Made by a program: the position numbers and the translations under genes. From a virus (lineage: Duplodnaviria; Heunggongvirae; Uroviricota; Caudoviricetes), in the IMG/VR virus record IMGVR_UViG_3300031993_000051: a stretch of DNA of 64,000 bases. One strand, written 5' to 3'. Positions 1 through 64,000 of the stretch are shown here, piece after piece. Positions within the stretch are counted from its first letter, which is position 1. The number at the start of each line of letters is the position of its first letter. Below the pieces are notes generated by a model that had not been told where the DNA came from, searched no databases, and worked only from the letters and a program-made list of their open reading frames with translations.

Positions 1-597
1 GCTGTTCTGGCTAACAAGGAAGACCAAGCAAAAGAAATTATGTTGAGAATTCGCTCAGCTATTTTGAAACTTCCGCTTTGGTTACAACAGGGAATTAATC
101 CTGATAGAGGCGGTTGGTCAAAAGAAAGTATCGGTTTTGATAATGGAACTAAGATATTCTGTGCTGCTTCTGGTTCTTCTGCTATTAGAGGTAAATCTGT
201 TGACTTGATGCTTGTCGACGAATTTGCATTCTTGCCTGAAGAAGAAGCTAAGGACTTTATTAAGTCAGTTTTCCCTACACAATCTGGTAGAAAGGATGCT
301 ATGATGATTCTTATTTCTACTCCGCATGGTATGAATGAATTTTATAACATCTGGATGAAAGCTATTTCTGGTGCAAGTTCTTATGTTCCTGCAAAGATTC
401 AATGGTATGAAATTCCTGGAAGAGATGAAGCTTGGAAGAAGAGAATGATTCGAGACTTCGGTATTCAGATGTTCCAACAGGAATATGCTTGTTTAACTGG
501 AGAACATAAAATAACAGTTCGATCCGAAGAAGGAATCGAACTAACGGAACCGATTTCAAAACTATATGAACTTTGGATGGACGGTTTCTTAAGATAA
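1..597 (+). CDS. terminase large subunit, ATPase domain only (5'-partial at window edge)
   Basis: Frame is open from nt 1. Walker B-like LMLVDEFAF, coupling motif ISTPHG, then the WYEIPGRDEAWKK...QQEY block typical of gp17-type terminase ATPase domains. The ORF stops about 25 aa after the expected ATPase/nuclease junction. Confidence 0.55.
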   Translation, partial: AVLANKEDQAKEIMLRIRSAILKLPLWLQQGINPDRGGWSKESIGFDNGTKIFCAASGSSAIRGKSVDLMLVDEFAFLPEEEAKDFIKSVFPTQSGRKDAMMILISTPHGMNEFYNIWMKAISGASSYVPAKIQWYEIPGRDEAWKKRMIRDFGIQMFQQEYACLTGEHKITVRSEEGIELTEPISKLYELWMDGFLR

Positions 598-602
598 AAA
601 TA

Positions 603-634
603 AAATCACCTTTTTGAAGGTGATTTTTTATTTT
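603..634. terminator. bidirectional intrinsic terminator between convergent genes
   Basis: Hairpin aatcacc-tttttgaa-ggtgatt followed by a T-run. The stops of the + terminase and the - glycosyltransferase ORFs flank it. Confidence 0.6.
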
Positions 635-1491
635 CGTTTAAACGGATTTAATAATTTTGTATATTCATTTTCAGGATAATCTATTGATTTATCAGTAGGT
701 TGATCCTTATATTTTAAATTTTCTACACTATCTATTCTTGTTCTATTTAATTTTTCTTCCCATTCATCTAATGAACGATGATAATAATGGAACAATCTAA
801 TATCACAATTTGATACATTTATTTTTGCTTTTGGTCCTACAACTTTTGGTTCAAATGTTGTATTATTTGGTAGTGTTACAGGATAATTATTAATAAAATG
901 TGGATATACAAATTTTATATGGTCCATAGTATTTTTTAAAAATCTATGAATAAATGGTTTTACATCAACAAATGTTTCTTGATTATATTTTTCACTGACA
1001 TACTTACAATCATCAATCATTGGTTTTTGTCTTGTTTTTGGTGTTTTAGATGATTTATAAGAAATATTTGTTCTAGGAACACCAAATTGATAAATATCAT
1101 TTTCATTTAATTTTTTTAAATAATCATTTATTGTTTTATATTTTGTTTTATCAAACCATAGATATTCGTCATCATCACAGAAAAATTGATATGTGTATTT
1201 ATTATTTGTATTAACATATCTAGTATAATAATATTGTTGAACATTTAAAAATTTAGATTTATCATATAATAAAACAACATCTACTTTTTCATTATCTTTA
1301 AATTTTTCTTTTATATTACAACAATTACTTTCATTATCTACAATAATAATATGGTCAAATCCACACCAATTTAAATAGTGGTCAACCCATGAATCTATAT
1401 CGCATTCTTTATATAATTTTGTTATTAATATAACTTCAGAAGAAATTGGTTTTGTTTTATATGGATTTTTCAATTCACTAGTTCTAAACAT
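628..1491 (-). CDS. GT-A fold glycosyltransferase (putative)
   Basis: HIIIVDNES, resembling the GT2 hhhVDDGS nucleotide-sugar binding motif, plus a downstream DxD (FFCDDDEY). Confidence 0.5.
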   Translation of the reverse strand: MFRTSELKNPYKTKPISSEVILITKLYKECDIDSWVDHYLNWCGFDHIIIVDNESNCCNIKEKFKDNEKVDVVLLYDKSKFLNVQQYYYTRYVNTNNKYTYQFFCDDDEYLWFDKTKYKTINDYLKKLNENDIYQFGVPRTNISYKSSKTPKTRQKPMIDDCKYVSEKYNQETFVDVKPFIHRFLKNTMDHIKFVYPHFINNYPVTLPNNTTFEPKVVGPKAKINVSNCDIRLFHYYHRSLDEWEEKLNRTRIDSVENLKYKDQPTDKSIDYPENEYTKLLNPFKRK

Positions 1492-1501
1492 TTTTCACCT
1501 A

Positions 1502-2278
1502 TTAAATTACACTTTGATATTGTTCAGCAAAAGTTCTGAAAATTTCAATATACATCTTAATTATATTAACTGTTTCTTTTGCACTGAACTGATTATTCTT
1601 AAATCCATCAGAGTCAATAAAATCTATCTTTAATTTGACTGTAGCATATACAGAACGCTGATTTACTGAATACCCTAGTATATCTATTCTGGAACCATTA
1701 TCGACGTTCTGGCGCACATATGGAGCGAAATATTTATTTAACTGCTTAATATAACTCTTGACATCTGTATTTATTTCATTACGCATTTCAAAGATTTTAA
1801 TTTTTAAAACAGCAAAAGCTTCAGTCTTAGTAACTTCGACACCTTTTAAGGCACAATTATCAATATTGTGAACTAATAATAAAAGTTGATTTTTTAACAA
1901 TATATTATCAGCCTTTTTCTTATCGACTTTTATAGTATTCTTTTTAAGCTGTTCAAGGCAATAATTTGTTGGGACCATCGCATTATAGCCTTCATTGTAA
2001 AAATTAACAACAGATTCCATAAGTTCTCTTGGCATCTTAATTATATTATAACCAAAAGTTCTGACATTTCTTACTATTTTATCATAATATTTTGAAAATT
2101 CATTATTTTGAGAATTCTCATTAAGTGAGATAGAAGAACGAATAAAATCAATGGGGTTAACGTCATTAATATAAGCTTCAAACATTTTTTCCATATTAAG
2201 CTTAACATCTTTATTGAGATGCTTAGCCTTTCTTTCCATAATTTTTTCGACTTCTTGTTTATAATCTAAAAATTCCAT
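1502..2278 (-). CDS. hypothetical protein
   Basis: 258-aa ORF with no recognisable motif. Co-oriented with the flanking glycosyltransferase genes. Confidence 0.4.
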   Translation of the reverse strand: MEFLDYKQEVEKIMERKAKHLNKDVKLNMEKMFEAYINDVNPIDFIRSSISLNENSQNNEFSKYYDKIVRNVRTFGYNIIKMPRELMESVVNFYNEGYNAMVPTNYCLEQLKKNTIKVDKKKADNILLKNQLLLLVHNIDNCALKGVEVTKTEAFAVLKIKIFEMRNEINTDVKSYIKQLNKYFAPYVRQNVDNGSRIDILGYSVNQRSVYATVKLKIDFIDSDGFKNNQFSAKETVNIIKMYIEIFRTFAEQYQSVI

Positions 2279-2388
2279 AAGTTTCGTGTCCCAATACTAG
2301 TCTTTTATTATTTATAGTTTAGGGGTTTACAATTATTTTGAAAAATGTTATATTTAGGTCAAACACTTAACAAAAAGGAAAAACATCT

Positions 2389-3165
2389 ATGAAAAAAATC
2401 TATTCAATCTTTATTATGTTGGCGTTTGCACTCTTTACGGGTTGTACGACAGTCGACGAAACCGAAAGAGCAGTTGTTCTTGAATTCGGTAAGTACAGCG
2501 AAACTTTCGGACCAGGATTGCACTTCTATAATGTGTTCATGAAGAGCATTGTTACGATTCCCGTCAAAACACAGCTTGAAGCAAGCACATTCGAAGCAGG
2601 TTCTAAGGACCTTCAGCAAGTTGTTGTATCGTCAAACGTTAACTATCACGTAGATCCGCAAGCAGTTGGTAAGGTATATTCGAATTATGGTGTAAATTAT
2701 GTTCAGACTATTCTTCAGCCTAAAATTAAGGAAACGGTTACGTCTATTACACCACAGTATGTCCCTGAAGAAATGTTGCAGAAGCGAGAAGAAATTAATA
2801 TTAGAATGAAAAATGCATTGAAGGCAAAGCTTGATTCTGCAGATGCACATATTGTTATCGATGGTTTTACTGTAACTGGTTTCCAATTTACTCCTGCATT
2901 TAATTCTGCTATTGAAGAAAAGCAGGTTGCAGAACAGAAGGCATTGAAGGAAAAGAACGTTCTTAAGCAGATTGAATATCAGAATGAACAGAAGGTCGCA
3001 AAGGCAAGAGCTGATTCTACCGAAATGGCAATTAAGATGGCAACATTGAAGTCCCAGTCTGGCAAGGAATACTTAATGCTCAAGTGGATTGAAAAGTGGA
3101 ATGGTCAGTTGCCGAATATGATGCCTGGTGATAACAAGATTATCCCAATGGTTAATGGACTTTAA
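2389..3165 (+). CDS. SPFH/band-7 (prohibitin-like) lipoprotein
   Basis: N-terminal signal peptide with lipobox LFTGC. SPFH-like core (VVLEFGKYSETFGPGLHFY...) followed by a coiled-coil tail. SD AAAGGA upstream. Confidence 0.65.
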   Translation: MKKIYSIFIMLAFALFTGCTTVDETERAVVLEFGKYSETFGPGLHFYNVFMKSIVTIPVKTQLEASTFEAGSKDLQQVVVSSNVNYHVDPQAVGKVYSNYGVNYVQTILQPKIKETVTSITPQYVPEEMLQKREEINIRMKNALKAKLDSADAHIVIDGFTVTGFQFTPAFNSAIEEKQVAEQKALKEKNVLKQIEYQNEQKVAKARADSTEMAIKMATLKSQSGKEYLMLKWIEKWNGQLPNMMPGDNKIIPMVNGL

Positions 3166-3231
3166 AAACACCTAAAAATCTCCATATTTAGGGTCAAATC
3201 AAAAATACCAGTATTTTATACTGGTATTTTT

Positions 3232-3576
3232 TTATTTTTTATTATTATTTCTATTATCTTTTGTCTTACTTAATCGCCACTTTAGAAAGTCTCTTACTTT
3301 TTGTAAATCTGGATATTTAACGACTTGGTTTTCTGTAATATCATTCCAAATGTCCATATAACCGTTATACCAGCAGATAAACCACCAATAGTTTTGTGTC
3401 CCATACGCACGATATGAAATAATATCTGGACGACATTCATCCATTTTTCTTACAAACAAATAAGATTCTTTACCAAAGTCATATCCGTCTTGGAAGAAAG
3501 AACCTAAGTCATATTGGGCAATATTATCAACCAATTCTTTATTTAAAAAGTTTGTTCTACTAGTTATATTATCCAT
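3232..3576 (-). CDS. hypothetical protein
   Basis: 114-aa ORF that ends in an intrinsic terminator hairpin (3190-3235). Confidence 0.35.
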   Translation of the reverse strand: MDNITSRTNFLNKELVDNIAQYDLGSFFQDGYDFGKESYLFVRKMDECRPDIISYRAYGTQNYWWFICWYNGYMDIWNDITENQVVKYPDLQKVRDFLKWRLSKTKDNRNNNKK

Positions 3577-3584
3577 ATTATTAT

Positions 3585-4442
3585 TTATATCTGATAATTA
3601 TTATATAAATTACGGTATCTTTCCATTATTAAATGTTTTCCTTTAATATGGTCAAATAATCCGTCAGTTCTTTCATGTGCTTGATGCATAATTTCAATAT
3701 CTTTTGAAATTCCAACATTTAAACCAGCATACATAGCATCTATACCCATAGCTACATCTTCATAACCCCAGCCTTTAGCAAATGTTTTACTGTCAAATAA
3801 GGCATTATCTATACCATATTCTTTTTTCATAAATTCTATGTGTTTTAGTAATCCTGTTTTAGTTATACCGAAATTACATGACCAGCCAATCATTCCAGTA
3901 AGCATTAAATCCATTTTTTCATCAAATGTTTTTGCATTATTCCATGCTTTTATTGCACCAGAAGTTATCCTAAGATCGTCATAATTTAATGGTCTTTTTT
4001 GCCAAAGTTCATCCATATTAGCGGTCAATAAATCAGATGCTGGAACTTTTATGTTATCGATTGGTGTATGTCTTCTAGTTCCAAAGACTAAATCATATTT
4101 TTCTAATAATTTTTTATAATTTACAATTACTTTTTTATTTGCTAGCCAAGAATCACCATCTATAAAAATTAATGCATCTGTTTTATTATTAAGAAAATAT
4201 GATATTACAGAATTTCTATTAGTGCATCTTCCAGGATTTTTACTATTATCAATTATATAAACATTTTTATAAAAATTAACTGGCATTTTACCATCTGATA
4301 ATACATATATCATTGTAGGTATTTCAGTTTGATTATATATTGAAAAAATGGCTTTACTTAAAGATTCTTCTTGATTATGATTTGTTATTGCTATTGTTAT
4401 ATCCATGACATATTTATAAAAAGAAAAACCGTCTTTATTCAA
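3585..4442 (-). CDS. family-2-like glycosyltransferase (putative)
   Basis: N-terminal ITIAITNHNQEESLSKAIFSIYNQTE...VLSDG matches the GT2 pattern (IPxYN..L...L.SL..QT...hhDDGS). Confidence 0.5.
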   Translation of the reverse strand: MNKDGFSFYKYVMDITIAITNHNQEESLSKAIFSIYNQTEIPTMIYVLSDGKMPVNFYKNVYIIDNSKNPGRCTNRNSVISYFLNNKTDALIFIDGDSWLANKKVIVNYKKLLEKYDLVFGTRRHTPIDNIKVPASDLLTANMDELWQKRPLNYDDLRITSGAIKAWNNAKTFDEKMDLMLTGMIGWSCNFGITKTGLLKHIEFMKKEYGIDNALFDSKTFAKGWGYEDVAMGIDAMYAGLNVGISKDIEIMHQAHERTDGLFDHIKGKHLIMERYRNLYNNYQI

Positions 4443-4468
4443 GACGGTTTATAATATTCTAATTTAAA

Positions 4469-7400
4469 TTATTGAAATGACCATGTACTTGTTGAAGCAT
4501 CCCAATGTAAATCACCTTGACCCATCGCAGTAGTAAGGAAATCAAATAGCTTACCAAGCATGCTATTAGGATCAGCTTTATATGTTTTTGCAGAAACTGT
4601 ACCATCAGCAGAAACAATCATTGCATTTGATAATTCTACAACATTTGGATTTTCAATATCTGCATAATTTACACTATTACAATTTGGGTCAGATACATCA
4701 TGATTTGCACCACTAAAGAAATAACCGTCATATTCATATGCTTTAAGGCGACCATTACCAATAGCAAATATTATACCACTATTTGGTATTGCTACCATCT
4801 CATCATTAATCCAAGCAGATGTAGTTCTTACACAACCATCTACTTTTTGGTTATACTGACCCATAATAGTTTGATGCTGATTTGCTTTTAAGTATGCGCC
4901 AATAGTTGTGGAATGATGTCCTCTATTAACGTTACCTATACCCATACCAATCTGACAAGAACCGCTTAAACCATTATTATAAGTACCAATTAAAATATTA
5001 TTACTATAATAAAGGTCACTATCACTAAATAATGTATTTCTATCACCAATTAATACATTAGAATTATATTTTTTAGAAACACCATTGAGAACACCAAACA
5101 TATAGTTTCTATCATTATGATCACTAGTATGTCCTAGTATATTTCCATGATCTGTAATACCAAATAATGTACCTGATTTAGTTGCACCAAAATAGTTATC
5201 AGTACCAATAATAGCATTATCAGTAGTAGTACCAGCAGATGTTTTAATATAGTTATTAGCACCATATACGAAGTTACGGTCTAATCTGTTATTAGTTGGT
5301 GGGACAGTAATTTCTAATCTATTACCTACACCATAAACGAAGTTTCTACTTGCATTATTACTGTCTGTAGTTAAGTGCGCAGTTTCTGAGCCTAAATAAC
5401 CAACACTATTCATTTCACCTATAACATAGGTTCCAATTGAATTTTGAAGAGTATTACCAATACCACAGAGTAAGCATTCACAAAGATATTTAGCAATAAA
5501 GTCTCCATAGATAAATGAACGGTTTGTATACATAGCAACAGAATCGCTAAGGTCATTATAAGAATCGGTTTCATGCATATTACCAAAAATATAAGTTTCA
5601 TTGGTATTATATGCAGCTCCTTTAAATATTATATTATTTTTTAAGCATTGAGTAGCGCCATTTAAGCTAGAACAAAAATTATTCGGTTTATCTGTTCTAT
5701 AATATCCTTTGAATAAGAAGTTTTCTGTGGTATATCTGTTATTTGCTGAAAGGACAGAACCGAATAATACATTTTGTGTAAATACTGAATTAACTTGTTT
5801 TTCAGTATCAAATGTAGCAGTAACTTGTGAATTAATTATAATATTATCAGCTAGATATTCAACACCAGAGAAACTTAAAGTATCACAGTTTTCAGAACCT
5901 TGAGAATTTAAGAAGATATTTTCGGTGAAATATCCCTGTGCAAATGTTGGTGCATATGCTTTCAAGTCAGTATTATGAAGAATATTAGCATTAGCTATAC
6001 AAAAATGATCAATTTCAACTTTTCTGGAATTAAACATTATGTTTTTACTAAATGAACCATTAAAATAAGGCCAACCAATATGTTTATGTAATATTATCTC
6101 ACCATCATTACCAAGACTTTCCAGATTATATAGGAAGTTATACTCAATATTACCTTCTTCTGCAGAGAATGTATCAGGAAAATCTACACCATGAGCATAG
6201 TTTCCGTGTATTGTGGTTGCATATATAGATGTTGATCTGATATATTGTAAATCATAAAGTTTGTTATCATCAAATGAATGTGAAAATATATTTACAGAAC
6301 CATTTGCATGATTTATAATATTATTTGTTCCATAAGTTGAAATAAGTTTAAAATTACCAGGACTACCAACATTTTCAAAGTAATTATTATATAATGAACC
6401 ACTTAATTCAAACCTACCGCCACCACCGGCAACATGTTTAACGGTATTACGATTAAACTCACCACCACCTGAAATAGTTACATTAGAGACATCGTAAAAT
6501 TCGTTTCCAATAATTCCTGGCGATCCTTCATTGTAGTTTCTTATATATTTTACTCCACGAGCATGAGTAAAATCATTATCTTGAAATGGCATTTCAACAA
6601 ATTGATTACCATAATAAGTGCTACGAATATTGCCGTAATCTATTTTTACTGTAGCATTAGTAAATTCATTGTGTTCAAAACCATACTTATACCAATCATC
6701 TGGTTTATTAACACCAACAATAGTAGAAAAATATATTTTATTAAGACCTACACCAGCATCAGAATGACCAAGTGAAAAGTCATAGCCAGAAAAAAGTGAT
6801 AAAAATGCAATATTATTATGGCCATCAATACGCGAACGAATATTGAAATTTTGATAACCGATACTTCTAGTGTCAAATTTTACCGTATTACTATAATCTG
6901 GCAAATAATAATTATTTGCATTTAAGTTAGTAACACCTATTACGATATTTTCACCACCAGATGCTAATACTCCTTTACCAATTGCAATATCATAGTTACG
7001 AATAGCAGAGTTTTCAAGACCAAATGCTAATGTAAAACCATCGTTATTCTGGCTAGTACTATCTAATTCCAAATCACTTTGTGTGGTTTCGGAATAGTTT
7101 TTAGAACCGAAAATGAAAGCGTTTCTTGTAGTGTTGGCAGAGTTATCGTTACCAACAATAAAATTCTGCGTATTATAAACTTTTGTATTATTGTCTTTAA
7201 TTAATTTATCAGTGCTTTTAGATTCATTACCATTACCAATAATGATAGAATTACCATGTGCGGAGTTACCAGAACCAATATAGTAATTATTATCGCCTTC
7301 TATATCAGTATCATGATCTTCAGACCAGTTTTTCCAGCTATTGCTGGCACCTTCAAGATCTTGCAATAATTCTATAATTTTATCATCACGATTCTTTAAC

Positions 7401-7513
7401 GGTCCAATTGTATTTGCTTGTAACCAGTTACCATCAGCAACGGTATTTCTATCCCAGCTTGAAACTGGCAATTCCTCATTAAATTCTTCTACGGTAGGTA
7501 TATTAGTTGCCAT
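4469..7513 (-). CDS. giant fibre/adhesin with Gly/Asn-rich beta-helix (YadA-head-like) repeats
   Basis: 1014 aa with dozens of short degenerate repeats of the type NxhhGxxN, RNFVYGxxN, NVLIGDRN and IGNGN. Resembles trimeric autotransporter head or phage fibre beta-helix repeats. Confidence 0.5.
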   Translation of the reverse strand: MATNIPTVEEFNEELPVSSWDRNTVADGNWLQANTIGPLKNRDDKIIELLQDLEGASNSWKNWSEDHDTDIEGDNNYYIGSGNSAHGNSIIIGNGNESKSTDKLIKDNNTKVYNTQNFIVGNDNSANTTRNAFIFGSKNYSETTQSDLELDSTSQNNDGFTLAFGLENSAIRNYDIAIGKGVLASGGENIVIGVTNLNANNYYLPDYSNTVKFDTRSIGYQNFNIRSRIDGHNNIAFLSLFSGYDFSLGHSDAGVGLNKIYFSTIVGVNKPDDWYKYGFEHNEFTNATVKIDYGNIRSTYYGNQFVEMPFQDNDFTHARGVKYIRNYNEGSPGIIGNEFYDVSNVTISGGGEFNRNTVKHVAGGGGRFELSGSLYNNYFENVGSPGNFKLISTYGTNNIINHANGSVNIFSHSFDDNKLYDLQYIRSTSIYATTIHGNYAHGVDFPDTFSAEEGNIEYNFLYNLESLGNDGEIILHKHIGWPYFNGSFSKNIMFNSRKVEIDHFCIANANILHNTDLKAYAPTFAQGYFTENIFLNSQGSENCDTLSFSGVEYLADNIIINSQVTATFDTEKQVNSVFTQNVLFGSVLSANNRYTTENFLFKGYYRTDKPNNFCSSLNGATQCLKNNIIFKGAAYNTNETYIFGNMHETDSYNDLSDSVAMYTNRSFIYGDFIAKYLCECLLCGIGNTLQNSIGTYVIGEMNSVGYLGSETAHLTTDSNNASRNFVYGVGNRLEITVPPTNNRLDRNFVYGANNYIKTSAGTTTDNAIIGTDNYFGATKSGTLFGITDHGNILGHTSDHNDRNYMFGVLNGVSKKYNSNVLIGDRNTLFSDSDLYYSNNILIGTYNNGLSGSCQIGMGIGNVNRGHHSTTIGAYLKANQHQTIMGQYNQKVDGCVRTTSAWINDEMVAIPNSGIIFAIGNGRLKAYEYDGYFFSGANHDVSDPNCNSVNYADIENPNVVELSNAMIVSADGTVSAKTYKADPNSMLGKLFDFLTTAMGQGDLHWDASTSTWSFQ

Positions 7514-7639
7514 ATTAAGTCCTTTTTTAATCTTATCTTATTTATAATATTTTCTGGACATTATAAAATATTATTTTAAAGAAATTTCAGAATTTATTTA
7601 AAATATGTTTACAAAATTCTATAAACCTTTTATATTTGT

Positions 7640-7935
7640 TTCATATTTTTTACATTAAAGTCCTATTACTGGCTCGGAGTTCAACTCAATGAATTGTCGG
7701 ATAAGTTTAGGCTAGTTGGAATCATAGGTGTGGTTCCAGGTAAAAACTAATTCACCATCGACGTATTACTATAGCATGTAATACTTTAAGCCGCCATTGG
7801 TATTGAAAGATGTAGCTGGAGTACAGGATGACCGACCCATAAGCTTTCAAATAAATCCACTTAGTCGAAGACAGATGATCTTTTGCCTATTTTCCTAAAT
7901 AGGCTTATTGTCTCAGAACAGATATTTTGAACGTG
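7640..7935. other. GC-enriched non-coding segment with several hairpins (candidate structured RNA) inside a divergent promoter region
   Basis: No ORF over about 400 nt between divergent genes. Local GC is clearly above the surrounding AT-rich DNA. Inverted repeats include gtattac-tatagcat-gtaatac (7763-7784) and gcctattt-tccta-aataggc (7884-7903). Confidence 0.2.
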
Positions 7936-7964
7936 TGTGTAGATAAGTTTAATATAAATAATAT

Positions 7965-8435
7965 ATGAATTTTAAAGATTATGTAGATAAACACTTAGAT
8001 TTATTAAATGAGGTCAAAGGTATTGATTTAATCAATAATTTTAAAAAAGTATTCCCATTTTCTAAGGAAAGTAATCTTACAGTAAAGCATTTTAATATAA
8101 AAGGTGAAGATACTGATACATTAGAAGCTACTGGTACAGTTTCTTCAGAATCTGAACCAGGTAATTCATATGTTTGTATGGCAAAATTTCATAGAGAAAA
8201 TAATGAATTGCCATTTTCTTTACAAAATATGTGTAAAGTTTCTTGTAATTGTAATGCTTATAGATATAATTTAAGCCATCCAAATTCCAAGAATTCTTCT
8301 CAAGCAGAGCCTATTCCAGGATATGCAAGTATAGCTAACACAGTAAGAAACCCGGATAAAAATGTAGGTGTTTGCAAACATTTATATGCATTTCTGCACT
8401 TTTTATATGAAAAAGGAATTATAAGAAATAACTAG
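7965..8435 (+). CDS. SWIM zinc-finger protein
   Basis: CNCNAYRYN...VCKHLYAF fits the SWIM signature CxC-x(n)-CxH. Confidence 0.45.
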   Translation: MNFKDYVDKHLDLLNEVKGIDLINNFKKVFPFSKESNLTVKHFNIKGEDTDTLEATGTVSSESEPGNSYVCMAKFHRENNELPFSLQNMCKVSCNCNAYRYNLSHPNSKNSSQAEPIPGYASIANTVRNPDKNVGVCKHLYAFLHFLYEKGIIRNN

Positions 8436-8445
8436 GAGATAAAAA

Positions 8446-8754
8446 ATGTATAAAAACAAGTATTTTACAAAGAATAACGAAATCGACGTTACAGAGATGC
8501 TTAACGCAATTCCTGCACAGATGACTCTTGACGAAAAGACCGATTGGCTTGAAGCATTCGATTGTCTTGATGAAGAGACACAGGATGAATTGGTAGGTGT
8601 TCGTAACATCATGTCTGAACGTCGCCATACCCCAGTTGCAGACGATGAAATCGAAGATGAAACTGAATTTTCTGACGAACCAGAAGATGAAGCAGAAGCT
8701 TATTTCATGCGTAAAGCAAATGAATTCGATAGAAAGAAATCAATGTCTCGATAA
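8446..8754 (+). CDS. small highly acidic protein (candidate DNA mimic / anti-restriction)
   Basis: 102 aa with an extremely acidic stretch DDEIEDETEFSDEPEDEAEAYF. GC-richer codons than its neighbours. SD GGAGAT upstream. Confidence 0.45.
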   Translation: MYKNKYFTKNNEIDVTEMLNAIPAQMTLDEKTDWLEAFDCLDEETQDELVGVRNIMSERRHTPVADDEIEDETEFSDEPEDEAEAYFMRKANEFDRKKSMSR

Positions 8755-8774
8755 TTAGAATAATTAGAAAAAAG

Positions 8775-8805
8775 TAACGTATTGTTTACATAGCAATACG
8801 TTTTT
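8775..8805 (+). terminator. intrinsic terminator
   Basis: aacgtattg-tttacatag-caatacgtt hairpin followed by TTTTT. Confidence 0.55.
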
Positions 8806-8813
8806 CTATATTT
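8784..8813 (+). promoter_or_regulatory. sigma-A-type promoter (TTTACA-N16-TATATT) nested in the terminator
   Basis: The -35-like TTTACA lies in the hairpin loop and the TATATTTG -10 sits 7 nt before the ATG of the DHH gene. Confidence 0.35.
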
Positions 8814-8819
8814 GTAAAT

Positions 8820-9695
8820 ATGATAAATTATAATAATCCTAAATTAAGAGTCCTTAATTGTACACACTATGACATGGACGGTTGCGGTGCTTCTATTGTC
8901 TTAAAGAATTTCTATGAAGATGTTATTGTAGTTCCTGTAACTTATAACACGGAATGGAAACTTCTTGATGACATTCGTCAATATGAAGGAAAGTATGATG
9001 CAATTATTTGCACAGACTTCTATCCAGCACAGACAATCAATGATTTAAGAAAGTTGTCAACTACATTAGTTCTTGACCATCATGAATCGGTTGTCGATAA
9101 GAATAACGATACTGATATTATTATCAATACGTTATATTCTGGAACTAAGCTTGCCTATAAGTTTGTCAGTAAGTTCAAAGACGTTTCATATCTTGAAAAG
9201 CTAGTTGATATTATTGATGATTATGACATGTTTAGACTGAAGATTCCAGCAAGTGTATATTTCAATAACCTTTTCTGGGAAATGGGTCATAAGTGGTTTA
9301 CCAGACGTTTCATTACTGGAAATACAGTAATGTACCCTGAAGAAAAGCGATATTTTATCGATGCCAAGAAAGAATTTGATAAAATGTATGAAACACTTGA
9401 AATTACAGATTTAGCTAGAAACGGTGTATTCTTTGAAACAGACCGATTCCATTATGAATGTATCGAAGCACTCAAGAAAGACGGTTATAAGTGGTTTGCA
9501 ATCAAGAATAAAGGTAATATTTCTGTTCGTTGTGATGATATTGATTTAACTGAAATTTTCAAGAAACTTGGTCGCGGAGGTGGTCATGCACATGCGGGTG
9601 GAGTTCCTCTTACTAAGACAGATAATGTTGCAGAATGGGTAAGAAAAATTGAATACTTTATCGATGATTATTACATGAATATGATTGATGATTAA
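8820..9695 (+). CDS. DHH-family phosphoesterase (NrnA/RecJ-like, DHH + DHHA1)
   Basis: Motifs HYDMDGCGAS (motif I), LDHHES (DHH) and GGGHAHAGG (the DHHA1 GGGH motif). Confidence 0.75.
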   Translation: MINYNNPKLRVLNCTHYDMDGCGASIVLKNFYEDVIVVPVTYNTEWKLLDDIRQYEGKYDAIICTDFYPAQTINDLRKLSTTLVLDHHESVVDKNNDTDIIINTLYSGTKLAYKFVSKFKDVSYLEKLVDIIDDYDMFRLKIPASVYFNNLFWEMGHKWFTRRFITGNTVMYPEEKRYFIDAKKEFDKMYETLEITDLARNGVFFETDRFHYECIEALKKDGYKWFAIKNKGNISVRCDDIDLTEIFKKLGRGGGHAHAGGVPLTKTDNVAEWVRKIEYFIDDYYMNMIDD

Positions 9696-9747
9696 AAAGA
9701 AAAGGATATATTTACATATATCCTTTTTTATATTTTAAATTTTTAAA

Positions 9748-10686
9748 TTAAAGAATTTTATAACCTTTTTGCTTTAAGAATTCAACCGCTTCTTGTACTT
9801 GCCTACTTGATCTTCTTTGCATGATTTCTTGTTGGAATTTTTGAGTAAATTTCTTAAGAGCATCTGGATCTTTTATCTCTGCAGGTAATCTATCGTAAAC
9901 ACCAAGTTCTTCAGCTTTTTTACAAAGGACGTTTGGTCTAAAACGTTTAGTAATAACAAGGTCCATAATTTCATCTTCTGTTCCAGTGCGAAGAATATCT
10001 ACAACTTCAGGTTGAGTTCTAATTTCCAATCTATTCCAAATCTTTGGTTTCATAATTGGTTGGTTGAAATTGAACTTATAACTATCTTTATTTGCTCTTG
10101 ATTGCAACTGACCGATAGTATAACCTTTTCTAATTAATTTACTATGGTTTCCAGAATAGAAATCAGCAATATCGCTTTCATCTTTCCAACCTTCAATAGT
10201 TGCTTTTAATATATGTTGACGAACAGCCTTTTGAACTTCTGCATCAGGTTTAATATCAATGTCTAAGTCATTATTCGGCATTGCAACATAATCTTGAGAA
10301 GTATCTTCATCGTCTTCCTTAGGGAAACGGTTGATAGTTCCGGTATATTCAGGAATATCGATATATTTGTTCTTATACTGTTCGATTACTTCATCAGTTA
10401 AAATTTCAGAAACGAACCAAGGAACACGATAATTTTCACCCATGGTTAAATAACCAAACATCAAAGCTCGTTTTGCAAAACTATCTGCTCTTTTTAAGAA
10501 CTCACTTTTTTCTTCCCTGTTATTACCAACATTGCCATTTTTTAAGAATTTGATTAAGTTAGTAATTGTATTATGACATGCTATAAAATAACTTTTTTTG
10601 TAGTTGCTATTTTTATTTTCTTCTACAAGTTCTTTGGTTTTTGTGAGTGCTTTTCTCAAACCAAGCATTAATGAATCATATCCCAT
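9748..10686 (-). CDS. hypothetical protein with C-terminal SAP/HeH-like motif
   Basis: 312 aa. The C-terminus VQEAVEFLKQKGYKIL matches the recurring h-x-E-A-x-x-L-L-K-x-x-G-Y-x-I motif of this window. Confidence 0.45.
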   Translation of the reverse strand: MGYDSLMLGLRKALTKTKELVEENKNSNYKKSYFIACHNTITNLIKFLKNGNVGNNREEKSEFLKRADSFAKRALMFGYLTMGENYRVPWFVSEILTDEVIEQYKNKYIDIPEYTGTINRFPKEDDEDTSQDYVAMPNNDLDIDIKPDAEVQKAVRQHILKATIEGWKDESDIADFYSGNHSKLIRKGYTIGQLQSRANKDSYKFNFNQPIMKPKIWNRLEIRTQPEVVDILRTGTEDEIMDLVITKRFRPNVLCKKAEELGVYDRLPAEIKDPDALKKFTQKFQQEIMQRRSSRQVQEAVEFLKQKGYKIL

Positions 10687-10744
10687 ATTAGTTCCCTTAA
10701 TTTTATTATATTTATAAAAAATTCGGATAAATGTAAAATTTTAT

Positions 10745-10772
10745 TTACAATAACCAGAAAATTTCTATATTT
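10745..10772 (+). promoter_or_regulatory. sigma-A-type promoter (TTTACA-N16-TATATT)
   Basis: Hexamers and spacing upstream of the helicase gene. Confidence 0.35.
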
Positions 10773-10803
10773 TATATGATAGAATATAAATAGAATAAAA
10801 AAT

Positions 10804-12285
10804 ATGGTTGATATTGTAATTGAAAAATCTAATGAATCTTTTGCTCAGCTACATTGTGACGAAGAAATAAATCATGAAATAAATAACCTTTTTTCGGCTT
10901 TTGCTCCAGGTTATAGATTCAATCCAAGATATGTAAATCACCTCTGGGATGGAAAAACCAGAGTTTATTCTCCTATTACACAGTTACTTCCAATAGGGTT
11001 AGTTTCTAACCTTATGAAGTGGTGTGATACTAAGAAATATACGTATAAAATGGATTTTTTCGATGATTTTACTGATGAAATTGATAAGGATGAATTAAGA
11101 GAAACTATCAATGGATATGTAAAAAAATTCGATGTAAGAGATTATCAGTTTAAGGCAGTTTATGAAGCATTAACTAATAAGAAAGGTATTTTGCTTTCTT
11201 GTACTGGTTCTGGTAAATCTTTGATGATTTATTGCATTTTCAGATATTTGCTTGAAAAGAAGAAATTGAAACATTTATTGCTTATTGTTCCTAATACATC
11301 GCTCGTAGAACAGATGTATACAGACTTTATTGATTATGGATGGGATAATATCGAAGATTCTGTTGAATTATTGTATTCTGGTAAGAAACCAACTTATAGA
11401 TTACCAGTTTTGATTTCCACTTGGCAAAGTTTACAAACTCAAGATAAGAGTTTCTTTGATAAGTATAATTGTGTTCTTGTTGACGAGTGCCAACAGAGTA
11501 AAGCAAACGTTCTTTCAAAAATTTTGAAAGCTTCATTCAATGCAGAATATAAGATAGGAACTACTGGTACTTTACCTAAGGAATTATCTGACCAGTTAGT
11601 TATTAATTCGGTCATTGGTAACGTTATTTTTGAATTGAAATCCTCTCAACTTATCGATGAAGGATATTTGGCTAAAATGTCTGTTGCTGGTATTTTCTTG
11701 AAATATCCAGATGAATTTATTGCAGAAAATAAGAATAGAACGTATCAAGAAGAAGTAAAGATGGTCGAGGAATATGAGAATAGAAATGACGTCCTCAAGT
11801 TTATTATTGACCATTCGAAACCTACTGACAATATGCTCGTTTTATTGACTCATAAGGCACATTTACAGTCTACTATTGAATATTTAAAGAAGTTATATCC
11901 TGATAGAAATGTAAGCGAAATTAGTGGTGATATTAAAACTAAGACTAGAGAAAATATTAGAACTGGAATTGAAAATGAAGAAGGTTCGATAATTGTTGCT
12001 ACTTATAAAACTATGGCAGCAGGTGTCAATATTCCGAAATTACACAGTGTCGTTCTTTATTCTAATAGTAAATCCAGAATCCAAGTTTTACAGTCTATTG
12101 GTAGAGGATTGAGACTTCACAAGACTAAAAATAAGGTCATTATTTACGATATTATTGACGATTTAAGTTATAAAACAAGAACTGGAAAAACCAAGAAAAA
12201 TTATTGTATGCAACATTACGATGAAAGATTGGAGTTCTATAAAGAACAGAATTTCCCAGTAATTACGATAAATCGCAACATTTAA
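10804..12285 (+). CDS. uvsW: SF2 DNA helicase, UvsW-like
   Basis: Walker A GSGKS, DExx box LVDECQQ, TTGT motif and motif VI QSIGRGLR. Sits next to uvsX/gp41/gp32 as in T4-like phages. Confidence 0.65.
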   Translation: MVDIVIEKSNESFAQLHCDEEINHEINNLFSAFAPGYRFNPRYVNHLWDGKTRVYSPITQLLPIGLVSNLMKWCDTKKYTYKMDFFDDFTDEIDKDELRETINGYVKKFDVRDYQFKAVYEALTNKKGILLSCTGSGKSLMIYCIFRYLLEKKKLKHLLLIVPNTSLVEQMYTDFIDYGWDNIEDSVELLYSGKKPTYRLPVLISTWQSLQTQDKSFFDKYNCVLVDECQQSKANVLSKILKASFNAEYKIGTTGTLPKELSDQLVINSVIGNVIFELKSSQLIDEGYLAKMSVAGIFLKYPDEFIAENKNRTYQEEVKMVEEYENRNDVLKFIIDHSKPTDNMLVLLTHKAHLQSTIEYLKKLYPDRNVSEISGDIKTKTRENIRTGIENEEGSIIVATYKTMAAGVNIPKLHSVVLYSNSKSRIQVLQSIGRGLRLHKTKNKVIIYDIIDDLSYKTRTGKTKKNYCMQHYDERLEFYKEQNFPVITINRNI

Positions 12286-12334
12286 ATATAAATATCATAC
12301 ACACAAACGTATAAACAAAAGTGAGGAATAAAAA

Positions 12335-12970
12335 ATGAACTATCTATATATTGGCATTCTATCAATTGCCGCAATCATAATAATTGGCTTGGGTATCAAG
12401 CTTGCAATCACAAAAGCAAACATCAAGAAGAAGAAGGAACTTGCAGCAAAACGTAAGGAACTTCTTGCAAAGCGTGACCATGAAATCATGGAAGACACAG
12501 CTAAGATTCTTGAAAAGTTCCCGCCTGCAAATGGTCCAGATCCGATTAAGGAACCAGACTATGATAACCAGTATACTTCTGAAAATTCAGAACCGTTGGT
12601 TATTGCAGAAAAGGATGAACTTACTGAACTTTCTGAAAAGCTTGATGAAGTCGATACTCATGGTAATGTTATTACAGCTGCAACCGATAAACTTGGAATC
12701 ATTGCATCTAAGCCAATTCCGGTTGAAGGTGTTATCGATGAAGAATCCTTAAAGACAATCGGTGAAGCAGTTGCAGCACTTGAACCTAAGAAGACTAGAA
12801 AGAAGACAACTAAGAAGGCTACAAAGAAGCCTGCCAAGAAACCAGCTAAGAAAGCAACTCCTAAGAAGGCAGTTAAACCAGTAAAGGCTAAGGATATTGG
12901 TGTTACAGTTGTTGAAGAACCAGTCAAGCCAAAACGTAAATACACTAAGAAAGCAAAGGTAACTAAATAA
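12335..12970 (+). CDS. membrane-anchored lysine-rich (histone H1-like tail) protein
   Basis: N-terminal TM helix (IGILSIAAIIIIGLGIKLAI). C-terminal KKPAKKPAKKATPKKAVKPVKAK repeats. SD GTGAGGA. Confidence 0.5.
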   Translation: MNYLYIGILSIAAIIIIGLGIKLAITKANIKKKKELAAKRKELLAKRDHEIMEDTAKILEKFPPANGPDPIKEPDYDNQYTSENSEPLVIAEKDELTELSEKLDEVDTHGNVITAATDKLGIIASKPIPVEGVIDEESLKTIGEAVAALEPKKTRKKTTKKATKKPAKKPAKKATPKKAVKPVKAKDIGVTVVEEPVKPKRKYTKKAKVTK

Positions 12971-13368
12971 TGAGTGATATGGTATGTGATATTTGTGGTG
13001 AACCATTTACATCTACCCGTCATAGAGGTTCACATTATTGGAATAAGCACAAGATTAAATATTCTGAATATGTAAATCAGAATTCTGCAATTAACAATGT
13101 TATTGACGAAATGAATAAGCCAGATGTTGCAGTCCAGCAACCACAGGTTATTCAAGAAGCTAAGACAGTAAAGCCTGCAGAAGCATTGTTCCAGCCGACT
13201 CAGATTACCGAAGCTAAGGAATTTGTCAATGAAGCACCAGCAGCAATTATTGACAGAGAACTTATGAAGGAAGCTGAACGTAAGGACACAGATTTTGTTC
13301 AGACTGTCAGAAATCCATATAAGGATTTATATAATGATGGTGGTCAGGTTCTTAATGAATGGCTTTAA
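12970..13368 (+). CDS. small zinc-finger protein (C2H2/zinc-ribbon-like)
   Basis: CDICGEPFTSTRHRGSH (C-x2-C-x8-H-x3-H) at the N-terminus. Confidence 0.4.
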   Translation: MSDMVCDICGEPFTSTRHRGSHYWNKHKIKYSEYVNQNSAINNVIDEMNKPDVAVQQPQVIQEAKTVKPAEALFQPTQITEAKEFVNEAPAAIIDRELMKEAERKDTDFVQTVRNPYKDLYNDGGQVLNEWL

Positions 13369-13391
13369 AAATTAAATAAAAAATACAAATA

Positions 13392-13426
13392 AATGTTTCC
13401 AAACGCAAAAATTTGGAAACATTTTT
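13392..13426 (+). terminator. intrinsic terminator
   Basis: atgtttccaaa-cgcaaaaa-tttggaaacat hairpin followed by TTTTT, then a TATATTTA -10-like box. Confidence 0.55.
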
Positions 13427-13543
13427 CTATATTTATTTATATAAATAAACTAGTTGATAATAATAAAATGATGAAGATTGGGCGTGGATTTTCATCAATT
13501 ATCAATGGAAAGCGCATGACGATGAATAATAAGGAAGATAAAT

Positions 13544-14674
13544 ATGGCAAATAAATTACTTGCGAAGATGAAGAAGGATAAGGCTTTTGTAGATTTGTTA
13601 ACTACAGAAAAGAAGCCGATTGAATGGTTAAGTACCAACTGTATCTCAGTAAACTTATTGCTTTCTGGTAAAATCAGAGGTGGTATTAAGAAAGGCTCAA
13701 TCAGTATGATTGCAGCAGGTTCTGGCTGGGGTAAATCTATGATTGGTTATGCGGTTCTCAAGTCCGCTCAGGATTCTGGTATGAACTGCTTTATTATCGA
13801 CACAGAAAACAGTGTCAACTATGAATTGCTTACAAAACTTGGTATTGATATGAAGGAAGTCGGTGTTTTCGGTCCGACAAACCTTATTCCAGCAATTAAG
13901 CAATTTATTATTAAGCTGGCTGATGGTCAGACTTTGGAAGAAAGACGTAATACCTTTATTTTGTTTGACTCTTGGGGCCCACTTGTTACCCAACAGTCTG
14001 TTGATAAGGGTGCAGAAGGTAGTTCCGCTGCTGATATGGGTAGCACTCCAAGATTCAAGAACGAACTTGCTAACCATTTGCTCGGTGCTGGTTTTACTAC
14101 TCTCGTTATGAACCACGTCTATGCTTCTCTCGAAATGTATGGTGATCCGTATAAGATTCCAGGTGGTATGAGACTTATCTTTAATGCTGATTCCATTATG
14201 CTTGGTTCTAGTGCTAAGAAGGAAAAGGATAAGGAAAAGAATATTCTCGGTAAGATTATTACTGCAGGTGTTGCAAAGGGTCGTTCTGCTAAGGAATTCG
14301 TTAAGACACAATATCTTATCTTGCATGCTGGTGGTATTTCTCCATATTACGGTTTGCTTGATGAAGCCATGGAATCTGGTTGTGTCTTCAAGCCGAAGCC
14401 GGGATATTATGCTAGAACTGATTATGACGTCGATAAGGAAACTGGCGAAGTCACTAAGCAGTGGAGAGAAACAGAACTTTATTGCGCACAATTCTGGATT
14501 CCATTATACAAGGATGAAAAGTTCAGACATTATGTAGAAAATAAGTTCGCATTCGAAGATCAGGTTCTTATTTCTTCTAACCAGGACGTCATGAAAATGC
14601 TCAATGGTGAACAGGAAATCGTTGATGATGCTCCAGAAATTATTGATTCTGAAGAGTATGAAGACGAAGAATAA
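13544..14674 (+). CDS. uvsX: UvsX (RecA-family) recombinase
   Basis: P-loop AAGSGWGKS. Aligns by eye along the whole length with T4 UvsX (LSGKIRGG..., VFKPKPGYYARTDYDVDKETGE..., FWIPLYKDEKFRHYVENKF). Acidic C-terminal tail. SD AAGGAAG. Confidence 0.85.
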   Translation: MANKLLAKMKKDKAFVDLLTTEKKPIEWLSTNCISVNLLLSGKIRGGIKKGSISMIAAGSGWGKSMIGYAVLKSAQDSGMNCFIIDTENSVNYELLTKLGIDMKEVGVFGPTNLIPAIKQFIIKLADGQTLEERRNTFILFDSWGPLVTQQSVDKGAEGSSAADMGSTPRFKNELANHLLGAGFTTLVMNHVYASLEMYGDPYKIPGGMRLIFNADSIMLGSSAKKEKDKEKNILGKIITAGVAKGRSAKEFVKTQYLILHAGGISPYYGLLDEAMESGCVFKPKPGYYARTDYDVDKETGEVTKQWRETELYCAQFWIPLYKDEKFRHYVENKFAFEDQVLISSNQDVMKMLNGEQEIVDDAPEIIDSEEYEDEE

Positions 14675-14697
14675 GAAAAAATCTAAATAAAAATTAA

Positions 14698-14724
14698 AGG
14701 TAACTGTCGCCAGTTACCTTTTTT
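14698..14724 (+). terminator. intrinsic terminator
   Basis: aggtaactg-tcgc-cagttacct followed by TTTTT, immediately followed by TATATTTG. Confidence 0.55.
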
Positions 14725-14783
14725 CTATATTTGCATAAAAATGATTACGATTATCCTGGTATATATAAGGATAAAGGTAAAAA

Positions 14784-16163
14784 ATGACTGATATTGAATT
14801 TGAACAAATAATTATTAAGACAATTTATGCAAATCCTGAAGTTTCTGGTAAGATAATTCCAGAACTTGATACTGGTTGGTTCACAAATGTTGACCACAAA
14901 TACATCGTTAATGCCATTTTGGAATATAATTCTAAGTTTTCTGCAGTTCCTAATGCGATTGAAGTTAAAAGACTTTTGTCTGATCAGAGAACAGTAGATG
15001 AATTCGAAAAGTGCATGTCTATTAACGATGCAGATGTTAATACACCATATATTCTTGATGAAATTCAGAATTTCATTAGAAAACGTTTAGGTAGACAAGT
15101 ATGTATGGATTATAACGAATATTGTTCTACAGGTAAGTCTAAAGGTAGTTTTGCTGATGAAATGGCTTATGCTGAAACATTTACGTTTGATACCAAGGTT
15201 GGTTTCTCATTCTTCGAAGAACCAGAAGTAATCTTTAATGACATTATTACTAATGAAAGATTATATCCTACTGGTTGTAGAGCAATCGATGAAATGATTG
15301 GTGGTGGTTTACATCCTAAGTCTATTTCTTTGATTATGGCTCCTACCAACGTTGGTAAAACTTTGTTTATGTGTTCTATCGCATCTGCATTATTACTTGC
15401 AGGTTTGAGAGTTCTTTATGTTTCATTCGAAGACTCTGAAGTTAAGATTGGTCAAAGAATCATGCAGAATTTGTTTGATATTAACCAAACAGAACTTAGA
15501 GCTTTGTCTAAGGATGCATATAAGAAGCTTTGGATGAAGAATACACAACAGATTGGTCATAATAAGCTTGTTATTAAGGAATATTCAGAAGGTTGTATTA
15601 ATGCACTTGCATTGAAGGCATTGATTAGAGAACTTAGAGACAAGCGTGGTTTCGTTCCTGATGTATTGATTGTTGACTATATCGGATGTATGATTCCTAA
15701 TGGACGACCAAATGCAAATGAAAACGATAACTCCAAGTTAAGAGAAATTTGTGCTCAGGTTAGAAGTATTGGTATGGAAATGGATATTCCAGTTCTTTCT
15801 GCAGCACAGTCTAACAGAGGTGGTTATGGTAAGGGTGAAATTGGACTTGATGATGCAGCTGACTCTTTCGGTCAGACAATGAAGGCAGACGTTATCTTTG
15901 GTGTTACTCAGTCTCCAGAACTTAAGGAAGGAAGTATGTATCTGGTTAAGCTTCTGAAGACCAGATATGGTCAACCAAAGTGTCCATTAGCTACGATTGG
16001 TGTCGATATTGGTAAACAGCGTATTTTTGACTTGAAGACATTTAATAATGCTGCAGTTCCAACACAAGGTGCCAATATATTTAATCAACCACAAGAGCAA
16101 CAATCTGTTTCTGCTTCTAATATTGAAGTAACACAGAATAATTTAAACACTTTTGAATTTTAA
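14784..16163 (+). CDS. replicative DNA helicase, DnaB/gp41-like
   Basis: Walker A APTNVGKT, Walker B LIVDYIG, and the DnaB-family H4 motif SAAQSNRG. Confidence 0.85.
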   Translation: MTDIEFEQIIIKTIYANPEVSGKIIPELDTGWFTNVDHKYIVNAILEYNSKFSAVPNAIEVKRLLSDQRTVDEFEKCMSINDADVNTPYILDEIQNFIRKRLGRQVCMDYNEYCSTGKSKGSFADEMAYAETFTFDTKVGFSFFEEPEVIFNDIITNERLYPTGCRAIDEMIGGGLHPKSISLIMAPTNVGKTLFMCSIASALLLAGLRVLYVSFEDSEVKIGQRIMQNLFDINQTELRALSKDAYKKLWMKNTQQIGHNKLVIKEYSEGCINALALKALIRELRDKRGFVPDVLIVDYIGCMIPNGRPNANENDNSKLREICAQVRSIGMEMDIPVLSAAQSNRGGYGKGEIGLDDAADSFGQTMKADVIFGVTQSPELKEGSMYLVKLLKTRYGQPKCPLATIGVDIGKQRIFDLKTFNNAAVPTQGANIFNQPQEQQSVSASNIEVTQNNLNTFEF

Positions 16164-16175
16164 TGAAGGTAACTT

Positions 16176-16556
16176 ATGATAAACGTATCAGACTTATCAG
16201 TAAATGAGGAAGTAACAGAATCTGAGAGCAAAGATTCTTTTTACAAGCGACTTAAAGCCGCTGGTATAGACTTTGACGACATCGATTCTGATTCCAGATT
16301 ACCTAAATATATGATTAAGGTAATCAAGAATGAACCCAAGGAATATAATAAGTTCAATAATGTTCTTTATAAGCTTAATAAGGATAAGATTGTTACTATT
16401 GTCGATTCTATGGCCTATTTGGTCGAGGATTGGTTTGAACCCAATATCTTGATTAAGTGTTTAGACGAAATGAACTATTATTCCCTTATGAACGGGTTAA
16501 AAAAGAAGTATTTAGTAGATAGAAGTTCATCTGATTTAGAAAATTTCTTTGTCTAA
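16176..16556 (+). CDS. hypothetical protein
   Basis: 126-aa ORF translationally coupled to its flanking genes. Confidence 0.4.
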   Translation: MINVSDLSVNEEVTESESKDSFYKRLKAAGIDFDDIDSDSRLPKYMIKVIKNEPKEYNKFNNVLYKLNKDKIVTIVDSMAYLVEDWFEPNILIKCLDEMNYYSLMNGLKKKYLVDRSSSDLENFFV

Positions 16557-17190
16557 TATGGTTGATAAATATCAAATTTATATGCTGTATAAAACCGTTA
16601 AGAAAATGTGGAATGCAAAACGGTTTAATACAGCAGTTTTTAACGATTTTTTTGATGATACTTTAGAGAACTATCTAATTTCTCAGTATATACATGAAAG
16701 TCCTAGAGTAGAATATATGGCAAATTACGGAATTAAGCTCGTAAATGAGATTAATTGCGGTTTAATTGATGTTGAACATTGGTTAATGTATGTCATGATG
16801 AAGTGTCTTTGTGACAAAAAATGTCCCGAAATGCCCGAAATAAATTCTATAAATAAATTAAAGGACAACATGATTTTCAAAAAACGTCCTATTATAGATT
16901 CTCAAATCAAGCTTATTCAGAGTTTAATTGCTGAGAAAGGTTCTGGTTTGAATGAATTTATGGACACAAGATTCTCTTTGTATGATCTGGACGCGAATCA
17001 AGAAAATCAAGCCTACAAAATGTATAGTATAAGCCAGTTGGATCCTGAGTTTTACATCCAGGGTTTTAAGGCAGGGAAGTTTAAAATAGATATGGACAAG
17101 ATTAAGAGTATTGATTACAAAAGATTTATAATGTTTACAAAGATGATATTAAAATTAAATCAAGAAATATCAGATAAAAATGTAAACTGA
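16549..17190 (+). CDS. hypothetical protein (in the position of the gp59 helicase loader)
   Basis: 213 aa immediately upstream of the gp32-like gene, as gene 59 is in T4. No sequence similarity recognised by eye. Confidence 0.3.
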   Translation: MSNMVDKYQIYMLYKTVKKMWNAKRFNTAVFNDFFDDTLENYLISQYIHESPRVEYMANYGIKLVNEINCGLIDVEHWLMYVMMKCLCDKKCPEMPEINSINKLKDNMIFKKRPIIDSQIKLIQSLIAEKGSGLNEFMDTRFSLYDLDANQENQAYKMYSISQLDPEFYIQGFKAGKFKIDMDKIKSIDYKRFIMFTKMILKLNQEISDKNVN

Positions 17191-17272
17191 TAGAAACGTA
17201 AAATTATGTTTCTATATTTAGAGCGTCAATTGAATGGTCAATTGGGATAAAAACAAAAGGATAAAATAAATT

Positions 17273-18340
17273 ATGCCAATAAAGAGAAATAACTTGAACG
17301 CACTTTATAGTGCAATGGATAACCTTAACATCGGTAAGAAAGACAACAAGCAGAAGTCATACGAAATCGAAGGCTTATTTAAGCCAAAGATGGGTGCTGA
17401 CGGTAAGTTTACTGTTGTTCTTAGATTCCTTCCAGCACACCCAGACGAGGAAATTCCTTGGGTAGAAAACCGTTCTCACATGTTCCAGCTTTCTAATGGT
17501 GCATGGTTCGGTTGTGACTGTGCTAAGAAGTGGAATGAACCATGTCCGATTTGTGATTATAACGCAAAGATTTGGAATAAGTATGGTAGAACCGATGAAG
17601 CTCGTTCCCGTGTAAAGGATAAGTGGAAGCCAAAGTTCTATTCTAACGTTTATATCGTTAAGAATCCGAATGCTCCAGAAACAGAAGGTCGTGTTTATCG
17701 TCTTGAATATGGTCGTGCAATCATGAAGATGATTCAAGATGCAATGGCTGATAAGGATGATGCCGAACTTGGTGTAATTCCAGGTATTAATCCGTTCTCC
17801 TGGTGGGGTCCGAACGATAAGGCAGTTCTTGCTGGTGATGATAAGGCTGGTGCAAACTTTGTTTGGGAAGGCGTTAAGGGTTCTAACGGTCCTAACTACT
17901 CTAGCTCTCACTTTAGCAATCCTCGTAGAATGTGCAAGCTTGGTCAGGATGGTAAGCTCGTCGAAATGACTGATGCAGAACTTGATGTCGTTGAATCTCA
18001 GCTCTTCACATTGAAGGATATTGAAAAGCAGAAGGATCAGCTCCGTTCTTACGAAGACATTCTTAAGTTCTACAAGACCAAGAGTGGTGAAGATTTGTTT
18101 GCAGAATTTGAAGATGGAACTGATTATACTGCAACTGTCAATACAGGTAAGACTGTAGAAGCTGATGATGACGATATGTTTGAATCAACTCCGAAGAAGA
18201 CTGCAGAAGTTCCAATGGAAAAGGAAGTTCCTACTGAACCGCTTTTCGAACCAGAATTTGAAGCAACAAAGCCAACAACTTCTAGTGTCGAAGCAGCGGA
18301 AGATGAAGAAGACTTCTTTGCAAGACTTGCAAATGGTTAA
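17273..18340 (+). CDS. gp32-type single-stranded DNA-binding protein
   Basis: VVLRFLPAHPDE, zinc site CDCAKKWNEPCPICDY, and YIVKNPNAPETEGRVYRLEYGRAIMKMIQDAM closely match T4 gp32. Acidic C-terminal tail. GC-richer codon usage. Confidence 0.85.
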   Translation: MPIKRNNLNALYSAMDNLNIGKKDNKQKSYEIEGLFKPKMGADGKFTVVLRFLPAHPDEEIPWVENRSHMFQLSNGAWFGCDCAKKWNEPCPICDYNAKIWNKYGRTDEARSRVKDKWKPKFYSNVYIVKNPNAPETEGRVYRLEYGRAIMKMIQDAMADKDDAELGVIPGINPFSWWGPNDKAVLAGDDKAGANFVWEGVKGSNGPNYSSSHFSNPRRMCKLGQDGKLVEMTDAELDVVESQLFTLKDIEKQKDQLRSYEDILKFYKTKSGEDLFAEFEDGTDYTATVNTGKTVEADDDDMFESTPKKTAEVPMEKEVPTEPLFEPEFEATKPTTSSVEAAEDEEDFFARLANG

Positions 18341-18413
18341 ATTTTAGTTCTCCGAAATAAAAAATGTAAAACATAAGATGTAAAAGTCTTATGTTTTATT
18401 TTAGGATTTTATT

Positions 18414-18731
18414 ATGACAAAAAAGACAGAAACAAAAACAAAGAAAGTTGATTTACAGAGAGCTAAGGATATTGCAGAAGTAATTGGTGCTCTTTCACAG
18501 TTTACACCGAGATTTGATACTGAAAATATTCCGCTCTTTTCAAGAAGATTTCTTCTCAAGAACTTACTTGGTTTTACAGAAGAAGAATTAGAAGAAAATG
18601 ACATTCTCATTAATGATGAATCTAATGCAATTCTTAAGTCATTAGAATATATGAGAGGTCCAGCAAATCAGGAAACTCCTGAAGTTGTAACAAAAACAAA
18701 AACTAAAAAGCCAACAACAAAGGTAAATTAA
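18414..18731 (+). CDS. hypothetical protein
   Basis: 105-aa ORF. Confidence 0.4.
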   Translation: MTKKTETKTKKVDLQRAKDIAEVIGALSQFTPRFDTENIPLFSRRFLLKNLLGFTEEELEENDILINDESNAILKSLEYMRGPANQETPEVVTKTKTKKPTTKVN

Positions 18732-18732
18732 A

Positions 18733-19485
18733 ATGATTGATACAAATAGCATGTATGGTAATGTTCAAGAAGAACAGGATTCATTCGTTCAACTTCAGAA
18801 GCAACTTAAGCAGAAGGTTGAAGGTCAAAAGTTAACAGCAGAAGAAATTCAACTTCCAGATTTCCCGAAGGAATATAATCCAGAAACTGCACTTCAGACT
18901 ATGTTCAATATGCAGGAAGCACTTCAAAATATTCTTGCTGCAAAGCGTGGAACTTTGGCTCCGACAAATAAGGAAGATAATTTCAAGAATGCAGTTCGTT
19001 CTGGTTATTTTATGATGTCCACTGTTACTGAGATTTGGGAATTCTTTGACCAACTCAAGAAGGATAATTATGAAATTACTGACCTTGTTAAGTATGAAAT
19101 TATTGATGCTTGGCACTTCGTTATGAATCAGCTTCTTTATCTCAAGTATAAGCCAACATTTACACTTCCACAGCTTTACGATTTTGCTGTCGCTGATTTG
19201 AAGACTGGTACAATCGGTACTTCTGACCTTCATTATCTCGTCGGTGAATTCATTGAAGCAGTTGGTGAACTTTATCAGAATTCGAGTTATAAGGATTGGA
19301 AGACTTATAAGGAATGGAAGGAAGATCCTCTTAAGATTAAGGAACTTGGCGATACAATGTTGATTAAGTTCTTTAAGATTTTTGTAGCAATTAACCTTAC
19401 ACCTGATCAGATTTATCAGTTCTATTATAATAAGAACATCGAAAATGTCGAAAGACAGAAGGTCGGTGGAAGATACGAAAAGTAA
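18733..19485 (+). CDS. MazG-like all-alpha NTP pyrophosphohydrolase (putative)
   Basis: EIWE ... EIID spacing fits the ExxE-x(n)-ExxD metal-binding signature. Confidence 0.5.
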   Translation: MIDTNSMYGNVQEEQDSFVQLQKQLKQKVEGQKLTAEEIQLPDFPKEYNPETALQTMFNMQEALQNILAAKRGTLAPTNKEDNFKNAVRSGYFMMSTVTEIWEFFDQLKKDNYEITDLVKYEIIDAWHFVMNQLLYLKYKPTFTLPQLYDFAVADLKTGTIGTSDLHYLVGEFIEAVGELYQNSSYKDWKTYKEWKEDPLKIKELGDTMLIKFFKIFVAINLTPDQIYQFYYNKNIENVERQKVGGRYEK

Positions 19486-19550
19486 TTAAATTCTGACATT
19501 TTTATAAGAAGAGAAGATTTCATATCTTCTCTTTTTATTATAAATAATGT

Positions 19551-20699
19551 ATGGCAGTTAATGAAGATAAAAAATTATCAGATTATGAACTAAAGACTTT
19601 GAGAGAGCTTCAACAGTCTAGCAATACAGCATATGTTCCAGCATTTACTGATACCGAAAACTATAAATTTGATTCTAAAGAATTAAATGGACAAGTTTTA
19701 CAGGCTGGAACTAATGTAACTATTGATAATAATAACGTAATTCGTGCTACAGATACAAAATTAAAAAGTAGTGATAATATTTCTGTTACATCAAATAATA
19801 AATTAGTATATACTGGTCCTCAAGGAGAAGGAACAGATCTTGAAGAAGATAGTACAAATTTATCAATTGGAAGACAATCAGATGGTAAATATAAAGTAAA
19901 TCTTAATCTTGGCTATGGTTCAGAAGTAGCACAAGTTCATAGCGGTGCAACAACTTATAATTGTACTTCTACATTTTTTACTTCTTCAGATGGCGGTAAA
20001 TCAATAAAAGGTAATTTTGCAGGATTTGTAAATAATGCCATAACATTTGGTAGAGACCCAAATGAAGGTAATGTTCCAAATAGTAACCTTAATCTTGTTA
20101 TTAGTGAAGATATTTCTGTGCAATATTGGAATGGTGGTTCAACAGATAGATGGATTTTAGCTACTCCAGATGATGTATTATCATTTAAAAAAGTAAATGG
20201 AACATATCCACCTTATGCAAGTCGTGTTCGTGGTGATTATTATTCTCAGCTTATTTTTAATATGCCAAATATTGCTGCATTAACTTTACATACATGGTGG
20301 CTTCAACATGTAACTCATAGAGAGAATATTTTTGTTCAAGTTAATATGGGTGAAAGAATGAAGGCATTATATGTTTTTAATGGTATTGGAGATGATAATG
20401 AAGGTGCAAATTTTTATTTCTATCATAATGGATTAGTATATAAAAAAGAAAATGTAAGTAAAGGAACTTTTGTTAATATTGCTAATATAGTTAACTGGAA
20501 ATTATATACTGATTTATCTGGGTATGGAATTGAAAATGGTGCAGGCAACTCAAGACTAGTTAATTCATTACCTTTTACAACAAACACTAGAGGTGATGGT
20601 CAGGATGAATGGCTGATTTGCACAGTTCAAAGATTTTATTGTATACATGAAACAGTTAATAATAAACATAATTATTATTTTATTGAATCTATGTATTAA
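19551..20699 (+). CDS. fibre/structural paralog 1 (shared N-terminus)
   Basis: The N-terminal ~90 aa align with the next two ORFs (KKLSDYELKTLRELQ / KKLSSFETKTLSELK; NVTIDNNNVIRATDTK / NIQITNEGRVNATDTRY). The C-termini are unrelated. Confidence 0.45.
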   Translation: MAVNEDKKLSDYELKTLRELQQSSNTAYVPAFTDTENYKFDSKELNGQVLQAGTNVTIDNNNVIRATDTKLKSSDNISVTSNNKLVYTGPQGEGTDLEEDSTNLSIGRQSDGKYKVNLNLGYGSEVAQVHSGATTYNCTSTFFTSSDGGKSIKGNFAGFVNNAITFGRDPNEGNVPNSNLNLVISEDISVQYWNGGSTDRWILATPDDVLSFKKVNGTYPPYASRVRGDYYSQLIFNMPNIAALTLHTWWLQHVTHRENIFVQVNMGERMKALYVFNGIGDDNEGANFYFYHNGLVYKKENVSKGTFVNIANIVNWKLYTDLSGYGIENGAGNSRLVNSLPFTTNTRGDGQDEWLICTVQRFYCIHETVNNKHNYYFIESMY

Positions 20700-20708
20700 T
20701 GAGGATTT

Positions 20709-21842
20709 ATGGGAAAAATTAAAAGAAAGAAATTGTCATCATTTGAAACTAAAACACTATCTGAATTAAAAGAAATGGATGATAGAGGTAATAGCGTTTA
20801 TATCCCATATATTCAACCTATTGACAATAACTATAAGCATGAAATTTCAGAATGTGCAGAAAAATTAACTGCTGGTGAAAATATTCAGATAACTAACGAA
20901 GGGAGAGTAAACGCTACTGACACCCGTTATGTTGCTGGTGATAATATTGAAATTAGTTCTGATGGAAAAGTGTCTTATGTAGGTGATGCTCCACAAACAT
21001 ATGCAACAGGAAGAGGATTAAGATTAACAAATAATACTAATATTTTAGCATTAAACCTAGAAACAGATGGTGGGTCAACGTTTACATCGCAATATGGTTC
21101 AAAATTATCGCCTGTTACATTTAAAAATAATTACACATTAGAATTAGCTGGAAATGCAATGGATTCACTTTTTGTTCAAGTTGCAGATAGTGATAGAACC
21201 GACGGTTATAAAGTAATATGTTTAGATAATGATGGAATTACATTAAGAACTTCTTTAACTGCTACTGATACTAAAAAATATTATTGCATAAATGGTACTA
21301 CTCGTGCTTGGTATAAATCCGCACAACAACCGTCAGGATATACAAAAATAAGAACATCTGATTATACTCATTTTGCTATTGATGTAGGAAATATTGGTCT
21401 ATTATCAATGTCTGCTTTATTTTTACAAAGTCATAATAATAGAGAAACAATTATTAATATGTTAAATAGAACAAGTGATAAAGAACCTGATTTAATACTT
21501 GTAAATGATACGTCATATCAGGCTGATGCATTTATATATGAACAAGGTTTATTATCAGGTGCTACTAATATAAGTTTAAATACATCATCTGCAAATTATG
21601 CAACTATTGCAAAATTTGAAAACTCACAAAATAAATGGGTATCGTCATTTACTCCTAATTATTATATTAAGACTGATGGAACGACACGTGTTGCATTACC
21701 GCCATTTTGTGGAAATGTTTTATCAATGGTAAATGGTAGTACATATACTGGCTTATTTTCTACACTTAGATTTATTCCAGCTGTTTCACTAGATACAACA
21801 AATTCAAAAACAACTATATCAATGGTATCAATGGAGTATTAA
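20709..21842 (+). CDS. fibre/structural paralog 2
   Basis: See paralog 1. Confidence 0.45.
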   Translation: MGKIKRKKLSSFETKTLSELKEMDDRGNSVYIPYIQPIDNNYKHEISECAEKLTAGENIQITNEGRVNATDTRYVAGDNIEISSDGKVSYVGDAPQTYATGRGLRLTNNTNILALNLETDGGSTFTSQYGSKLSPVTFKNNYTLELAGNAMDSLFVQVADSDRTDGYKVICLDNDGITLRTSLTATDTKKYYCINGTTRAWYKSAQQPSGYTKIRTSDYTHFAIDVGNIGLLSMSALFLQSHNNRETIINMLNRTSDKEPDLILVNDTSYQADAFIYEQGLLSGATNISLNTSSANYATIAKFENSQNKWVSSFTPNYYIKTDGTTRVALPPFCGNVLSMVNGSTYTGLFSTLRFIPAVSLDTTNSKTTISMVSMEY

Positions 21843-21845
21843 ATT

Positions 21846-23384
21846 ATGGCAGGATGGAAACAAAATAATAAAAATGAATTAGTAAAATTAAATAGTTATA
21901 GTAAAACTGATACTACGGATGCCGAGATACCTGTTGTTATTCCAGATGCAGGTAAAAATGCAAGATTTAAAGTTACTGATTTAGCTCCTGTATATAAAGA
22001 TGATGAAAATAATTGTCTTAAAATAGAAGATGGTGTTATTTCTAAAACAGACACAACATATCAGTCAGGTGATGATGTTATAAAAGTTAATACTGTTGGT
22101 AATGAAAATATTATTAGTTGTGATGGTTTTGGTGGTAAAAAATATGTTGCAGGAACAGCAATCCAAGTAACTGAAACTACTAATACTACCACTAATAAAG
22201 CAACATTTTCAACGCTTAAATCCTCAGAAGATAAATTGATGGGTAATATCCAAACCTATCAAAAACATCAACCTACTTACAGAAAAAATAGTAAAACAGA
22301 ATTTGCTGGTTTTGCCAATTTATATGGTGTTATTGGAGACCCATGGTGGTCAGAATCATCACCAAATTCATATACAACAATTGCTAGAATTTCTGGTGGC
22401 AGAATTCATTGTTATAATAGTCAAATACAAGAAAAAACATATTATATAAATGGTGATACTTCATCAGATGGATTATATAAATTTAATCAATATGCAATAC
22501 ATATGGCACGTGTTGGTGGTATATATGTAGATTATGCTTTTTTAACAAATCATTTTAATCGTGAATTATATATTTCAAGAACATATACTCAATTTGATGC
22601 TAATCAAGGATCAAATTATGGTTGTAAATTTTATATAACAGAAAATTCTGGAAGTACTCGTAGACTTAGAGTTATAATTTATTCATGCGGTTATATTTGT
22701 GAAGGTTATTCAACTTCAAGCAATCCAGAAATTTGTTTACAAGATATTTGTTATTGGAATTGGTCTAATGGCCAAAATGGAAATAGTTTTAATTATATAT
22801 TAAGACCAATAGATTCTTCATATAAGTTAAGAGATTATGGTTATAATGCAGTTTCTGTTCCAATAGAAAATGATGGCGGTGGACATGCTTTTATTACTGG
22901 AGGGATATGGCAGCTTGATAAATATTATGATTCAAATAATATACCATGTACAGTAATGAATGATATATGGACAGAATGGGACTATAACTGGGTATATAAT
23001 GAAGTTATTGGTTGGATCCCTCAAATAATACAAGGAACAGGTGTATCATATAGCGCGCCAAAAACTATAACACAATATTCTAATTTTTATAAAACAGCAG
23101 ATCCTCGTTATAATTATTGGCAAACAGCAAATAAAATTAGAACAAAATATTGTTATAATACAGATGTTGCAACAATAATGACCCTATCTCCTGATAATGC
23201 AAATTATGGTAAATATTCAACAATTTTACATGAAGGTGAAGTTCATAGAAATTTTAATGAAGTATGTCCAATCTCATATGATGAATATTTTTCTAGTTTT
23301 AAATTTATGGTTAATGGATATGGCGTAACAACAGTAAATGGTAAAGATTATGATACTGTTTATTTAGTTGATATGAGAAACTAA
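21846..23384 (+). CDS. fibre/structural paralog 3
   Basis: N-terminal ...TDTTYQSGDDVIKVNTVGNENIISCDG... is related to paralogs 1 and 2. Long divergent C-terminus. Confidence 0.4.
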   Translation: MAGWKQNNKNELVKLNSYSKTDTTDAEIPVVIPDAGKNARFKVTDLAPVYKDDENNCLKIEDGVISKTDTTYQSGDDVIKVNTVGNENIISCDGFGGKKYVAGTAIQVTETTNTTTNKATFSTLKSSEDKLMGNIQTYQKHQPTYRKNSKTEFAGFANLYGVIGDPWWSESSPNSYTTIARISGGRIHCYNSQIQEKTYYINGDTSSDGLYKFNQYAIHMARVGGIYVDYAFLTNHFNRELYISRTYTQFDANQGSNYGCKFYITENSGSTRRLRVIIYSCGYICEGYSTSSNPEICLQDICYWNWSNGQNGNSFNYILRPIDSSYKLRDYGYNAVSVPIENDGGGHAFITGGIWQLDKYYDSNNIPCTVMNDIWTEWDYNWVYNEVIGWIPQIIQGTGVSYSAPKTITQYSNFYKTADPRYNYWQTANKIRTKYCYNTDVATIMTLSPDNANYGKYSTILHEGEVHRNFNEVCPISYDEYFSSFKFMVNGYGVTTVNGKDYDTVYLVDMRN

Positions 23385-24064
23385 TGAATATAGTAGTAAT
23401 TAATAAAAATCAAGAAGATAAAATTAATTTAATTGAAGACAAGATACATGAGTTTAATCATGTATTTTGTTTTGATAGGTATAAACCAGATACAACAGTT
23501 CCAGCTGTTTATAATACAGAAGGAACTGGATTCTTGGCAGGTAAATGTAGAGACATCGGTGCAGCATATTTTGACTATAAAGGAGATTTTTTATTTCTTG
23601 ATGGCGATAAAGTTCCAAAAGGTGATTTGAATATTATTCCTGAAATCGGTGCAGACTGTGTTTTACTTGGTGTTGGTAAAAATGATCATCGCCGATTTAT
23701 GCAGCAAGAAAATATAACGAAAGAATATAATTGGGATGAAGGTTTCGATTGTAAAAATCCGTTAAACTTTGTATATAGTTGCGGTATTTATCTTTCTCAG
23801 AAAGCAGTAGATTTAATGAGAAAAATAAACGGTGGCAGGATATTTCATCCTTGTTTTGATGGAACTTGGGGAGATGAAGACCGTTGGATTGGTGATGTTT
23901 TAGGTTTTTATAAAATTCCGATTTTTTATACTACAAAGGTAACTCTATCAGGACATATTACTTCTACTAGAGAAGACCCGATGTCGGAAAAAGCACAGAA
24001 TTTACATATAAACATGATAAAACGAATTCATTTGAGGCAGGAAAAGTTGGGATTACAGTTCTAA
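23384..24064 (+). CDS. hypothetical protein
   Basis: 226-aa ORF that overlaps the preceding stop (ATGA). Confidence 0.4.
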   Translation: MNIVVINKNQEDKINLIEDKIHEFNHVFCFDRYKPDTTVPAVYNTEGTGFLAGKCRDIGAAYFDYKGDFLFLDGDKVPKGDLNIIPEIGADCVLLGVGKNDHRRFMQQENITKEYNWDEGFDCKNPLNFVYSCGIYLSQKAVDLMRKINGGRIFHPCFDGTWGDEDRWIGDVLGFYKIPIFYTTKVTLSGHITSTREDPMSEKAQNLHINMIKRIHLRQEKLGLQF

Positions 24065-24101
24065 TTTTTTATAAATAATATAAAATTATTAAGGAGAAAA
24101 A

Positions 24102-25388
24102 ATGAATTTAAATGAAGCAAGAGATATTCTCGGTAAATGTGGATATTCATTTTTGAAGGAATCTACAGAATTAACCAGAGATATTATGCTTAAATATGCT
24201 AAGCAATTAGCACAGCAAAATGATAAAATTGGTATTATCAAAGGAAAAAATCCGGAAGATGGCGATTTTGATATAATCATTTATTATAATAATGATAAGA
24301 TTAAAGTCGCATCATATAAGGGTTATGAAAATGAATTTTATGTAAGGGAATTTAAGAGTTCTTTATCTGGAATGCCAATAAAGAAAGTTGAAACCTTAGA
24401 AGAATTACGTTCATATATTGGTTCTACATTGAAATATATGGAAAAATATAAAGAAGACAACAATAATCAATACAAGACAAGTGTCGAAGATATTGAAAAA
24501 GATAAGGAAGAATGGGCTAACAACATGGATCAAAACGAATCATTAAAACTTAAAAAGGCATTACAGTTCCTTGCTGAATGCGGTTATACAATCAGTAAAG
24601 ATACAAGAATTGACGAAATGTCCCGTGCATCTGACCGTGTTCTTGGTCATGATTCTGCAGAAAACTTGCTTTATATGCTTGCTGACTGGAAGAAACAGTA
24701 TGACAGAACTGGTAAGAATGCTACATTAGGTCAATTTGCCAAATTTGTTCAAGATAATGGCATTAGTTGGGACTTAATTAGTGGTCTCAGCTTACCAGGA
24801 TTACCAAGAACAGAACCTCCTACACGTTCATCTAGGAGAATTGATTTGGAAGCTATTATTGCTTCTTTACAAGGTCAGCTTGGACAAGATGTTAGCGATG
24901 TTCGTAACCGTGTTGACCGTGGCAAGGATGATTATGATAGATTAATCGACACCTTCTGGGATTATTATGAAAAGAACCGTGATGGTGAAGATGTTTCTGC
25001 ACTTGTTGATTCTGAAAATTTCCAGGCACTCATTAGATTGTTTGCTGAAGAACCAGAAACTGCACAGGAAGTCTTTGGTAGAAACTATGACAAGGCTAAT
25101 AGCAAGTTACAGAGATTTATTAATCCTGATTCCGCAGCTGCTTTGATTGGCGAATTCTGGGATTGGTATTATGCTAAGAAGGCTGGTCGTGACATTGACT
25201 TCGATCCAGAAAAGGCAGAAAAGATTGCAGACTTGCTTGAAACCCCGAATGCTAAGGATGAAATTTTCGGCGGTAACGGTTCTTACTATACTGTTCTTAG
25301 AACAATTAGTAACATTGTTGGTAGACAGCTTGGTCAGAGAGATGCAGACTTCGATTACGATTCTTTGAATGGTGATTTGAGCCTCTAA
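24102..25388 (+). CDS. protein with two SAP/HeH-like motifs
   Basis: MNLNEARDILGKCGYSFL at the N-terminus and a second copy, LKLKKALQFLAECGYTIS, around residue 145. Strong SD AAGGAGA. Confidence 0.5.
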   Translation: MNLNEARDILGKCGYSFLKESTELTRDIMLKYAKQLAQQNDKIGIIKGKNPEDGDFDIIIYYNNDKIKVASYKGYENEFYVREFKSSLSGMPIKKVETLEELRSYIGSTLKYMEKYKEDNNNQYKTSVEDIEKDKEEWANNMDQNESLKLKKALQFLAECGYTISKDTRIDEMSRASDRVLGHDSAENLLYMLADWKKQYDRTGKNATLGQFAKFVQDNGISWDLISGLSLPGLPRTEPPTRSSRRIDLEAIIASLQGQLGQDVSDVRNRVDRGKDDYDRLIDTFWDYYEKNRDGEDVSALVDSENFQALIRLFAEEPETAQEVFGRNYDKANSKLQRFINPDSAAALIGEFWDWYYAKKAGRDIDFDPEKAEKIADLLETPNAKDEIFGGNGSYYTVLRTISNIVGRQLGQRDADFDYDSLNGDLSL

Positions 25389-25416
25389 TATATCGTTTCA
25401 GACAACATTAAATAAA

Positions 25417-25450
25417 AAGGGTTGACGGCAGTCACCCTTTTTGCTATATT
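25417..25450 (+). promoter_or_regulatory. terminator hairpin with nested sigma-A-type promoter (TTGACg-N19-TATATT)
   Basis: agggTTGACggcagtcaccc hairpin, T-run, then gcTATATTTAgg. Precedes the membrane-protein/flotillin operon. Confidence 0.45.
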
Positions 25451-25477
25451 TAGGAAAAACTTACAAGGAGATATAAA

Positions 25478-25969
25478 ATGATAGTAATCGCTTGGACGAT
25501 TGTTGGTTTAACTGCACTTTTCATTATCTGCAGCTGCATAAAGAGTTGCGTCAGAATGGCAACAATGGAACGCTTTAAAAACGTTCCCATTCAGACACCT
25601 ACCTTAATTGCAGATAAGAATAAGATTATTCAGTCATTATTTGATGATGACGCTGAAAAGTTTTTCAAATATAAAGGTATAACATTCTGGTATTATAAGG
25701 ATTCAAAGGATTACTTTGAAAAGCAGAGTTTTAGTGTTGCTGATGTAAAGAATAAGATTGCACAGAAGTATGATGAACTCAAACAAGAACATCCAGGAAT
25801 TACAGATTTTTTTGTTTCCATGACAAAACAAAATAATTATTTGACATGGGAATTTGATCCGATTGACTTAAACTCTTATGTTCCGCCAAAGTCAACTAAG
25901 GATATTTGTATCGATGAGCTTAACAAATTAATAGAAAACAATGAAATAAAGGAAAAACATGACATCTAA
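25478..25969 (+). CDS. membrane protein (possible NfeD-like partner of the flotillin)
   Basis: N-terminal TM helix. Its stop overlaps the start of the flotillin gene. Operon context as in floT/nfeD pairs. Confidence 0.35.
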   Translation: MIVIAWTIVGLTALFIICSCIKSCVRMATMERFKNVPIQTPTLIADKNKIIQSLFDDDAEKFFKYKGITFWYYKDSKDYFEKQSFSVADVKNKIAQKYDELKQEHPGITDFFVSMTKQNNYLTWEFDPIDLNSYVPPKSTKDICIDELNKLIENNEIKEKHDI

Positions 25970-27557
25970 TATGATCTACCCAATACTTATCGGAATTGCA
26001 GTAATTGCTTTAAGTATTCTCTTTTTTGCGTCTTATATCAAAGCCGCACCAGATGAAGTTAAAATCATCTCTGGTTTCCGACAACTAAGGACAATTATCG
26101 GACATTCAGGATTTAGAATTCCGTTCCTTGAACAAGTCGATACTTTAAGTCTAAAGCTTATTCCAATCGACGTTAAGACTTCTGGTATTCCAACGTCAGA
26201 TTATATTAATATCGCAGTTGATGCAGTTGTTCAGGTCAAAATTTCTGATGAAACAGCTGATATTAAGGTTGCTGCACAGAACTTCTTAAATAAGAATCCA
26301 GATGAAATTAAGAAGATGATTACTGAAGTTCTTGAAGCAAACATGAGAGAGATTGTTGGTCAGATGGAACTTATCAAGCTTGTTAACGATAGACAACAGG
26401 TTTCTAAGAAGGTTCTTGAAAATGCTTCTCCAGACTTAAAGAAACTCGGTATTGTTATTCAAACATTTAATATTCAGAACTTCTCTGATACAGCAAAGGT
26501 TATTGAAAACCTCGGTGTTGATAAGGCAGTTGCAATTCAGAAAGCAGCAGCAATTTCTAGGGCTAATGCAGAAAGAGACGTTAAGATTGCTCAGGCTGAA
26601 GCAGCTAAGGAAGCAAACGACGCACAAGTTGCATCTAATCTTGAAATCGCACAGAAGCAGAATGATCTCGAAGTTAAGAAGGCTGACCTTAAGAGAATTT
26701 CTGATAGTAAGAAGGCTGAAGCTGACGCTGCTTACGAAATTCAGAAGCAAGAACAGCAAAAGACCATTAACATCGCAGCTGCTGCAGCTGAAGTTGCAAA
26801 GCAGGAAAAGCAGATTGAAATTCGTGAAAGAATGGTAGCTGTTAGACAGAAGGAACTCGAAGCTGAAATCCAGAAGAAGGCAGAAGCAGAAAAGCAAGCA
26901 CAAATTCAGAAGTCTGATGCTGACCTTTATAGACAACAGAAGGAAGCTGAAGCAGCACTCTTCACACAGAAGCAACAGGCTGAAGCTATTAAGGCTAAGG
27001 CTGAAGCTGATAAGCAAAAAGCATTCGCTGAAGCTGCAGCAACTAAGGCTAAGGGTGAAGCAGAAGCTGATGCTGTAAAGGCTAAGGGTCTTGCAGAAGC
27101 AGCAGCACTTGACCAGAAGGCTGAAGCTATGAAGAAGTATGGTGATGCAGCAAGACAGGAAATGCAGCTCAGAACTATTGAAAAGTATTTCGAACAGTTA
27201 CCAGCTATTGCAAGTGCCGTTGCAAAACCGATGGAAAAGATTGGCAATATCAATATGTATGGTGAAAGCGGTACAGCTAAGCTCACTGGCGATATTACCA
27301 AGACACTTACACAAGTTTCTAGTGGTTTAACTGATTCTCTTGGTATTGATCTTAAGACTGTTCTCGGTTCTATGTTCGGTGCACATCTTGCTGGACTCGA
27401 AAAGAAACCGTCGCAGGTCCCTGTTGAAGTTGCAAAGAACGATCCAGCAGTTCCAGCTACCCCGGCTCAAGCTACTCCAGTAGAATCTCCGGTTCAAATG
27501 TCTCAATCTGATATTGAACAAGCAGCAGCCGCTTTTCTTAGAAAGCGTAAGCACTAA
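25959..27557 (+). CDS. flotillin-like SPFH protein (FloT/YqiK-like)
   Basis: N-terminal TM helix, SPFH core, and a long Ala/Glu/Lys/Gln-rich coiled-coil (EA repeats) typical of flotillins. Confidence 0.7.
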   Translation: MTSNMIYPILIGIAVIALSILFFASYIKAAPDEVKIISGFRQLRTIIGHSGFRIPFLEQVDTLSLKLIPIDVKTSGIPTSDYINIAVDAVVQVKISDETADIKVAAQNFLNKNPDEIKKMITEVLEANMREIVGQMELIKLVNDRQQVSKKVLENASPDLKKLGIVIQTFNIQNFSDTAKVIENLGVDKAVAIQKAAAISRANAERDVKIAQAEAAKEANDAQVASNLEIAQKQNDLEVKKADLKRISDSKKAEADAAYEIQKQEQQKTINIAAAAAEVAKQEKQIEIRERMVAVRQKELEAEIQKKAEAEKQAQIQKSDADLYRQQKEAEAALFTQKQQAEAIKAKAEADKQKAFAEAAATKAKGEAEADAVKAKGLAEAAALDQKAEAMKKYGDAARQEMQLRTIEKYFEQLPAIASAVAKPMEKIGNINMYGESGTAKLTGDITKTLTQVSSGLTDSLGIDLKTVLGSMFGAHLAGLEKKPSQVPVEVAKNDPAVPATPAQATPVESPVQMSQSDIEQAAAAFLRKRKH

Positions 27558-27670
27558 TAAGAAATAGTTTAAATAAAAAGATCAGACTTATGTCTGGTCT
27601 TTTTGTTGTATTTTTAAAAAATTAAAATATTTTTACATTTAATAAATAAGAAAATAGAAAAATACTATAT

Positions 27671-28546
27671 TTGTTATTGAATATGAGAACAATCCAGACA
27701 ATACAAAATCAATATGATAATATCATGAAGCCATTAGTATGGTCGGATAAAGTTGCAAAGAATTTTTTGAATTGTATAAAAAATCCAATTGTAGTAGAAA
27801 AGAAAGACATGATACCACAATGGAAGATTTGTACAGTTACCGACACTAAAAGACGAACTGAAAGTATTGGTTCTACTGATGTTTTAATTTTAGATTATGA
27901 TGATCCGAATTATAGCATAAAGGAATTTGAAGATAGTTTTAGAGAATATTTCTATGTATTACATACTTCACATTCTTATGATGGAACAAACCAGAAGTTC
28001 AGAGTATTTTTGTTTCTTGATAAAGAATATGATATAAATAGAATGTTTTATAAATGTTTTAATCAAGCATTTAGTCCATATCATTTTCTTGTAAATTATT
28101 TTCCACATGCAGATAAGGCATCATTCGTTAGAGCACAGTTCTTTAAGGTTCCTTGTGTAAAATATAAAGGAGCACCTTATTATTACAGTTGTCATAATGG
28201 TAAGTTATTTGACCCTGCTAGTGCAATCGGGTTTGAATTTAGAATGGCTTATGAATATTGTGTAGAGAAACAAGAAGAACATCTTAAGCAACTTGAAAAA
28301 CGAGCAAAATGGTATCGCAAGATGCATGGTTCAATCGATTTAACGAATGCAAAACAATATATAAATGAAAAGATTGAAACATGTGAAGCTGGTGGTAGAC
28401 ATATGCAGATTTTAGGTCTGGCATGTTGGTTTAAGAAGATTGGCGGAACGTTTAAAGAATTTGAGGAAATAATGCCATCATGGGCTGATAAAGGTTTCCA
28501 TAAACAGATGGAACATATTAGACATGAATGGGATAGATTTAGGTAA
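27671..28546 (+). CDS. archaeo-eukaryotic primase (AEP/PrimPol)-like protein (tentative)
   Basis: Candidate AEP motifs: I VLILDYDD (DxD), II YVLHTSHS, III RVFLFLD. No DnaG-type primase elsewhere in the window. Confidence 0.3.
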   Translation: MLLNMRTIQTIQNQYDNIMKPLVWSDKVAKNFLNCIKNPIVVEKKDMIPQWKICTVTDTKRRTESIGSTDVLILDYDDPNYSIKEFEDSFREYFYVLHTSHSYDGTNQKFRVFLFLDKEYDINRMFYKCFNQAFSPYHFLVNYFPHADKASFVRAQFFKVPCVKYKGAPYYYSCHNGKLFDPASAIGFEFRMAYEYCVEKQEEHLKQLEKRAKWYRKMHGSIDLTNAKQYINEKIETCEAGGRHMQILGLACWFKKIGGTFKEFEEIMPSWADKGFHKQMEHIRHEWDRFR

Positions 28547-28548
28547 TT

Positions 28549-29334
28549 ATGAAAGACGTATATCAACAATTATGGGAAGCATTCAGTGATATATATTTCG
28601 AAGAAGTTCCGCACAAATATACAGATAGTTACGGAACGAAATATACATCAGTTACTACATTTGTCGGTCAACTTGAAGTAGAAAAAGACTGGGATTTAAT
28701 TGCAGAAAAAGCAATTAAGAAAAAAGACAGTCAATATAAAGGAATGACTGTAGAACAAGTCAGAGCAGCTTGGAAAGCTTCAGGCGACTATGCTTGCCAG
28801 TTAGGAACTTATGTCCATAGTGTTATGGAACTTGGTTGGCAAAATAAGGAATTTTATCCTGATGAGAATGTTCTTGCAAAATATCCTGGAATGAAGGAAG
28901 ATTTTGAATATAGAAAACAAAGATGTAAGAAAGCTTTGTCTATTTTGAAAGAACGTTATATTCCCATCAAGAATGAAACAATTGTTTATGACCGTGACTG
29001 GCAGTTGTGTGGAACTATTGACTTCTTATGTTATAATAAAGTAAAGAATTGTATTGCAATCCTTGACTGGAAGACAAACAAGAAATGGGATTTTAACAAT
29101 AGGTATCAGAAACTTAGAGCTCCGTTCGATATGATGGACGATTGTAATATTAACCATTATGAGTTACAGTTAAATACCTATAAGGCAATTTTAGAGAAAC
29201 ATACGGATATTAAAGTTGGTGAAATGTTATTGGTTCAAATTCCAAATAAAGAAAAGGAATTAATCGAAACACATCAATGTAAGGATTGGCAAAAAGTTTT
29301 AGTTCCGTATTTAGACAGTTTACACAAAAAATAA
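28549..29334 (+). CDS. PD-(D/E)XK nuclease (RecB/Cas4/lambda-exo-like)
   Basis: GTIDFLCY ... AILDWKTNK matches hhhD ... hhDxK. Confidence 0.55.
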   Translation: MKDVYQQLWEAFSDIYFEEVPHKYTDSYGTKYTSVTTFVGQLEVEKDWDLIAEKAIKKKDSQYKGMTVEQVRAAWKASGDYACQLGTYVHSVMELGWQNKEFYPDENVLAKYPGMKEDFEYRKQRCKKALSILKERYIPIKNETIVYDRDWQLCGTIDFLCYNKVKNCIAILDWKTNKKWDFNNRYQKLRAPFDMMDDCNINHYELQLNTYKAILEKHTDIKVGEMLLVQIPNKEKELIETHQCKDWQKVLVPYLDSLHKK

Positions 29335-29367
29335 ATTATATATAAAAAACAATATAAAGGTGAAAAA

Positions 29368-29859
29368 ATGAAAGTATCAGAAGTACAGATTACAAATTTC
29401 CAGCTCCAGCAACTTTTTGAGGAATTTAATTCCCGTTTGACTGTAGATGGTATTAATGCTAAGTATTCTTGGTTCATGTATAAGAATAGCGAAGCAATGG
29501 CTCCATTGTATAGTCAGTTGATGAATGAACTTTATGATGAACGTAAGGAACCAGATTTTCCGGCTATGTTCTCTGAAGGTCAGCTTCTTATCGAAAAGTA
29601 TCGTGATCGTGATGCTGAAGGCAAGGAAATTAACGATAAGGCTGGTAATGCTCAGTTTACTCAGCATAGAGAAGAATATGTCAAAGAATATCAGGCTTTG
29701 AGAGAAAAGTATAAGGAATTATTCGAAAAGATTGACAAGAAACCCGAAGTAAACCGTGAAATTTATATGAAAAATGTAAGTTTTATGGCTACTCAGTTGG
29801 AATTGTCAGAATTCCCGAATAATACGAAGCCATATATTATTGGTCTTCTCGGCTATTAA
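29368..29859 (+). CDS. hypothetical protein
   Basis: 163-aa ORF followed by a terminator hairpin (29881-29908). Confidence 0.4.
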   Translation: MKVSEVQITNFQLQQLFEEFNSRLTVDGINAKYSWFMYKNSEAMAPLYSQLMNELYDERKEPDFPAMFSEGQLLIEKYRDRDAEGKEINDKAGNAQFTQHREEYVKEYQALREKYKELFEKIDKKPEVNREIYMKNVSFMATQLELSEFPNNTKPYIIGLLGY

Positions 29860-29923
29860 TTTAAAATAACATTTAAAAAGAAACCGCTTTTAACAAGCGG
29901 TTTTTTATTATAAATAATGTAAG

Positions 29924-30718
29924 ATGATAACTAATAAAACTGTATTTAATGTTAATCGTGTAGCAATACCATTCTCTAAGAAAGAATTAGAATCGGTAAT
30001 CAATCAGAATGTAGTAAATGGGTATATTTCTACTACATATGATAATTTAATACAAACTTTGGAAGATATTTCCCGTTCTAAGGAATATCCAGTTGTATTA
30101 AATCCGAATGAAATTTTTACTTCATCTAATAATCCGTTAATTAGAAATGACGTTTTGATTAGGGTTGAAGGATTACAGTCCTATGGTGAATTCATTAATA
30201 ATGTCATAAGAGATAGTGAAGATGGTTATTGGACCGATTTTATGACTTATTCTGAATTATTCAAGGATGAAATCAAGAAAGTCAAAATACTTGCTTATAA
30301 GAAGTTTTTGTGGAATTATCATAATATTGATGAATGGTTTACGTCTAAGAATATCGGTTTGATTGACGATGATAAGAATATGTTGGTTACTGATTTCCAG
30401 ACATTTAAGGAAAGAGTTTTATTAACAGATGACTATGAGACCTTTATTGATTCTTGTAAAACAGAAGATGTTGCTAATGCTATAAAGTATATCATAAGGA
30501 AAGGTTGTGAAGTTTTACAGAAATATAAGGTTGAACTAAATAATCATATTGCGATTGATAATAAAAGACAGACAAATATAATTTTGAAGAATCCAATTAT
30601 TACAAAGATATTCTTACAGTCTTCTGCTGCATCTCGTTGCAAGAAAGACTGGCCAAGAATTAAATTTACTACATTGGATAAGAAATCATTTGACACTATT
30701 GGTATTTGGGAAGTTTAA
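29924..30718 (+). CDS. hypothetical protein
   Basis: 264-aa ORF. Confidence 0.4.
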   Translation: MITNKTVFNVNRVAIPFSKKELESVINQNVVNGYISTTYDNLIQTLEDISRSKEYPVVLNPNEIFTSSNNPLIRNDVLIRVEGLQSYGEFINNVIRDSEDGYWTDFMTYSELFKDEIKKVKILAYKKFLWNYHNIDEWFTSKNIGLIDDDKNMLVTDFQTFKERVLLTDDYETFIDSCKTEDVANAIKYIIRKGCEVLQKYKVELNNHIAIDNKRQTNIILKNPIITKIFLQSSAASRCKKDWPRIKFTTLDKKSFDTIGIWEV

Positions 30719-32019
30719 TTATGTCATTTAAAAAATCAGAAACTATTACAAAGGAAGGCGGATATAGAAAGTTTGATTCCGTCGAGGAAATGCAATCAGC
30801 TACTAACTGGTTTTTTAAATACATTACTTATAATGATGGAACTACTGAAGAGTGGACTCCAGGACATTTACCAAATAAAAATAAGAATGATTATCCACCT
30901 CCGCTTGGAGAAGTAACTGGAACGATCTTCTTAGATTCTTCTCCTGGTATCATTTACATGACCAGTCTTATTGGTGATATTATCATCGATACGAAAGGTC
31001 CTGAATTTGTTTCTGAAGATGTTCAGTATGTAGTTATTGATTCTAACAGAAAGTGTAGCTTTACAATTAATTCTGATACGTTAATTGATGTTTGCCAATT
31101 AAGAATAAAATGTGGTGATGACGTTCTTTATGAATGTCTTAGAAAAGAAACAGAACATACAATTTCTGAAAGCATTTCTAAGCTATCTTATAATAAGACA
31201 GGAAATACTTATGTTTTGTCTTTTACATTAGATAAAAGCTATTCAGTTGATAAACTTAATGAAAATCAGCTTAAGATTGAAGTCTGGGATATTGCGGCAA
31301 ATAAAGTTGAATATACAACAGATGGAAAATGGGATTATATAACACTCGATGATGATGAGAAAATCCAACATCTTATTATTGACTTTATTGATATTTATCC
31401 AAAAAATATGATTGTTTCAAAAAATATTGAAGGAAAAGTATTAGTTAGGGTTACTAATCCAAATAAGTTTTTATGGGCTTATCAACCGACAGTAAATTTA
31501 TTTAATGATAGTATTGGTGTTATTGATGAATCAACATTAACATATTATGCAGATCAGGGAGTATTAACCTTTTATATTACACATATTAATAAGAAAGGAA
31601 ATATCAATGTTGAAGCATGGATTGATGTTGATAATAATGAAATTAAAGAATTTGTAAGAAATGCAACTTATGCTGATGCTACATTAGGACCATTTATATT
31701 TGCTGATGAAGGACGTAAGTATAAATTTAATTCTTATATTCCAGAATATCTTACTGACGAAATATATAAGGCATTTGTAAAATTTACAGAAGATTTCTTG
31801 AATACTTCGCAGGAAAGTTTGTCTACTGGAAATGCTGTAAGTACACTTGAAAAAATTGCTAGAATAAATAATTTTAATGACCCATTCAGAACAGAAACTC
31901 CTTTGCTTAGTGAATATGTAAAGCAGTTTAATATTGAAGTAAATCCAAATTTAAATGAATATGTATATTTCTTGGATGCGGCAAGAACTATAAAGGACAA
32001 GGAAACTGATGGAAATTAA
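30706..32019 (+). CDS. hypothetical (possibly virion/baseplate) protein
   Basis: 437-aa ORF, overlapping start/stop with its neighbours (operon). Confidence 0.4.
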   Translation: MGSLIMSFKKSETITKEGGYRKFDSVEEMQSATNWFFKYITYNDGTTEEWTPGHLPNKNKNDYPPPLGEVTGTIFLDSSPGIIYMTSLIGDIIIDTKGPEFVSEDVQYVVIDSNRKCSFTINSDTLIDVCQLRIKCGDDVLYECLRKETEHTISESISKLSYNKTGNTYVLSFTLDKSYSVDKLNENQLKIEVWDIAANKVEYTTDGKWDYITLDDDEKIQHLIIDFIDIYPKNMIVSKNIEGKVLVRVTNPNKFLWAYQPTVNLFNDSIGVIDESTLTYYADQGVLTFYITHINKKGNINVEAWIDVDNNEIKEFVRNATYADATLGPFIFADEGRKYKFNSYIPEYLTDEIYKAFVKFTEDFLNTSQESLSTGNAVSTLEKIARINNFNDPFRTETPLLSEYVKQFNIEVNPNLNEYVYFLDAARTIKDKETDGN

Positions 32020-33328
32020 CGATTTACCACAACAATATAAAGACGAAGCATACAGACTTCTTCGTTCTATCTATAAGTTTATTCCTTATTATAACCAGAT
32101 TAAAGGAACGTATCTTGGTATACAATTTATTTTAAATACCATGGGTTTATGTGCATCGATTGTCGAGCTTTGGGCAGCACCTAATAATATTACGAACTTT
32201 TCTGAAAATGCAGAATATTATAGAGAAGATGAAATCCATGCAGTTCGTAGATTTACTGAAGATGTCGCAATGCATGCAGGAGTTAAAGATTATTATTTAA
32301 CTTCTACATTTGATGTTGATTTGACTTCTCAAGCTGGCATTACATTTAAAGAATTTAACGGTATGGCTAAGACAATAATTACCGTTATTAATGAAGTTCG
32401 TCCAGTTACAAGATGTTTAAGAAAATTATATTACTTATTGCTTGTTAATTCAAATATTCATTTTGATTATTATTTTGAAAATCAAAAATCTCCTAATTTG
32501 GAATATGGTAATCCAGGTGTAGTTGGTGAAAATCCATATAATTTAGATTTTAGAAGATTTGACTATTTGTGGTATTGTTATAGAGATGAACCATTTAATA
32601 AATGTGAATATGATTTTAGATTAAAACAATTATCAAAAATATATTTACCTTATGATGCATTAGGTGCTAGATTTACTCCAAATGGTGATGATTATACAAC
32701 TGATAGCACTTATACAATGATTAATACTTATTTTAATCTAAATAAGTTAAATGTAAAGTTAAGAAAATCGCAAGTAGAAAAATTTAGATTTAAGATTTTT
32801 ATAAGACGTAGAGATAGGATTTTTGATATTCGTTCTACACCTGTTATAGAAGGAAATCTCGGAACTGATATTAGTATCAGTTTAGATCGTAACGGTATTT
32901 ATATAAATTTATTAAATGCTGGTTTACAAACTGCATTAAATTTAGATGAGTTATTTTCTGATTTACGTCCATTACCAACACCAGCTGGGAAAAAAGGACA
33001 ACTTGGTAATTATGATTTATTCATTGCGACTAATTTTATTATTGTCTTAGGAACTAATTACTTATTCCAAGATAAGGATATTTATGATTGGTCGCAGAAT
33101 GCAGAAATTAACTTCTTATTAGACGAATACTGTGGATTAATTCCAGAAGCATCGAGCTATGCTAGTGGTGTTCATCTTGCTTCTCAGCATAATGATGTAT
33201 TGGTTGGTGAAGATATGTCTGAAGAAGATGATACTGAATATCCAGATGGATTATTAACATATTCAGAAGATGATAATGATGATTCTGCATATATTACCAC
33301 AGAAGACGGTGAATATATATATAGATAA
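32009..33328 (+). CDS. hypothetical (possibly virion/baseplate) protein
   Basis: 439-aa ORF with an acidic C-terminus. Confidence 0.4.
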   Translation: MEINDLPQQYKDEAYRLLRSIYKFIPYYNQIKGTYLGIQFILNTMGLCASIVELWAAPNNITNFSENAEYYREDEIHAVRRFTEDVAMHAGVKDYYLTSTFDVDLTSQAGITFKEFNGMAKTIITVINEVRPVTRCLRKLYYLLLVNSNIHFDYYFENQKSPNLEYGNPGVVGENPYNLDFRRFDYLWYCYRDEPFNKCEYDFRLKQLSKIYLPYDALGARFTPNGDDYTTDSTYTMINTYFNLNKLNVKLRKSQVEKFRFKIFIRRRDRIFDIRSTPVIEGNLGTDISISLDRNGIYINLLNAGLQTALNLDELFSDLRPLPTPAGKKGQLGNYDLFIATNFIIVLGTNYLFQDKDIYDWSQNAEINFLLDEYCGLIPEASSYASGVHLASQHNDVLVGEDMSEEDDTEYPDGLLTYSEDDNDDSAYITTEDGEYIYR

Positions 33329-33339
33329 AGAGAGGATTT

Positions 33340-33810
33340 ATGGCAAGAGCAAAAACACTTAAATTAAAAGCTGGAACTAATATTACATTGACAAAAGATG
33401 ATACATCTGTAACAGTAGGATGTATTAGTGATGGTCCATCTGTTACTAATGAAAAAATCAAAATTTATGATATAAAAATTATAGCAGACCGGCAAGAATC
33501 AACAGGCTATCGTTTTGATGGTACGCCATCTGCAGAAGAATTAATATCTTTATTGGTTGGTGATACTGGAGCTGGTAGTTTAGCAATATTAAGAGCTATA
33601 GAAGATGTCGGTGAAGGCATAAAAAATGAAAAATGGTATTATTTACAAGATATTAGTGGTTGGCATATTGAAATGCAGTCAAACATGTATGTTTTTACAT
33701 TTATCCATACTAATGCAGTAACTAGTATTTCCCATGATGTTATTACATGTAATGTTGGAAAAACTGGTGAAGGATATAGTACAGTATGGACACTATCACA
33801 TATGCAATAA
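33340..33810 (+). CDS. hypothetical protein
   Basis: 156-aa ORF. Confidence 0.4.
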   Translation: MARAKTLKLKAGTNITLTKDDTSVTVGCISDGPSVTNEKIKIYDIKIIADRQESTGYRFDGTPSAEELISLLVGDTGAGSLAILRAIEDVGEGIKNEKWYYLQDISGWHIEMQSNMYVFTFIHTNAVTSISHDVITCNVGKTGEGYSTVWTLSHMQ

Positions 33811-33840
33811 TTTAAAACAATAATATTACAATAAAAAGGG

Positions 33841-33869
33841 TTGACAAAAGTCAGCTCTTTTTCTATATT
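33841..33869 (+). promoter_or_regulatory. sigma-A-type promoter TTGACA-N17-TATATT
   Basis: Perfect hexamers with a 17-bp spacer, inside a degenerate GGGTTGAC hairpin module. SD GAAGGT before the 33929 ATG. Confidence 0.5.
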
Positions 33870-33928
33870 TATTTAAATTAATTAGAAAACTATAAATATA
33901 TAGAATTTTTAATAAGAAGGTAATAAAA

Positions 33929-36900
33929 ATGAAAAAGATAATCGGAATATTATTAGTTTTAGCTGCATTTGTTTTTTCTGCAGACTATAAGCCGTTTAAC
34001 TTTGAAACTATCCCACAAGATTCTGCAAGTCAACAGGATCAATTTGATTATATGCTTCAATATAAGTTATATGGTCATGATTTTATCAAAATGGGAAATG
34101 ATGTTCGTATTCCAGACAAGTCAGGTTGGAATGGTACTGTAGGTAATATTACTTCTAATGCAAGATTGACCTTGGGCGGTCCGATTCTTGCAAATGGTAG
34201 TATTTCTATGGGTGATGGTCCAAATAATATTACTGGACCAGTTCGCTCAGTCGATTTTGATCTTGGAAATGTAAATAATTCCAAAATCGCAAGCCCTGTT
34301 TGCTTAAGCGGAACCGCAAATGCTAATGCATTGTCTGCGATTGAAGATCATAAGACTTATTCTTTCGATGCAAACATTTGTAAGGACAGCGTTCCTGCTG
34401 CACCTACAAATCTTTATATGCCGATTGTTGATTGGGATAATCTTGGTGCTGATGTTAAGTTGGATGATATTGTTTTAAGTGGCAATGATGCTACAGATAC
34501 TATTTTTGTTCCTAAAGGTGAAGGCGCATATAAGATTTTAATTGATAAGATTCAGTTTGGCCTTGGCGGAACTAATGCAAGCCATTTGTATGTTAAGATG
34601 CAAGATGGCGGTAGATTGACCCAGATTTTCGTAAAGAATTTTATTTATGGAAATCATGCTACAATTCAGGTTGTTTATGATACTGACAGTGGAAGCGTAG
34701 TATTGAATCAGGACCAATATCGTGGTAACTTGATGTTCTATTCTAATAATGTTATCAGTTTTGATAATATGGACTATGCTCCTATTCAAGGTTCATTTAT
34801 TTCTACTGATTCAATTTTCTTGGGAAGAAACGTTAATATTTCTGGTCAGTTATTGACTAATAAGCTTGAAATTGGAAATGATATTGATGGTAAAAACTTC
34901 AGATTTGTTAAATTCGACCCTGATACAATCGATGTTAAGCTTGATAAGTATGGTGGTTTGAGAGAAAATGATTCTACTGTTATTATTCCTATTGAACTAA
35001 GTGATACTGCTACTATCGCTGTATATTTTAGATATTGTTTTGATTTGAAAGATGGTGTAACTGTTGAAGATTTTAATATTCCGCCTACATTCCCTATTTG
35101 TAACATCGATCAACCGAAAGAAGTATCTATTCCTATCGGTTCAAAGATTCCAAGTGATCCAATTAAGGTAAATGTTAAAGTCGATACATTGACAGAAAAT
35201 GAATATCTTGTAATTAAGATTGATAGCATTTCTGGTGCTATTCTTCCTGATGGTAAGACTGAAGGAGAATTAAAGATTAAGATTATTGACGCTCCTATTG
35301 GACATGTTGAATTTGATACTACAAAGACATATGAGTTTGAGGAAAATAAACTTGGTGAAGTAGATGTAATCAAGATTTTAAATGGAACTGAAAATACTCG
35401 TTTCCATCTTGATAGTGCATATACTGATAGATATGAATTGGATAGCTTGACTGGTAAGTTGACACTTATTGGTGAACCATTAGATTATGAAAAGGCTGCA
35501 ATCGATGTTATTAAGGTTACATTGACTGATACTGGCAATGTAAGTGTAACTCGTAATATTCCTATTACAGTAATTGACGTTAATGAAGCACCTACTATCG
35601 ATGATGTAACTGCTAATCTTCCGGAAAATCTTATTCATCCATTCATGGTTGAAAAGTTAGTTGCAAAAGATCCAGATACTAAGACAACATTTACTCAAAA
35701 TGTTTTCAGTATGCTTGAAGGTGATACAAGCTTATTTAGAGTAGATTCTGATGGTGAAATTTGGGCAAAGAAGACATTTGACTATGAAACTGATCAGAAA
35801 ACCTATACTTTGAAGGTTTTGGTTCATGATAAGACTAATCCAGCATTGAAGGATAGTGCTATTGTTACTGTTAATATCACAAACAGCAATGATGGTCCTA
35901 AGTTTGACAGAAATGATACTACATTCCATGTAAATGAAAATGAACCATTTAAGGATAGTGTAAAGGCAACTGACCAGGATGGTGATAAGATTACTTATTC
36001 TATCATTGGAAGTGTTCCATTCAAAATTGATTCTACTGGCGTAATTACTTCTACTAGAACATTTGACTATGAAAAAGAAAAAGAATTTACATTCAAGGTC
36101 ATTGCTGATGATGGTAAAGCAAAAGATACAATGACTGTAAATATTATAGTAGACAATGTAAATGAGCCTGTTCATACCAAAGATACAACTTTTGTTGTAG
36201 ATGAAGGTAAAACTGGTGAAATCGGTAAAGTCAAAGGAGAAGATGAAGATGGAAAGCCTGTTAAATTTTCTTGCGATGATAGTGTGCATTACAGCATCGA
36301 TACTAATACTGGTATTCTTAGACTGGTAGACCCATTTGACTATGAGATTACAAAATCTGATACCATAAAGGTATTTGTTACTGATAGTCTATTTACAGAT
36401 ACTGCCATAGTTATTATTAATGTTAATAATGTAAATGAACCTCCTGTATTACAGCCAAATGATTCTCTTACAGTTCCAGAAAATTGTAAGAATTGTATTG
36501 TTGGTATTATTACAGCAGTTGACCCTGACAGTGATAAGGTAATTTACGAAGTTAAGGAACCTGGTTTCACAATCGATACAAATGGAGTATTAAAGCTCAC
36601 TGATCCTCTTGATTATGAGAAAACTCCAGAAGTTAAGATTACAGTTATTGCAAAGGATTCTAGTGGCGCAGCTGATACTGCCACCTATATAATTAAGATA
36701 ACTGATATTAATGAACCAGTCCATGTTCAAGATACAACTTGTTCTGTAAAGGAAAATTATACTGGTAAGGTTTGCAAGATTACAGCAACTGATGAAGATA
36801 AAACAACTCCTAAATATATAATTACCGATACTACAAATTATTCTATCGATTCTACTGGTGTAATTACTATTAAGAACCCGATTGATTATGAAAAGAAGAC

Positions 36901-38737
36901 TAAGGACACAGTAACTGTTATTGTAACTGATGACGAATTTTCTGATACCGCACAGGTAATTATCAGAGTTCTCGATGAACCTGAAAAGGTTGAAATTACC
37001 ACATGGGATGATGAAAAGCCTAAAGATACAGTAAAGACAAATGACCCAGATCATAAGTTCGAATGGGAACTTTGTGAAGGTGATAGCTGTATTAAGCATG
37101 AAGAATTTCCGCATATCAAGAAAGATACAACTATCAAGGTATGTAATGATAAGAAGACTGTTTGTGATTCAGTTGTAGTTTTATTCAATGATGCACCTCC
37201 AGTTGTTACTTTGACAAATGCAAAGTCTACTGATGCATTGATTGACTATATTACAATCGAAGAACAGAAGGACGATAAGATTTATGTCAACAAGAAAGAA
37301 AATCCAATTACTGTAACTGTTAGAGATACTGTTCATAAGACAGAAAAGAAATTTGATATTAAAGTTAAGCTTGATACAATTCCTACTAAGGATATTAAGA
37401 TTAAGGAATATAATTACTTGATTGATGAATCTCTTGCAACTCATACAGCAATAGGTAACAATCTTATTGAAGTTTCTGAAGTTATTTCTGTTGACGGTAA
37501 TAAGATAACAATTTCTAAGATTGTTGATAAGAAGACAATGGAACCAATCGATACAGTTCAAACTGTTACTTATCATAAGAAGGTTGGTGGTAAGGACGTA
37601 GTTGTTTCTTATAAGACTGATAATCTTACTGGTCAGAGAGTTTCTGATTATGAAATTTCTTACATGGCTGATTCTTGCACTAAGGTTACATATACTGTAA
37701 ATGATAAGAAGGAAATTGTTAAGAATAAGGAAGGAAATATTGCATATAATATCACTTATGATTATGTAGATGATTTTGGTAACAAAGCATCTGCGTCAGT
37801 TGAAATTATCTTCGACGATATTCCGCCTAAGGTTGAAATTCTTGGACCTGGTCCAATGGAACATTTCAATACAAATGCAATTCCAGTTAAGTGGACAGTT
37901 AATGGCGAAACACAAGATACTTTGACATTACAGAGACTTGAAAAAGGTGTTAACTATATTATCAGAAGATATGTAGATAAGGCTGGTAACGTCGCTGCTG
38001 ATACAGTCACAGTTCTTATGAATGAAGCCAAGGATATTGATATTGAAATTATCAATCCAGTAACCAAGGTTGACCAGGATAAAGTTGATGAATATTATTC
38101 TGAAGGTCATAAGTATAATGATAAGAAACCGTTTGACGTCAAGTTTGTTGACCCGAAGAACGATACAATTCCAGATGTAATTGGTGTTGGTTTCAAGGTT
38201 GATATTGTACTTCCGTCTGTTTCTCCTACTGGTTCTCTTGCAACATTGGATGACATTGTAAAGAATGGTCAGATTCCAGTTGATGATAAGGGAAATATCG
38301 TTGGTGCTTCTACAAAGGGAATTCCAGTAGATAAGTATGTTGAAGAACATTGTACTGAAGAATTCCAGAAGGATTACGATAAGTATGGTTTGAATATTCC
38401 GCTTTATGACGTTACTTATAAACTTCATCTTTGGGTATATACAACTACTGCAAACTATGTAAATGATTTTAATATTGAATTTACATTGAATGATGAAGCT
38501 AAGACTACTACAGCAGGAACTGTCCAGATGGTTATCGACTGGTTGTCTGATAAGGATGGAAACGTCAAGGCTAAGAACCATCATGCTTTAGGAACAGGCG
38601 CATATATAACCAAGTTGTTCAGCACTTCTGTTGCAAAACACCGTTGTGATTATAAGGATCAAGTTAAGGGTGATAGAACTGTAAAGAAGGATGAAACAAT
38701 GAAAACATTTGGTTATAAGCGACCAAACAACAAGTAA
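33929..38737 (+). CDS. giant secreted protein with about six cadherin-like repeats
   Basis: Sec signal peptide MKKIIGILLVLAAFVFSA. Repeat boundaries DVNEAPTID, NSNDGPKFD, DNVNEPVHT, NNVNEPPVL, DINEPVHVQ and LDEPEKVE recur every 265-310 nt. These match the cadherin DxNDxxP linker pattern. Confidence 0.65.
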   Translation: MKKIIGILLVLAAFVFSADYKPFNFETIPQDSASQQDQFDYMLQYKLYGHDFIKMGNDVRIPDKSGWNGTVGNITSNARLTLGGPILANGSISMGDGPNNITGPVRSVDFDLGNVNNSKIASPVCLSGTANANALSAIEDHKTYSFDANICKDSVPAAPTNLYMPIVDWDNLGADVKLDDIVLSGNDATDTIFVPKGEGAYKILIDKIQFGLGGTNASHLYVKMQDGGRLTQIFVKNFIYGNHATIQVVYDTDSGSVVLNQDQYRGNLMFYSNNVISFDNMDYAPIQGSFISTDSIFLGRNVNISGQLLTNKLEIGNDIDGKNFRFVKFDPDTIDVKLDKYGGLRENDSTVIIPIELSDTATIAVYFRYCFDLKDGVTVEDFNIPPTFPICNIDQPKEVSIPIGSKIPSDPIKVNVKVDTLTENEYLVIKIDSISGAILPDGKTEGELKIKIIDAPIGHVEFDTTKTYEFEENKLGEVDVIKILNGTENTRFHLDSAYTDRYELDSLTGKLTLIGEPLDYEKAAIDVIKVTLTDTGNVSVTRNIPITVIDVNEAPTIDDVTANLPENLIHPFMVEKLVAKDPDTKTTFTQNVFSMLEGDTSLFRVDSDGEIWAKKTFDYETDQKTYTLKVLVHDKTNPALKDSAIVTVNITNSNDGPKFDRNDTTFHVNENEPFKDSVKATDQDGDKITYSIIGSVPFKIDSTGVITSTRTFDYEKEKEFTFKVIADDGKAKDTMTVNIIVDNVNEPVHTKDTTFVVDEGKTGEIGKVKGEDEDGKPVKFSCDDSVHYSIDTNTGILRLVDPFDYEITKSDTIKVFVTDSLFTDTAIVIINVNNVNEPPVLQPNDSLTVPENCKNCIVGIITAVDPDSDKVIYEVKEPGFTIDTNGVLKLTDPLDYEKTPEVKITVIAKDSSGAADTATYIIKITDINEPVHVQDTTCSVKENYTGKVCKITATDEDKTTPKYIITDTTNYSIDSTGVITIKNPIDYEKKTKDTVTVIVTDDEFSDTAQVIIRVLDEPEKVEITTWDDEKPKDTVKTNDPDHKFEWELCEGDSCIKHEEFPHIKKDTTIKVCNDKKTVCDSVVVLFNDAPPVVTLTNAKSTDALIDYITIEEQKDDKIYVNKKENPITVTVRDTVHKTEKKFDIKVKLDTIPTKDIKIKEYNYLIDESLATHTAIGNNLIEVSEVISVDGNKITISKIVDKKTMEPIDTVQTVTYHKKVGGKDVVVSYKTDNLTGQRVSDYEISYMADSCTKVTYTVNDKKEIVKNKEGNIAYNITYDYVDDFGNKASASVEIIFDDIPPKVEILGPGPMEHFNTNAIPVKWTVNGETQDTLTLQRLEKGVNYIIRRYVDKAGNVAADTVTVLMNEAKDIDIEIINPVTKVDQDKVDEYYSEGHKYNDKKPFDVKFVDPKNDTIPDVIGVGFKVDIVLPSVSPTGSLATLDDIVKNGQIPVDDKGNIVGASTKGIPVDKYVEEHCTEEFQKDYDKYGLNIPLYDVTYKLHLWVYTTTANYVNDFNIEFTLNDEAKTTTAGTVQMVIDWLSDKDGNVKAKNHHALGTGAYITKLFSTSVAKHRCDYKDQVKGDRTVKKDETMKTFGYKRPNNK

Positions 38738-38795
38738 TAAATAAACCAGGAGTAAATCCTGGTTTTTTATTTTAGGGTTTACAACTAAAAAATAT

Positions 38796-38996
38796 TTGCT
38801 ATATTATAATATTATGCAAAAAACAAAAATTGATATCGTAGTATTTGTAGTTATTTTTATTTTCGTATTTAGTTTAATGATATTTGGATGTAGTTCTGAA
38901 AGTTCTACTTCTCCTGAAGATATGTATCAGAAGTGTATTACTGTTAACGAAGAAAATCCAGATGCATGTGACCAAGAATTTACAATATATAAATGA
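38796..38996 (+). CDS. small lipoprotein (Llp-like candidate superinfection-exclusion factor)
   Basis: 66 aa with a signal peptide and lipobox MIFGC, then a short Cys-containing mature part. Confidence 0.45.
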   Translation: MLYYNIMQKTKIDIVVFVVIFIFVFSLMIFGCSSESSTSPEDMYQKCITVNEENPDACDQEFTIYK

Positions 38997-39475
38997 ATTA
39001 TTTAAAAACATATTTCGCAATTATTGCCAAAGCGGCAGGGAGAGAGCCATCGATATTATATGATAAGCATCATATAATTCCTCAGTCATTGGGTGGTCCA
39101 GACGTGCCTACGAACTGGATTTATTTAACCCCTAGGGAACATATGATTGCACATCATTTGCTTGCCAGAGCTTATCCAGACGTCGAATTATTGCAGTCTG
39201 GATTTAACCTGAAGAAAGTCTGTATTAAGTATTATGACTATTATAGATGGTCTATGAGGTTAAAAGACTTAGCAGGTATGATAGAATATAGTAAGAATAA
39301 AAAAGAGATTGTAACGCGTTTAAGAGTGCTTCTGGACGCAATTGGTGATGTAGACCTAGATAAACATATTCCGGTAAAACAACAGCCTAATATGGTCAAA
39401 TCTAAAGCACCAGCAGTTACTGAAAAAACTGAAAAAATAGAAACTAAAAAAGGAAAAAAGAAATGCAAAGAATAA
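38993..39475 (+). CDS. HNH homing endonuclease
   Basis: HHIIPQSLGGPDVPTNWIYLTPREHMIAHH (the HNH motif). Confidence 0.7.
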   Translation: MNYLKTYFAIIAKAAGREPSILYDKHHIIPQSLGGPDVPTNWIYLTPREHMIAHHLLARAYPDVELLQSGFNLKKVCIKYYDYYRWSMRLKDLAGMIEYSKNKKEIVTRLRVLLDAIGDVDLDKHIPVKQQPNMVKSKAPAVTEKTEKIETKKGKKKCKE

Positions 39476-39666
39476 TTGGAATCTTACTGTTACTATGTGG
39501 CATGTCATTTGCATGTTCACCCTTCTTCACTTCTGAATTTTGTAAGGAGATAGATTTCTGGAATACTCAGTATTCTAGTTATCATTACAAATATTTTGAA
39601 ATTTCTCCTAACTGGCTACTCTGGATTAACGGTTATCAAGCGTTTAATTTCACGATTCGTTTCTAA
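39463..39666 (+). CDS. small secreted/membrane protein
   Basis: 67 aa with an N-terminal hydrophobic signal-like segment. Confidence 0.3.
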   Translation: MQRIIGILLLLCGMSFACSPFFTSEFCKEIDFWNTQYSSYHYKYFEISPNWLLWINGYQAFNFTIRF

Positions 39667-39939
39667 ATAAAAATTTACAAATTAATTTAAACTATGCAAA
39701 ATTTTGCATAGTTTTTTTTATATTTGATATGAAATTTGTAACGTAAAAAATAATAAATAATTATATTTGTCGGTTGAAGTTTATGTTAAATCTTAGTGAA
39801 AAAATTTCTCAAAAATGTAGCTTTAAAATAGTAAAGGCTACATTTTTCATTGTGCTATAAATATAAAACCGATAAAGAAAATGAAAGTTATTAGTGTTGT
39901 GAATTAAATGTTTATTGAGCGTTTATAAAGAGGAAATAG

Positions 39940-42411
39940 ATGATTAAAAACGTAATTAAGCGAGATAATCGCAGACGAAAATTCAACATTGCAAAAGTAT
40001 ATACAGCCATAGAAAATGCATTTAAATCAATAAATGAAAAATATACAGAAGAAGGTATAGACCAATTAGTTGATGAAGTAGTCGAGAAGATTTCCGCAAA
40101 TGATGCCAAGTCAGCAAGAGTTGAAGATATTCAGAATGTTATTGAAAAGACATTGATGAATAGCGGATTCGGAACAGTTGCTAAGGCATTTATTTTATAT
40201 AGAGACGAACGTAACCGTGCACGTGAAACAAAATCAGAAATTGTAAAGACCATTAAGGAAATTACAGAGTCTGATATTAAAAGTTCGAATATTTTAAGAG
40301 ACAATGCAAACGAATCTGGTGCTACTCCTGCTGGAACATACGGTAAGATTGCATCTGAAACGAATAAGATGTATAACCTGTTGAATAACATCAACAGAAA
40401 GTATGCACAGGAACATAAGGACGGACATTTACATATCCATGACCTTAACCAGTATAATTTGACATTCAACTGCTTGTTTGCTCCAGTTGGAAAGTTATTG
40501 AAGAACGGTTTTGACTCTGGAACTGGTTTCTTACGTTCCCCGAAGTCAATCCAGACTGCAGCAGCATTGACAGCAGTTATTCTTCAGCTCCAGTCCAACC
40601 AGCAATATGGTGGTATCGCTGATGATAATCTCGATTTTGATTTAGCACCGTTTGTCGATATTTCATTTAGAAAGAATCTTAAGGAAGAATTAGAAAGATA
40701 TATAGAATATAATCCAGATCATGAAGAAATGACCAATCTTGATGAAGTTGCAACAGCTTCTATGAACTGGCCTTCTGCACTTCTTTATACTAAGTTCCCT
40801 AAGATTTGTGTTATTAAGGCAATTCAGAAGACAGATGATGATACACATCAGGCTATGGAAGGTCTTATTGGTAATTTGAATTCTTTACAGTCTCGTTCTG
40901 GAAACCAAGTTCCATTTAGTTCTTTGAACTTCGGTCTTAATACTTCTAATTGTGGTCGTATGATTAGCAAGAATCTTATTAAGTCTCAGATGGAAGGTCT
41001 CGGTGACGGATTGACAGCAATTTTCCCAATCTTGATTTTCAAGTTGATGGAAGGTTACACAAAGAATCCAGAAGATCCTAACTATGATTTGTATCTCGAC
41101 TCTATTAAGTGTCTTGCTCGTAGATTCTACCCGAACTTTGTAAAGGTCGATAGTTCCTTCAATAAGCCATACATCAAGTATGAAACTAAGGAAGTTGAAA
41201 TTCTTGAAAATGTTATTGGTGTTAAGGTTCGTGGTAAAGATGAAGCAACAATTATCCCAATGCAAGACCAGAAGTTTGATAAGTTTGTCTATCAGTATGA
41301 TGTAGGTCAAGGTGACTATTGGGAAATTGAAGAAATTTCTGGAAATAAGTTGAAGTTGAAGAAACTCATTGAAAATACAACTATTTCTACTATGGGTTGT
41401 AGAACCAGAGTTATTGGTAATATCAATGGTGCTGAACAGACAACTGGTAGAGGTAACTTTGCATTCCATACAATTAACCTTCCTAGACTTGCTATTGAAG
41501 CTCATATCGCAGCAAAGGATGAAGAAGAACGTAAGACTATTTTCTTTGAAAAGCTTGCTGAAATGCTTGAAGATGCAAAGGGAAGTTTGCTTGACAGATT
41601 CGCATTGATTTCTAACAAGACATATGAGAATTTCCCATTTACTATGCAACAGGGTCTTTATCTCACATCTGATGACCAACCGCATGAAGTTACTGATAAG
41701 ATTGGTGAAGTTCTTAAACAGGCTTCGTTGTCAATCGGTTACGTCGGTCTTGCTGAAACCATGTTACTCTTGACAGGTAAGACTTATGGTGTTGACCATG
41801 AAATTGATGATTATGCTTTCTCTATTGTAAAGACTATTCGTGAATTTGTTGATAAGACACAGAAGGAAACTCATTTGAACTGGTCTTGTTTCGCTACTCC
41901 AGCTGAAGCAGTTGCAGGTCGTTTTGCTAACATCGATAAAAATCTTTTCCAGAATGAAAAGAAGCTTGCTGATGTAGATTTACAGAGAGTCTTCGGTAAG
42001 GGTTATTACACAAATAGCCACATGCTTGATTATTCTTTGGAAACTACTCTTGAAAACAAGATTAAGATGGAAGCTCCATATCATAAGATTACAAATGCTG
42101 GTCATATCTTCTATTACAAGTTGAATGGTGACTTGTCTAAGAATCTTGAAGCGGTCAAGGCAACTATTGATGCCATGTATGAAGGTGACCTTGGTTATTT
42201 CACTTGCACATTTGACAGTGATACTTGTACTAAGTGCCATTTCCATGGAATCATCAATAATGAATGTCCATGTTGTGGTAACAAGAATGAAGACGAGATT
42301 ATTCGTGTTAGAAGAATTACCGGATATTTGACTGGTTCTCCTAAGAAGACTATTTTTAAGTCTTGGAATGATGGAAAATTAGCAGAATTGAGAGACCGTC
42401 ATAATATTTAA
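39940..42411 (+). CDS. nrdD: anaerobic ribonucleoside-triphosphate reductase (class III)
   Basis: N-terminal ATP-cone (VIKRDNRRRKFNIAKVYTAIE), C-terminal Zn cysteines (CTKCHFHG...CPCCG) and glycyl-radical motif RRITGYLTG. Confidence 0.9.
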   Translation: MIKNVIKRDNRRRKFNIAKVYTAIENAFKSINEKYTEEGIDQLVDEVVEKISANDAKSARVEDIQNVIEKTLMNSGFGTVAKAFILYRDERNRARETKSEIVKTIKEITESDIKSSNILRDNANESGATPAGTYGKIASETNKMYNLLNNINRKYAQEHKDGHLHIHDLNQYNLTFNCLFAPVGKLLKNGFDSGTGFLRSPKSIQTAAALTAVILQLQSNQQYGGIADDNLDFDLAPFVDISFRKNLKEELERYIEYNPDHEEMTNLDEVATASMNWPSALLYTKFPKICVIKAIQKTDDDTHQAMEGLIGNLNSLQSRSGNQVPFSSLNFGLNTSNCGRMISKNLIKSQMEGLGDGLTAIFPILIFKLMEGYTKNPEDPNYDLYLDSIKCLARRFYPNFVKVDSSFNKPYIKYETKEVEILENVIGVKVRGKDEATIIPMQDQKFDKFVYQYDVGQGDYWEIEEISGNKLKLKKLIENTTISTMGCRTRVIGNINGAEQTTGRGNFAFHTINLPRLAIEAHIAAKDEEERKTIFFEKLAEMLEDAKGSLLDRFALISNKTYENFPFTMQQGLYLTSDDQPHEVTDKIGEVLKQASLSIGYVGLAETMLLLTGKTYGVDHEIDDYAFSIVKTIREFVDKTQKETHLNWSCFATPAEAVAGRFANIDKNLFQNEKKLADVDLQRVFGKGYYTNSHMLDYSLETTLENKIKMEAPYHKITNAGHIFYYKLNGDLSKNLEAVKATIDAMYEGDLGYFTCTFDSDTCTKCHFHGIINNECPCCGNKNEDEIIRVRRITGYLTGSPKKTIFKSWNDGKLAELRDRHNI

Positions 42412-42485
42412 TAAAAACAACTAGAAAAAAATCATACGGGTTGAAAAACCGTATGGTTTTTCTATCTTTAAGCAAAAGGAAGCGA

Positions 42486-42779
42486 ATGTTAGATACTTTA
42501 ATGTTAATCTGTGGTTTTTGTGGAGCTGGTGCTTTTGCAGTTTGTTCATTACCACAAGTTATTAAAGCTTATAAAACTAAGTCGACAGGTGATATAAGTA
42601 TTTTCTTTATTATCTTGTCAATTATCGGTAATTTATGTAGTGCTGCTTATATATTCTATACTAATTATATAAGTGGAATGTGGCAATATCCGCAATATGT
42701 AAATTATACTTTGGCAACTATACTTATATTTATCCTTCTCGGGTTAAAACTAAAATATGATAAGGAAAATAAAAAATGA
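42486..42779 (+). CDS. SemiSWEET / PQ-loop small transporter
   Basis: CSLPQVIKAYKTKSTGDIS, compared with the SemiSWEET pattern SFLPQVLRVVMTKQTRDIS. Three predicted TM helices over about 97 aa. The real start is probably the ATG at 42486 (SD AAGGAAG), not the TTG at 42441 that lies inside the terminator hairpin. Confidence 0.7.
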   Translation: MLDTLMLICGFCGAGAFAVCSLPQVIKAYKTKSTGDISIFFIILSIIGNLCSAAYIFYTNYISGMWQYPQYVNYTLATILIFILLGLKLKYDKENKK

Positions 42780-43435
42780 GTATAATGGATCTTATCGGTG
42801 TTCAAAGAGGAATTGATTTTGAACATAGTTTACCAACTGTAATGCGATATAAACCTGATATAAGAGAAGGTTATGAATATGGCAGTTTTGAACCTAAATA
42901 TGGTCATACGCCAAATTGGCAACCTTTATGTAGTAATTCTTCAGACTTATATAAAGAAATCGTTTTAGCATGTAAGCAAGTTGCAAAAGTTACAGAAATG
43001 AAAAATCCAATAGGTAATGATCCTTTTTGGCATCGTAGTGGACCTGAACGTGCAGGAACGATTGTTTCTAAGATAATACAGCTTTGTAATGATATTGCTA
43101 TTGCTACTCGACAAGGTCAAGGCAATGTTATTGTATTAAATACTAAGATGTATGATTTATTACGTGAGTTAACATTTGGTTTTATGGATTGCCCATTTAT
43201 TTCTGAATCTGCTCCAGGCGTATTAAAGATTGTTGGAAGAGATGCTTTTAAAATGGATTTTGACGATTATTCAAATTATCCAGAAGCTATTATGACATAT
43301 CATTCTAATAATTCGTGTGTATGTGGTGCTATTGCAGCACTTAGTCCTACCGAGACTTATTTTTCAATTAATACTGATATGGAAGGAACAGAGAATTATT
43401 ATAGACTTTTAAGGGTAAAAGATGAATTACAGTAA
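42776..43435 (+). CDS. hypothetical protein, paralog A (flanks nrdG)
   Basis: Related to 43903..44574 (DLIGVQ / DLIKVQ; GNVIVLNTKMYDLLREL / GNYILINNAFKKELEEL; C-terminal YYRLLRV / YYRLIKLV). Confidence 0.4.
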   Translation: MSIMDLIGVQRGIDFEHSLPTVMRYKPDIREGYEYGSFEPKYGHTPNWQPLCSNSSDLYKEIVLACKQVAKVTEMKNPIGNDPFWHRSGPERAGTIVSKIIQLCNDIAIATRQGQGNVIVLNTKMYDLLRELTFGFMDCPFISESAPGVLKIVGRDAFKMDFDDYSNYPEAIMTYHSNNSCVCGAIAALSPTETYFSINTDMEGTENYYRLLRVKDELQ

Positions 43436-43934
43436 AATTGATCCAATGAGTATTGTCGATGGTGACGGTTGTCGAGTAACACTTTTTGTTTCAGGTTGTA
43501 GAAATCATTGTAAAGGGTGTTTTAATCCAGAAACATGGAATTTTGACTATGGTCAACCATATACAGAAATTACAGAAAATGAAATTATTGAAGCCTGTAA
43601 GAAATCATATATTGCTGGGTTAACTGTTCTTGGTGGAGAACCAATGGAAAAAGAAAACCAAGCAGAAATTTATAAACTCATTACTAATTTCAAACGTGCA
43701 TATCCTGGTAAAAATGTTTGGTTATTTACTGGTTATATTTATGAAAAAGATTTATTAGAAGGTCAGCGTCAAAATATAAATGGGTTAACTTCTTCTTTAT
43801 TAGAAATGGTTGATATTCTGGTTGACGGACCATTTATTCTTGAACAGAGAGATTTGAATTTAAAGTTTAGGGGAAGCACGAATCAAAGGCTATTAACAAG
43901 AGATGAAAGACAAAGGTTACAAAATGACAATTAA
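43422..43934 (+). CDS. nrdG: anaerobic RNR activating enzyme (radical SAM)
   Basis: VTLFVSGCRNHCKGCFNPETW (CxxxCxxC) and GGEP. Confidence 0.8.
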   Translation: MNYSKIDPMSIVDGDGCRVTLFVSGCRNHCKGCFNPETWNFDYGQPYTEITENEIIEACKKSYIAGLTVLGGEPMEKENQAEIYKLITNFKRAYPGKNVWLFTGYIYEKDLLEGQRQNINGLTSSLLEMVDILVDGPFILEQRDLNLKFRGSTNQRLLTRDERQRLQNDN

Positions 43935-44574
43935 AGACTTAATTAAAGTCCAGAAGAAAGACGGATTATTTAAAAACTGTGCATCCGTTTTAAGATATAT
44001 TCCAAGAGAACTATTATTCGATGGTAGAGAAGCTGACCGTCCAGAATTAACATTGGGTCTTGAAAGACAACTTATCCATGAAAAAGATTGGAAAGATGCA
44101 AGTGATGAAAGTAAGAAAGAATTAGATGTAATTCATGCATGTATGGATGTTGCTAATGTTATTGAAATTCACAAAGATCCAGAGTCTACTGCTTCTAAAG
44201 AAGAACGTTGTGGTGTATTGTTGACTAATTTAATGAAGGAATGTAATTCTATTAGAACAAGTACTCGCCGTTGTGCAGGTAATTATATTCTTATTAATAA
44301 TGCATTTAAGAAAGAATTAGAAGAACTTGGTGCATTTTCAACTCCATTTATTAATGTTTCAACTGATAACACTGAATATCTTGTTAATGGTGTTATTAAA
44401 ATGAGTGTTGCTGAGTTTGATGAAGATACACCAATGGCATTAATAGGATATTCTGGAACTAGTAGGTTTGATGGTGGAATCGTTTTAGCAGAAGACGAAG
44501 AAAATAATAAGTATGCGATTGCTGACCGATTCTACGATAGTGATAAGTATTATAGATTAATTAAACTTGTATAG
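43903..44574 (+). CDS. hypothetical protein, paralog B (flanks nrdG)
   Basis: See paralog A. Confidence 0.4.
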   Translation: MKDKGYKMTIKDLIKVQKKDGLFKNCASVLRYIPRELLFDGREADRPELTLGLERQLIHEKDWKDASDESKKELDVIHACMDVANVIEIHKDPESTASKEERCGVLLTNLMKECNSIRTSTRRCAGNYILINNAFKKELEELGAFSTPFINVSTDNTEYLVNGVIKMSVAEFDEDTPMALIGYSGTSRFDGGIVLAEDEENNKYAIADRFYDSDKYYRLIKLV

Positions 44575-44577
44575 AAT

Positions 44578-45507
44578 ATGAGATATATTAAAGGGAGAAG
44601 TAATTTAAGTTGCACAATTTTTGTGCCATGGGATTGTAATAATCATTGCAAGTTCTGTACATCTAAGCAGATGTATAAACAAAGAACTTGTGATATTAAT
44701 GCAATTCTTGCACAAATCAAAAAACTTAATGAAAATCCGTTAATTGAAGAATTTGTATTAACAGGTGGAGAACCATTAGCAGATATTGAGAAATGTCAGA
44801 TTCTTATTGATGCTATGGAGAAACCTGTTTATATCAATACTACATTCCCAACATTTACAGATTTGCCTGGAACAGTAGAAATGTCTAAAGTCAAGACGTT
44901 AATCGATTTCATTAATAATAATGAAAAGATTGGTGGTTTGAATATTTCCAGACATATGCATCAACAGTTTTATGAACCAGTTTTGCCAGTAGATATGTTT
45001 GCACATTTAATTAAGAAACATATTAAATTAAATGTAGTTCTTTCTAAGGAGTTTGATATAAACGAATTTAAAACGTTTATAGAACCATATAAAGAATTAG
45101 AAAATATATCTATTTGTATTAGAGCAGATTATCGGAATATTACTAAAGATAACTTAAAGAATCGTGATGATGTATTTGAAAAGTTAATTTTGGAATATGA
45201 ATATGAAAGTTCTGGTGGATGTATGGTCTGTAATGACGACAGATTCTGGAATAATAATTTATTAATTAGTTATCATCGTGGAATGGAACATTCTAAAGTA
45301 GTTTATGGTAATAAGATATTTGTAAATGATATTTTGATTACTATTGACGGTCAAGTTTATGATGACTGGGATTTAGTAACAAATACAGAATTTGAAAGAT
45401 GGGTATTTGGTGAATATTCATTGACAGATGATATATCTGAATATGAAAATGATCCAGTATATGTTGATTGGTTATTGAAAAAGAATGGTGAAGAAGGTAT
45501 ATTATGA
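44578..45507 (+). CDS. second radical-SAM enzyme, glycyl-radical-activase-like
   Basis: CTIFVPWDCNNHCKFCTS (CxxxCxxC directly followed by Cys-x-x, as in PflA/NrdG activases) and LTGGEPL. An extra CMVC pair near the C-terminus. Confidence 0.65.
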   Translation: MRYIKGRSNLSCTIFVPWDCNNHCKFCTSKQMYKQRTCDINAILAQIKKLNENPLIEEFVLTGGEPLADIEKCQILIDAMEKPVYINTTFPTFTDLPGTVEMSKVKTLIDFINNNEKIGGLNISRHMHQQFYEPVLPVDMFAHLIKKHIKLNVVLSKEFDINEFKTFIEPYKELENISICIRADYRNITKDNLKNRDDVFEKLILEYEYESSGGCMVCNDDRFWNNNLLISYHRGMEHSKVVYGNKIFVNDILITIDGQVYDDWDLVTNTEFERWVFGEYSLTDDISEYENDPVYVDWLLKKNGEEGIL

Positions 45508-45704
45508 CATTAACTGAATTAAGACAAAAACTTAAAACCGCAGGTATGAAACAACTTAAAATTACAGGTTGCGGTGGATATGTAGGATGTGGAACTGGTG
45601 GTTATTATGACTATGCCAATGCACATTTTGGAAATCCTCCACAATGGGTATCGTATAGTTGCGGATTTTATATGAGATGTGGTGGTCCTACTACATGTGG
45701 TTAA
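45504..45704 (+). CDS. 66-aa Cys/Gly/Tyr-rich peptide translationally coupled to the radical-SAM gene
   Basis: ATGA overlap with the upstream stop. Degenerate SAP-like N-terminus (MTLTELRQKLKTAGMKQL), then ITGCGGYVGCGTGGYYDY...YSCGFYMRCGGPTTCG (5 Cys, 11 Gly). Confidence 0.4.
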   Translation: MTLTELRQKLKTAGMKQLKITGCGGYVGCGTGGYYDYANAHFGNPPQWVSYSCGFYMRCGGPTTCG

Positions 45705-45710
45705 AAAGAA

Positions 45711-45738
45711 AGAGTCAAGAAAACCTTGACTCTTTTTA
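45711..45738. terminator. bidirectional intrinsic terminator
   Basis: agagtcaag-aaaac-cttgactct followed by TTTTT, between convergent genes. Confidence 0.6.
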
Positions 45739-45744
45739 TATTAT

Positions 45745-46356
45745 TTAAATTGATGGTTTAACATGTGTTATAGGCAGTCTAAGTAATTTATCTGGAAGTA
45801 TATTTAATTTTGAAAGTAATGTATATGCGACTTCACGACTAATACCAGATTCATATAAAGTTTCAATTATTTCAACTGTTCTTATCTCGCTAGTTTTTAT
45901 TTTACGTGCAAGTTTATAAATTTTAGTGAATTTAGAATAGTCATTACTTTCATTTATATTAATTATAATTTTGCCAGTTTTAGGATTTTTATATTCTGCA
46001 CAACCATAATATGAATTATATCCAGTAAATTCATATCTTTTATTTTTGACAATAATAGTTGCTGGTGTTTCATCTTCATCATCGTCATAATAATAACTGC
46101 CACAACCGCTACTATGACAACTAGAAACATATCCGCAACCTACTCTGACACTTCTGGATATTGTACCACATCCACCACCATAACTACTGCTACTACCACA
46201 TCCAGAACTATAGCTGGAACCGCAACCACTGCTGCCGCACCCAGAACTATAACTGCTGCTTCCGCTACAACCACCACTATAACTACCGCATTCATTAAGC
46301 CTACGAACAGTGTAGCCTTTATTTTTAAGTAATTCTCTTGCTTCTAATAAATTCAT
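45745..46356 (-). CDS. SAP-like motif protein with Cys/Gly/Ser/Tyr low-complexity repeat region
   Basis: MNLLEARELLKNKGYTV at the N-terminus. Then about 75 aa of (S)SGCGSS(Y) repeats, an acidic DDDEDE stretch, and a ~100-aa C-terminal domain. Confidence 0.5.
   Translation of the reverse strand: MNLLEARELLKNKGYTVRRLNECGSYSGGCSGSSSYSSGCGSSGCGSSYSSGCGSSSSYGGGCGTISRSVRVGCGYVSSCHSSGCGSYYYDDDEDETPATIIVKNKRYEFTGYNSYYGCAEYKNPKTGKIIININESNDYSKFTKIYKLARKIKTSEIRTVEIIETLYESGISREVAYTLLSKLNILPDKLLRLPITHVKPSI
46140..46325. repeat. imperfect short tandem DNA repeats (ccacaacc / gctactacc / agaactata units) encoding the CGS-rich segment
   Basis: Visible direct repeats on the + strand inside the 45745..46356 CDS. 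Confidence 0.45.
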
Positions 46357-46370
46357 AAATGCCCCTTACA

Positions 46371-46745
46371 TTAGAACAACCAGTCTAATTCTATCATTAC
46401 TCCCCATTTACAATATCTAATAGTTACATCAAAGCCTCGTTCTTTTGCAAGTTTAAAGTATTTTTTAAATATTGTAGGATTATCTTCGTATTCTTTATCA
46501 TGTACTATAATACCTGTACTACCTTCTTCATATTTAGCATGACCATATTTAACATTTGATAATATAGCATCAAGGCCAACAAGTTTTGATTCTTCTGCAG
46601 TAAGTTCATTTTTTATTGCAGTAAATTCATCAAACAGTAATTTTTGTTTGTCAGAATCTAATTTTATTGGGGCTTCTTCAAGTTCTTCTTTAATAATAGC
46701 ATAGCCATTATCTTTAAGTAATTCTGTTGCTTCTTGTAAGTTCAT
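46371..46745 (-). CDS. small SAP-like motif protein
   Basis: N-terminus MNLQEATELLKDNGYAII. Confidence 0.5.
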   Translation of the reverse strand: MNLQEATELLKDNGYAIIKEELEEAPIKLDSDKQKLLFDEFTAIKNELTAEESKLVGLDAILSNVKYGHAKYEEGSTGIIVHDKEYEDNPTIFKKYFKLAKERGFDVTIRYCKWGVMIELDWLF

Positions 46746-46758
46746 TTTAAATCCTTTA

Positions 46759-47193
46759 TTAAAAATTATTTAAAAATGCATGCATTATTGCACCTTTTTG
46801 GTAAATAGCATTACATTCTTCATAAACTGCTTTTTTGCTTTTTAGTTTCTTAAAGTCTTCTTCAGTTAATGGATTAGGATCTTCAGATTTCCAACCTAAT
46901 TCCCATGCTTCCTGTAGGTCTTTTTTAGGGGTATCATAGTCTTTGCAATAACGTTTTAAAACAATTTCACCAATATCTTTACCGGTATCGTTCAATTCTT
47001 TTTCAGAGAGAATGGTATTTTGATAGCCTATTTGGACGGTATTCTGTGCCCAAGAAGAATTTATAAGTTTAGAACGATATGCTAGATAATCATCGGCACT
47101 ATTAAAACGTATTTCAGATTCATTCATTACAGGTTTATCTATAACCTTGTAATGATTTTCTTTTAATATAGATATAGCTTCTTTTAAGTTCAT
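46759..47193 (-). CDS. small SAP-like motif protein
   Basis: N-terminus MNLKEAISILKENHYKVI. Confidence 0.5.
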   Translation of the reverse strand: MNLKEAISILKENHYKVIDKPVMNESEIRFNSADDYLAYRSKLINSSWAQNTVQIGYQNTILSEKELNDTGKDIGEIVLKRYCKDYDTPKKDLQEAWELGWKSEDPNPLTEEDFKKLKSKKAVYEECNAIYQKGAIMHAFLNNF

Positions 47194-47211
47194 AAGAGTA
47201 TTCTTTAAATA

Positions 47212-47847
47212 TTAGAGTTCTTCGTTAATTCTATCAGCAGCATCTTGTGGAGCAATAAGACCTTGATTATAAAGGTCAGCAGCAATTTGCTTTGCCCTTG
47301 GTAAATCTTCATCATCGAGCATACCACCATCTTCCTGAGCTAAAGATAGAGCCTTAGCAATATAGTCTTCTTCAGCATTTGGAACTATAGTTTCGATTTC
47401 ATCATCGTCAATCGGTGCAAATTCCATTTCATCAAAGAAAAGTTCAATCTTACGGCCAGGTTTCTTTTCTTCTCTGACATAACCAAGTTCCTTAAGAACT
47501 TCAGACCATTGTGTATTTTTGTATGTTCTTAGGCGAGACTTTACAAAAGCAATTTCACGTGGAGTCAAAACTTCACCATTCTGAACTTTTTCTGCTAATG
47601 GAGAAAGATAAGCAGCATCAGTTTGGTTAAAACCCCTATAATTACGTAAAACGGTACGTCTACCTTGCTTTTCGAAATCTACCTGACGTCCATACATACC
47701 AATGAGAAGAACAATAACGAACTTATCATTTTCCAAATATTCCTTAATTCGCTGATTAAGCTGGAAATTTGATGTATAAACATCTTCCTTTATGATTTTA
47801 TAACCGTGTTCTTTAATAACTTTAATAGCTTCTGCCATTTTTTTCAT
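47212..47847 (-). CDS. SAP-like motif protein (two copies)
   Basis: N-terminus MAEAIKVIKEHGYKII and an internal copy WSEVLKELGYV. Acidic C-terminus. Confidence 0.5.
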   Translation of the reverse strand: MKKMAEAIKVIKEHGYKIIKEDVYTSNFQLNQRIKEYLENDKFVIVLLIGMYGRQVDFEKQGRRTVLRNYRGFNQTDAAYLSPLAEKVQNGEVLTPREIAFVKSRLRTYKNTQWSEVLKELGYVREEKKPGRKIELFFDEMEFAPIDDDEIETIVPNAEEDYIAKALSLAQEDGGMLDDEDLPRAKQIAADLYNQGLIAPQDAADRINEEL

Positions 47848-47940
47848 AATTTAATCTCCTTACTATTATTTATAAGATAAAAACAGATTATATCCGATTA
47901 TTTTGAGTTATAAATAATAATAGAAAAAGGAAAGCTGCAT

Positions 47941-50900
47941 ATGATTATAAAAAACGGTAAAGTACTTGCTATAAATTCAGTAAAACATGATGATACTCTT
48001 AAGGGTAATGGTCTTAGCGGAACGCCATTAGGACTAAGTGAAACTGTAAAACAGGTAATAGAAAGTAAGCAAAATAAATTATCTCCAGCCGATAATACTA
48101 TTGCTATTTCTAATGACAAAATTAAGGTTAATACATCTGGTATTTCTGCTCAACAGATTCATCCGTCTGTTTTTGACCCGTATGCTTCTAAAACTTGGGT
48201 TAATGAACAAGGATTTTTAAAACAAGTAGCCCTTGAACCATATGCTTTATCAGCTGATGTAAGACGTGAATTTGATGCCTCTGCAGCATGGGTCAATGAC
48301 CGTTTTGAACATATCCCTGGTGCTGAAGCTTATTATGGTGGCAATGGAATTAATGTAGATGGACACAAGATTGACCTTACTGCTGATGTTGTTTCTCATA
48401 ATGAATTAACAGAAGCATTAAATCCATATGCAACTCAGGAATGGGTTGAAGGACACGGCTATTTAACAGATGCAGATTTAAGTGATTTTGCAACAAAAGA
48501 ATATGCACGTCAAGCTTCAGCTGCAGCTGTTTCTACTACTCAAAGTTGGGTAAATGATCAGGGTTATTTAAAAGCTAACGCATTAGACCCATATGCAAAA
48601 ACTTCAGATGTTAATGCACAATTTAATGCTACTTCTGCTTGGGCAAATGATAAATTCCAAGTTAAAGGTGATTATCTTACAAGTGCAGATTTAAATAATT
48701 ATTATACAAAAGATAAAGTTTATAATAAAGAAGAAATTGATACATTACTTGCAAATTTTGGTGGTTTTAAAGTAGTATCTGGTGATGCACAACAAAATTA
48801 TGCACCATCTTTAGATGAACACGGTGAATTATCTGACCATACAAAGCCAAATGAAAAAACTATTTACTTGACAAAAGTAAGTACATTGTTAGAAGATAAT
48901 TATAAAGAATGGATTTGGAAAGGTGGATCCATCTTTGATTGCATTGGTATTGCAACTATCGATTTACAAGGCTATGTAACTGATGAAGAATTAGCGGCAG
49001 AATTATTAAAGTATTATAAAAAATCAGATGTTGATGAGATGTTCCGAGTAACTTCTGCTTGGGCTAATGAAACATTCCAGCCTATTGGTGAATATGTTAG
49101 TGCATCAAAGTTAAATGAGTATTATACAAAAACAGAAGTTGATGCAGAATTTAGAGAAACTTCTAGTTGGGCTAATGAAACATTCCAGCCTATTGGTAAA
49201 TATGTCAGTGCAACAGACTTAGACAATTATTATACTAAGTCTGAAGTTAATAATCAGTTTGAAGATTTATCTGCTACTGTTTCTAGCGAATATGCTAAGA
49301 AGACAGATATTCCAGAAGTTCCAGTTTATACTGCAGCTAATGAATATATTAAGATTACTAATGATTATGGTGTTTCTGGTTATGACTGGACAGATAAAAT
49401 TAATACAAAGCAAGATGTTTTAACAATCGAACAACTTTCTGCAATTAGTTCTGTAAGTTCTGTTCAAGTTGTTTCTGGCAATTGGGTTACTTCTGCTTCT
49501 GATATTATCAGTGCTGAGGGTTTAGCATATTTCTTAGTCAAGGACGGAGATAGTTCTAAGTGGGAAGGTGTTAATCTCTCTACATTGGGTAGTTCTTACG
49601 ATGTTACTTCTGAAGATGATACTTTATTACATGTTACAACAGCAGTTGATAATGGTGATGTAACATATACATTAAGCGCAAAAGATTGGACTACTGAGCT
49701 CGATGAAAAACAAGATAAACTCACAGAAGAACAAATCGAAGCAATTAGCTCTGTAAGTGCAATTCAGAATACTTCTGGAAATTGGGTTACTTCTGGTATT
49801 GATACAATCAGTGACCCTGCTCTTGCTTATGTTTTGGTCAGGGACGGTAATAGTTCTAAATGGAATGGTGTAGATTTATCTACATTAGGAAAAACATATA
49901 ATGTTTCTTCTGTAACTGAAAACTTGCTTACTGTTTCTGCTAAGACAGAAGATAACCAAACAACATATATTTTAAGTGCTGCTGATTATCCAGAAATTCC
50001 AGAAATTCCTGATATTGTTGGTAGTGGTCTTGAAGCAGAATATGATGATGTAAATAACGAATATCTTGTTACAATGAGTGCAAGAGGTAATAATGGTATT
50101 TCTGCTGCTTATGATGATGAAAATAATGTTTGGGATATTGGTTTAAGTGCAAATAATTTTGCATATATGTATGATTCTTATACAAACGGCTATGTTGGTG
50201 ATGTTAGTGCAAATACAATTCTTAATTTTAGTGGAACTAATCATAATAATATTACAGTTGATCAAGACGGTTATATTATATTACCAGAGACCGGTAATAA
50301 GTTTACTTTCTGTATAAATGAATATATTGATAATAATAACCCTGGAACACATAGTTACTTATTAAATAAATTAACATTAAGTTCTGATAAAGGTGATAAT
50401 CTTGCTTCTACAATGACATATTATCCAACCGAAGTTGGTGCAAGTAATGCAACATTGGCAATTACTATTGACCATTCTGTAGATCCTACAAGAAAATATG
50501 CGGTTGTTTATGAAGGAAGTACAATTCCACTTTCTGCATATTTGAATGCAACTATCAGCGTTGTTGAAGAAGTTTCAACACTTGGTATGATTAATCGTGG
50601 TGAAAGCGACGTTTATGTAGGTGATAAGCCAATTAATGTCAATAATGATACAAGACATATTAGCCTTGGTTTTGATACTGGTATTTTCACATTAAATAGT
50701 AATCAAGAATTAACACTTAATGCAAATGGTACTGGTGGTGGTGATACTCCAGTTGATCCTGTTGCATTTAATAAGTTACTTAATAGCATTAATGGTCGTA
50801 TTGTTGAAACAATCCCTATCGGTGTTATTAATTATGCAACTGCTCTTAATAATAATTATTCCATTGCATATCTATTCAGACCAATGATTGAATTCGATAT

Positions 50901-51327
50901 GACACCTCAGACAACTGCCAGATTTATTGCAGGTAATGCCAGTGCAGGTAATTCTACTGTCATGATTGACGTTTATGAATTAAATGAATCTAATTACACA
51001 ATAAATCTTATGTGGTGGAGTGAAACTAAGACATTAACTACATCTAAGGGCGAACAGGTATTAAATGCAAACAATGGTTGTACTCAAACAAAAACAATTT
51101 ATCCAGATAGATTGTATTATGCTAGAATTATTTGTACTGGACAACAGATACAACAGTTATTAGGTATAAATAATACAGTAACTGAAGATATAGGACCTTA
51201 TGACCTTGTATATGTCAACGACCATCCAGACACTAATCCATTTAACTTGGAGGGTAGAACAGTTAATAATCTTGGTGTTGTTGGAAATGCTAGCTTTAAA
51301 CCATATATCGGCTTTAAGAATACGTAG
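47941..51327 (+). CDS. long tail fibre protein
   Basis: 1128 aa with many TxxWVNDQGYL / YYTKxEVD-type phage tail-fibre repeats and internal tandem duplications. Confidence 0.7.
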   Translation: MIIKNGKVLAINSVKHDDTLKGNGLSGTPLGLSETVKQVIESKQNKLSPADNTIAISNDKIKVNTSGISAQQIHPSVFDPYASKTWVNEQGFLKQVALEPYALSADVRREFDASAAWVNDRFEHIPGAEAYYGGNGINVDGHKIDLTADVVSHNELTEALNPYATQEWVEGHGYLTDADLSDFATKEYARQASAAAVSTTQSWVNDQGYLKANALDPYAKTSDVNAQFNATSAWANDKFQVKGDYLTSADLNNYYTKDKVYNKEEIDTLLANFGGFKVVSGDAQQNYAPSLDEHGELSDHTKPNEKTIYLTKVSTLLEDNYKEWIWKGGSIFDCIGIATIDLQGYVTDEELAAELLKYYKKSDVDEMFRVTSAWANETFQPIGEYVSASKLNEYYTKTEVDAEFRETSSWANETFQPIGKYVSATDLDNYYTKSEVNNQFEDLSATVSSEYAKKTDIPEVPVYTAANEYIKITNDYGVSGYDWTDKINTKQDVLTIEQLSAISSVSSVQVVSGNWVTSASDIISAEGLAYFLVKDGDSSKWEGVNLSTLGSSYDVTSEDDTLLHVTTAVDNGDVTYTLSAKDWTTELDEKQDKLTEEQIEAISSVSAIQNTSGNWVTSGIDTISDPALAYVLVRDGNSSKWNGVDLSTLGKTYNVSSVTENLLTVSAKTEDNQTTYILSAADYPEIPEIPDIVGSGLEAEYDDVNNEYLVTMSARGNNGISAAYDDENNVWDIGLSANNFAYMYDSYTNGYVGDVSANTILNFSGTNHNNITVDQDGYIILPETGNKFTFCINEYIDNNNPGTHSYLLNKLTLSSDKGDNLASTMTYYPTEVGASNATLAITIDHSVDPTRKYAVVYEGSTIPLSAYLNATISVVEEVSTLGMINRGESDVYVGDKPINVNNDTRHISLGFDTGIFTLNSNQELTLNANGTGGGDTPVDPVAFNKLLNSINGRIVETIPIGVINYATALNNNYSIAYLFRPMIEFDMTPQTTARFIAGNASAGNSTVMIDVYELNESNYTINLMWWSETKTLTTSKGEQVLNANNGCTQTKTIYPDRLYYARIICTGQQIQQLLGINNTVTEDIGPYDLVYVNDHPDTNPFNLEGRTVNNLGVVGNASFKPYIGFKNT
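49040..49260 (+). repeat. 108-nt (36-aa) tandem duplication inside the tail-fibre gene
   Basis: gggctaatgaaacattccagcctattggt occurs at 49061 and again at 49169. Confidence 0.7.
49411..50010 (+). repeat. ~300-nt (100-aa) tandem duplicated module inside the tail-fibre gene
   Basis: QDVLTIEQLSAISSVSSVQVVSGNWVTS...LSAKDW at 49411 repeats as QDKLTEEQIEAISSVSAIQNTSGNWVTS...LSAADY at 49711. Confidence 0.65.
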
Positions 51328-51335
51328 GTAAGTAA

Positions 51336-51686
51336 ATGATTACAAGTTATAATAAAAAGACAATTAGTGAAGGAAAAGCCGGTTTTACACTTGGCATTCC
51401 TGAATTATGGAATGGCGCTCATAATCTTTCTGGTCTTGACTGGAATTATTGTGTTGCACCGTTTATTGACAGAGACTTACATGAAAAATTGTTGGCTGTC
51501 ACACAAAAAGAAATGGCACCAATCATTACTACTGTTACAATGATTCTTTCTTTAATTAGAAGCGGATATTTTTATACAGCAAGTTTATTGGTTCAACAGC
51601 TTGATGTTTCATCAAGCGCAACATTAACAGAAATTAAAGCTTGGTTACTTAAGACTTTGATTGAAGCAGACGATACAGAGGAATAA
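51336..51686 (+). CDS. hypothetical protein (possible fibre assembly factor)
   Basis: 116-aa ORF between two fibre genes. Confidence 0.35.
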   Translation: MITSYNKKTISEGKAGFTLGIPELWNGAHNLSGLDWNYCVAPFIDRDLHEKLLAVTQKEMAPIITTVTMILSLIRSGYFYTASLLVQQLDVSSSATLTEIKAWLLKTLIEADDTEE

Positions 51687-51689
51687 TTT

Positions 51690-53627
51690 ATGGCAGAATT
51701 GATAATTCAAAATCCAAGTATAACAACAGACGCCTTTGAATATGATGAAGCAGGGCGTGTTTCTGCTATTGCTGAACATCCTCTTGCTGGTGGAGGTGGT
51801 GGCACAATTGAAAAAAGTGACTTAATGTGGAAACCTAATGTTGGAAGTGATGGCTATGTTCGCTGGACACTCGCATCTTCTGCTACGACACCAGACGCAG
51901 CCTACATTTCTGGTGCACAAGGTCCCGCTGGTCCACAAGGTGTTTCTGGTAATCCTGGTAAAAATCCACTATTCCAGATTAACTCAGAAAATGCTCATTG
52001 GGAATGGAAATATTCAGGAGATGAGGGTTGGACAGATCTCGGAGTAGTAGCTTCTGGTGCTGTTGGTCCACAAGGTCTTTCTGGTGATGATGGTATTTCG
52101 CCAAAAGTCAGAATTAATAATTCAACTAATTTTTGGGAAATTTCTGAAGATGATGGTAAAACATGGACATCCACTAATGTTTCTGCAACCGGTCCTGCAG
52201 GTGAAGATGGTACAAATGGAACTAACGGTGTTTCTCCGACAGTTTCTACTTCTGCAATTCCTGGTGGTAACAGAGTTATATTTACTTACGACAATGGCGG
52301 AACTACTGCAACAGAATCAATCGATGTTATGAGCGGTGTTTCTGGTGCTAACGGTTCTGACGGTTTTTCTCCGACAGTTGTTACTGCTGCCATTCCAGTA
52401 TCAGAACAATTCCCGGCAGGTGGTACCGAGGTTACTATTACAGATAGTGATGGTCAGCATATATTTAATATTTCAAACGGCCTGGATGGGCAAGGTGCAA
52501 CAGTTAATCTTCTTGGTGGAGAAGGTATTGAAGTCACTAAAGTTGCCTCAAATTATACTATTTCTGTTTCTGCTGATTATGCAACTAAAGCTTATGTTGA
52601 AGCCGCAAGTGCTAATGCTTATAATGAAGCAGAAACTTGGGTTAGAAATCAAGGTTATTTGACATCAGTTCCTCCTGAATATGCCTTGACATCTGATATT
52701 CCTACAGCAGTTGCTCAATTAACAGATAGTGGAAATTATTATAAAAAGGCAGAAACAAGTGGCGCAACTGAAATTACCAATGCTTTGAGTACAAAACTTG
52801 ATTCAACTGCTGCTGCTCAAACATATCAAACTAAATCTGATATGGCTAATTACTTGACAACAAGCGACGCTTCTACTACATATCAGCCAAAAGGAAATTA
52901 TGCTTCTGCATCAGATATTGTTGGAATGGCTACTCAGACATGGGTTGGACAGCAAGGATTTATAACGAAAGATGCTAACGATTTAACATATTACTATAAG
53001 AAGACAGAAACAAGTGGTGCAAGTGAGTTATCTACTGAATTTGCAAAGTATGTTACCAAACCAGATTCTTCATTAGTAAATAATTATTTAGTATTAAGAA
53101 CAGATAATGCTGGTAATGTAAGTGGTTGGTGTGACTTCAATGATCAATGTTATTCAAAATCAGAAGCATTAGGAACATTTGTTGCTACAGCTAACATAGA
53201 CACTACAACATTATCAGGTGATGGTAAATCTGTAAGTACAAAACTAGGTGTAAAGACAGATGTTATTGCTACTACAGATTATGTAAATAGTAGTTTCTTA
53301 CCAACTTCAGGTGGAACAGTATCTGGTGAAACAATACTAAGTGCCGCAACAGGAACATTTGATGGTAGTTATCTTAAATGTGTCAATGATGGTAATAATG
53401 GTTATGCCAGATTTGGTGTCGGTAGTTATGGTGGGGCTGTAATTAAAGCAGTAGATGGTAGTAATAATAGAGTTCAAGTAAATGTAAAAACAAATTCAAA
53501 TAATAATGAATTAATTTCAGTACAAACAAATGATTCTACTATTGGTTATTTAATTCCTGCCGTAACTTCAACAACAACTGCTGGACTAACAAATGATGGT
53601 ATTCTACATATTATTGTAGAGAGTTAA
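51690..53627 (+). CDS. collagen-like repeat tail fibre protein
   Basis: Four ~47-aa modules, each with a short G-X-Y run (GAQGPAGPQGVSGNPG, GAVGPQGLSGDDG, GPAGEDGTNGTNG, GVSGANGSDG) followed by SP(K/T)V. Tail-fibre repeats (TWVRNQGYLT...) lie further downstream. Confidence 0.7.
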   Translation: MAELIIQNPSITTDAFEYDEAGRVSAIAEHPLAGGGGGTIEKSDLMWKPNVGSDGYVRWTLASSATTPDAAYISGAQGPAGPQGVSGNPGKNPLFQINSENAHWEWKYSGDEGWTDLGVVASGAVGPQGLSGDDGISPKVRINNSTNFWEISEDDGKTWTSTNVSATGPAGEDGTNGTNGVSPTVSTSAIPGGNRVIFTYDNGGTTATESIDVMSGVSGANGSDGFSPTVVTAAIPVSEQFPAGGTEVTITDSDGQHIFNISNGLDGQGATVNLLGGEGIEVTKVASNYTISVSADYATKAYVEAASANAYNEAETWVRNQGYLTSVPPEYALTSDIPTAVAQLTDSGNYYKKAETSGATEITNALSTKLDSTAAAQTYQTKSDMANYLTTSDASTTYQPKGNYASASDIVGMATQTWVGQQGFITKDANDLTYYYKKTETSGASELSTEFAKYVTKPDSSLVNNYLVLRTDNAGNVSGWCDFNDQCYSKSEALGTFVATANIDTTTLSGDGKSVSTKLGVKTDVIATTDYVNSSFLPTSGGTVSGETILSAATGTFDGSYLKCVNDGNNGYARFGVGSYGGAVIKAVDGSNNRVQVNVKTNSNNNELISVQTNDSTIGYLIPAVTSTTTAGLTNDGILHIIVES

Positions 53628-53628
53628 T

Positions 53629-54981
53629 ATGGCTAATGATTTTAAATTTGGAAATAAAGCAATACAAGACTTGTATTTCGGCAACAAAGCCGTTTTACAG
53701 GTCTATTTTGGTGATAAATTAATCTGGCAAAAATTACAAAAAATACTTTTAACACAAAACGATAATGTGGTAATTGAATATGAACCTTCTGCAAATGAAG
53801 AAATAGAACATATATCTTGTTTCTTTAACCCAACGGATGATAATAGCACACAAATCTTTTTTAAGATTTTCCACGAATCTGGTCTAGTTGTAGCACAGGT
53901 AGGAAGTGATAGTATTGACTCCCAGGTTACAGAATTATATGAATTACAAGGTCAAAAAAGAATTGTAACATTAAATCCAAAACTAACATTACGTGCTGGA
54001 GAAAAATACTATTTCCAATATACTTATAATAATGGTGTTCAAATTAAACCAACTTATTTCCAAGGTATGACTGGAAACTATAAAGTATTTAGAAATAATG
54101 AAAATAAAAATGTAGCAAATATATCTTCATTAGGTGATTATCTTGGTTATGTAGATGATTTAGGCGATTTTATGGAAGCATCTAATAATGATTTTATGGT
54201 TTGGGATGTTAATGGAGAAAACCTTACACAAGGAAATGTCTATGTTAGAGGCAGTCAAACTTGCACAAAGTATTATGGTAATTTAGGTAGTGGTTCGTAT
54301 GGTGGTGCAGAAGCACAACAAATTTATTTTATGCAAGTTGGTGAAATTTTTAAATGGACTGGTTATAATGGTGCCGGTGATGATAGATTACATTCAAATT
54401 ATTTTTATAGAAGATTAGACTATCCTATGAAACTGTATACAACAGAAGTTAATTTAAACAACTATTCAAATAATATGCAAAAAATAACGGCTGTTATTCT
54501 TGGAGCAAGTAAAAAGAATGATGATGAAAATACGGCCGGTGCTAAATTTACAGGTAACATTTGGGGATATGCTCCATACTTTGACAACATAATTTACACA
54601 TTAAATGATGGATATACTGTTGATTTTGACTGGGCAGATGCAGATGCAAAAACACTTGTTTTGGAAAATGACCCTGGTACTTATGTAGAAAAAAGATTTT
54701 ATTATATGAATCATAATAATACTGCAGGGCTATACCTTTATCTAAATGGTAATTTAATATTAATGAATGAATATAATGGTGCACATCAAGAAGGTCAATA
54801 TGATAGAATCATTGACTATATAACTGAAGTAGATGCTCTTAATGCTGTAACAGAAGTAGGAACAATAACTTCATTTATTTCAAATACTTTTGATGGAAAC
54901 TATTATTCAAATAATTTTAGACAAGCGTCATTAGAAACAACAAAGAAATTTTATCTACAAATTGATGGTAGAGAGGTTTAA
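53629..54981 (+). CDS. hypothetical protein (candidate distal fibre / receptor-binding component)
   Basis: 450-aa ORF directly downstream of the fibre genes. Confidence 0.35.
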   Translation: MANDFKFGNKAIQDLYFGNKAVLQVYFGDKLIWQKLQKILLTQNDNVVIEYEPSANEEIEHISCFFNPTDDNSTQIFFKIFHESGLVVAQVGSDSIDSQVTELYELQGQKRIVTLNPKLTLRAGEKYYFQYTYNNGVQIKPTYFQGMTGNYKVFRNNENKNVANISSLGDYLGYVDDLGDFMEASNNDFMVWDVNGENLTQGNVYVRGSQTCTKYYGNLGSGSYGGAEAQQIYFMQVGEIFKWTGYNGAGDDRLHSNYFYRRLDYPMKLYTTEVNLNNYSNNMQKITAVILGASKKNDDENTAGAKFTGNIWGYAPYFDNIIYTLNDGYTVDFDWADADAKTLVLENDPGTYVEKRFYYMNHNNTAGLYLYLNGNLILMNEYNGAHQEGQYDRIIDYITEVDALNAVTEVGTITSFISNTFDGNYYSNNFRQASLETTKKFYLQIDGREV

Positions 54982-56377
54982 AATGCATCAGTTTTATGCT
55001 ATTGAAAAATTTACAAAAAAATTATTATATCAGTCAGCAAGTTTATATTTGCTAAAAGATATGATTAAATTTAAAGGACTAACCGAGAGCGATTGTATTA
55101 TAACAGAGGATGTAGATATGAAGTACATATCACGAATTGTTTATGTGGATGGTGAATGTGTTTATAACAATAAAGAATTTTGGGTAAATTCAGCTCCTGA
55201 AATTTTAGAGAATTTTGAAGAACACGAAGTTCTTGATTTTATGGATAAACCAGTTGATAAATTTAGATTTGAAACTGAATATAATTCTAATTCATCAAGA
55301 ATTTCAAACATTGATGGTGTAGCGGGCGAAGTTGACTATAACATCACAGTTGGTAACGAATTCATTTCGTTGTTCCGTGAAGAATGTATCTTCACTGACT
55401 TCCAGACGGTCACACCGCTTGACATCGCTCAGAAACTTCTAACAGTCATCTCGCTTGTTCAGACAGGTTCATTCCGAGAAGCAAAGATAGTTTTGAAGAC
55501 AGTAGAGCCTGATGCATTCTTGACAGCTGAACGTTTGAAGAAGTATGAAGACATGCTTGATGCCGCTGACGCAATAACTTACGCAACAGCTGAAGATTAC
55601 TTTTATACAGCCGCTGACATTACAGAAGAACAACTTGAAGAAACATATCAAAGAATTTATGGAATGTTTACTTCGGAAAAGAAAAGAACTGTAAAATATA
55701 TTCTTCCACAACTTTCCGAAACTGATAAGATTATTTACTTGATTAGACACTCTGAAAGAGGAAGCGATACATCTCAGAATGGCGATTTAACAGATAATGG
55801 TATTACATTAGCTCAGAATTTTGGTAAGTTGATAACACATGGTTATGAAACTTCTAGTGGTGCCGTTAATTGTGAACCAAATAATGCACATTATTTCTCT
55901 ACTGATTTTGCAAGAACAAAGCATACTGCTCAAATTATTGCAGAAACTAGAGGCGATACTGATTATGCTAGTTCTGACTATGAAAATATTACATTAATTG
56001 ATAATTTAATTGCTGGTGATAAATTCTGGGATGCGCATACTTCTGCATTGAAGACATATGCTTATCATCCTGAAGATTTAACTGAATCTCAACTTGAATC
56101 TTTGGGCGTTTCTACAGTAGAAGAAGCAATAACTAAGAGACAGAACGATTTTGAATCTATTAACCAGAGCTTAATTGCATTAGCTGATAAACGTTTAAAT
56201 GTAATGATTACACATGATTATTTCTTATATGTTTATCTTGGTGCTGCAGTTTATACCGATGAATCATGTACAAATCCGGCAAATGTTTGTTCAGAAGTGA
56301 ATTATCTTGACGGCGCAGTAATTATTATACATGATGATAAAACTTATGAAGTATATCCAGTAGATTGCACACCATAA
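54962..56377 (+). CDS. protein with C-terminal histidine-phosphatase (PGM/SixA-like) domain
   Basis: IIYLIRHSERGSD (RHG-type catalytic motif) and a later MITHDYF. The N-terminal ~250 aa are unassigned. Confidence 0.45.
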   Translation: MMVERFKMHQFYAIEKFTKKLLYQSASLYLLKDMIKFKGLTESDCIITEDVDMKYISRIVYVDGECVYNNKEFWVNSAPEILENFEEHEVLDFMDKPVDKFRFETEYNSNSSRISNIDGVAGEVDYNITVGNEFISLFREECIFTDFQTVTPLDIAQKLLTVISLVQTGSFREAKIVLKTVEPDAFLTAERLKKYEDMLDAADAITYATAEDYFYTAADITEEQLEETYQRIYGMFTSEKKRTVKYILPQLSETDKIIYLIRHSERGSDTSQNGDLTDNGITLAQNFGKLITHGYETSSGAVNCEPNNAHYFSTDFARTKHTAQIIAETRGDTDYASSDYENITLIDNLIAGDKFWDAHTSALKTYAYHPEDLTESQLESLGVSTVEEAITKRQNDFESINQSLIALADKRLNVMITHDYFLYVYLGAAVYTDESCTNPANVCSEVNYLDGAVIIIHDDKTYEVYPVDCTP

Positions 56378-56400
56378 TTAAAAATACATAAAATAAAAAA

Positions 56401-56428
56401 GGTAAGTCAATTAAGACTTACCTTTATA
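56401..56428. terminator. bidirectional intrinsic terminator
   Basis: aggtaagtc-aatta-agacttacct, between convergent genes. Confidence 0.55.
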
Positions 56429-56449
56429 TTTTTGATTTAAAATCGGTTA

Positions 56450-56878
56450 TTAGCCAACGTTAAATTCAACCGGACGGGCTTCAGGACAGACCGGAATGTT
56501 GATGGTCAAGAGACCATTTTCAACCTTAGCGGTGAGTTCCTTCATGCTGAGGTTAGCCGGAACAAAGATCTTGATAGAGAGCTTACCGCTACCCTTGATC
56601 TTACGAACTGTGTAAACACGCTTTGCTTCAGCATCCTTTTCAGCGTCGGTGACTTCCTTCTCAACAGTTTCGATAGTAAGATATGCCTTACCGTCTTCAA
56701 TGGTGCCCTTGAGCTTGATGTCTTCACGGGTCTTACCAACGACTGCAACTTCAATAGTGCTCGAACCATCTTCTTCGTGAATGATGTTGAGCGGGACATT
56801 GACCTTTTCAGCAGTGTCATTAAAAGATGCATCGAATGCATTGAGTTCCTTGAGAAGATTTTCAAAAATATTATTCAT
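56450..56878 (-). CDS. Hsp20/alpha-crystallin small heat-shock protein
   Basis: C-terminal AKVENGLLTINIP matches the alpha-crystallin AxxxNGVLTIxxP hallmark. Codon usage is markedly GC-richer than the neighbouring genes. Confidence 0.65.
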   Translation of the reverse strand: MNNIFENLLKELNAFDASFNDTAEKVNVPLNIIHEEDGSSTIEVAVVGKTREDIKLKGTIEDGKAYLTIETVEKEVTDAEKDAEAKRVYTVRKIKGSGKLSIKIFVPANLSMKELTAKVENGLLTINIPVCPEARPVEFNVG

Positions 56879-57026
56879 AGTATTCTATCCTTTCGAGACC
56901 TTACGTGTCTCTTTTCGTTTCATTGTTAAGACATAAATCACATTTGTGTATTCATGTTTTAATTGGCGAAACTAACCAATTAAACTCTTGTTAAACTCAT
57001 TTTCGTTATATTTATAACGAAAATTT

Positions 57027-57482
57027 TTACGATGTCGCCATCATGAGTTTCTTGTAATCAAGGTAATTCTTGATAGCGAAAGATAAATTCTTTATGTTAT
57101 TCAGTGTGTTTTCGATGAATTCCAAAAAGTATTTCTGTTGGTTGACCTGTTTTAGTTTTGCTACATAAGGAGTACAACAATTAATCTGAGAATCAATTTC
57201 TTTTGCTGTTTCCCAAAATTCATTGATTGAGATATTGTATTTCTTTTGTAATTCCACTGTATTTCTAGGTCTTTTGAAACACTTTGTCAAATCACCGTAT
57301 AATTCCAACAATTCTACATTTAAGCTTGCACAGACATATTTTTGGTCTTGATACAATTTAATCCATTCTTGAATAACAGCTGGCAAAATATTATTCTTTT
57401 TAATAATTGCCTCCAAAGTATCAGGCATAGATAAATCTGTTTTTGCTTTTTCCTCAACTTGTTTAAACGTCTCTAAATTCAT
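57027..57482 (-). CDS. hypothetical protein
   Basis: 151-aa ORF whose stop overlaps the NUDIX start. Confidence 0.4.
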   Translation of the reverse strand: MNLETFKQVEEKAKTDLSMPDTLEAIIKKNNILPAVIQEWIKLYQDQKYVCASLNVELLELYGDLTKCFKRPRNTVELQKKYNISINEFWETAKEIDSQINCCTPYVAKLKQVNQQKYFLEFIENTLNNIKNLSFAIKNYLDYKKLMMATS

Positions 57483-57925
57483 ACCTTATTTATGTCACGC
57501 TCTTTGTAGCGTTTAATGCAATCGGCTACGAGCGGTCCCAAACTTCTGTAATATGTTTGGGTAGCGGTGTCATCAATCAGTTTGTAATCATCTACTTCCA
57601 AAGGAGTTCTTCCTTCGAAATTGAAAGTAGTAGAACAGCTTAAGTCTTTAAGATTGATGTCAGTTTCTGCGACATAAAGATGTAAATCTTTATACTTGGT
57701 ATATAAGAACATACCACAGTCATAAAGATCAGATTCGGTAAGTATAATATTAGCTTCTTCTTTTAATTCACGTAAAGCTGTTTCTACATGAGTCTCGTTA
57801 CCTTCTACATGTCCCTTGGGAATATCCCAATTACCGTCTCTATATGAGTGACAAGACGGATGACATGCCAAAAGCTTACGAGATGCTTTATCAATAATAA
57901 TTACACCACAACTAATAGCCTTCAT
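57479..57925 (-). CDS. NUDIX hydrolase
   Basis: GHVEGNETHVETALRELKEEANI matches the Nudix box Gx5Ex7REUxEExGU. Confidence 0.75.
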   Translation of the reverse strand: MKAISCGVIIIDKASRKLLACHPSCHSYRDGNWDIPKGHVEGNETHVETALRELKEEANIILTESDLYDCGMFLYTKYKDLHLYVAETDINLKDLSCSTTFNFEGRTPLEVDDYKLIDDTATQTYYRSLGPLVADCIKRYKERDINKV

Positions 57926-57987
57926 ATAATTCCTTTATCACAAATATAGTAAAAACGGTTGGTTTTGTAAACGGTTAAAGATTTATT

Positions 57988-58299
57988 TTAAATATATTCC
58001 GGATGAGTATCTTTAATATGCTCATATTGGTTCATGAGACTAACATAAAATTCAGAAAGCTTGTCAATTTGCATATTAAGCGTTTTAGACTTGTCTTTTA
58101 CAGTAGGTATAGATTCTTTCGCCTCTGCAAAAGAAACAAGTTTAAACGGCGTTTTAAAGCAATCTGGATGCGTTTCGCTAATACCCTTTAAAAGATTATA
58201 CTTCTCAGTATAAAACTCCTCCAGGGTATGCATACGGTTAGTTAAAGTCTCATTAGTAGCCTCTTGACGAGCTACACTTTCGTTTAATGTTTCTGCCAT
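57988..58299 (-). CDS. hypothetical protein
   Basis: 103-aa ORF. Confidence 0.4.
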   Translation of the reverse strand: MAETLNESVARQEATNETLTNRMHTLEEFYTEKYNLLKGISETHPDCFKTPFKLVSFAEAKESIPTVKDKSKTLNMQIDKLSEFYVSLMNQYEHIKDTHPEYI

Positions 58300-58308
58300 A
58301 GAATTTCC

Positions 58309-59607
58309 TTAAATACTGTAGTTAGGATTCTTGACCTTGAACGAAACGTTATAGTCGTCACGAAGTCTAAGAACGAAACCTTCTCTCTTATGACTGAGGT
58401 TGTTACCGAAAACGGTATTTGCATCAGATTCTTGAAGCATGATGTCAGCACCAGAAACGAATACACCCTTGTCATTTACATGACCTTCTGGTAATTCGTA
58501 ATTGTCATCAAGAACTGGAACGAACTTCAATCCCCATTGTTCAGCGAAAAGAACAGAATCTTCGAAATTCAACTTTTCCCACTTGAACAATACCTTTCTA
58601 TTTATAGTATCTTCAAAATAGACTTTCTTGTAAAAGTCGAAGAAGATAATATCAGTTCTTGGAAGGTTATAGATATTCTTTTGAATACCTGGACCGACAT
58701 GTTCACCACGGCAGAACCATTCACCTGGAATCTTCTTGATTTTTTCATCAAGTCCAAGTCTAAGAACAGTGTCCCAGAAAGCCTTTCCAGAACCGTTCTT
58801 ATTAAGTTCCCTAGTCCTAGAGCATACACCGATTCTCTTAGATTCCACATTGCGATGGAAAATCTTATCGAACCAACTTGGTTCAACCTTTTCAGAGAAA
58901 ACAGTAATGTTTTGACCTTCGAGTTTTTCAGTCTTAACCCATTTCTTACCCTTGTATTGTTCAAACATCTTGGTGTAAACCTTTTGGACGTTTTCTTCAT
59001 CAGACTTTCCAGGGTTAGTTGGATCCCAAGTTTCAGAAACGTTATGACGCTTTCTCCAATTACGATACCAAGTATATCTCATAAGTTTGCGAACAAACCA
59101 GTTATCCTTTTTACCAGTATTAAGACCAGCTTCTTCTTCATCTTGAACAATTTCAGTGATACCAAATTGAAGAGTATAATCCTTACCAACCTTTGCATCA
59201 GTAATGCCAAGGTCAGATGGCTTGAAAAGAATACCTTGAGAAATAACTCCAAACTTTCCGAGCTTCATACTCTTGATTTTGAACTTCTTATCTCTGAGAA
59301 ATTCAAAATATGGGTACTTAGAAGATTCTTGAATTGCCTTCAAAGCAGCTTCAATTTCTTCCTTTGTAGCATCTGCTAATTCTCGACCTTCCTTGATAGC
59401 AGTATATTTAGCACGAAGTTCATCAGACAAACCATCTGGAAGCAACGAGTCAATTTCGACATACATTGCCAAATCACCAGGCTGATATTCACCTTTCTTA
59501 ACGACTACGGTATAATCCATAACTGTAGCAAGTTCAATTCTGTCCGCCCCAGGAATCTCTCGGATATCCTTAATTCTTACAATATATGCTAATGGTTTTC
59601 CAAACAT
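58309..59607 (-). CDS. Rnl2-family RNA ligase-like nucleotidyltransferase (putative)
   Basis: EKLEGQNITVFS resembles ligase motif I (T4 Rnl2 EKIHGTNFS, catalytic Lys). The N-terminal IVRIKDIREIPGADRIELATV module is like bacterial/phage Rnl-type ligases. SD GAGGT. Confidence 0.5.
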   Translation of the reverse strand: MFGKPLAYIVRIKDIREIPGADRIELATVMDYTVVVKKGEYQPGDLAMYVEIDSLLPDGLSDELRAKYTAIKEGRELADATKEEIEAALKAIQESSKYPYFEFLRDKKFKIKSMKLGKFGVISQGILFKPSDLGITDAKVGKDYTLQFGITEIVQDEEEAGLNTGKKDNWFVRKLMRYTWYRNWRKRHNVSETWDPTNPGKSDEENVQKVYTKMFEQYKGKKWVKTEKLEGQNITVFSEKVEPSWFDKIFHRNVESKRIGVCSRTRELNKNGSGKAFWDTVLRLGLDEKIKKIPGEWFCRGEHVGPGIQKNIYNLPRTDIIFFDFYKKVYFEDTINRKVLFKWEKLNFEDSVLFAEQWGLKFVPVLDDNYELPEGHVNDKGVFVSGADIMLQESDANTVFGNNLSHKREGFVLRLRDDYNVSFKVKNPNYSI

Positions 59608-59633
59608 TTTATTATTACCTCTTTGTTGATTAC

Positions 59634-59662
59634 AATATAGAAAAAGGGGTGACTTTCGTCAA
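59634..59662 (-). promoter_or_regulatory. sigma-A-type promoter TTGACg-N17-TATATT embedded in a GGGGTTGAC hairpin
   Basis: Minus-strand reading: ggggTTGACgaaagtcacccctttttcTATATTg. Confidence 0.45.
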
Positions 59663-59690
59663 CCCCCTACACATGATTAAAGGATAATCT

Positions 59691-59921
59691 TTAATATATA
59701 GCTTTGAATTTTTCAAGCATTTCTTCAACATCCATTCTGAATTTTACAGAACAACCAAGTGGAATAGTATCAATTACTGACTTTTTCCAAACATTAATTG
59801 TCGCATCGAATTCTTCAGGATCATGAAGTTCTGGTGCATCGTCGAGTTCATATGCAATACTGTCGACTAATTCTTGAATTTTGTTAAACTTTTCTTTTAC
59901 TGTATTTTCAACTGCAATCAT
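59691..59921 (-). CDS. hypothetical protein
   Basis: 76-aa ORF. Confidence 0.35.
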   Translation of the reverse strand: MIAVENTVKEKFNKIQELVDSIAYELDDAPELHDPEEFDATINVWKKSVIDTIPLGCSVKFRMDVEEMLEKFKAIY

Positions 59922-60189
59922 TTATTTCCTTTATGTTATTGGTTAGGAGTTCATGATTATTAGCAAGAATAGTATACTCAGCTGCATGGACAAACATATC
60001 AGTTTCATATTTTTCATCTATGTCCACCTTAGAAGGATCATAGTCTGAAACTACTCCCCTACTACAGAACTCCATAAAACCTAATATTTTATAACGTTTG
60101 TCTATAATATAGAAATTTATTACATGGGCGTTGATGACCCTAGTAATTTTTTTCAAAATTTTCACTTTCTTGCTAAAAAGAAAAGACAT
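59908..60189 (-). CDS. hypothetical protein
   Basis: 93-aa ORF. Confidence 0.35.
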   Translation of the reverse strand: MSFLFSKKVKILKKITRVINAHVINFYIIDKRYKILGFMEFCSRGVVSDYDPSKVDIDEKYETDMFVHAAEYTILANNHELLTNNIKEINDCS

Positions 60190-60398
60190 TATTTAAGTTT
60201 CCTTGCATACTTTTCACATTTTTCTGCAATATTTTCCCATTTATCACGCATTTCACAATTATATGACCAATTTTCATAATAGCAATCAGCATTATGGTCA
60301 AAAATATTGGCAATATAACGTGCCATCTTTGCACGAGAAATGTATAATTCGTATTTAGACATAATGGTTATAATATTCTTTTTCGATAGTAAGGTCAA
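60189..60398 (-). CDS. hypothetical protein
   Basis: 69-aa ORF. Confidence 0.3.
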   Translation of the reverse strand: MTLLSKKNIITIMSKYELYISRAKMARYIANIFDHNADCYYENWSYNCEMRDKWENIAEKCEKYARKLK

Positions 60399-60780
60399 CT
60401 TCTTTTTGAATAATCTTTACATTATCCTTTGTAGGATTTGCAAATCCAACAGAACCTCCGAGCGGTGACCAGAAAATAACATCATGTTCTCTGGAAATAC
60501 CTTCATCAGGTTCCATAAATTCTACCTTGTCGATTAGACAAGTTTCAAAAAGATGATTTCTTGTTCCAATATCAGTAATACCTTCTACAACAGCAGTCTT
60601 GATAATCGGCTTTGTAAAATACATGTAAAGCGTAGGAATTCTAAAATCGATGGGAAGTTTATTTTCCTTTCTCCAATTCTGAATTGCTGCTCTGATTTCA
60701 GAACCAATCATTGCTGTAACAACAGAATGATTCTTTTTCTTTTCATTATTATAGATATAAACAGGTGTTTTAACTGACAT
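60355..60780 (-). CDS. hypothetical protein (weak dUTPase/dCTP-deaminase-like C-terminus)
   Basis: The start is re-set to the ATG at 60780 (MSVKTPVYIY; SD GGAGA). The track's TTG start at 60831 falls inside the promoter hairpin. SPLGGSVGFANP faintly resembles dUTPase motif 5. Confidence 0.35.
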   Translation of the reverse strand: MSVKTPVYIYNNEKKKNHSVVTAMIGSEIRAAIQNWRKENKLPIDFRIPTLYMYFTKPIIKTAVVEGITDIGTRNHLFETCLIDKVEFMEPDEGISREHDVIFWSPLGGSVGFANPTKDNVKIIQKEVDLTIEKEYYNHYV

Positions 60781-60802
60781 AAAATTCTCCAAAATTTTAC
60801 AA

Positions 60803-60831
60803 AATATAATAAAAAATAGGGTTGTTGTCAA
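60803..60831 (-). promoter_or_regulatory. sigma-A-type promoter TTGACA-N17-TATATT in hairpin tagggttg-ttgt-caacccta
   Basis: Perfect hexamers and spacing on the minus strand. Confidence 0.5.
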
Positions 60832-60840
60832 CCCTACTTT

Positions 60841-61158
60841 TTAGTCATTAGCTAATTCTATAATTTTTTCACGTAATTCGTCAAATGATTTAAAATCAGT
60901 TCGATCAATTACACGTTTACAACCGTCACCTAAATGGTCATGAATCATATAAAGCATTGGTTTTGATAGACCAATAACGAAACGACGTCTAAACATAACC
61001 ATTTCAAGTCGGTCATCCTTACTGTCTTCATCGACATAAGAATTATAACCAAATGAATGTCTGAGTTCAAATGTTATTCCGGCTTCAAACAACTCATCAA
61101 TCAAATTATGCATTTGAGTTTTGAGTGGTTCTGTCCAGTTATCAATTTCTAAACTCAT
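60841..61158 (-). CDS. hypothetical protein
   Basis: 105-aa ORF. Confidence 0.4.
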   Translation of the reverse strand: MSLEIDNWTEPLKTQMHNLIDELFEAGITFELRHSFGYNSYVDEDSKDDRLEMVMFRRRFVIGLSKPMLYMIHDHLGDGCKRVIDRTDFKSFDELREKIIELAND

Positions 61159-61159
61159 A

Positions 61160-61363
61160 TTATTCGCCTAAAAGTGTAATACCGCCTTGAGCATTATTAT
61201 AGCTTACTACAGTACCACCACGATGATCCATAATAACAACATTATTAACACCTTCAGCTTTCAAAAGTTCTGCGATAACAGTATTATACTTTCCAGGTTT
61301 TTCCTGTTCTACTGACATTTTAAGCAGTGTCGTAATGAGTGAATTAAGTTTCTTCTCGTCCAT
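61160..61363 (-). CDS. hypothetical protein
   Basis: 67-aa ORF. Confidence 0.35.
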   Translation of the reverse strand: MDEKKLNSLITTLLKMSVEQEKPGKYNTVIAELLKAEGVNNVVIMDHRGGTVVSYNNAQGGITLLGE

Positions 61364-61364
61364 A

Positions 61365-61565
61365 TTAATCCTTATTTAAATGTTCTAATAAATTTGATAA
61401 TACAATTCTAGCTTGTTTCCTATATAATTCTGTGCTGAAGTCATGATATGTCTCTTCTATCTTATCAAGAAGCTTCATAAATTTAGGCATTTTCATAGAA
61501 TCACTATTTAATGATTGTGTTTCTATTTCAACTTTAGTTTTAGGAGCACTTCGCCAATTAAGCAT
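61365..61565 (-). CDS. hypothetical protein
   Basis: 66-aa ORF. Confidence 0.35.
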   Translation of the reverse strand: MLNWRSAPKTKVEIETQSLNSDSMKMPKFMKLLDKIEETYHDFSTELYRKQARIVLSNLLEHLNKD

Positions 61566-61589
61566 ACTTTACCTTTATATTTAAAATAA

Positions 61590-61618
61590 AATATAGCAAA
61601 ATAGTTGTCTGCTGTCAA
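61590..61618 (-). promoter_or_regulatory. sigma-A-type promoter TTGACA-N17-TATATT
   Basis: Minus-strand reading: aggggTTGACAgcagacaactattttgcTATATTtta. Confidence 0.5.
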
Positions 61619-61621
61619 CCC

Positions 61622-62455
61622 CTAATTTTCAAGGTATCTGAAATGATAATTATTTGTCTGCTTATATTTGCCATTACAACACCAAATAATACAATGTTTA
61701 TTTAAATTCATTTGTCTTGCTGCTTCAGAGGCAGATTCAAAAACTTGTTGGGTCTCAATGCAAAGAACTTGTTTTTTATTTGGTTTTGTTTGTCTACAAT
61801 AATATTGTTTTAATGTTATATTATGTTCTTTTAAATATTCATCTACCTGCTGACATGATTCAATAAATTCATTTATATTATCAGATATTTTACAAAATCT
61901 ATAATTTATCGCATATTTGTCTTGATTAATTATAACATGTCTAATTGAATCTTTACAAATACCTAATTCTTTTGCCGCTTTACCTATTGATGGATAATAT
62001 TTGTTCGTTTCATAACAAAATATAACTATTTGATTAGGATCTATTTTATACTTATTAATTTCTCTAATATTAATTAATTGTTCTTCTGTTAATTTACGAC
62101 CAGTATTGGCTTTTCTAATTTTTTCTTTTTGTTCTTCAGACATTATAAAATGTCTTCCTAAATTACCATCACCGCCTAAAGTTTTATTATAACCAAAATT
62201 TTTATCTGCTGAATTATATAAATTTATCCAAAACTGTTCTCTTTCATTTAATAATTCACGTTGACATTCTTCGATAATTTCAAATTCAAAATTATTTGTT
62301 CCATATTTTTCAAATGCTCTTGCTAAATGTGGATTTAATTTCGCATTTGGTGATAATTCTTGTCGCCATCGTCTATTAATGTCATTAGATTGACCAATAT
62401 AACATTTACCATTAATTTTATTTGTTATTTTATAAATTCCACAAATTTTTGTCAT
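61622..62455 (-). CDS. GIY-YIG homing endonuclease (I-TevI-like)
   Basis: CGIYKITNKINGKCYIGQS...RRW...E (the GIY-YIG motif). Long C-terminal DNA-binding extension. Confidence 0.8.
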   Translation of the reverse strand: MTKICGIYKITNKINGKCYIGQSNDINRRWRQELSPNAKLNPHLARAFEKYGTNNFEFEIIEECQRELLNEREQFWINLYNSADKNFGYNKTLGGDGNLGRHFIMSEEQKEKIRKANTGRKLTEEQLINIREINKYKIDPNQIVIFCYETNKYYPSIGKAAKELGICKDSIRHVIINQDKYAINYRFCKISDNINEFIESCQQVDEYLKEHNITLKQYYCRQTKPNKKQVLCIETQQVFESASEAARQMNLNKHCIIWCCNGKYKQTNNYHFRYLEN

Positions 62456-62603
62456 AAATTACCTAAAAGAAAAACGGTTAGAAATCGTTATTGTGGTAGT
62501 TACGAAATCTAACCGTTTTTAAAACTTAGATATTTTAATAAGAATAAAACTACCACATATTATTCTTTTATAATATATTTATAATTTTATTCTTTTAAAA
62601 TAA

Positions 62604-63350
62604 TTAAATGCCAAAATTTTCTAAGAAATAATCAGGAAGCTTTGGATTGAAATGTTGAATACGTATCGTTTCCAGTTTAAATTTTCCTGCATTATACGCA
62701 CGAATAATCTTATCGTAATTTGGACCTTGAATACCTTTTCTAATAAGTTCATTAACTTCATGATATGTAAAGCCTAACTTTTCTTCGTCAGAAAGTGGTT
62801 GAAGCCCATCAATCGGTGTTTTATGCGTAAGTTCATATGGAAGTCCAAGGTCATCACCAATTTCGATAACTTCTTCCGTGGTTAGCATATCAATCGGTGC
62901 AAAGGAACCACAAGTATCTCCCCAAAGCGTAGCATAGGAAACTATATTTTCGCTGCGATTGCATGTGTTAGCCATTAACCAACCATTAGTTTGTGCTGTT
63001 ACCATAATCTGATTAGTACGAAGCCTTGCACCAACATTTGTCTTAGCATCATAAGACTTGTCTGCACCAGGAACAAGCGCCAAAGATTCCTTGACAAGTG
63101 TTTCAATATCTTGAACATCATAACTAATGCCAAGATGATCAACTAATTGATAAGAACAAGAAATGTCTTTTTGAATACCACATGGAAGCAATATGCCATG
63201 TACATGCTCTTTACCTAATGCTGCTGCACAAATTGCTGCTACTACACTAGAATCTTTGCCACCAGAAATACCAAGAACCGCGTCGGTTTTACCTACACGA
63301 TTAAAAAAATCTGCTGTCCAATCTATCACGTTTTTAGTTAATGTCTTCAT
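62604..63350 (-). CDS. nadE: NH3-dependent NAD+ synthetase
   Basis: PP-loop VLGISGGKDSS. Aligns along its length with E. coli NadE (ARLRTNQIMVTAQ, WGDTCGSFAPID, PLSDEEKLGFTYHEVNELIRKG, HFNPKLP). Confidence 0.85.
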   Translation of the reverse strand: MKTLTKNVIDWTADFFNRVGKTDAVLGISGGKDSSVVAAICAAALGKEHVHGILLPCGIQKDISCSYQLVDHLGISYDVQDIETLVKESLALVPGADKSYDAKTNVGARLRTNQIMVTAQTNGWLMANTCNRSENIVSYATLWGDTCGSFAPIDMLTTEEVIEIGDDLGLPYELTHKTPIDGLQPLSDEEKLGFTYHEVNELIRKGIQGPNYDKIIRAYNAGKFKLETIRIQHFNPKLPDYFLENFGI

Positions 63351-63430
63351 AATTTTGTCCTTGATTAATTTTAAACTTTTATGTTATCAAAGATAGCAAA
63401 GAAAACAAAGCTGAAATGTAAATTTATTTT

Positions 63431-63574
63431 TTACTTTCCCTCTCCCTTTTCGAACCAACGAAGTTCTCGAAGTTGCTTTCTAATGTCATTAAATGTATTT
63501 CTTTCCTTGATAATTACACCTCCAACCAGTGTAATCCCCAAAAGTGCCAAAACGGCTTTAAAAAATTTATTCAT
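63431..63574 (-). CDS. small (47-aa) membrane/secreted ORF, not in the supplied track
   Basis: MNKFFKAVLALLGITLVGGVIIKERNTFNDIRKQLRELRWFEKGEGK. More plausible than the overlapping + ORF at 63381..63590. Confidence 0.25.
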   Translation of the reverse strand: MNKFFKAVLALLGITLVGGVIIKERNTFNDIRKQLRELRWFEKGEGK

Positions 63575-63634
63575 AATATATCCTTTTTAAAATGTCTGGC
63601 ACAAATATAGTAAATTTTACTTAAATTGTAAACC

Positions 63635-64000
63635 TTACTTCTTTTTTAATAATTCAGTAAATTTATCGGCTAATTTGCCAGCATCTGATTTTTCTCTTTC
63701 CTGAAACATCGGATCAACTTTCTTTTTAGGAGGAGTTGATTTTGCTTTAGGATAATGTTGTGGAAAATTACCTTTAATTTTTTGTCTTGGATATGATGAG
63801 TCACGTGCAGACATAAAGCTATTGAATCTTTTATCAATATCATCAAGATTTTTTTCAACCTGTTCGATACCAGCTTCTATAGATTTAATAGTTGCATCTA
63901 CTGAATCTTCAACTCTTGGAATAGTCTTAATCCACTTACCAAATTTTTGATCTTGTGGTTCAGGACCAAGAACACGCCAGCCCATGCCTTCCATCATACC
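63635..64000 (-). CDS. hypothetical protein (5' end may extend beyond the window)
   Basis: ORF that is open to the window edge. Confidence 0.35.
   Translation of the reverse strand, partial: GMMEGMGWRVLGPEPQDQKFGKWIKTIPRVEDSVDATIKSIEAGIEQVEKNLDDIDKRFNSFMSARDSSYPRQKIKGNFPQHYPKAKSTPPKKKVDPMFQEREKSDAGKLADKFTELLKKK

Follow-up and report, generated by a model that had tools for sequence, protein, structure and literature searches.

A conserved phage protein with a predicted SemiSWEET fold and an altered sugar pocket, encoded beside anaerobic ribonucleotide reductase genes

The stretch of DNA analyzed here, referred to as the window, comprises 64,000 nucleotides and carries a short ORF among the genes of a class III (anaerobic) ribonucleotide reductase (RNR). 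The product of this ORF (42486..42779, + strand; PQ gene and PQ protein in the following) was originally predicted to be a phage-encoded SemiSWEET sugar uniporter inserted between nrdD and nrdG. This raises the question of what such a membrane protein could do in a phage, and whether sugar is still its cargo. The source of the window is a large uncultured gut phage. The window encodes a terminase fragment, UvsX, gp32, a DnaB-like helicase and a tail sheath, which bears out the phage origin, and also homing endonucleases.

The ORF starts with an ATG at 42486, comprises 97 codons and ends with a TGA at 42777-42779. As predicted, the start is preceded by a Shine-Dalgarno-like motif, AAGGAAG (42476..42482, + strand), three bases 5' of the ATG, and an AAGGAA-like motif is found at the same position in relatives. 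Two longer in-frame starts, a TTG at 42441 and an ATG at 42453, were rejected: both fall within a conserved hairpin, and in relatives they are either not in frame or cut off by a stop codon. A possible second start at M6 is not kept in relatives. The ORF was present in every relative found, and its dN/dS of 0.03-0.11, with synonymous sites saturated in the deeper comparisons, indicates strong purifying selection. Between sub-lineages the PQ protein is 84-85% identical, compared to 57-61% for their NrdG and about 24% for their NrdD. The ORF at 42486-42779 is a real gene encoding a strongly conserved membrane protein.

The sequence LPQV occupies residues 22-25 of the PQ protein. The Pfam PQ-loop profile PF04193 matches residues 7-61 with an E-value of 2.1e-13 and 50.2 bits against a cut-off of 22, and thereby passes the superfamily threshold. 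The MtN3_slv profile PF03083, which was required for the SemiSWEET set of Jia et al. 2018 (PMC5972207), reaches 16.9 bits (E 0.0066) and stays below its cut-off of 23.7. No other Pfam matches than PQ-loop-related ones were obtained. In PHROGs, the only match is phrog_25992, whose function is given as 'unknown'. The AlphaFold2 model has a pLDDT of 91.9 and helices at residues 2-18, 22-31, 39-63 and 68-96, which make up TM1 (residues 2-31, kinked at P23-Q24), TM2 (39-63) and TM3 (68-96). The C-terminus is charged (KLKYDKENKK), and the topology would be N-out/C-in. In a Foldseek search against the PDB, the best eight matches were all SemiSWEET chains (4RNG, 5UHS, 4QNC, 4X5M/N), with target-normalized TM-scores of 0.71-0.84 and probabilities of 0.99-1.0, and the model overlays SemiSWEETs at about 2 A rmsd. 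The PDB matches found by sequence are SemiSWEETs as well, with 4RNG at 9e-6 and an E-value of 8e-13 for the family profile against 4QNC (LbSemiSWEET). According to the model, the PQ protein has the three-helix-bundle fold of SemiSWEETs. The structural part of the original prediction, namely a PQ-loop protein of about 97 AA with three TM helices arranged in a SemiSWEET-like bundle, agrees with these results, as does its expectation that the ORF is conserved in relatives.

The residues of this fold fall into two groups that have behaved differently in the phage family. In LbSemiSWEET, G6, P19-Q20, D32, S34, Y51 and P59 are conserved gate and hinge residues (PMC5972207). They align to G10, P23-Q24, D36, S38, Y55 and P69 of the PQ protein, and G44 aligns to G48. 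Across the phage family, G10, P23, Q24, G48, Y55 and P69 are near-invariant, and D36 and S38 are found in most members. Such a pattern would be expected if alternating access were still under selection. The sugar-binding residues T13, W48 and N64 of LbSemiSWEET (PMC5972207), in contrast, correspond to F17, S52 and Y74. The tryptophan is the most conserved TM2 residue of SemiSWEETs and stacks on the sugar (PMC5972207); no phage-family member has a tryptophan in this column, and TM2 of the PQ protein contains none at all. A first phmmer alignment to 4RNG, in which a gap in TM2 paired the sugar tryptophan with Y55, was discarded. The mapping used here (W48 to S52, Y51 to Y55) is the one on which the family-profile and an independent MAFFT alignment agree, and TM2 lacks a tryptophan under either alignment. 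The family has a signature of its own instead, with N73 present in all 41 representative clusters and Y74 in 40 of them. An invariant pair of a polar and an aromatic residue inside a TM helix suggests a specific ligand site, and N73, located one residue before the asparagine position, might partly substitute for the pocket asparagine. As the PQ protein retains the gating machinery of SemiSWEETs but has a rebuilt sugar pocket, its cargo is probably not glucose or sucrose.

The PQ gene is flanked by the class III RNR genes nrdD and nrdG and forms a tightly packed block with them on the same strand, in which stop codons overlap start codons; this corresponds to the originally predicted position within the anaerobic RNR genes. 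The catalytic subunit is encoded by nrdD (39940..42411, + strand; Pfam NRDD 9.2e-150, ATP-cone 1.4e-20, Gly_radical 1.3e-6; PHROG 487 2.9e-172), and the radical-SAM activase of NrdD by nrdG (43422..43934, + strand; Pfam Fer4_12 9.4e-49; PHROG 626 6.6e-52). Between the PQ gene and nrdG lies orf219 (42776..43435, + strand; from the ORF list), which encodes 219 AA with a weak Pfam Gp23 match. Its start overlaps the stop of the PQ gene (ATGA) and its end overlaps the start of nrdG by 14 nt. The end of nrdG is in turn overlapped by orf223 (43903..44574, + strand), whose product is a small HK97-fold protein of the major-capsid/encapsulin type according to Pfam, AlphaFold2 and Foldseek. Its Pfam Gp23 match reaches 3.2e-6 and 27.3 bits against a cut-off of 24.4. 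For its model (pLDDT 60), the top PDB matches are all HK97-fold capsid proteins or encapsulins, the best being the T4 head 7VRT (E 1.3e-4). With 26-28% identity to orf223, orf219 is a small paralog of it and therefore presumably HK97-like. The block continues with a second radical-SAM protein of 309 AA (44578..45507, + strand; CxxxCxxC; Pfam Radical_SAM 1.7e-8, Fer4_12 7e-7) and ends with orf66 (45504..45704, + strand; from the ORF list), which encodes 66 AA rich in Cys and Gly and is kept in the relatives L015 and L016. A scan found bidirectional terminator-like hairpins at both ends of the block, one upstream of nrdD at 39689..39714 with 11 pairs and one closing the block at 45707..45737 with 13 pairs followed by a T run.

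Within the block, the terminator scan also detected a conserved stem-loop between nrdD and the PQ gene (42427..42469, + strand), with the arms AAAAATCATACGG and CCGTATGGTTTTT followed by the T-rich tract TTTTTCTATCTTT. It has 16 predicted pairs in eight relatives, four of which are kept through changes on both sides, and it stays directly 5' of the PQ gene in L016 despite 2.1 kb inserted after nrdD. The element resembles an intrinsic terminator or attenuator. With this conserved terminator-like hairpin in between, the PQ gene may be only partly co-transcribed with nrdD. An Rfam scan of 38700-46500 at E<=1 gave no match and thus no riboswitch hint to the cargo; the conserved element is a plain hairpin.

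Relatives were collected by a locus search with a 7-sequence family alignment. Clade A denotes the window's own lineage and clade B a sister clade with the gene order dUTPase - ThyX-like - PQ. In clade A, nrdG is located within two ORFs of the PQ gene in 27 of 30 non-redundant loci, although these roughly 30 nrd-linked loci are close relatives and represent one or two independent events. Two gene orders occur in the jumbo-phage loci of this clade, nrdD-PQ-nrdG and nrdD-nrdG-PQ. Where the PQ gene adjoins nrdG, the frames overlap, for example by 4 nt in L002 and by 8 nt in L007. The presence of orf219 varies among relatives, and it is absent from L002, L020 and L022-L028. An insertion of the PQ gene itself between nrdD and nrdG, as had been proposed, is not supported: the simplest order among relatives is nrdD-PQ-nrdG, and the variable insert is orf219.

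The supposed rarity of such proteins in phages holds for deposited genomes but not for metagenomes. Neither megablast with the operon nor tblastn with the PQ protein matched any of 50,697 deposited phage records, and two distant family members each match only LR756502.1, an unannotated 642-kb uncultured phage, in this set. In metagenomes, 41 clusters (representatives at 50% identity) match at E<=1e-10, and every family context inspected looks phage-like. Among 185,579 species-representative genomes there were four matches, all on MAG contigs, and two of these contigs (170-190 kb, labeled Methanobrevibacter) are probably mis-binned phage. The family seems to be confined to phages. A literature search found no paper linking phage PQ-loop proteins to ribonucleotide reductase or lysis, or SemiSWEET to phage.

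Outside the nrd-linked loci, several neighbors of the PQ gene are related to nucleotide metabolism or replication. A ThyX-like gene lies beside it in 14 loci from nine PQ groups; this gene has no significant match to the PDB by sequence, and its identity is based on a Pfam Thy1 match in nine of nine members tested (best E 1e-6). A dUTPase gene lies beside it in 11 loci, a dCMP deaminase and a PolB are encoded nearby in L056, and a 5'-3' deoxyribonucleotidase in L029. In smaller phages, the family gene is located within replication modules with PolA, helicase and RusA. None of the nrd-linked or ThyX-linked loci has a carbohydrate-metabolism gene beside the PQ gene.

Taken with the fold and the conserved gate, the PQ protein is probably a carrier of a small metabolite. 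We infer dimerisation, transport activity, the direction of transport and the cargo as follows. The protein would form a dimer in the cytoplasmic membrane of the host and swing about its PQ hinge like a bacterial SemiSWEET, so that a small uncharged metabolite could pass through it down the metabolite's gradient. In the clade A lineage, the PQ gene would be transcribed and translationally coupled with nrdG. This coupling, together with the pyrimidine-deoxynucleotide and replication neighbors elsewhere, makes a nucleoside-like compound the best-guess cargo, i.e. one that feeds into dNTP synthesis by the phage or arises from it as a by-product, for example a pyrimidine base or (deoxy)nucleoside, although naming the cargo is a guess from the gene neighborhood. 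The early regions of phages are dense with nucleotide and replication genes, so this adjacency may reflect only the timing of expression. Nor was a nucleoside kinase, which would trap an imported nucleoside, found in the window among the 25 listed of 36 matched PHROG families or by Pfam scans of 20 further ORFs. Overall, we give about even chances to a homodimeric facilitator whose cargo is a small metabolite other than sugar and might be a pyrimidine (deoxy)nucleoside. The more specific proposal of a phage-own family of SemiSWEET-fold half-transporters, whose pocket was re-tooled around the N-Y pair for nucleoside-like cargo and which is kept with dNTP-synthesis genes, is tentative and in our view rather doubtful. 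Import of an NAD precursor was considered and dropped, as the NAD synthase and Nudix hydrolase of the window are 15-20 kb away and unlinked to the PQ gene. Formate, SAM and flavin, imported for use by NrdD/NrdG, were further candidates that were considered and set aside.

Three other readings have to be weighed against a non-sugar carrier. As originally predicted, the PQ protein could be a canonical sugar uniporter, a glucose- or sucrose-type facilitator raising the supply of carbon and energy during infection. Among solved structures, those nearest to the PQ protein are indeed sugar-transporting SemiSWEETs, which also give its best sequence matches in the PDB, and in one locus (L058) a UDP-galactopyranose mutase and a family 2 glycosyltransferase are encoded nearby. 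SemiSWEETs are also diverse, and the physiological substrates of most of them are not known (PMC5972207). Nevertheless, the absence of the sugar-stacking tryptophan, the replacement of the pocket asparagine by tyrosine and of the pocket threonine by phenylalanine, the MtN3_slv score below the cut-off and the lack of carbohydrate genes beside the nrd- and ThyX-linked PQ genes make this improbable. A non-transporting role, in which the protein blocks or heterodimerises with a host PQ-loop protein or another membrane protein or tethers phage proteins, for instance for superinfection exclusion or to shut off a host transporter, would fit its early-gene-like position. A distant family member adjoins rIIA/rIIB (L013), another adjoins a gene for the anti-Pycsar protein Apyc1 (L130), and exclusion is a common role of small membrane proteins made early by phages, e.g. 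T4 Imm. Gene context is the sole positive argument here, however, and a mere blocker or anchor would not need conserved hinge and gate residues. With only the four MAG-contig matches among the species-representative genomes, no close host paralog is evident either, and we regard this role as very doubtful.

The main rival is a holin or another lysis-timing membrane protein, for which the transporter fold would have been co-opted and which would accumulate, permeabilise the membrane at a set time and release the endolysin. Like class I holins such as lambda S105, the PQ protein is of similar length, has three TM helices and a short charged C-terminal tail, and would have an N-out/C-in topology. 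A further hint comes from clade B, where, in 12 loci from eight PQ groups, a gene for a conserved M15-like peptidase of 177 AA lies 3-80 nt downstream of the PQ gene and a patatin-like phospholipase gene (Pfam 2e-18) comes next. The arrangement resembles a lysis cassette, and the three genes also occur together, in a different order, in L058 and L155. The peptidase has no significant PDB match by sequence and was identified by PHROG 894 'endolysin' (E 5e-11). The clade B PQ proteins additionally carry a basic linker and a fourth hydrophobic C-terminal helix. Against this, 17 other related jumbo-phage loci contain the M15-like gene but lack a PQ gene within 4 kb of it, and in nine of those inspected no ORF next to it has a transmembrane segment. 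On a 424-kb clade A contig (with L021 and L158), about 50 kb separate the peptidase gene from the PQ gene, and the window, where the PQ gene lies in the RNR block, contains neither an M15-like nor a patatin homolog. The smaller phages carry the family gene in their replication modules and not beside a lysis gene. Holins are poorly conserved, and keeping the exact hinge and gate residues of SemiSWEETs together with an invariant N-Y pair over deep divergence would be unusual for them. There is also no match to a named holin family in Pfam or PHROGs, and no dual start is conserved, as shown by M6. A holin is therefore unlikely.

Among the known systems, the bacterial SemiSWEETs (LbSemiSWEET 4QNC/5UHS, TySemiSWEET 4RNG, EcSemiSWEET 4X5M/N; TCDB 2.A.123, Pfam clan MtN3-like) are closest to the PQ protein. 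It shares with them a length of about 90-100 AA, a bundle of three TM helices, the PQ hinge of TM1 and the gate residues Gly, Asp, Ser, Tyr and Pro. Unlike SemiSWEETs, the phage family has F17, S52 and Y74 at the sugar pocket, the invariant N73-Y74 pair, and a longer TM2-TM3 loop with a conserved W-Q-x-P; the sub-threshold MtN3_slv score of the PQ protein and the phage-like contexts of the family also set it apart. For a nucleoside-like cargo, the Pnu-type facilitators offer a functional analogy, though not a family membership. They transport ribosylated or ring-shaped small metabolites, i.e. nicotinamide riboside (PnuC), thiamine (PnuT), riboflavin (PnuX) and, as predicted, deoxynucleosides (PnuN). 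PnuN is reportedly tied to the RNR regulon. Its role as a deoxynucleoside carrier was predicted by Rodionov and Gelfand (2005), as cited in PMC7749635. Pnu-type proteins have a distant SWEET-like fold, and their mode of transport is facilitated diffusion combined with metabolic trapping (PMC5749112); a kinase partner, as noted above, was not found in the window. In contrast to the three helices of the PQ protein, they have a seven-helix core, in some cases with an additional N-terminal helix, and are single-chain units. No PnuC chain was among the PDB matches of the family profile at E<=1.

If the PQ protein is a working carrier, it would add a membrane-transport step to the nucleotide-metabolism functions of phages. 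For studying cargo choice in this minimal fold, it would also offer a naturally occurring SemiSWEET scaffold in which the gates are intact but the pocket differs. Should the cargo be nucleoside-like, the virus would have a route of its own for the import or export of DNA precursors. The protein would then be a viral SemiSWEET-type carrier for something other than sugar, the first of its kind, and a minimal equivalent, with three helices, of the Pnu-type facilitators of nucleosides and vitamins. If it were a holin, a transporter fold would here have been taken into service for lysis. In either case, a function found for the PQ protein would cover dozens of gene clusters.

Further viral proteins with a single PQ-loop are available in UniProt/BFVD, where about a dozen are labeled PQ-loop or SemiSWEET. 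These include A0A8S5P1N9 ('SemiSWEET, PQLC', Myoviridae sp. ctrf010), A0A6J7WPM7 from an uncultured Caudovirales phage, and the giant-virus proteins A0A5B8IE11 and A0A1V0SEQ0. They are uncharacterised proteins of about 80-106 AA and only 16-29% identical to the PQ protein, yet they share its predicted fold, with query-normalized TM-scores of 0.72-0.79 and a probability of 1.0.

The open reading frame at 42486-42779 (+), here called the PQ gene, encodes 97 residues including L22-P23-Q24-V25, and AAGGAAG precedes its ATG by three bases; the LPQV motif and the Shine-Dalgarno-like start are thus as described in the original prediction. Two longer in-frame starts, TTG at 42441 and ATG at 42453, were rejected. 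Since both lie within a conserved hairpin and are lost in relatives, 42486 is the real start. The TGA stop shares ATGA with the start of the next ORF. The Pfam PQ-loop model matches the protein with an E-value of 2.1e-13 (50.2 bits, cut-off 22), and a sequence search of the PDB returned SemiSWEETs as best hits (4RNG, 9e-6; 9KAX, 9e-4). An AlphaFold2 model computed from a 44-sequence alignment reached a mean pLDDT of 91.9 and consists of three long helices (TM1-TM3), the first bent at the PQ motif. A Foldseek search of the PDB with this model returned SemiSWEET chains as the best eight matches (target-normalised TM-scores 0.71-0.84, rmsd 1.9-3.1 A). The KDEL receptor and cystinosin come next, and the matches to SWEET13 and the mitochondrial pyruvate carrier are far weaker (E about 9). 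The charge distribution, with a basic loop at 27-32 and a basic C-terminal tail, suggests an N-out/C-in topology. Selection clearly acts on the gene: dN/dS was 0.03-0.11 in pairwise comparisons with the coding sequences of 16 distinct relatives, where dS could be estimated, and identical proteins are encoded by differing DNA at several loci. The original prediction had named a wrong fold or missing conservation as grounds for its refutation; both tests were run, and the finding survived them.

Functional roles were assigned to residues by alignment to LbSemiSWEET (4QNC) positions described in PMC5972207. The family profile matches this protein with an E-value of 8e-13, and an independent MAFFT alignment concurs. 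At every hinge and gate position the window protein is like SemiSWEETs: G10 and P69 correspond to G6 and P59 near the extrafacial gate, P23-Q24 to the hinge P19-Q20, D36 and S38 to D32 and S34 of the inner gate cluster, and Y55 to the gate residue Y51. G48 aligns with G44, a glycine conserved across the aligned SemiSWEETs and the family. In contrast, all three sugar-pocket residues differ, with T13, W48 and N64 replaced by F17, S52 and Y74. A tryptophan is the most conserved TM2 residue in SemiSWEETs (PMC5972207); TM2 of the window protein lacks any tryptophan, and the column of W48 holds Ser, Thr, Cys, Ala or Met in the family. N73 lies one position ahead of the canonical SemiSWEET asparagine. 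When 1.84 billion cluster representatives were searched exhaustively with HMMER, 263 matched at E<=1e-3 and 41 at E<=1e-10. The closer ones make up a family marked by an essentially invariant N73-Y74 pair and by near-invariance at G10, G13, P23, Q24, G48, Y55 and P69.

In our reading, the alternating-access machinery has been kept, while the ligand site appears to have been rebuilt and then frozen. The fold part of the predicted "SemiSWEET sugar uniporter" holds. The sugar part is not supported, because the pocket residues are replaced and the protein scores below the cut-off of MtN3_slv, the Pfam model defining SemiSWEETs. An ordinary sugar carrier would share this fold but is very unlikely given the altered pocket, and the label should be narrowed to a SemiSWEET-fold, single PQ-loop carrier with a non-canonical pocket. 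A non-transport membrane role is likewise highly doubtful, as gates kept alongside a rebuilt pocket fit a carrier with another cargo better than they fit a membrane protein that is degenerate or purely structural.

The window is of phage origin. Its GC content is about 30-36%, and it encodes a terminase fragment, a UvsX-like recombinase, a gp32-like SSB, a DnaB-like helicase, a primase, a tail sheath, an RNA ligase and several homing endonucleases. Its close relatives come from ruminant and gut samples and lie on IMG/VR and metagenome contigs 200-425 kb long, sizes that make this a jumbo-phage lineage. The PQ gene lies in a tight same-strand block with terminator-like hairpins at its ends (39689-39714 and 45707-45737). 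The block begins with nrdD (39940-42411), followed by the conserved hairpin, the PQ gene, orf219 (42776-43435), nrdG (43422-43934), orf223 (43903-44574), a second radical-SAM gene of 309 aa from 44578 and a 66-aa Cys/Gly-rich ORF ending at 45704. Adjacent frames either overlap or have 3 nt between them, except for the 74-nt hairpin-bearing spacer behind nrdD. The predicted operon position between nrdD and nrdG was therefore correct, with orf219 also located there.

This position was compared across 30 non-redundant loci of clade A, the window's own nrd-linked lineage. There, nrdG lies at most two ORFs from the PQ gene in 27 of 30 loci and nrdD at most three ORFs away in 24. The simplest order is nrdD-PQ-nrdG (L002, L020, L022-L028), with a 4-nt overlap between PQ stop and nrdG start in L002; orf219 is a variable insert separating these two genes in the window. 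In the alternative order nrdD-nrdG-PQ (L007, L008, L021), the nrdG end and PQ start overlap by 8 nt. The PQ protein is more conserved than its partners, being 84-85% identical to that of the window in some phages with this order, compared to 57-61% for NrdG and about 24% for NrdD. The differing orders and the divergent NrdD imply that the PQ gene stayed coupled to nrdG while the genes were rearranged, and nrdD replaced, at least once. As all clade A loci are related, this linkage counts as no more than one or two independent events.

A T-rich tract follows the hairpin (42427-42461) that separates nrdD from the PQ gene. The hairpin is kept in relatives, with four base pairs preserved through two-sided changes, and still lies immediately 5' of the PQ gene in L016 despite 2.1 kb inserted behind nrdD. 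An Rfam scan of the region gave no match. The hairpin looks like an attenuating terminator, which would keep PQ and NrdG levels below that of NrdD.

Neighbouring genes were clustered over 61 non-redundant loci. Outside the nrd-linked clade, a divergent ThyX-like protein was found in 14 loci from nine PQ groups, usually directly 5' of the PQ gene, and an M15-like peptidase (PHROG 894 "endolysin", E 5e-11) in 12 loci from eight groups, usually directly 3'. A dUTPase is near the PQ gene in 11 loci and a patatin-like phospholipase in 10. Furthermore, the PQ gene is flanked by PolB and dCMP deaminase in L056, and a 5'-3' deoxyribonucleotidase lies three genes before it in L029. The ThyX-like protein (e.g., L048 7351-7992, L080 5453-6016, L012 884-1402) is the most widely conserved PQ neighbour outside the nrd-linked clade. 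All nine members tested match only Thy1 in Pfam (best E 1e-6). The protein carries a C-terminal Cys cluster and an RH(K/H)...QSQR motif, which exceeds the ThyX signature by one residue, and it might be a pyrimidine-modifying enzyme instead of a plain thymidylate synthase.

The commonest neighbour sets reveal two themes, pyrimidine-deoxynucleotide metabolism and a possible lysis module, the former of which fits the nrdDG linkage of the window. A possible precedent for such a cargo, by analogy, are the Pnu-type facilitators, which have a SWEET-like fold and operate by facilitated diffusion (PMC5749112); for one of them, PnuN, deoxynucleoside carriage was predicted by Rodionov and Gelfand (2005), as cited in PMC7749635. 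We infer dimerisation, flux and direction, and give about an even chance to the PQ protein acting as a homodimer that facilitates movement of a small metabolite other than a sugar. Our best, still tentative, guess for this cargo is a pyrimidine (deoxy)nucleoside or base.

The lysis theme bears on the holin-like role that the original prediction offered as an alternative. In clade B, a sister clade with the PQ gene located 3' of the dUTPase and ThyX-like genes, the order of PQ gene, peptidase and phospholipase resembles a lysis module, and the PQ protein has an additional basic linker and a fourth helix; these features support the holin alternative. However, the peptidase also occurs in 17 further jumbo-phage loci without a PQ gene within 4 kb. 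Nine of these were inspected, and no peptidase-flanking ORF had a transmembrane segment. On the 424-kb contig of a window clade-mate, one of the 17 peptidase loci is about 50 kb away from that phage's PQ gene. Nowhere in its 64 kb does the window encode a homolog of the peptidase, patatin, ThyX-like protein or dUTPase, and smaller phages carry the family gene not in lysis cassettes but in replication modules with Prim-Pol, PolA, UvrD-type helicase or RusA. Since the peptidase is mostly PQ-independent and these contexts are replicative, the holin reading is weak for the window gene and considered unlikely, and a carrier is preferred. The peptidase (SxH...AAD...WIH motif) and the patatin-like phospholipase co-occur in several jumbo-phage lineages (e.g., L048 8463-9035 and 9156-10034; L058 6201-6776 and 7147-7650) and may work as a pair in lysis, with no holin or spanin evident.

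All inspectable family contexts look phage-like, and some members are located in T4-like early regions adjoining rIIA/rIIB or near RNA ligases. Only four matches, all on MAG contigs, were found in 185,579 species-representative genomes. Two of these contigs, which measure 191 kb and 173 kb and come from goat-gut MAGs labelled Methanobrevibacter (JAFQXD010000042.1 and JAFRFB010000097.1), are probably phage contigs mis-binned through their low GC, because their PQ gene is 98% identical to that of the window. Frequent AAGGAA ribosome-binding sites and two matches in Clostridia MAGs hint at a Firmicutes host. Among deposited phage genomes, a relative was found in only one, an unannotated 642-kb uncultured phage, and the PHROGs entry phrog_25992 is described as "function unknown". 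Viral single-PQ-loop proteins are already on record, since BFVD labels about a dozen viral proteins with this fold "PQ loop repeat" or "SemiSWEET"; a literature search for them found no published study. The family appears to be phage-specific and unstudied. One relative, protein P0013 from a 2.6-kb ENA contig, joins the PQ-loop protein and a chorismate mutase type II domain in a single frame (170 aa); this lone case could stem from a faulty assembly or a frameshift.

The ORFs orf219 and orf223 are paralogs of about 220 aa (26-28% identical) that overlap the ends of nrdG on either side, and close relatives hold zero, one or two copies of this gene type. orf223 exceeds the Pfam Gp23 threshold, and the top matches to its model (pLDDT 60) are all HK97-fold capsid proteins or encapsulins, the T4 head 7VRT being best (E 1.3e-4). 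Such capsid-fold ORFs in an anaerobic RNR block could be an encapsulin-like shell, a decoy for capsid-sensing defence or a selfish insert. Variable inserts are concentrated in the nrdD-nrdG region: an HNH homing endonuclease lies 5' of nrdD in the window (38993-39475), the nrdD-nrdG interval contains a 341-aa DUF7487 ORF in L007 (4487-5512) and a 2.1-kb insert in L016 (2419-4548), and in some relatives nrdD is swapped for an allele only about 24% identical.

Beyond the block, three ORFs at 45745-47193 (-) have a common N-terminal "MNL.EA..LLK..GY", the first with a long Cys/Gly/Ser-rich tract; together with 44578-45704 they may constitute a radical-SAM-modified peptide system. An NAD synthase at 62604-63347 (-) (Pfam 1.7e-40) and a Nudix hydrolase at 57479-57922 (-) hint at phage NAD metabolism genes. 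In addition, an SPFH/Band 7 protein is encoded at 2389-3162 of the window and a family 2 glycosyltransferase at 628-1488.

Follow-up and report, generated by a model that had tools for sequence, protein, structure and literature searches.

What does a phage do with a radical-SAM enzyme that is neither the activase of its own ribonucleotide reductase nor a member of any curated family, and why should the gene of this enzyme overlap that of a tiny peptide rich in cysteine, glycine and tyrosine? The question arises from a jumbo gut/rumen phage (Caudoviricetes, IMG/VR record IMGVR_UViG_3300031993_000051), of which we analysed a stretch of 64,000 nucleotides, named here the window. The original prediction, made from sequence alone, proposed that an activase-like radical-SAM gene lying downstream of the canonical nrdG was coupled to a 66-aa peptide and faced a convergent gene with Cys/Gly/Ser repeats. 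It saw in this arrangement a maturase and its precursor, as in SCIFF, ranthipeptide or sactipeptide-like systems, or alternatively a small glycyl-radical spare part with a dedicated activase. The observation holds in every feature. Its interpretation is only partly supported: the enzyme and the peptide do form a pair of the maturase-plus-precursor type, with the repeat as the inferred substrate, but membership of the systems just named, and the glycyl-radical alternative, are not supported. What we find instead points to a new, mostly phage-borne family, where the Cys-Gly repeat that is a separate gene in this phage is fused to the tail of the enzyme itself in most relatives.

Organization of the locus

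The enzyme is encoded at 44578-45507 (+) and comprises 309 residues. It displays a CX3CX2C cluster motif, CNNHCKFC (C20/C24/C27, nt 44635-44658), and a GGEP motif (residues 63-66, nt 44764-44775). After the barrel comes a beta-hairpin with C215-x2-C218 (nt 45220-45231) and H233 (nt 45274-45276), while residues ~265-309 form a clade-specific C-terminal extension. The canonical nrdG is located at 43422-43934 and scores 171 bits against a cut-off of 126. The second enzyme starts 644 nt after its stop, a gap filled by a 223-aa ORF. The stop codon TGA of the enzyme gene (45505-45507) overlaps, within ATGA, the ATG at 45504 of the 66-aa ORF (45504-45704, +). Residues 1-22 of this peptide make an N-terminal helical part (MTLTELRQKLKTAGMKQLKITG), and residues 23-66 a core rich in Tyr and Gly, with five Cys-Gly units, ending in TTCG. 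A bidirectional hairpin with a 13-bp stem follows at 45707-45737, scored as terminator-like on both strands; it lies between the convergent genes and ends the co-directional run going from nrdD through nrdG to the radical-SAM enzyme and its peptide. Beyond it, a convergent ORF (45745-46356, -) codes for a 203-aa protein, with an N-terminal module MNLLEARELLKNKGYTVRRLNECG, a disordered Cys/Gly/Ser/Tyr-rich region (residues 21-93, nt 46078-46296) with about nine Cys-Gly units, an acidic stretch, and a folded C-terminal domain (residues 100-203) that we could not relate to a known fold. This protein is a plausible second target of the enzyme.

Chance does not account for this arrangement. These are the only two Cys-Gly-rich ORFs among the 281 ORFs of at least 40 aa in the window. 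The 66-aa ORF is under coding selection: among its seven alleles, one pair differs by 15 synonymous and 2 non-synonymous codons, all Cys-Gly units are invariant while the flanks vary, and one allele has an in-frame 3-nt deletion. Gene callers of independent assemblies also call this gene. Furthermore, no DNA-level tandem repeat underlies the Cys/Gly/Ser region, which is therefore not a slippage artefact.

An enzyme outside the curated families

The protein has the cluster motif, the GGE-type SAM-binding motif and the partial TIM-barrel core of the radical-SAM superfamily, but it fits no curated family within it. One of the checks set beforehand was whether it would prove to be a mere duplicate of NrdG. 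It does share with the activases a CX3CX2C motif near the N-terminus, a Pfam Fer4_12 match and weak N-terminal similarity to the NrdG type. However, activase models score far below their curated cut-offs (NrdG2 33.3 bits against 131, NrdG 22.2 against 126), and there is no hit to PFLA or PFLE_PFLC. Likewise, the enzyme gives no SPASM or Fer4_14 Pfam hit at E<=1, rSAM_PapB reaches only E 0.38, and the SCIFF maturase model returns no hit. Only C215, C218 and H233 are invariant after the core, although a reduced twitch-like site cannot be excluded. No PqqD or RRE Pfam hit was found in the enzyme or its neighbours, at the level of HMM comparison only; a divergent docking element in the C-terminal extension is possible. 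The MoaA model TIGR02666 scores 22.9 bits against a cut-off of 284, and the position of the third ligand in the auxiliary-cluster motif of MoaA (Cx2Cx13C) appears, judging from sequence without a structural alignment, to be held by His rather than Cys; there is also no link to molybdenum-cofactor genes. The small non-SPASM peptide enzymes YydG/EpeE (an epimerase) and HxsC, of the His-Xaa-Ser repeat system, again score far below cut-offs; the partner motif differs (Cys-Gly, not His-x-Ser), and no hxsB or hxsD gene is present.

The predicted fold tells a different story from that of an activase, being closest to MoaA and to SPASM/twitch peptide maturases. Its nearest neighbours are MoaA (the second-best structural match) and peptide-modifying radical-SAM enzymes, ChlB, SuiB, SkfB, EpeE, PqqE, anSME and CteB, whereas PflA comes only thirteenth. 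By sequence the enzyme is nearest to MoaA, the best neighbour, and to YydG/EpeE. A comparison with the BFVD library of viral structures retrieved only generic viral radical-SAM proteins, with TM about 0.6 or lower. No PADLOC defence model matched, beyond a weak generic viperin-core hit.

A conserved partnership, split or fused

A megablast search with the 4.5-kb locus gave no hit in 50,697 phage records, and tblastn with the enzyme found there only two unannotated gut-phage contigs, at about 31% identity. The statement of the original prediction that neither arrangement is a known feature of T4-like phages thus holds as far as we could test. Of 75 distinct relatives on phage or metagenome contigs, 62 have a Cys-Gly-repeat partner within 1.5 kb or fused (53 separate and 9 fused), and analogous peptides lie directly downstream of homologous enzymes. 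The pairing is conserved down to about 38% enzyme identity. We counted 64 Cys-Gly-rich ORFs within 1.5 kb of the enzyme genes (176.7 kb in total), and none in 201.6 kb of farther flanks. Thirteen of the 75 enzymes have no detectable partner, but four of these lack enough downstream sequence. By contrast, no Cys-Gly partner or conserved neighbour was found in the bacterial sister clade, a chromosomal group about 30% identical, present in Oscillospiraceae, Acidaminococcus and Megasphaera.

In most of the family the two partners are a single polypeptide. In a search of 1.84 billion proteins, 83 of 120 full-length representatives at 50% identity (69%) carry the repeat as their own C-terminal tail, after a low-complexity linker, and 66 of those 83 (80%) end exactly in Cys. 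The motif itself is under selection: in 42 non-redundant partners, 85% of non-terminal Cys are followed by Gly, against 27 +/- 2.5% in shuffled sequences. Repeat number varies from 2 to about 10. The system has the features of a generic RiPP-like enzyme/precursor pair, namely a short precursor gene conserved next to the modifying enzyme, with a conserved target motif and a variable core, but lacks genes for leader removal and export. Several putative targets may coexist, two in the present locus, and two or three in related loci (L121-L124), of 65 and 102 aa, plus a weaker-scoring 122-aa ORF. A weak trend further hints at docking, as enzymes with longer C-terminal extensions tend to pair with peptides having longer N-terminal parts, while leaderless peptides pair only with the shortest enzymes (rho 0.45, p 0.03).

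A proposed function

We favour, with moderate confidence, the view that the 309-aa protein belongs to an undescribed radical-SAM family, found mainly on phage contigs from anaerobic gut, rumen and digester samples, whose substrate would be a disordered repeat of (G/S)-(G/S)-Cys-Gly units, usually ending in a C-terminal Cys. In most members the enzyme would then be self-modifying; in this jumbo phage the repeat would have been split off as a translationally coupled peptide, with a second copy embedded in the convergent protein. In the mechanism that we infer, the N-terminal [4Fe-4S] cluster cleaves SAM, and the 5'-deoxyadenosyl radical abstracts a hydrogen atom from each Cys-Gly unit, most likely at the Gly C-alpha. 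The radical would be resolved by formation of a C-S bond with a Cys thiolate, giving a sactionine-type thioether, possibly assisted by a second metal site at the C215-x2-C218...H233 hairpin. This thioether is no more than our leading guess, no modification having been observed. The product probably acts inside the infected cell, because no protease or exporter gene accompanies the pair, in the window or in the related loci examined. What the analysis establishes is the enzyme class, the repeat motif, the conserved adjacency and the fusion, whereas the role of the repeat as substrate, the site of hydrogen abstraction, the type of modification and the biological function are all inferred.

There are precedents for this view. 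Three Cys-to-Gly sactionines are made by StsB in StsA (PMC10288494), and enteropeptins contain a thiomorpholine made from a cysteine and an N-methylornithine residue (PMC12395415). Yet, in contrast to the sactipeptide and ranthipeptide maturases (CteB, SkfB, PapB, StsB), the present enzyme matches no SPASM, RRE or family model, its presumed substrate is mostly fused to it, the unit is a strict Cys-Gly repeat with a C-terminal Cys, and the system is phage-borne, without protease or exporter. Characterised thioether-forming radical-SAM enzymes use SPASM or twitch-type auxiliary clusters, while here only two Cys and one His are invariant after the barrel, and C218 is not conserved in the bacterial sister clade; this weighs against our proposal, as do the lack of a detected RRE and the lack of a partner in 13 of the 75 enzymes and in the bacterial sister clade. 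The architecture matches that of borosins, where the enzyme carries its own repetitive core at the C-terminus and modifies itself (OphMA type), split variants have separate precursors (SonM/SonA type), and some precursors are large, with the core embedded mid-protein (bioRxiv 10.1101/2021.12.24.474128). However, the borosin enzymes are SAM methyltransferases, with unrelated chemistry and no relationship in sequence or fold.

Other explanations must be considered. A Cys-rich tail could be a working part of the enzyme rather than its substrate, inserting its terminal Cys and carboxylate into the active site to gate radical initiation, donating a hydrogen atom or electrons, or supplying the missing ligand of an auxiliary cluster, while the true substrate would be something else, such as a nucleotide or phage DNA. 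The frequent fusion with an exact C-terminal Cys fits this idea, as do the absence of protease and exporter genes and a post-barrel site that leaves room for an external ligand. MoaA, moreover, uses a disordered C-terminal GG tail that enters its own active site, and that an 11-mer peptide supplied in trans can replace (PMC12625886). We nevertheless find this explanation doubtful. A gating or ligand tail needs a single terminal motif, whereas we see many Cys-Gly units, each keeping Gly after Cys, in numbers that change quickly. Several different partner proteins can sit in one locus, and in the 203-aa protein and in a 220-aa protein the repeat is internal, 60-100 residues from the C-terminus. 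Finally, the MoaA tail is highly conserved in sequence, and these tails are not.

Still less likely, the peptides might be carriers of metal, Fe-S or sulfur, or redox buffers, metallothionein- or scaffold-like, serving the oxygen-sensitive radical enzymes of the phage (NrdD/NrdG and this enzyme), the latter being a merely co-expressed client. Their richness in Cys, the position of the pair at the end of the nrdD-nrdG run and the anaerobic habitat of all sources would agree with this. In other phages, however, the pair is not next to nrdDG, the dominant spacing is C-x4-C with Gly obligatory after Cys, not the CxxC or CxC pattern of metal-binding or Fe-S motifs, and fusion to this particular enzyme family, together with absence elsewhere in the same loci, argues for a specific partnership. 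The glycyl-radical spare part (in the manner of GrcA/YfiD) is very unlikely. It is true that activases also act on a Gly in a peptide loop, that the gene lies near nrdD/nrdG in this window, that Gly is conserved next to every Cys, and that abstraction from a Gly C-alpha is chemically plausible. But, beside the low activase scores and the distant PflA fold, the partners are disordered, repeated and hypervariable, with no RVxG[FYW]-type motif or glycyl-radical domain. The suggested echo between the ITGCGGY segment of the peptide and the NrdD loop RRITGYLTG is not supported either, since homologous partners read NLCGSS, ITACGGGCG, ISMCGGGCG or start directly with MCGYSN.

Implications

Should the repeat be the substrate, this would be a radical-SAM peptide-modifying family outside the SPASM/RRE pattern that genome-mining tools look for, which would explain why it has been missed despite about 200 clusters at 50% identity; literature searches found no description of it. 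As far as we could find, it would be the first radical-SAM family where the enzyme usually carries its own substrate, a ready single-polypeptide system for studying iterative radical chemistry, with a strict Cys-Gly / C-terminal Cys grammar that makes this chemistry directly testable. It would also show that lytic and jumbo phages of gut and rumen anaerobes invest in post-translational peptide chemistry during infection, raising the question of what the product does to the host. More tentatively, we may have here the founding example of a new class of self-modifying radical-SAM proteins, borosin-like in architecture and carried mainly by phages, including jumbo phages, that install, without a SPASM domain, a so far unseen modification on Cys-Gly units and on a C-terminal Cys. 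Vicinal S-C-alpha (thiomorpholinone-type) rings or oxidative decarboxylation of the terminal Cys are candidates. The product would act inside the infected anaerobe, for example as an anti-defence, redox or metal-handling factor.

An N-terminal module shared across the phage

Do the two Cys-Gly proteins of the locus share a leader? By eye, the 66-aa peptide and the 203-aa protein look alike (M-x-L-x-E...K-x-x-G...C-G at position 23). However, an HMM of the N-terminus of the 203-aa family does not hit the 66-aa peptide, while it does hit other proteins of the window without Cys-Gly repeats (46371-46745, 46759-47193, 24102-25388). We therefore treat MNLxEAxxILxxxGY as a general N-terminal module of this phage, not as a maturase-specific leader.

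Organization of the locus

Every element that the original prediction had described is present in the sequence. The ORF of 309 aa at 44578-45507 (+) carries the motif CNNHCKFC (C20/C24/C27) and GGEP (residues 63-66). Its TGA stop (45505-45507) overlaps the ATG (45504) of an ORF of 66 aa (45504-45704), which has five Cys-Gly units, is rich in Tyr and Gly and ends in TTCG. A hairpin with a 13-bp stem follows at 45707-45737, scoring as terminator-like on both strands, and the convergent ORF at 45745-46356 (-) encodes a protein of 203 aa, with residues 21-93 rich in Cys, Gly, Ser and Tyr. The canonical nrdG (43422-43934) passes its NCBIfam model, with 171 bits against a cut-off of 126. The second radical-SAM gene begins 644 nt after it, the gap being filled by an ORF of 223 aa. 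Taken together, nrdD, a PQ-loop protein, an ORF of 219 aa, nrdG, the 223-aa ORF, the radical-SAM enzyme and the peptide form one tight co-directional run that ends at the hairpin. The PQ-loop protein, encoded at 42441-42779 (+), is a SemiSWEET-like membrane protein of 112 aa (Pfam PQ-loop E 3e-13) located between nrdD and the first of two paralogous small ORFs that flank nrdG. These two ORFs, at 42776-43435 (+) and 43903-44574 (+), code for the proteins of 219 and 223 aa, which are 28% identical (E 8e-21). Both weakly match the middle of the T4 Gp23 major capsid protein profile (Pfam E 1e-4 and 3e-6) and are Gp23-fragment-like proteins inside the nrdD-nrdG run. The same locus occurs on metagenomic contigs of 357,983 bp and up to 415,750 bp, so the window comes from a jumbo phage.

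The 66-aa ORF is a real gene. Seven alleles were recovered from related contigs, one of which differs from the window by 15 synonymous and 2 non-synonymous codons. All five Cys-Gly units are invariant, while residues between the third and fifth units vary, and one allele has an in-frame deletion of 3 nt. Independent gene callers also call the ORF. As for the 203-aa gene, its Cys/Gly/Ser region shows no tandem repeat at the DNA level, and in 40 homologues it keeps its reading frame while gaining and losing repeat units.

The radical-SAM enzyme

In the enzyme, Pfam matches only residues 12-86 (Radical_SAM, Fer4_12). No NCBIfam model comes near its cut-off, either for the protein of the window or for any of 36 aligned homologues, the best scores being NrdG2 at 33 bits against 131, HxsC at 25 against 268 and MoaA at 23 against 284. 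No SPASM, twitch or PqqD/RRE match was found. In the alignment of 36 homologues the invariant positions are the cluster cysteines, GGEP, N87-T88, N122/S124-R125-H126, R182/D184, a post-barrel C215-x2-C218, H233-R234-G235 and D263-W264. When folds are compared, the neighbours score as follows: GDGT-MAS 15.1, MoaA 14.9, ChlB 14.2, SuiB 14.1, viperin 13.6, SkfB 13.4, EpeE 12.6, PqqE 12.4, anSME 12.3 and CteB 12.0, with PflA at rank 13 (11.8). A profile search of PDB sequences gives MoaA (E 3.5e-5) and YydG/EpeE (E 8e-5) as the nearest hits. The protein is a radical-SAM enzyme whose core sits with the MoaA and peptide-maturase group rather than with the glycyl-radical activases, and it is a member of none of the curated families.

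Cys-Gly partners of the enzyme

The partner is the key to this system. Relatives with enzymes 69%, 45% and 44% identical each have a different small ORF directly downstream, and each is again a Cys-Gly repeat: YIGCGR repeats ending in SSCG, a GCGG-rich sequence ending in HSGC, and a CGG-rich sequence ending in GGGC. For a wider survey we scanned viral, genome and metagenome collections with the alignment and scored every ORF. Of 75 distinct phage-clade enzymes, 53 have a separate Cys-Gly-rich ORF within 1.5 kb and 9 carry the repeat as their own C-terminus, while 13 have none, 4 of which lack enough downstream sequence. In the same loci there are 64 such ORFs within 1.5 kb of the enzyme gene (176.7 kb in total) and none in 201.6 kb farther away.

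The repeat follows a strict grammar, analysed in 42 non-redundant partners. Of 272 Cys, 77% are followed by Gly and a further 10% are the last residue. Among Cys that have a following residue, 85% are followed by Gly, against 27 +/- 2.5% in shuffles. Position -1 is Gly or Ser in 72% of cases, and a second Cys is most often five residues away. The last residue is Cys in 27 of 42 partners, while 6 of 42 end in Cys-Gly. Around this grammar the partners are diverse. Some are leaderless and start with MCGYSN, others have a helical N-terminus of 20 aa, as here, and still others have an N-terminal part of 50-90 aa (LLFIDSDDIxxLSEALxxALERRG). Some are larger proteins with the repeat in the middle, such as the 203-aa protein here and a 220-aa protein in L016, one of the related loci.

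Fusion is the main architecture. An exhaustive profile search of 1.84 billion representatives found 208 clusters at E<=1e-30. Of 120 full-length representatives, 83 (69%) have a low-complexity linker followed by a C-terminal Cys-Gly repeat, with a median of 3 units, and 66 of the 83 end exactly in Cys, typically as C-G-G-G-(G/S)-C. The split arrangement in this window is therefore the minority form of a family in which enzyme and repeat are normally one polypeptide, and this is strong evidence for a direct physical and functional relationship. By contrast, a sister clade about 30% identical, which comprises loci L045, L049, L082, L093 and L098 and about 480 further genome hits, sits on chromosomes of Oscillospiraceae, Acidaminococcus and Megasphaera, including cultured isolates. 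Its members are 295 aa long, with a conserved C-terminus (HSDWTG...FEPYDL), no Cys-Gly tail, no Cys-Gly neighbour and no conserved neighbours, and they are unnamed by NCBIfam. This clade keeps C215, H233 and D263-W264, but not always C218.

A likely role of the repeat as substrate

With moderate confidence we favour a model where the enzyme modifies, iteratively, Cys-Gly units of its own tail or of a split-off peptide. The analysis establishes the enzyme class, the grammar of the repeat, its adjacency to the enzyme gene and its frequent fusion, whereas the substrate role of the repeat, the chemistry and the biological function are inferred, the function being unproven. Every repeat unit keeps the Cys-Gly grammar, repeat number changes quickly, and one locus can hold two or three different Cys-Gly proteins, some with the repeat far from the C-terminus. 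The fold neighbours are peptide modifiers. Leaderless peptides, further, pair only with the shortest enzymes, while enzymes with longer C-terminal extensions pair with peptides that have longer N-terminal parts, a weak trend (rho 0.45, p 0.03) that is not phylogenetically corrected. The architecture parallels that of borosins, where fused self-modifying and split forms coexist and cores can be embedded in large proteins. As for the chemistry, our leading guess, a tentative one, is abstraction of an H atom from a Gly C-alpha followed by S-C bond formation with a Cys, with precedents in the Cys-to-Gly sactionines of StsA (PMC10288494) and in the six-membered thiomorpholine made from a cysteine and an N-methylornithine residue in enteropeptins (PMC12395415). 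Formylglycine, epimerisation or oxidative decarboxylation of the terminal Cys remain possible, and the chemistry could turn out to be either ordinary or new. The main objection is the lack of a SPASM or twitch auxiliary cluster, although the invariant Cx2C...H hairpin may be a reduced second metal site. No protease or exporter accompanies the pair in any locus examined. We therefore expect an intracellular role during infection, not a secreted bacteriocin.

Other explanations appear less likely. The tail could be a working part of the enzyme: MoaA, the closest relative by sequence, uses a disordered C-terminal GG tail that enters its own active site to trigger SAM cleavage, and a synthetic 11-mer works in trans (PMC12625886). 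The near-universal terminal Cys fits this idea, but the repeats, the multiple partners and the internal repeats do not, and we consider it unlikely. It is still more doubtful that the peptides are carriers of metal, Fe-S or sulfur, because the Cys spacing and the obligatory Gly do not match known binding motifs and the link to nrdDG holds only in this phage. Finally, a glycyl-radical spare part with a dedicated activase is very improbable, as there is no activase membership and no glycyl-radical motif, and the partner is disordered and hypervariable.

The interpretation proposed in the original prediction is supported only in part. Its reading of the pair as a maturase plus its precursor is supported and in fact strengthened. 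By contrast, the activase-type label that it gave to the enzyme rests on a generic N-terminal match, and the echo that it saw between ITGCGGY and the NrdD loop RRITGYLTG is coincidental. Filing the pair under SCIFF, ranthipeptide or sactipeptide systems fails the SPASM, RRE and family-model tests. No curated model names the family, sources call its members only 'radical SAM protein', 'organic radical activating enzyme' or 'hypothetical protein', and full-text literature searches found no description of it. While a radical-SAM enzyme acting on a peptide substrate is a known arrangement, the present case is unusual in that it has no SPASM or RRE, is predominantly self-fused, follows a strict Cys-Gly / C-terminal Cys grammar and is mainly phage-borne.

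A shared N-terminal module and related neighbourhoods

The N-termini of the 66-aa peptide and of the 203-aa protein resemble each other by eye, but this is not supported by an HMM test, and the module MNLxEAxxILxxxGY also heads proteins without Cys-Gly repeats. At least five proteins of this phage, encoded at 45745-46356 (-), 46371-46745 (-), 46759-47193 (-), 47212-47847 (-) and 24102-25388 (+), begin with the same module of about 16 residues, MNLxEAxxILxxxGY(K/T)V, and four of them lie in a row next to the radical-SAM pair. An HMM of the module hits the 124-aa ORF (E 2e-6), the 428-aa ORF (E 6e-5) and the 144-aa ORF (E 0.007). The 211-aa ORF is not hit (E 1.7) and is included only on the hand-built pattern. 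The module could be a shared targeting, processing or docking signal. In related jumbo-phage loci (L009 4520-4918; L017 6900-7811), the enzyme homologue sits directly after a Tad2-like (anti-Thoeris family) gene in L009, while in L017 it lies about 1 kb upstream of an ORF with a CxxxCxxC motif which, judged by eye alone, looks like an RlmN/Cfr-type radical-SAM enzyme. These are neighbourhoods of the accessory or anti-defence type.

What the first reader, a model, noticed from the sequence alone, without database searches (positions are those of the whole stretch)
45504..47847. A roughly 15-aa SAP/HeH-like motif recurs about ten times and defines a cluster of diverse small genes
The consensus h-x-E-A-x-x-L-L-K-x-(N/K)-G-Y-x-I starts the proteins at 24102(+), 45745(-), 46371(-), 46759(-) and 47212(-), with a degenerate copy at 45504(+). 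It recurs internally in 24102 (LKKALQFLAECGY) and 47212 (SEVLKELGYV). It also ends the 312-aa protein at 9748(-) (VQEAVEFLKQKGYKIL). It resembles one half of a SAP/HeH/Rho-N helix-extension-helix DNA-binding motif (ELRxELxxRGL). Four adjacent minus-strand genes carry it in front of unrelated bodies. That looks like a diversifying family built on a common targeting or binding module. It is analogous to T4 internal-protein or host-takeover loci, and each member starts with an LxE sequence like the T4 prohead-protease site.
Basis: seen in the sequence. Interest (0 to 1): 0.6.

Follow-up and report, generated by a model that had tools for sequence, protein, structure and literature searches.

The report
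Shared N-terminal tag on phage proteins
A roughly 20-residue tag (MNLxEAKxLLKxxGYxhxE) heads well over a hundred unrelated small proteins, apparently expressed late, in a group of uncultivated T4-like large phages; it is most likely a portable docking signal, perhaps for loading proteins into the virion, and not a SAP/HeH DNA-binding domain.

Summary
The window holds 7 robust copies: 5 at N-termini, 1 internal, 1 C-terminal. One more (45504) is marginal, and two claimed copies are not significant. A degenerate DNA pattern and a profile search find the same tag at residue 2-3 of 140 of 159 listed protein clusters (165 with E<=1e-3 among 1.84 billion representatives). It sits in front of unrelated, unannotated bodies, often in tandem gene arrays on low-GC viral contigs and on contigs of ruminant-gut MAGs. 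Conservation is at the protein level. No SAP/HeH signal was found by profile, alignment or model. Bodies exist without the tag, and the tag also occurs C-terminally and in 2-4 tandem copies, so it is an autonomous module. All three tag-bearing transcription units in the window follow a T4-type late promoter (TATAAATA). Best reading: a portable docking tag on late accessory proteins, most plausibly for recruitment into the prohead, analogous to the T4 capsid targeting sequence. This function is inferred, not shown. Separately, a radical-SAM gene with Cys/Gly-rich partners forms an inserted module at 44578-46356.

The parts
47782..47847 (-). Tag copy at the N-terminus of the 211-aa protein 47212-47847 (MKKMAEAIKVIKEHGYKIIKED)
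   Evidence: PSSM leave-one-out score 21.2 bits. The tag is kept in orthologues down to 35% identity, but orthologue P0016 lacks it. In the AF2 model, residues 4-20 form a helix with pLDDT<50 that is not docked on the body. The body (aa 31-111) matches phrog_21015, whose profile has no room for the tag.
47137..47193 (-). Tag copy at the N-terminus of the 144-aa protein 46759-47193 (MNLKEAISILKENHYKVID)
   Evidence: 28.4 bits. Orthologues in L001-L009 keep the tag.
46683..46745 (-). Tag copy at the N-terminus of the 124-aa protein 46371-46745 (MNLQEATELLKDNGYAIIKEE)
   Evidence: 30.7 bits. The gene is absent from L003, L006 and L008. In L004 its body is fused behind the first ~30 aa of the neighbouring Cys/Gly/Ser-rich protein, giving a 152-aa hybrid.
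46291..46356 (-). Tag copy at the N-terminus of the 203-aa protein 45745-46356 (MNLLEARELLKNKGYTVRRLNE), followed by CGS(S/Y)-rich repeats
   Evidence: 26.8 bits. The protein is present only where the radical-SAM gene and the 66-aa peptide are present. A counterpart with tag plus RLNECG plus a Cys/Gly/Ser-rich region lies next to a 69%-identical radical-SAM gene in L121.
24102..24164 (+). Tag copy at the N-terminus of the 428-aa protein 24102-25388
   Evidence: 21.6 bits. Kept in the 83%-identical orthologue in L122.
24543..24605 (+). Internal tag copy in the 428-aa protein (aa 148-168, LKLKKALQFLAECGYTISKDT)
   Evidence: 22.1 bits as a non-seed hit, above every shuffle. Kept in L122. The same N-terminal plus internal architecture is seen in P0039, P0041, P0045, P0053 and the L016 312-aa protein.
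9751..9804 (-). Tag copy forming the last 18 aa of the 312-aa protein 9748-10686 (RQVQEAVEFLKQKGYKIL-stop)
   Evidence: 27.5 bits. True C-terminal copies also occur in P0037 and P0096.
45504..45704 (+). Gene for a 66-aa Cys/Gly/Tyr-rich peptide with a weakly tag-like N-terminus; it overlaps the radical-SAM stop codon by 4 nt
   Evidence: 7.8 bits, marginal. The peptide is identical in L003 and differs at 5 residues in the C-terminal part in L004. L121 has a 65-aa Cys/Gly peptide in the same position.
44578..45507 (+). Radical-SAM protein (CxxxCxxC at aa 20-27); part of the inserted module, not of the tag family
   Evidence: PF04055 at 1.7e-8 and PF13353. Only generic NCBIfam hits below cut-off. 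342 homologues, several on contigs of 218-396 kb.
45707..45737 (.). Bidirectional terminator-like hairpin between the convergent 66-aa gene and the 203-aa gene
   Evidence: 13-bp stem followed by a T-run, on both strands.
47867..47874 (-). TATAAATA (T4 late-promoter consensus) 20 nt upstream of the start of the four-gene tag operon
   Evidence: The context is TTATAAATAATAGTAAGGAG-N8-ATG. The same element lies 25 nt before the divergent tail-fibre gene, at 47909-47916(+).
24070..24077 (+). TATAAATA 25 nt upstream of 24102
   Evidence: Conserved in L122.
10709..10716 (-). TATAAATA 23 nt upstream of the start of 9748-10686(-)

Best explanation
The motif is a portable protein tag of about 20 residues, with consensus M-N-L-x-E-A-K-x-(I/L)-L-K-x-N-G-Y-h-h-x-E.

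STRUCTURE (inferred). It reads as one fully capped amphipathic helix followed by a short hydrophobic strand. N2 is the N-cap and E5 completes the capping box. M1 and A6 form the hydrophobic staple. G14 and Y15 form a Schellman C-cap.

SHOWN.
- It is homologous across a large set of uncultivated, low-GC, distantly T4-like large phages.
- It is under protein-level selection.
- It sits almost always directly after the start Met of small soluble proteins whose bodies are unrelated and unannotated.
- It is separable from the bodies.
- It can also be C-terminal, internal or repeated in tandem.
- The genes lie in arrays whose content differs between related phages.

INFERRED FROM SEQUENCE. The genes are transcribed from T4-type late promoters, together with virion genes.

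INFERRED MECHANISM. The exposed hydrophobic stripe (L3, A6, I/L9, L10, Y15, h16, h17) docks every tagged protein onto one common partner. The most likely partner is a component of the assembling prohead (scaffold/core or inner shell). Under this reading the diverse set of accessory or effector proteins is packaged and delivered with the DNA. This is what the T4 capsid targeting sequence does for internal proteins and Alt. Unlike the T4 sequence, this tag would work as a position-independent binding peptide, as encapsulin cargo-loading peptides do. N-L-x-E|A also fits the Glu-specific cleavage rule of T4-type prohead proteases, but cleavage there would remove only 5 residues.
For: TAG REALITY AND SPREAD.
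- Seven copies in the window score 21-31 bits against a shuffle maximum of 17.5.
- A degenerate DNA pattern for M-N-[LF]-x-E-A-x-x-h-h-K-x-x-G-Y hits 17 sites in IMG/VR. All 17 are at ATG starts of 87-336-aa ORFs.
- The same pattern over 596 Gb of prokaryote genomes hits only Bacillaceae Zur, 2 Fervidobacterium sites and low-GC contigs of ruminant and other gut MAGs that carry the family. Chance matches are therefore negligible.
- A profile search finds 165 clusters at E<=1e-3. In 140 of the 159 listed proteins the tag lies at residue <=3.

UNRELATED BODIES.
- 45 tagged proteins fall into 31 BLASTP body families.
- 97 bodies of >=80 aa give only a handful of single weak Pfam/PHROG matches, mostly to the tag itself.

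PROTEIN-LEVEL SELECTION. Four Ala codons, five Leu codons and four Gly codons are used at the conserved positions.

MODULARITY.
- Orthologue P0016 lacks the tag.
- phrog_21015 covers the body only.
- The tag is not docked on the body in the AF2 model.
- C-terminal, internal and 2-4 tandem copies exist.
- A hybrid gene occurs in L004.

VARIABLE LOCUS. The window has 4 tagged genes at this site. L004 also has 4 but with a different set, L003 has 3, L006 and L008 have 2, and L010 has 1. Arrays of 4-6 tagged genes occur in L015, L018, L020 and L021.

LATE EXPRESSION.
- 13 of the 24 TATAAATA sites in the window lie within 40 nt upstream of a gene start, where 0.54 is expected (p~7e-16).
- These include all three tag-bearing transcription units and the tail-fibre gene, but not uvsX, gp41 or gp32.
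- 17 of 32 tagged genes have TATAAATA within 60 nt upstream, against 31 of 213 other genes (Fisher p=4e-6).

T4 KINSHIP. UvsX-, gp41- and gp32-like genes are present. The best cultured match is the RB49 group at 29% identity.

LITERATURE.
- The T4 capsid targeting sequence is a 10-residue N-terminal peptide that is sufficient for packaging, and internal proteins are otherwise diverse (PMC9026906, PMC3012670).
- The T4 late-promoter consensus is TATAAATA (PMC1524935).
- Prohead proteases cut after Glu, and the SPN3US head paralogues gp53/gp54 keep identical N-termini (PMC5694885).

BODIES WITH A KNOWN DOMAIN. One is a TM + SLT lytic transglycosylase. One body has a weak hit to the PHROG 'internal head protein' family (2e-4).
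Against: - There are no virion proteomics and no cultured relative, so packaging is pure inference.
- The tag has no sequence similarity to the T4 capsid targeting sequence (MKTYQEFIAE).
- The T4 sequence is strictly N-terminal and is removed. Here copies also occur at C-termini, internally and in tandem, and a cut after E5 would leave nearly the whole conserved part on the protein.
- The conserved N-x-x-E and G-Y are fully explained by helix capping, without any protease.
- Late promoters are predicted from a consensus borrowed from T4, and late expression also fits non-virion roles.
- Bodies are mildly acidic (median pI 5.1), unlike the basic T4 internal proteins.
- The SLT protein with a Gly/Ala-rich membrane segment could equally be an endolysin.
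- The only structural model has pLDDT<50 over the tag. The model of a 3-copy protein failed.
- No prohead protease or scaffold gene of this phage was examined, because none lies in the window.
Confidence: 0.4

Rival explanations
1. The tag is a generic oligomerisation or docking handle unrelated to the virion. The capped helix plus strand pairs with another copy (helix packing plus a two-stranded sheet) or with a non-structural hub protein. Tagged proteins would thus homo- or hetero-oligomerise, or gather on a cytoplasmic or membrane partner late in infection.
For: - Seven of about 20 residues are hydrophobic, so the unit must be buried by a partner.
- Tag-only mini-proteins exist, such as P0022 (38 aa, two copies).
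- Proteins with 2-4 tandem copies separated by charged linkers exist (P0058, P0061, P0141). N-terminal plus C-terminal copies occur in one chain (P0037, P0096).
- The tag is not docked on its own body.
- A membrane-anchored SLT enzyme carries it on the predicted cytoplasmic side.
Against: - No multimer prediction could be run, and the single-chain model of the 3-copy protein was uninformative (pLDDT 45).
- This reading does not by itself explain why more than 100 unrelated ORFan families, enriched behind late promoters, should share one handle.
Confidence: 0.25
2. The motif is one half of a SAP/HeH/Rho-N helix-extension-helix DNA-binding motif and tethers the proteins to DNA.
For: - The hydrophobic pattern L3/A6/L10/G14/aromatic-15 can be laid over the first SAP helix and its Gly turn (by inspection).
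- The same local signature opens the winged-helix DNA-binding domain of Bacillaceae Zur (Fur family): MNLTEALRLMKDKGYKHTGKRE.
Against: - No SAP, HeH, Rho_N or LEM hit at E<=1. The recurrent sub-threshold hits are PASTA, Nif11, L7/L12-C, UPF0180, LytR_C and PepSY.
- The best PDB sequence match is a substrate-binding-protein helix, NLKEAKRLVKESGY. The signature is therefore a generic helix-Gly-aromatic unit.
- No second helix is conserved (A3, A7).
- The C-terminal copy stops 3 aa after GY.
- The AF2 model shows no helix-extension-helix fold.
- The tag is close to neutral in net charge (by inspection of the consensus).
Confidence: 0.07
3. The tag is a leader or recognition peptide for the neighbouring radical-SAM enzyme (a RiPP-like system). 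The tagged proteins would be its substrates.
For: - Radical-SAM gene 44578-45507 is translationally coupled to a 66-aa Cys/Gly-rich peptide. It faces the tagged Cys/Gly/Ser-rich 203-aa protein.
- The three genes are present or absent together.
- L121 (radical-SAM 69% identical) has the same trio.
- L119 (44% identical) has a downstream protein with a tag-like LSEALREALERRGIVFRRDN and a Cys/Gly-rich tail.
Against: - Most tagged proteins have no Cys-rich region and are 90-430 aa long.
- Related phages L006, L008 and L010 keep tagged genes at this locus but have no such radical-SAM gene within the fetched 11-21 kb.
- Tagged genes at 9748 and 24102 lie far from the radical-SAM gene.
- The small peptide in L121 has no tag-like N-terminus.
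- At best this holds for the Cys/Gly/Ser-rich subfamily only.
Confidence: 0.05
4. The tag has no common partner. It is a favoured 'start cassette' (late promoter + Shine-Dalgarno + a stable, well-translated, protease-resistant N-terminal helix). It would spread by recombination and serve mainly as a homology patch for shuffling ORFan genes, or it simply reflects old paralogy.
For: - The promoter/Shine-Dalgarno/start context is stereotyped: TTATAAATAATA-N8-10-AGGAG-N6-8-ATGAAT.
- The L004 hybrid gene has a breakpoint just after the tag.
- Fusion proteins exist in which an internal copy still carries its own Met (P0041, P0053).
Against: - Synonymous codons vary freely while the residues stay the same.
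- C-terminal and tandem internal copies cannot be start cassettes.
- The same promoter context precedes untagged late genes such as the tail fibre.
- Conservation extends across phages whose orthologous proteins are only 35-59% identical.
Confidence: 0.1

Closest known systems
T4 capsid targeting sequence (CTS) of internal proteins IPI/II/III and Alt, and the variable internal-protein loci of T-even phages
   Same: A short conserved N-terminal peptide sits on otherwise unrelated, fast-evolving accessory proteins. The genes lie in loci that vary between related phages. Expression is late. A (L/I)-x-E|A-like sequence lies at the N-terminus. The phage background is T4-like.
   Different: There is no sequence similarity to MKTYQEFIAE. 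The tag is twice as long, and its conserved part lies after the putative cut. It also occurs C-terminally, internally and in tandem. Bodies are mostly acidic rather than basic. Packaging and cleavage are untested.
Giant phage SPN3US/phiKZ head proteins with N-terminal propeptides (for example paralogues gp53/gp54 with identical first 15 residues)
   Same: Diverged paralogues keep a conserved N-terminus that is thought to target them to the prohead. The protease is Glu-specific (PMC5694885).
   Different: Those propeptides are mostly longer than 100 aa, the paralogues share homologous bodies, and there is no sequence relation to this tag.
Encapsulin cargo-loading (targeting) peptides (from my own knowledge, not tested here)
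   Same: A short conserved peptide recruits diverse cargo to the inside of an HK97-fold shell. It works as a binding epitope, is not cleaved, can sit at either terminus and can be repeated.
   Different: The sequence is different and the peptide is usually C-terminal and extended rather than helical. Encapsulins are cellular compartments. No shell interaction has been shown here.
SAP / HeH / Rho-N helix-extension-helix motifs
   Same: The first helix, the Gly turn and the hydrophobic spacing resemble the first half of the motif.
   Different: The second helix is absent, there is no profile match and no predicted helix-extension-helix fold.
Generic 'helix-x-x-G-aromatic-strand' units in PASTA, Nif11, the Fur/Zur N-terminal helix and SBP_bac_5
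   Same: The local sequence signature is the same. Examples are Zur MNLTEALRLMKDKGYKHT and AccA NLKEAKRLVKESGY, plus sub-threshold PASTA and Nif11 hits.
   Different: In those families the unit is an integral part of a larger conserved domain. Here it stands alone in front of unrelated bodies and is far more tightly conserved.
Polymorphic toxin / effector families with conserved N-terminal trafficking modules and variable C-termini (PMC3482391)
   Same: The architecture matches: a constant targeting end, variable payloads, and recombination at the junction (the hybrid gene in L004).
   Different: Those trafficking domains are much larger and belong to secretion systems. No toxin or immunity signatures were seen here.

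Membership tests
SAP / HeH / Rho_N / LEM (helix-extension-helix) | Significant match to the family profile (PF02037, PF12949, PF07498) | tested here: not met
   None of these families is listed at E<=1 for the six window proteins or for ten multi-copy proteins.
SAP / HeH / Rho_N / LEM (helix-extension-helix) | Bipartite ~35-aa motif with a conserved second helix after the Gly-containing linker | tested here: not met
   Alignments A3 (37 tags) and A7 (97 proteins) show no conservation beyond about residue 19-21. The C-terminal copy ends 3 aa after GY.
SAP / HeH / Rho_N / LEM (helix-extension-helix) | Helix-extension-helix fold | tested here: inconclusive
   The AF2 model of the 211-aa protein shows a single helix at residues 2-13 and then coil, with pLDDT<50 over residues 4-20. 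The second model failed.
SAP / HeH / Rho_N / LEM (helix-extension-helix) | DNA binding | not testable with these tools
   Needs a gel-shift or similar assay.
T4-type capsid targeting sequence / internal proteins | Short conserved N-terminal peptide on otherwise unrelated proteins | tested here: met
   In 140 of 159 proteins the tag lies at residue <=3. 45 local proteins fall into 31 body families.
T4-type capsid targeting sequence / internal proteins | Sequence similarity to the T4 CTS (MKTYQEFIAE) | tested here: not met
   By inspection of consensus A3 against the T4 CTS as I recall it; the papers read here describe the CTS but do not print its sequence.
T4-type capsid targeting sequence / internal proteins | Late expression together with head genes | tested here: met
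   Met at sequence level only. TATAAATA lies 20-25 nt upstream of all three tag-bearing units. 17 of 32 tagged genes have it, against 31 of 213 other genes.
T4-type capsid targeting sequence / internal proteins | Strictly N-terminal propeptide removed by the prohead protease after (L/I)-x-E | tested here: inconclusive
   N-L-x-E|A is present in most copies. However, a cut there would remove only 5 aa, and copies also occur C-terminally, internally and in tandem. Cleavage itself is not testable here.
T4-type capsid targeting sequence / internal proteins | Presence of the proteins in the virion and ejection into the host | not testable with these tools
   No cultured relative exists.
RiPP leader peptide of a radical-SAM maturase | Precursor gene next to the maturase, with a short Cys-rich core after the leader | tested here: not met
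   This holds only for 45504 and 45745. The other tagged genes have no Cys-rich core, and L006, L008 and L010 have tagged genes at this locus with no such radical-SAM gene in the fetched stretch.
PASTA / Nif11 / Fur N-terminal helix | Match above the family's gathering score that covers the whole domain | tested here: not met
   Only partial matches to PASTA profile positions ~7-35 of 64. One of them, P0061, exceeds the gathering score as a whole-protein sum (27.7 vs 23.2 bits) but no single stretch is significant and the domain is not covered. Nif11 scores 18 bits against a cut-off of 23.8. Zur shares only the first ~17 aa.

The most novel reading that the evidence does not exclude
The tag is a position-independent cargo-loading signal. 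It would define the whole set of proteins that a large, uncultivated clade of T4-like gut and rumen phages packs into the head and injects with its DNA. That set would comprise more than 150 families of unknown effectors, readable directly from sequence. A sub-branch may have been co-opted as the recognition handle of a phage radical-SAM enzyme that modifies Cys/Gly-rich proteins.
Probability: 0.3. Interest if true: 0.8.

Novelty: new variant of a known kind. Interest (0 to 1): 0.62.

Why it matters
If the tag is a targeting signal, a simple sequence rule would pick out the delivered or co-assembled accessory proteins of a whole clade of uncultivated large phages. These would be candidate anti-defence and host-takeover effectors that today are pure ORFans; 97 bodies gave no convincing Pfam or PHROG match. 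It would also provide a second, unrelated example of the T4 capsid-targeting principle, and one that is position-independent and repeatable, which is useful for engineering cargo loading. Even without the function, the tag is an unannotated, tightly conserved module. No Pfam, PHROG or NCBIfam model and no paper found here describes it. It deserves a family model, because it links more than 150 protein clusters that otherwise share nothing.

Tried and rejected
- blastn of the region and of uvsX/gp41 DNA against INPHARED found no match.
- tblastn of a 22-aa consensus against INPHARED found nothing convincing.
- The search for related loci with the 124-aa protein and with 9748 found no relatives in IMG/VR. 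Conservation of the C-terminal copy in orthologues could therefore not be checked.
- The search for homologous proteins with the motif profile collected only 39 candidates, mostly gene fragments. It was superseded by the exhaustive profile search.
- AF2 of the 3-copy protein P0058 without an alignment gave pLDDT 45 and was uninformative.
- Foldseek of the 211-aa model against BFVD and PDB found no significant match, only weak winged-helix-like hits at E>0.2. The afdb50 library was not available.
- I guessed that the L014 269-aa body is an ADP-ribosyltransferase (Alt-like). Pfam and PDB sequence searches do not support this, so I dropped it.
- I considered HicA-like and Nif11-like origins. Only sub-threshold local similarity exists.
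- I considered conservation at the DNA/RNA level. It is rejected by synonymous codon variation.
- P0043, P0054, P0063, P0090 and P0120 in the profile hit list are other repeat families (collagen-like, 46-aa repeats, tail-fibre repeats, decapeptide repeats), not members.

Full report
**1. What is in the window**

The window has about 32% G+C and matches no phage in INPHARED at the DNA level. It encodes UvsX-, gp41- and gp32-like replication proteins and NrdD/NrdG. The gp41-like helicase is only 29% identical to its best cultured match, T4-like phages of the RB49 group. Homologues of window proteins lie on contigs of 289-294 kb. The source is therefore a large, very distant T4-like phage.

The flagged region has the following layout:
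- a radical-SAM gene at 44578-45507(+);
- a 66-aa Cys/Gly-rich ORF at 45504-45704(+), overlapping the radical-SAM stop codon by 4 nt;
- a bidirectional terminator-like hairpin at 45707-45737;
- four minus-strand genes separated by 12-18 nt: 45745-46356, 46371-46745, 46759-47193 and 47212-47847;
- a 93-nt divergent promoter region;
- a 1128-aa tail-fibre-like gene at 47941.

**2. Check of the observation**

A regular expression and a PSSM built from the copies find seven strong instances:
- five at N-termini (45745, 46371, 46759, 47212, 24102);
- one internal, in 24102 at aa 148-168;
- one formed by the last 18 residues of 9748-10686(-).

Leave-one-out scores are 21-31 bits. The best score in 200 shuffled proteomes is 17.5 bits. 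The 45504 N-terminus scores 7.8 bits, which is at chance level apart from its position. The claimed internal copy in 47212 and other look-alikes are not significant.

The bodies of the tagged window proteins are unrelated by BLASTP. The one exception is a weak 124-aa vs 144-aa alignment that includes the tag.

**3. The motif is a widespread phage tag, not a local oddity**

Scan of viral contigs. A degenerate DNA pattern for M-N-[LF]-x-E-A-x-x-h-h-K-x-x-G-Y was run over IMG/VR.
- It gave 17 sites in 14 stretches from 12 contigs (up to 424 kb, 30-39% G+C).
- Every site is at the ATG of an 87-336-aa ORF with a different body.
- Scanning those loci with the PSSM shows arrays of 4-6 tagged genes in L015, L018, L020 and L021.

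Scan of prokaryote genomes. The same pattern over 596 Gb of prokaryote genomes acts as a specificity control. The hits are:
- the N-terminus of Bacillaceae Zur (a Fur-family protein with the same local signature);
- two Fervidobacterium sites;
- low-GC contigs inside ruminant and other gut MAGs that carry the phage family.

Profile search. A profile of the window copies was searched against 1.84 billion representative proteins.
- It finds 165 clusters at E<=1e-3.
- In 140 of the 159 listed proteins the tag starts at residue 2-3.
- Many of the 'internal' hits are preceded by a Met, which points to start-site miscalls or fusions of neighbouring tagged genes.
- Five hits are other repeat families and are not members.

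Bodies.
- 45 tagged proteins from the window and loci fall into 31 BLASTP body families.
- Among 97 bodies of >=80 aa, only a handful of single weak Pfam/PHROG matches appear, mostly to the tag itself. One is a weak PHROG hit to 'internal head protein'.
- The few bodies with known domains are a membrane-anchored SLT lytic transglycosylase and a double zinc ribbon.
- Bodies are soluble and mildly acidic, with median pI 5.1.

No paper containing the motif strings was found.

**4. Nature of the module**

Conserved residues use many synonymous codons: four for Ala6, five for Leu10 and four for Gly14. Selection therefore acts on the protein.

The near-invariant positions are exactly those that cap a helix (established helix-capping rules, my own knowledge):
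- N2 is the N-cap and E5 is the capping-box residue;
- M1 and A6 form the hydrophobic staple;
- G14 and Y15 form a Schellman C-cap;
- two or three hydrophobic residues and an acidic residue follow.

The module is separable from what follows it:
- one orthologue of the 211-aa protein lacks the tag (P0016);
- phrog_21015 matches the body only;
- in an AlphaFold2 model built from 17 homologues, the body is confident (pLDDT 77-89) while residues 4-20 form a helix with pLDDT<50 that is not packed on it.

The module also occurs in other positions and numbers:
- at C-termini (window 9748; P0037; P0096);
- twice in one chain (window 24102 and its 83% orthologue; P0039, P0041, P0053);
- as 2-4 tandem copies separated by charged linkers (P0022, P0058, P0061, P0141).

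**5. SAP/HeH is not supported**

- No SAP, HeH, Rho_N or LEM profile is hit at E<=1.
- The recurrent sub-threshold hits are PASTA, Nif11, L7/L12-C, UPF0180, LytR_C and PepSY.
- The best PDB sequence match is a helix of a substrate-binding protein.

All of these share a generic helix-Gly-aromatic-strand unit. Nothing is conserved where a second SAP helix should lie.

**6. Context and expression**

The cluster lies in a region of variable gene content between the tail-fibre genes and nrdDG:

| Source | Tagged genes at the locus |
|---|---|
| Window | 4 |
| L004 | 4, a different set, including a hybrid: tag + RRLNECG of the Cys-rich protein fused to the body of the 124-aa protein |
| L003 | 3 |
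| L006, L008 | 2 |
| L010 | 1 |

The T4 late-promoter consensus TATAAATA (PMC1524935) occurs 24 times in the window.
- 13 of these sites lie within 40 nt upstream of a start codon, where 0.54 is expected (p~7e-16).
- They include all three tag-bearing transcription units and the tail-fibre gene, but not uvsX, gp41 or gp32.
- Over the window and 12 loci, 17 of 32 tagged genes have TATAAATA within 60 nt upstream, against 31 of 213 other genes (p=4e-6).
- The context is stereotyped: TTATAAATAATA-N8-10-AGGAG.

The tagged genes are therefore predicted to be late genes. This is an inference from a consensus borrowed from T4.

**7. Mechanism**

The combination of features closely parallels the T4 capsid targeting sequence on internal proteins and Alt (PMC9026906, PMC3012670, PMC5694885):
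- a constant terminal peptide;
- unrelated, fast-changing payloads;
- loci of variable content;
- late promoters;
- a T4-like background.

N-L-x-E|A also fits the Glu-specific prohead-protease rule.

The differences are important:
- there is no sequence similarity to the T4 sequence;
- the conserved part lies downstream of the putative cut;
- C-terminal and tandem copies exist.

I therefore favour a retained, position-independent docking peptide, which is how encapsulin cargo peptides work (my own knowledge), with the prohead interior as the most likely partner. I give this about 0.4. A non-virion docking or oligomerisation role is the main rival, at about 0.25. Nothing here demonstrates packaging.

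**8. The radical-SAM module**

The radical-SAM gene, the 66-aa peptide and the tagged Cys/Gly/Ser-rich 203-aa protein are present or absent together.
- The radical-SAM family has 342 homologues, several on contigs of 218-396 kb.
- L121 (69% identical) has the same trio.
- L119 (44% identical) has a downstream protein with a tag-like LSEALREALERRGIVFRRDN and a Cys/Gly-rich tail.

This looks like a phage protein- or peptide-modifying system in which a tag-like element may act as the recognition handle. It cannot explain the tag family at large, because most members lack Cys-rich regions and three related phages (L006, L008, L010) have no such radical-SAM gene near their tagged genes.

**9. Verdict**

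The SAP/HeH label is rejected. The 'common targeting module on diverse proteins, T4 internal-protein-like' idea is supported and greatly extended. The tag is an undescribed family-level feature whose function has not been demonstrated.

Noticed in passing
window 44578-46356; L121 5001-6497; L119 4001-5455: A radical-SAM gene is translationally coupled to a ~65-aa Cys/Gly/Tyr-rich peptide and faces a Cys/Gly/Ser-rich protein. The trio is inserted as a unit: present in the window, L003 and L004, absent in L006 and L008. The pairing with Cys/Gly-rich partners holds down to 44% radical-SAM identity, on a 269-kb contig in the case examined. It is a candidate phage RiPP-like or protein-modifying system. 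No SPASM-type Cys cluster is evident, and NCBIfam gives only generic hits (NrdG2, HxsC, YydG, CXXX-repeat maturase), all far below cut-off.
   Followed up: partly
window 42776-43435 and 43903-44574: Two paralogous ~220-aa proteins (28% identical, E~1e-19) flank nrdG. One matches the middle of the T4 major capsid protein family Gp23 just above the Pfam cut-off (PF07068, 27.3 vs 24.4 bits) and the other just below it (22.3 bits). They are conserved in L003, L004 and L006. Their function is unknown.
   Followed up: no
L004 11156-11614: A 152-aa hybrid gene. Its first ~30 aa (tag + RRLNECG) come from the Cys/Gly/Ser-rich protein and are joined to the body of the window's 124-aa protein. This is direct evidence of recombination just behind the tag.
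   Followed up: partly
L018 10974-11501 and 12647-13516; L020 2627-3256; L021 735-3476 and 3547-6246: A second, related N-terminal signature occurs on other proteins of the same contigs: MNLNEW(T/V)MN.AAGLL(N/T)E and MNL(E/D)YAAYLLNE.(H/Y)ILNEDA. The latter heads two ~900-aa proteins. It continues as ...LNEDANSSGI.KA..W, which resembles the L016 312-aa tagged protein.
   Followed up: no
window-wide, e.g. 47909-47916(+), 33891(+), 7539(-), 19539(+), 29909(+): The T4-type late-promoter consensus TATAAATA is strongly enriched 5-31 nt upstream of start codons (13 of 24 sites). The usual context is TATAAATAATA-N8-10-AGGAG. This suggests gp55-like late transcription in this distant T4-like phage.
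   Followed up: partly
L026-L105 (Bacillaceae chromosomes): The N-terminus of Bacillaceae Zur (Fur family; MNLTEALRLMKDKGYKHTGKRE...) matches the tag's DNA and amino-acid pattern over ~15 residues. I take this as convergence on the same capped helix-turn unit. It is the only non-phage family found in 596 Gb.
   Followed up: partly
window 19551-23384: Three consecutive paralogous genes of 382, 377 and 512 aa (26% identity, E~1e-17; third member weaker) lie behind a TATAAATA site and directly upstream of the region holding tagged gene 24102. They have no PHROG match.
   Followed up: no
window 47941-51327 and 51690-53627: The tail-fibre-like proteins share repeats. They carry recurring W-V-x-x-x-G-(F/Y)-L units, a different 'xxGY-strand' repeat that also surfaced as a false positive (P0090) in the profile search.
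   Followed up: no
P0054 (2559 aa), residues ~500-1215: A giant protein from the representative library has 11 repeats with a 46-aa period containing T(Y/F)AEA(K/R)SFLEANGYSPS. This is a tag-like unit embedded in a larger repeat domain of unknown type.
   Followed up: no
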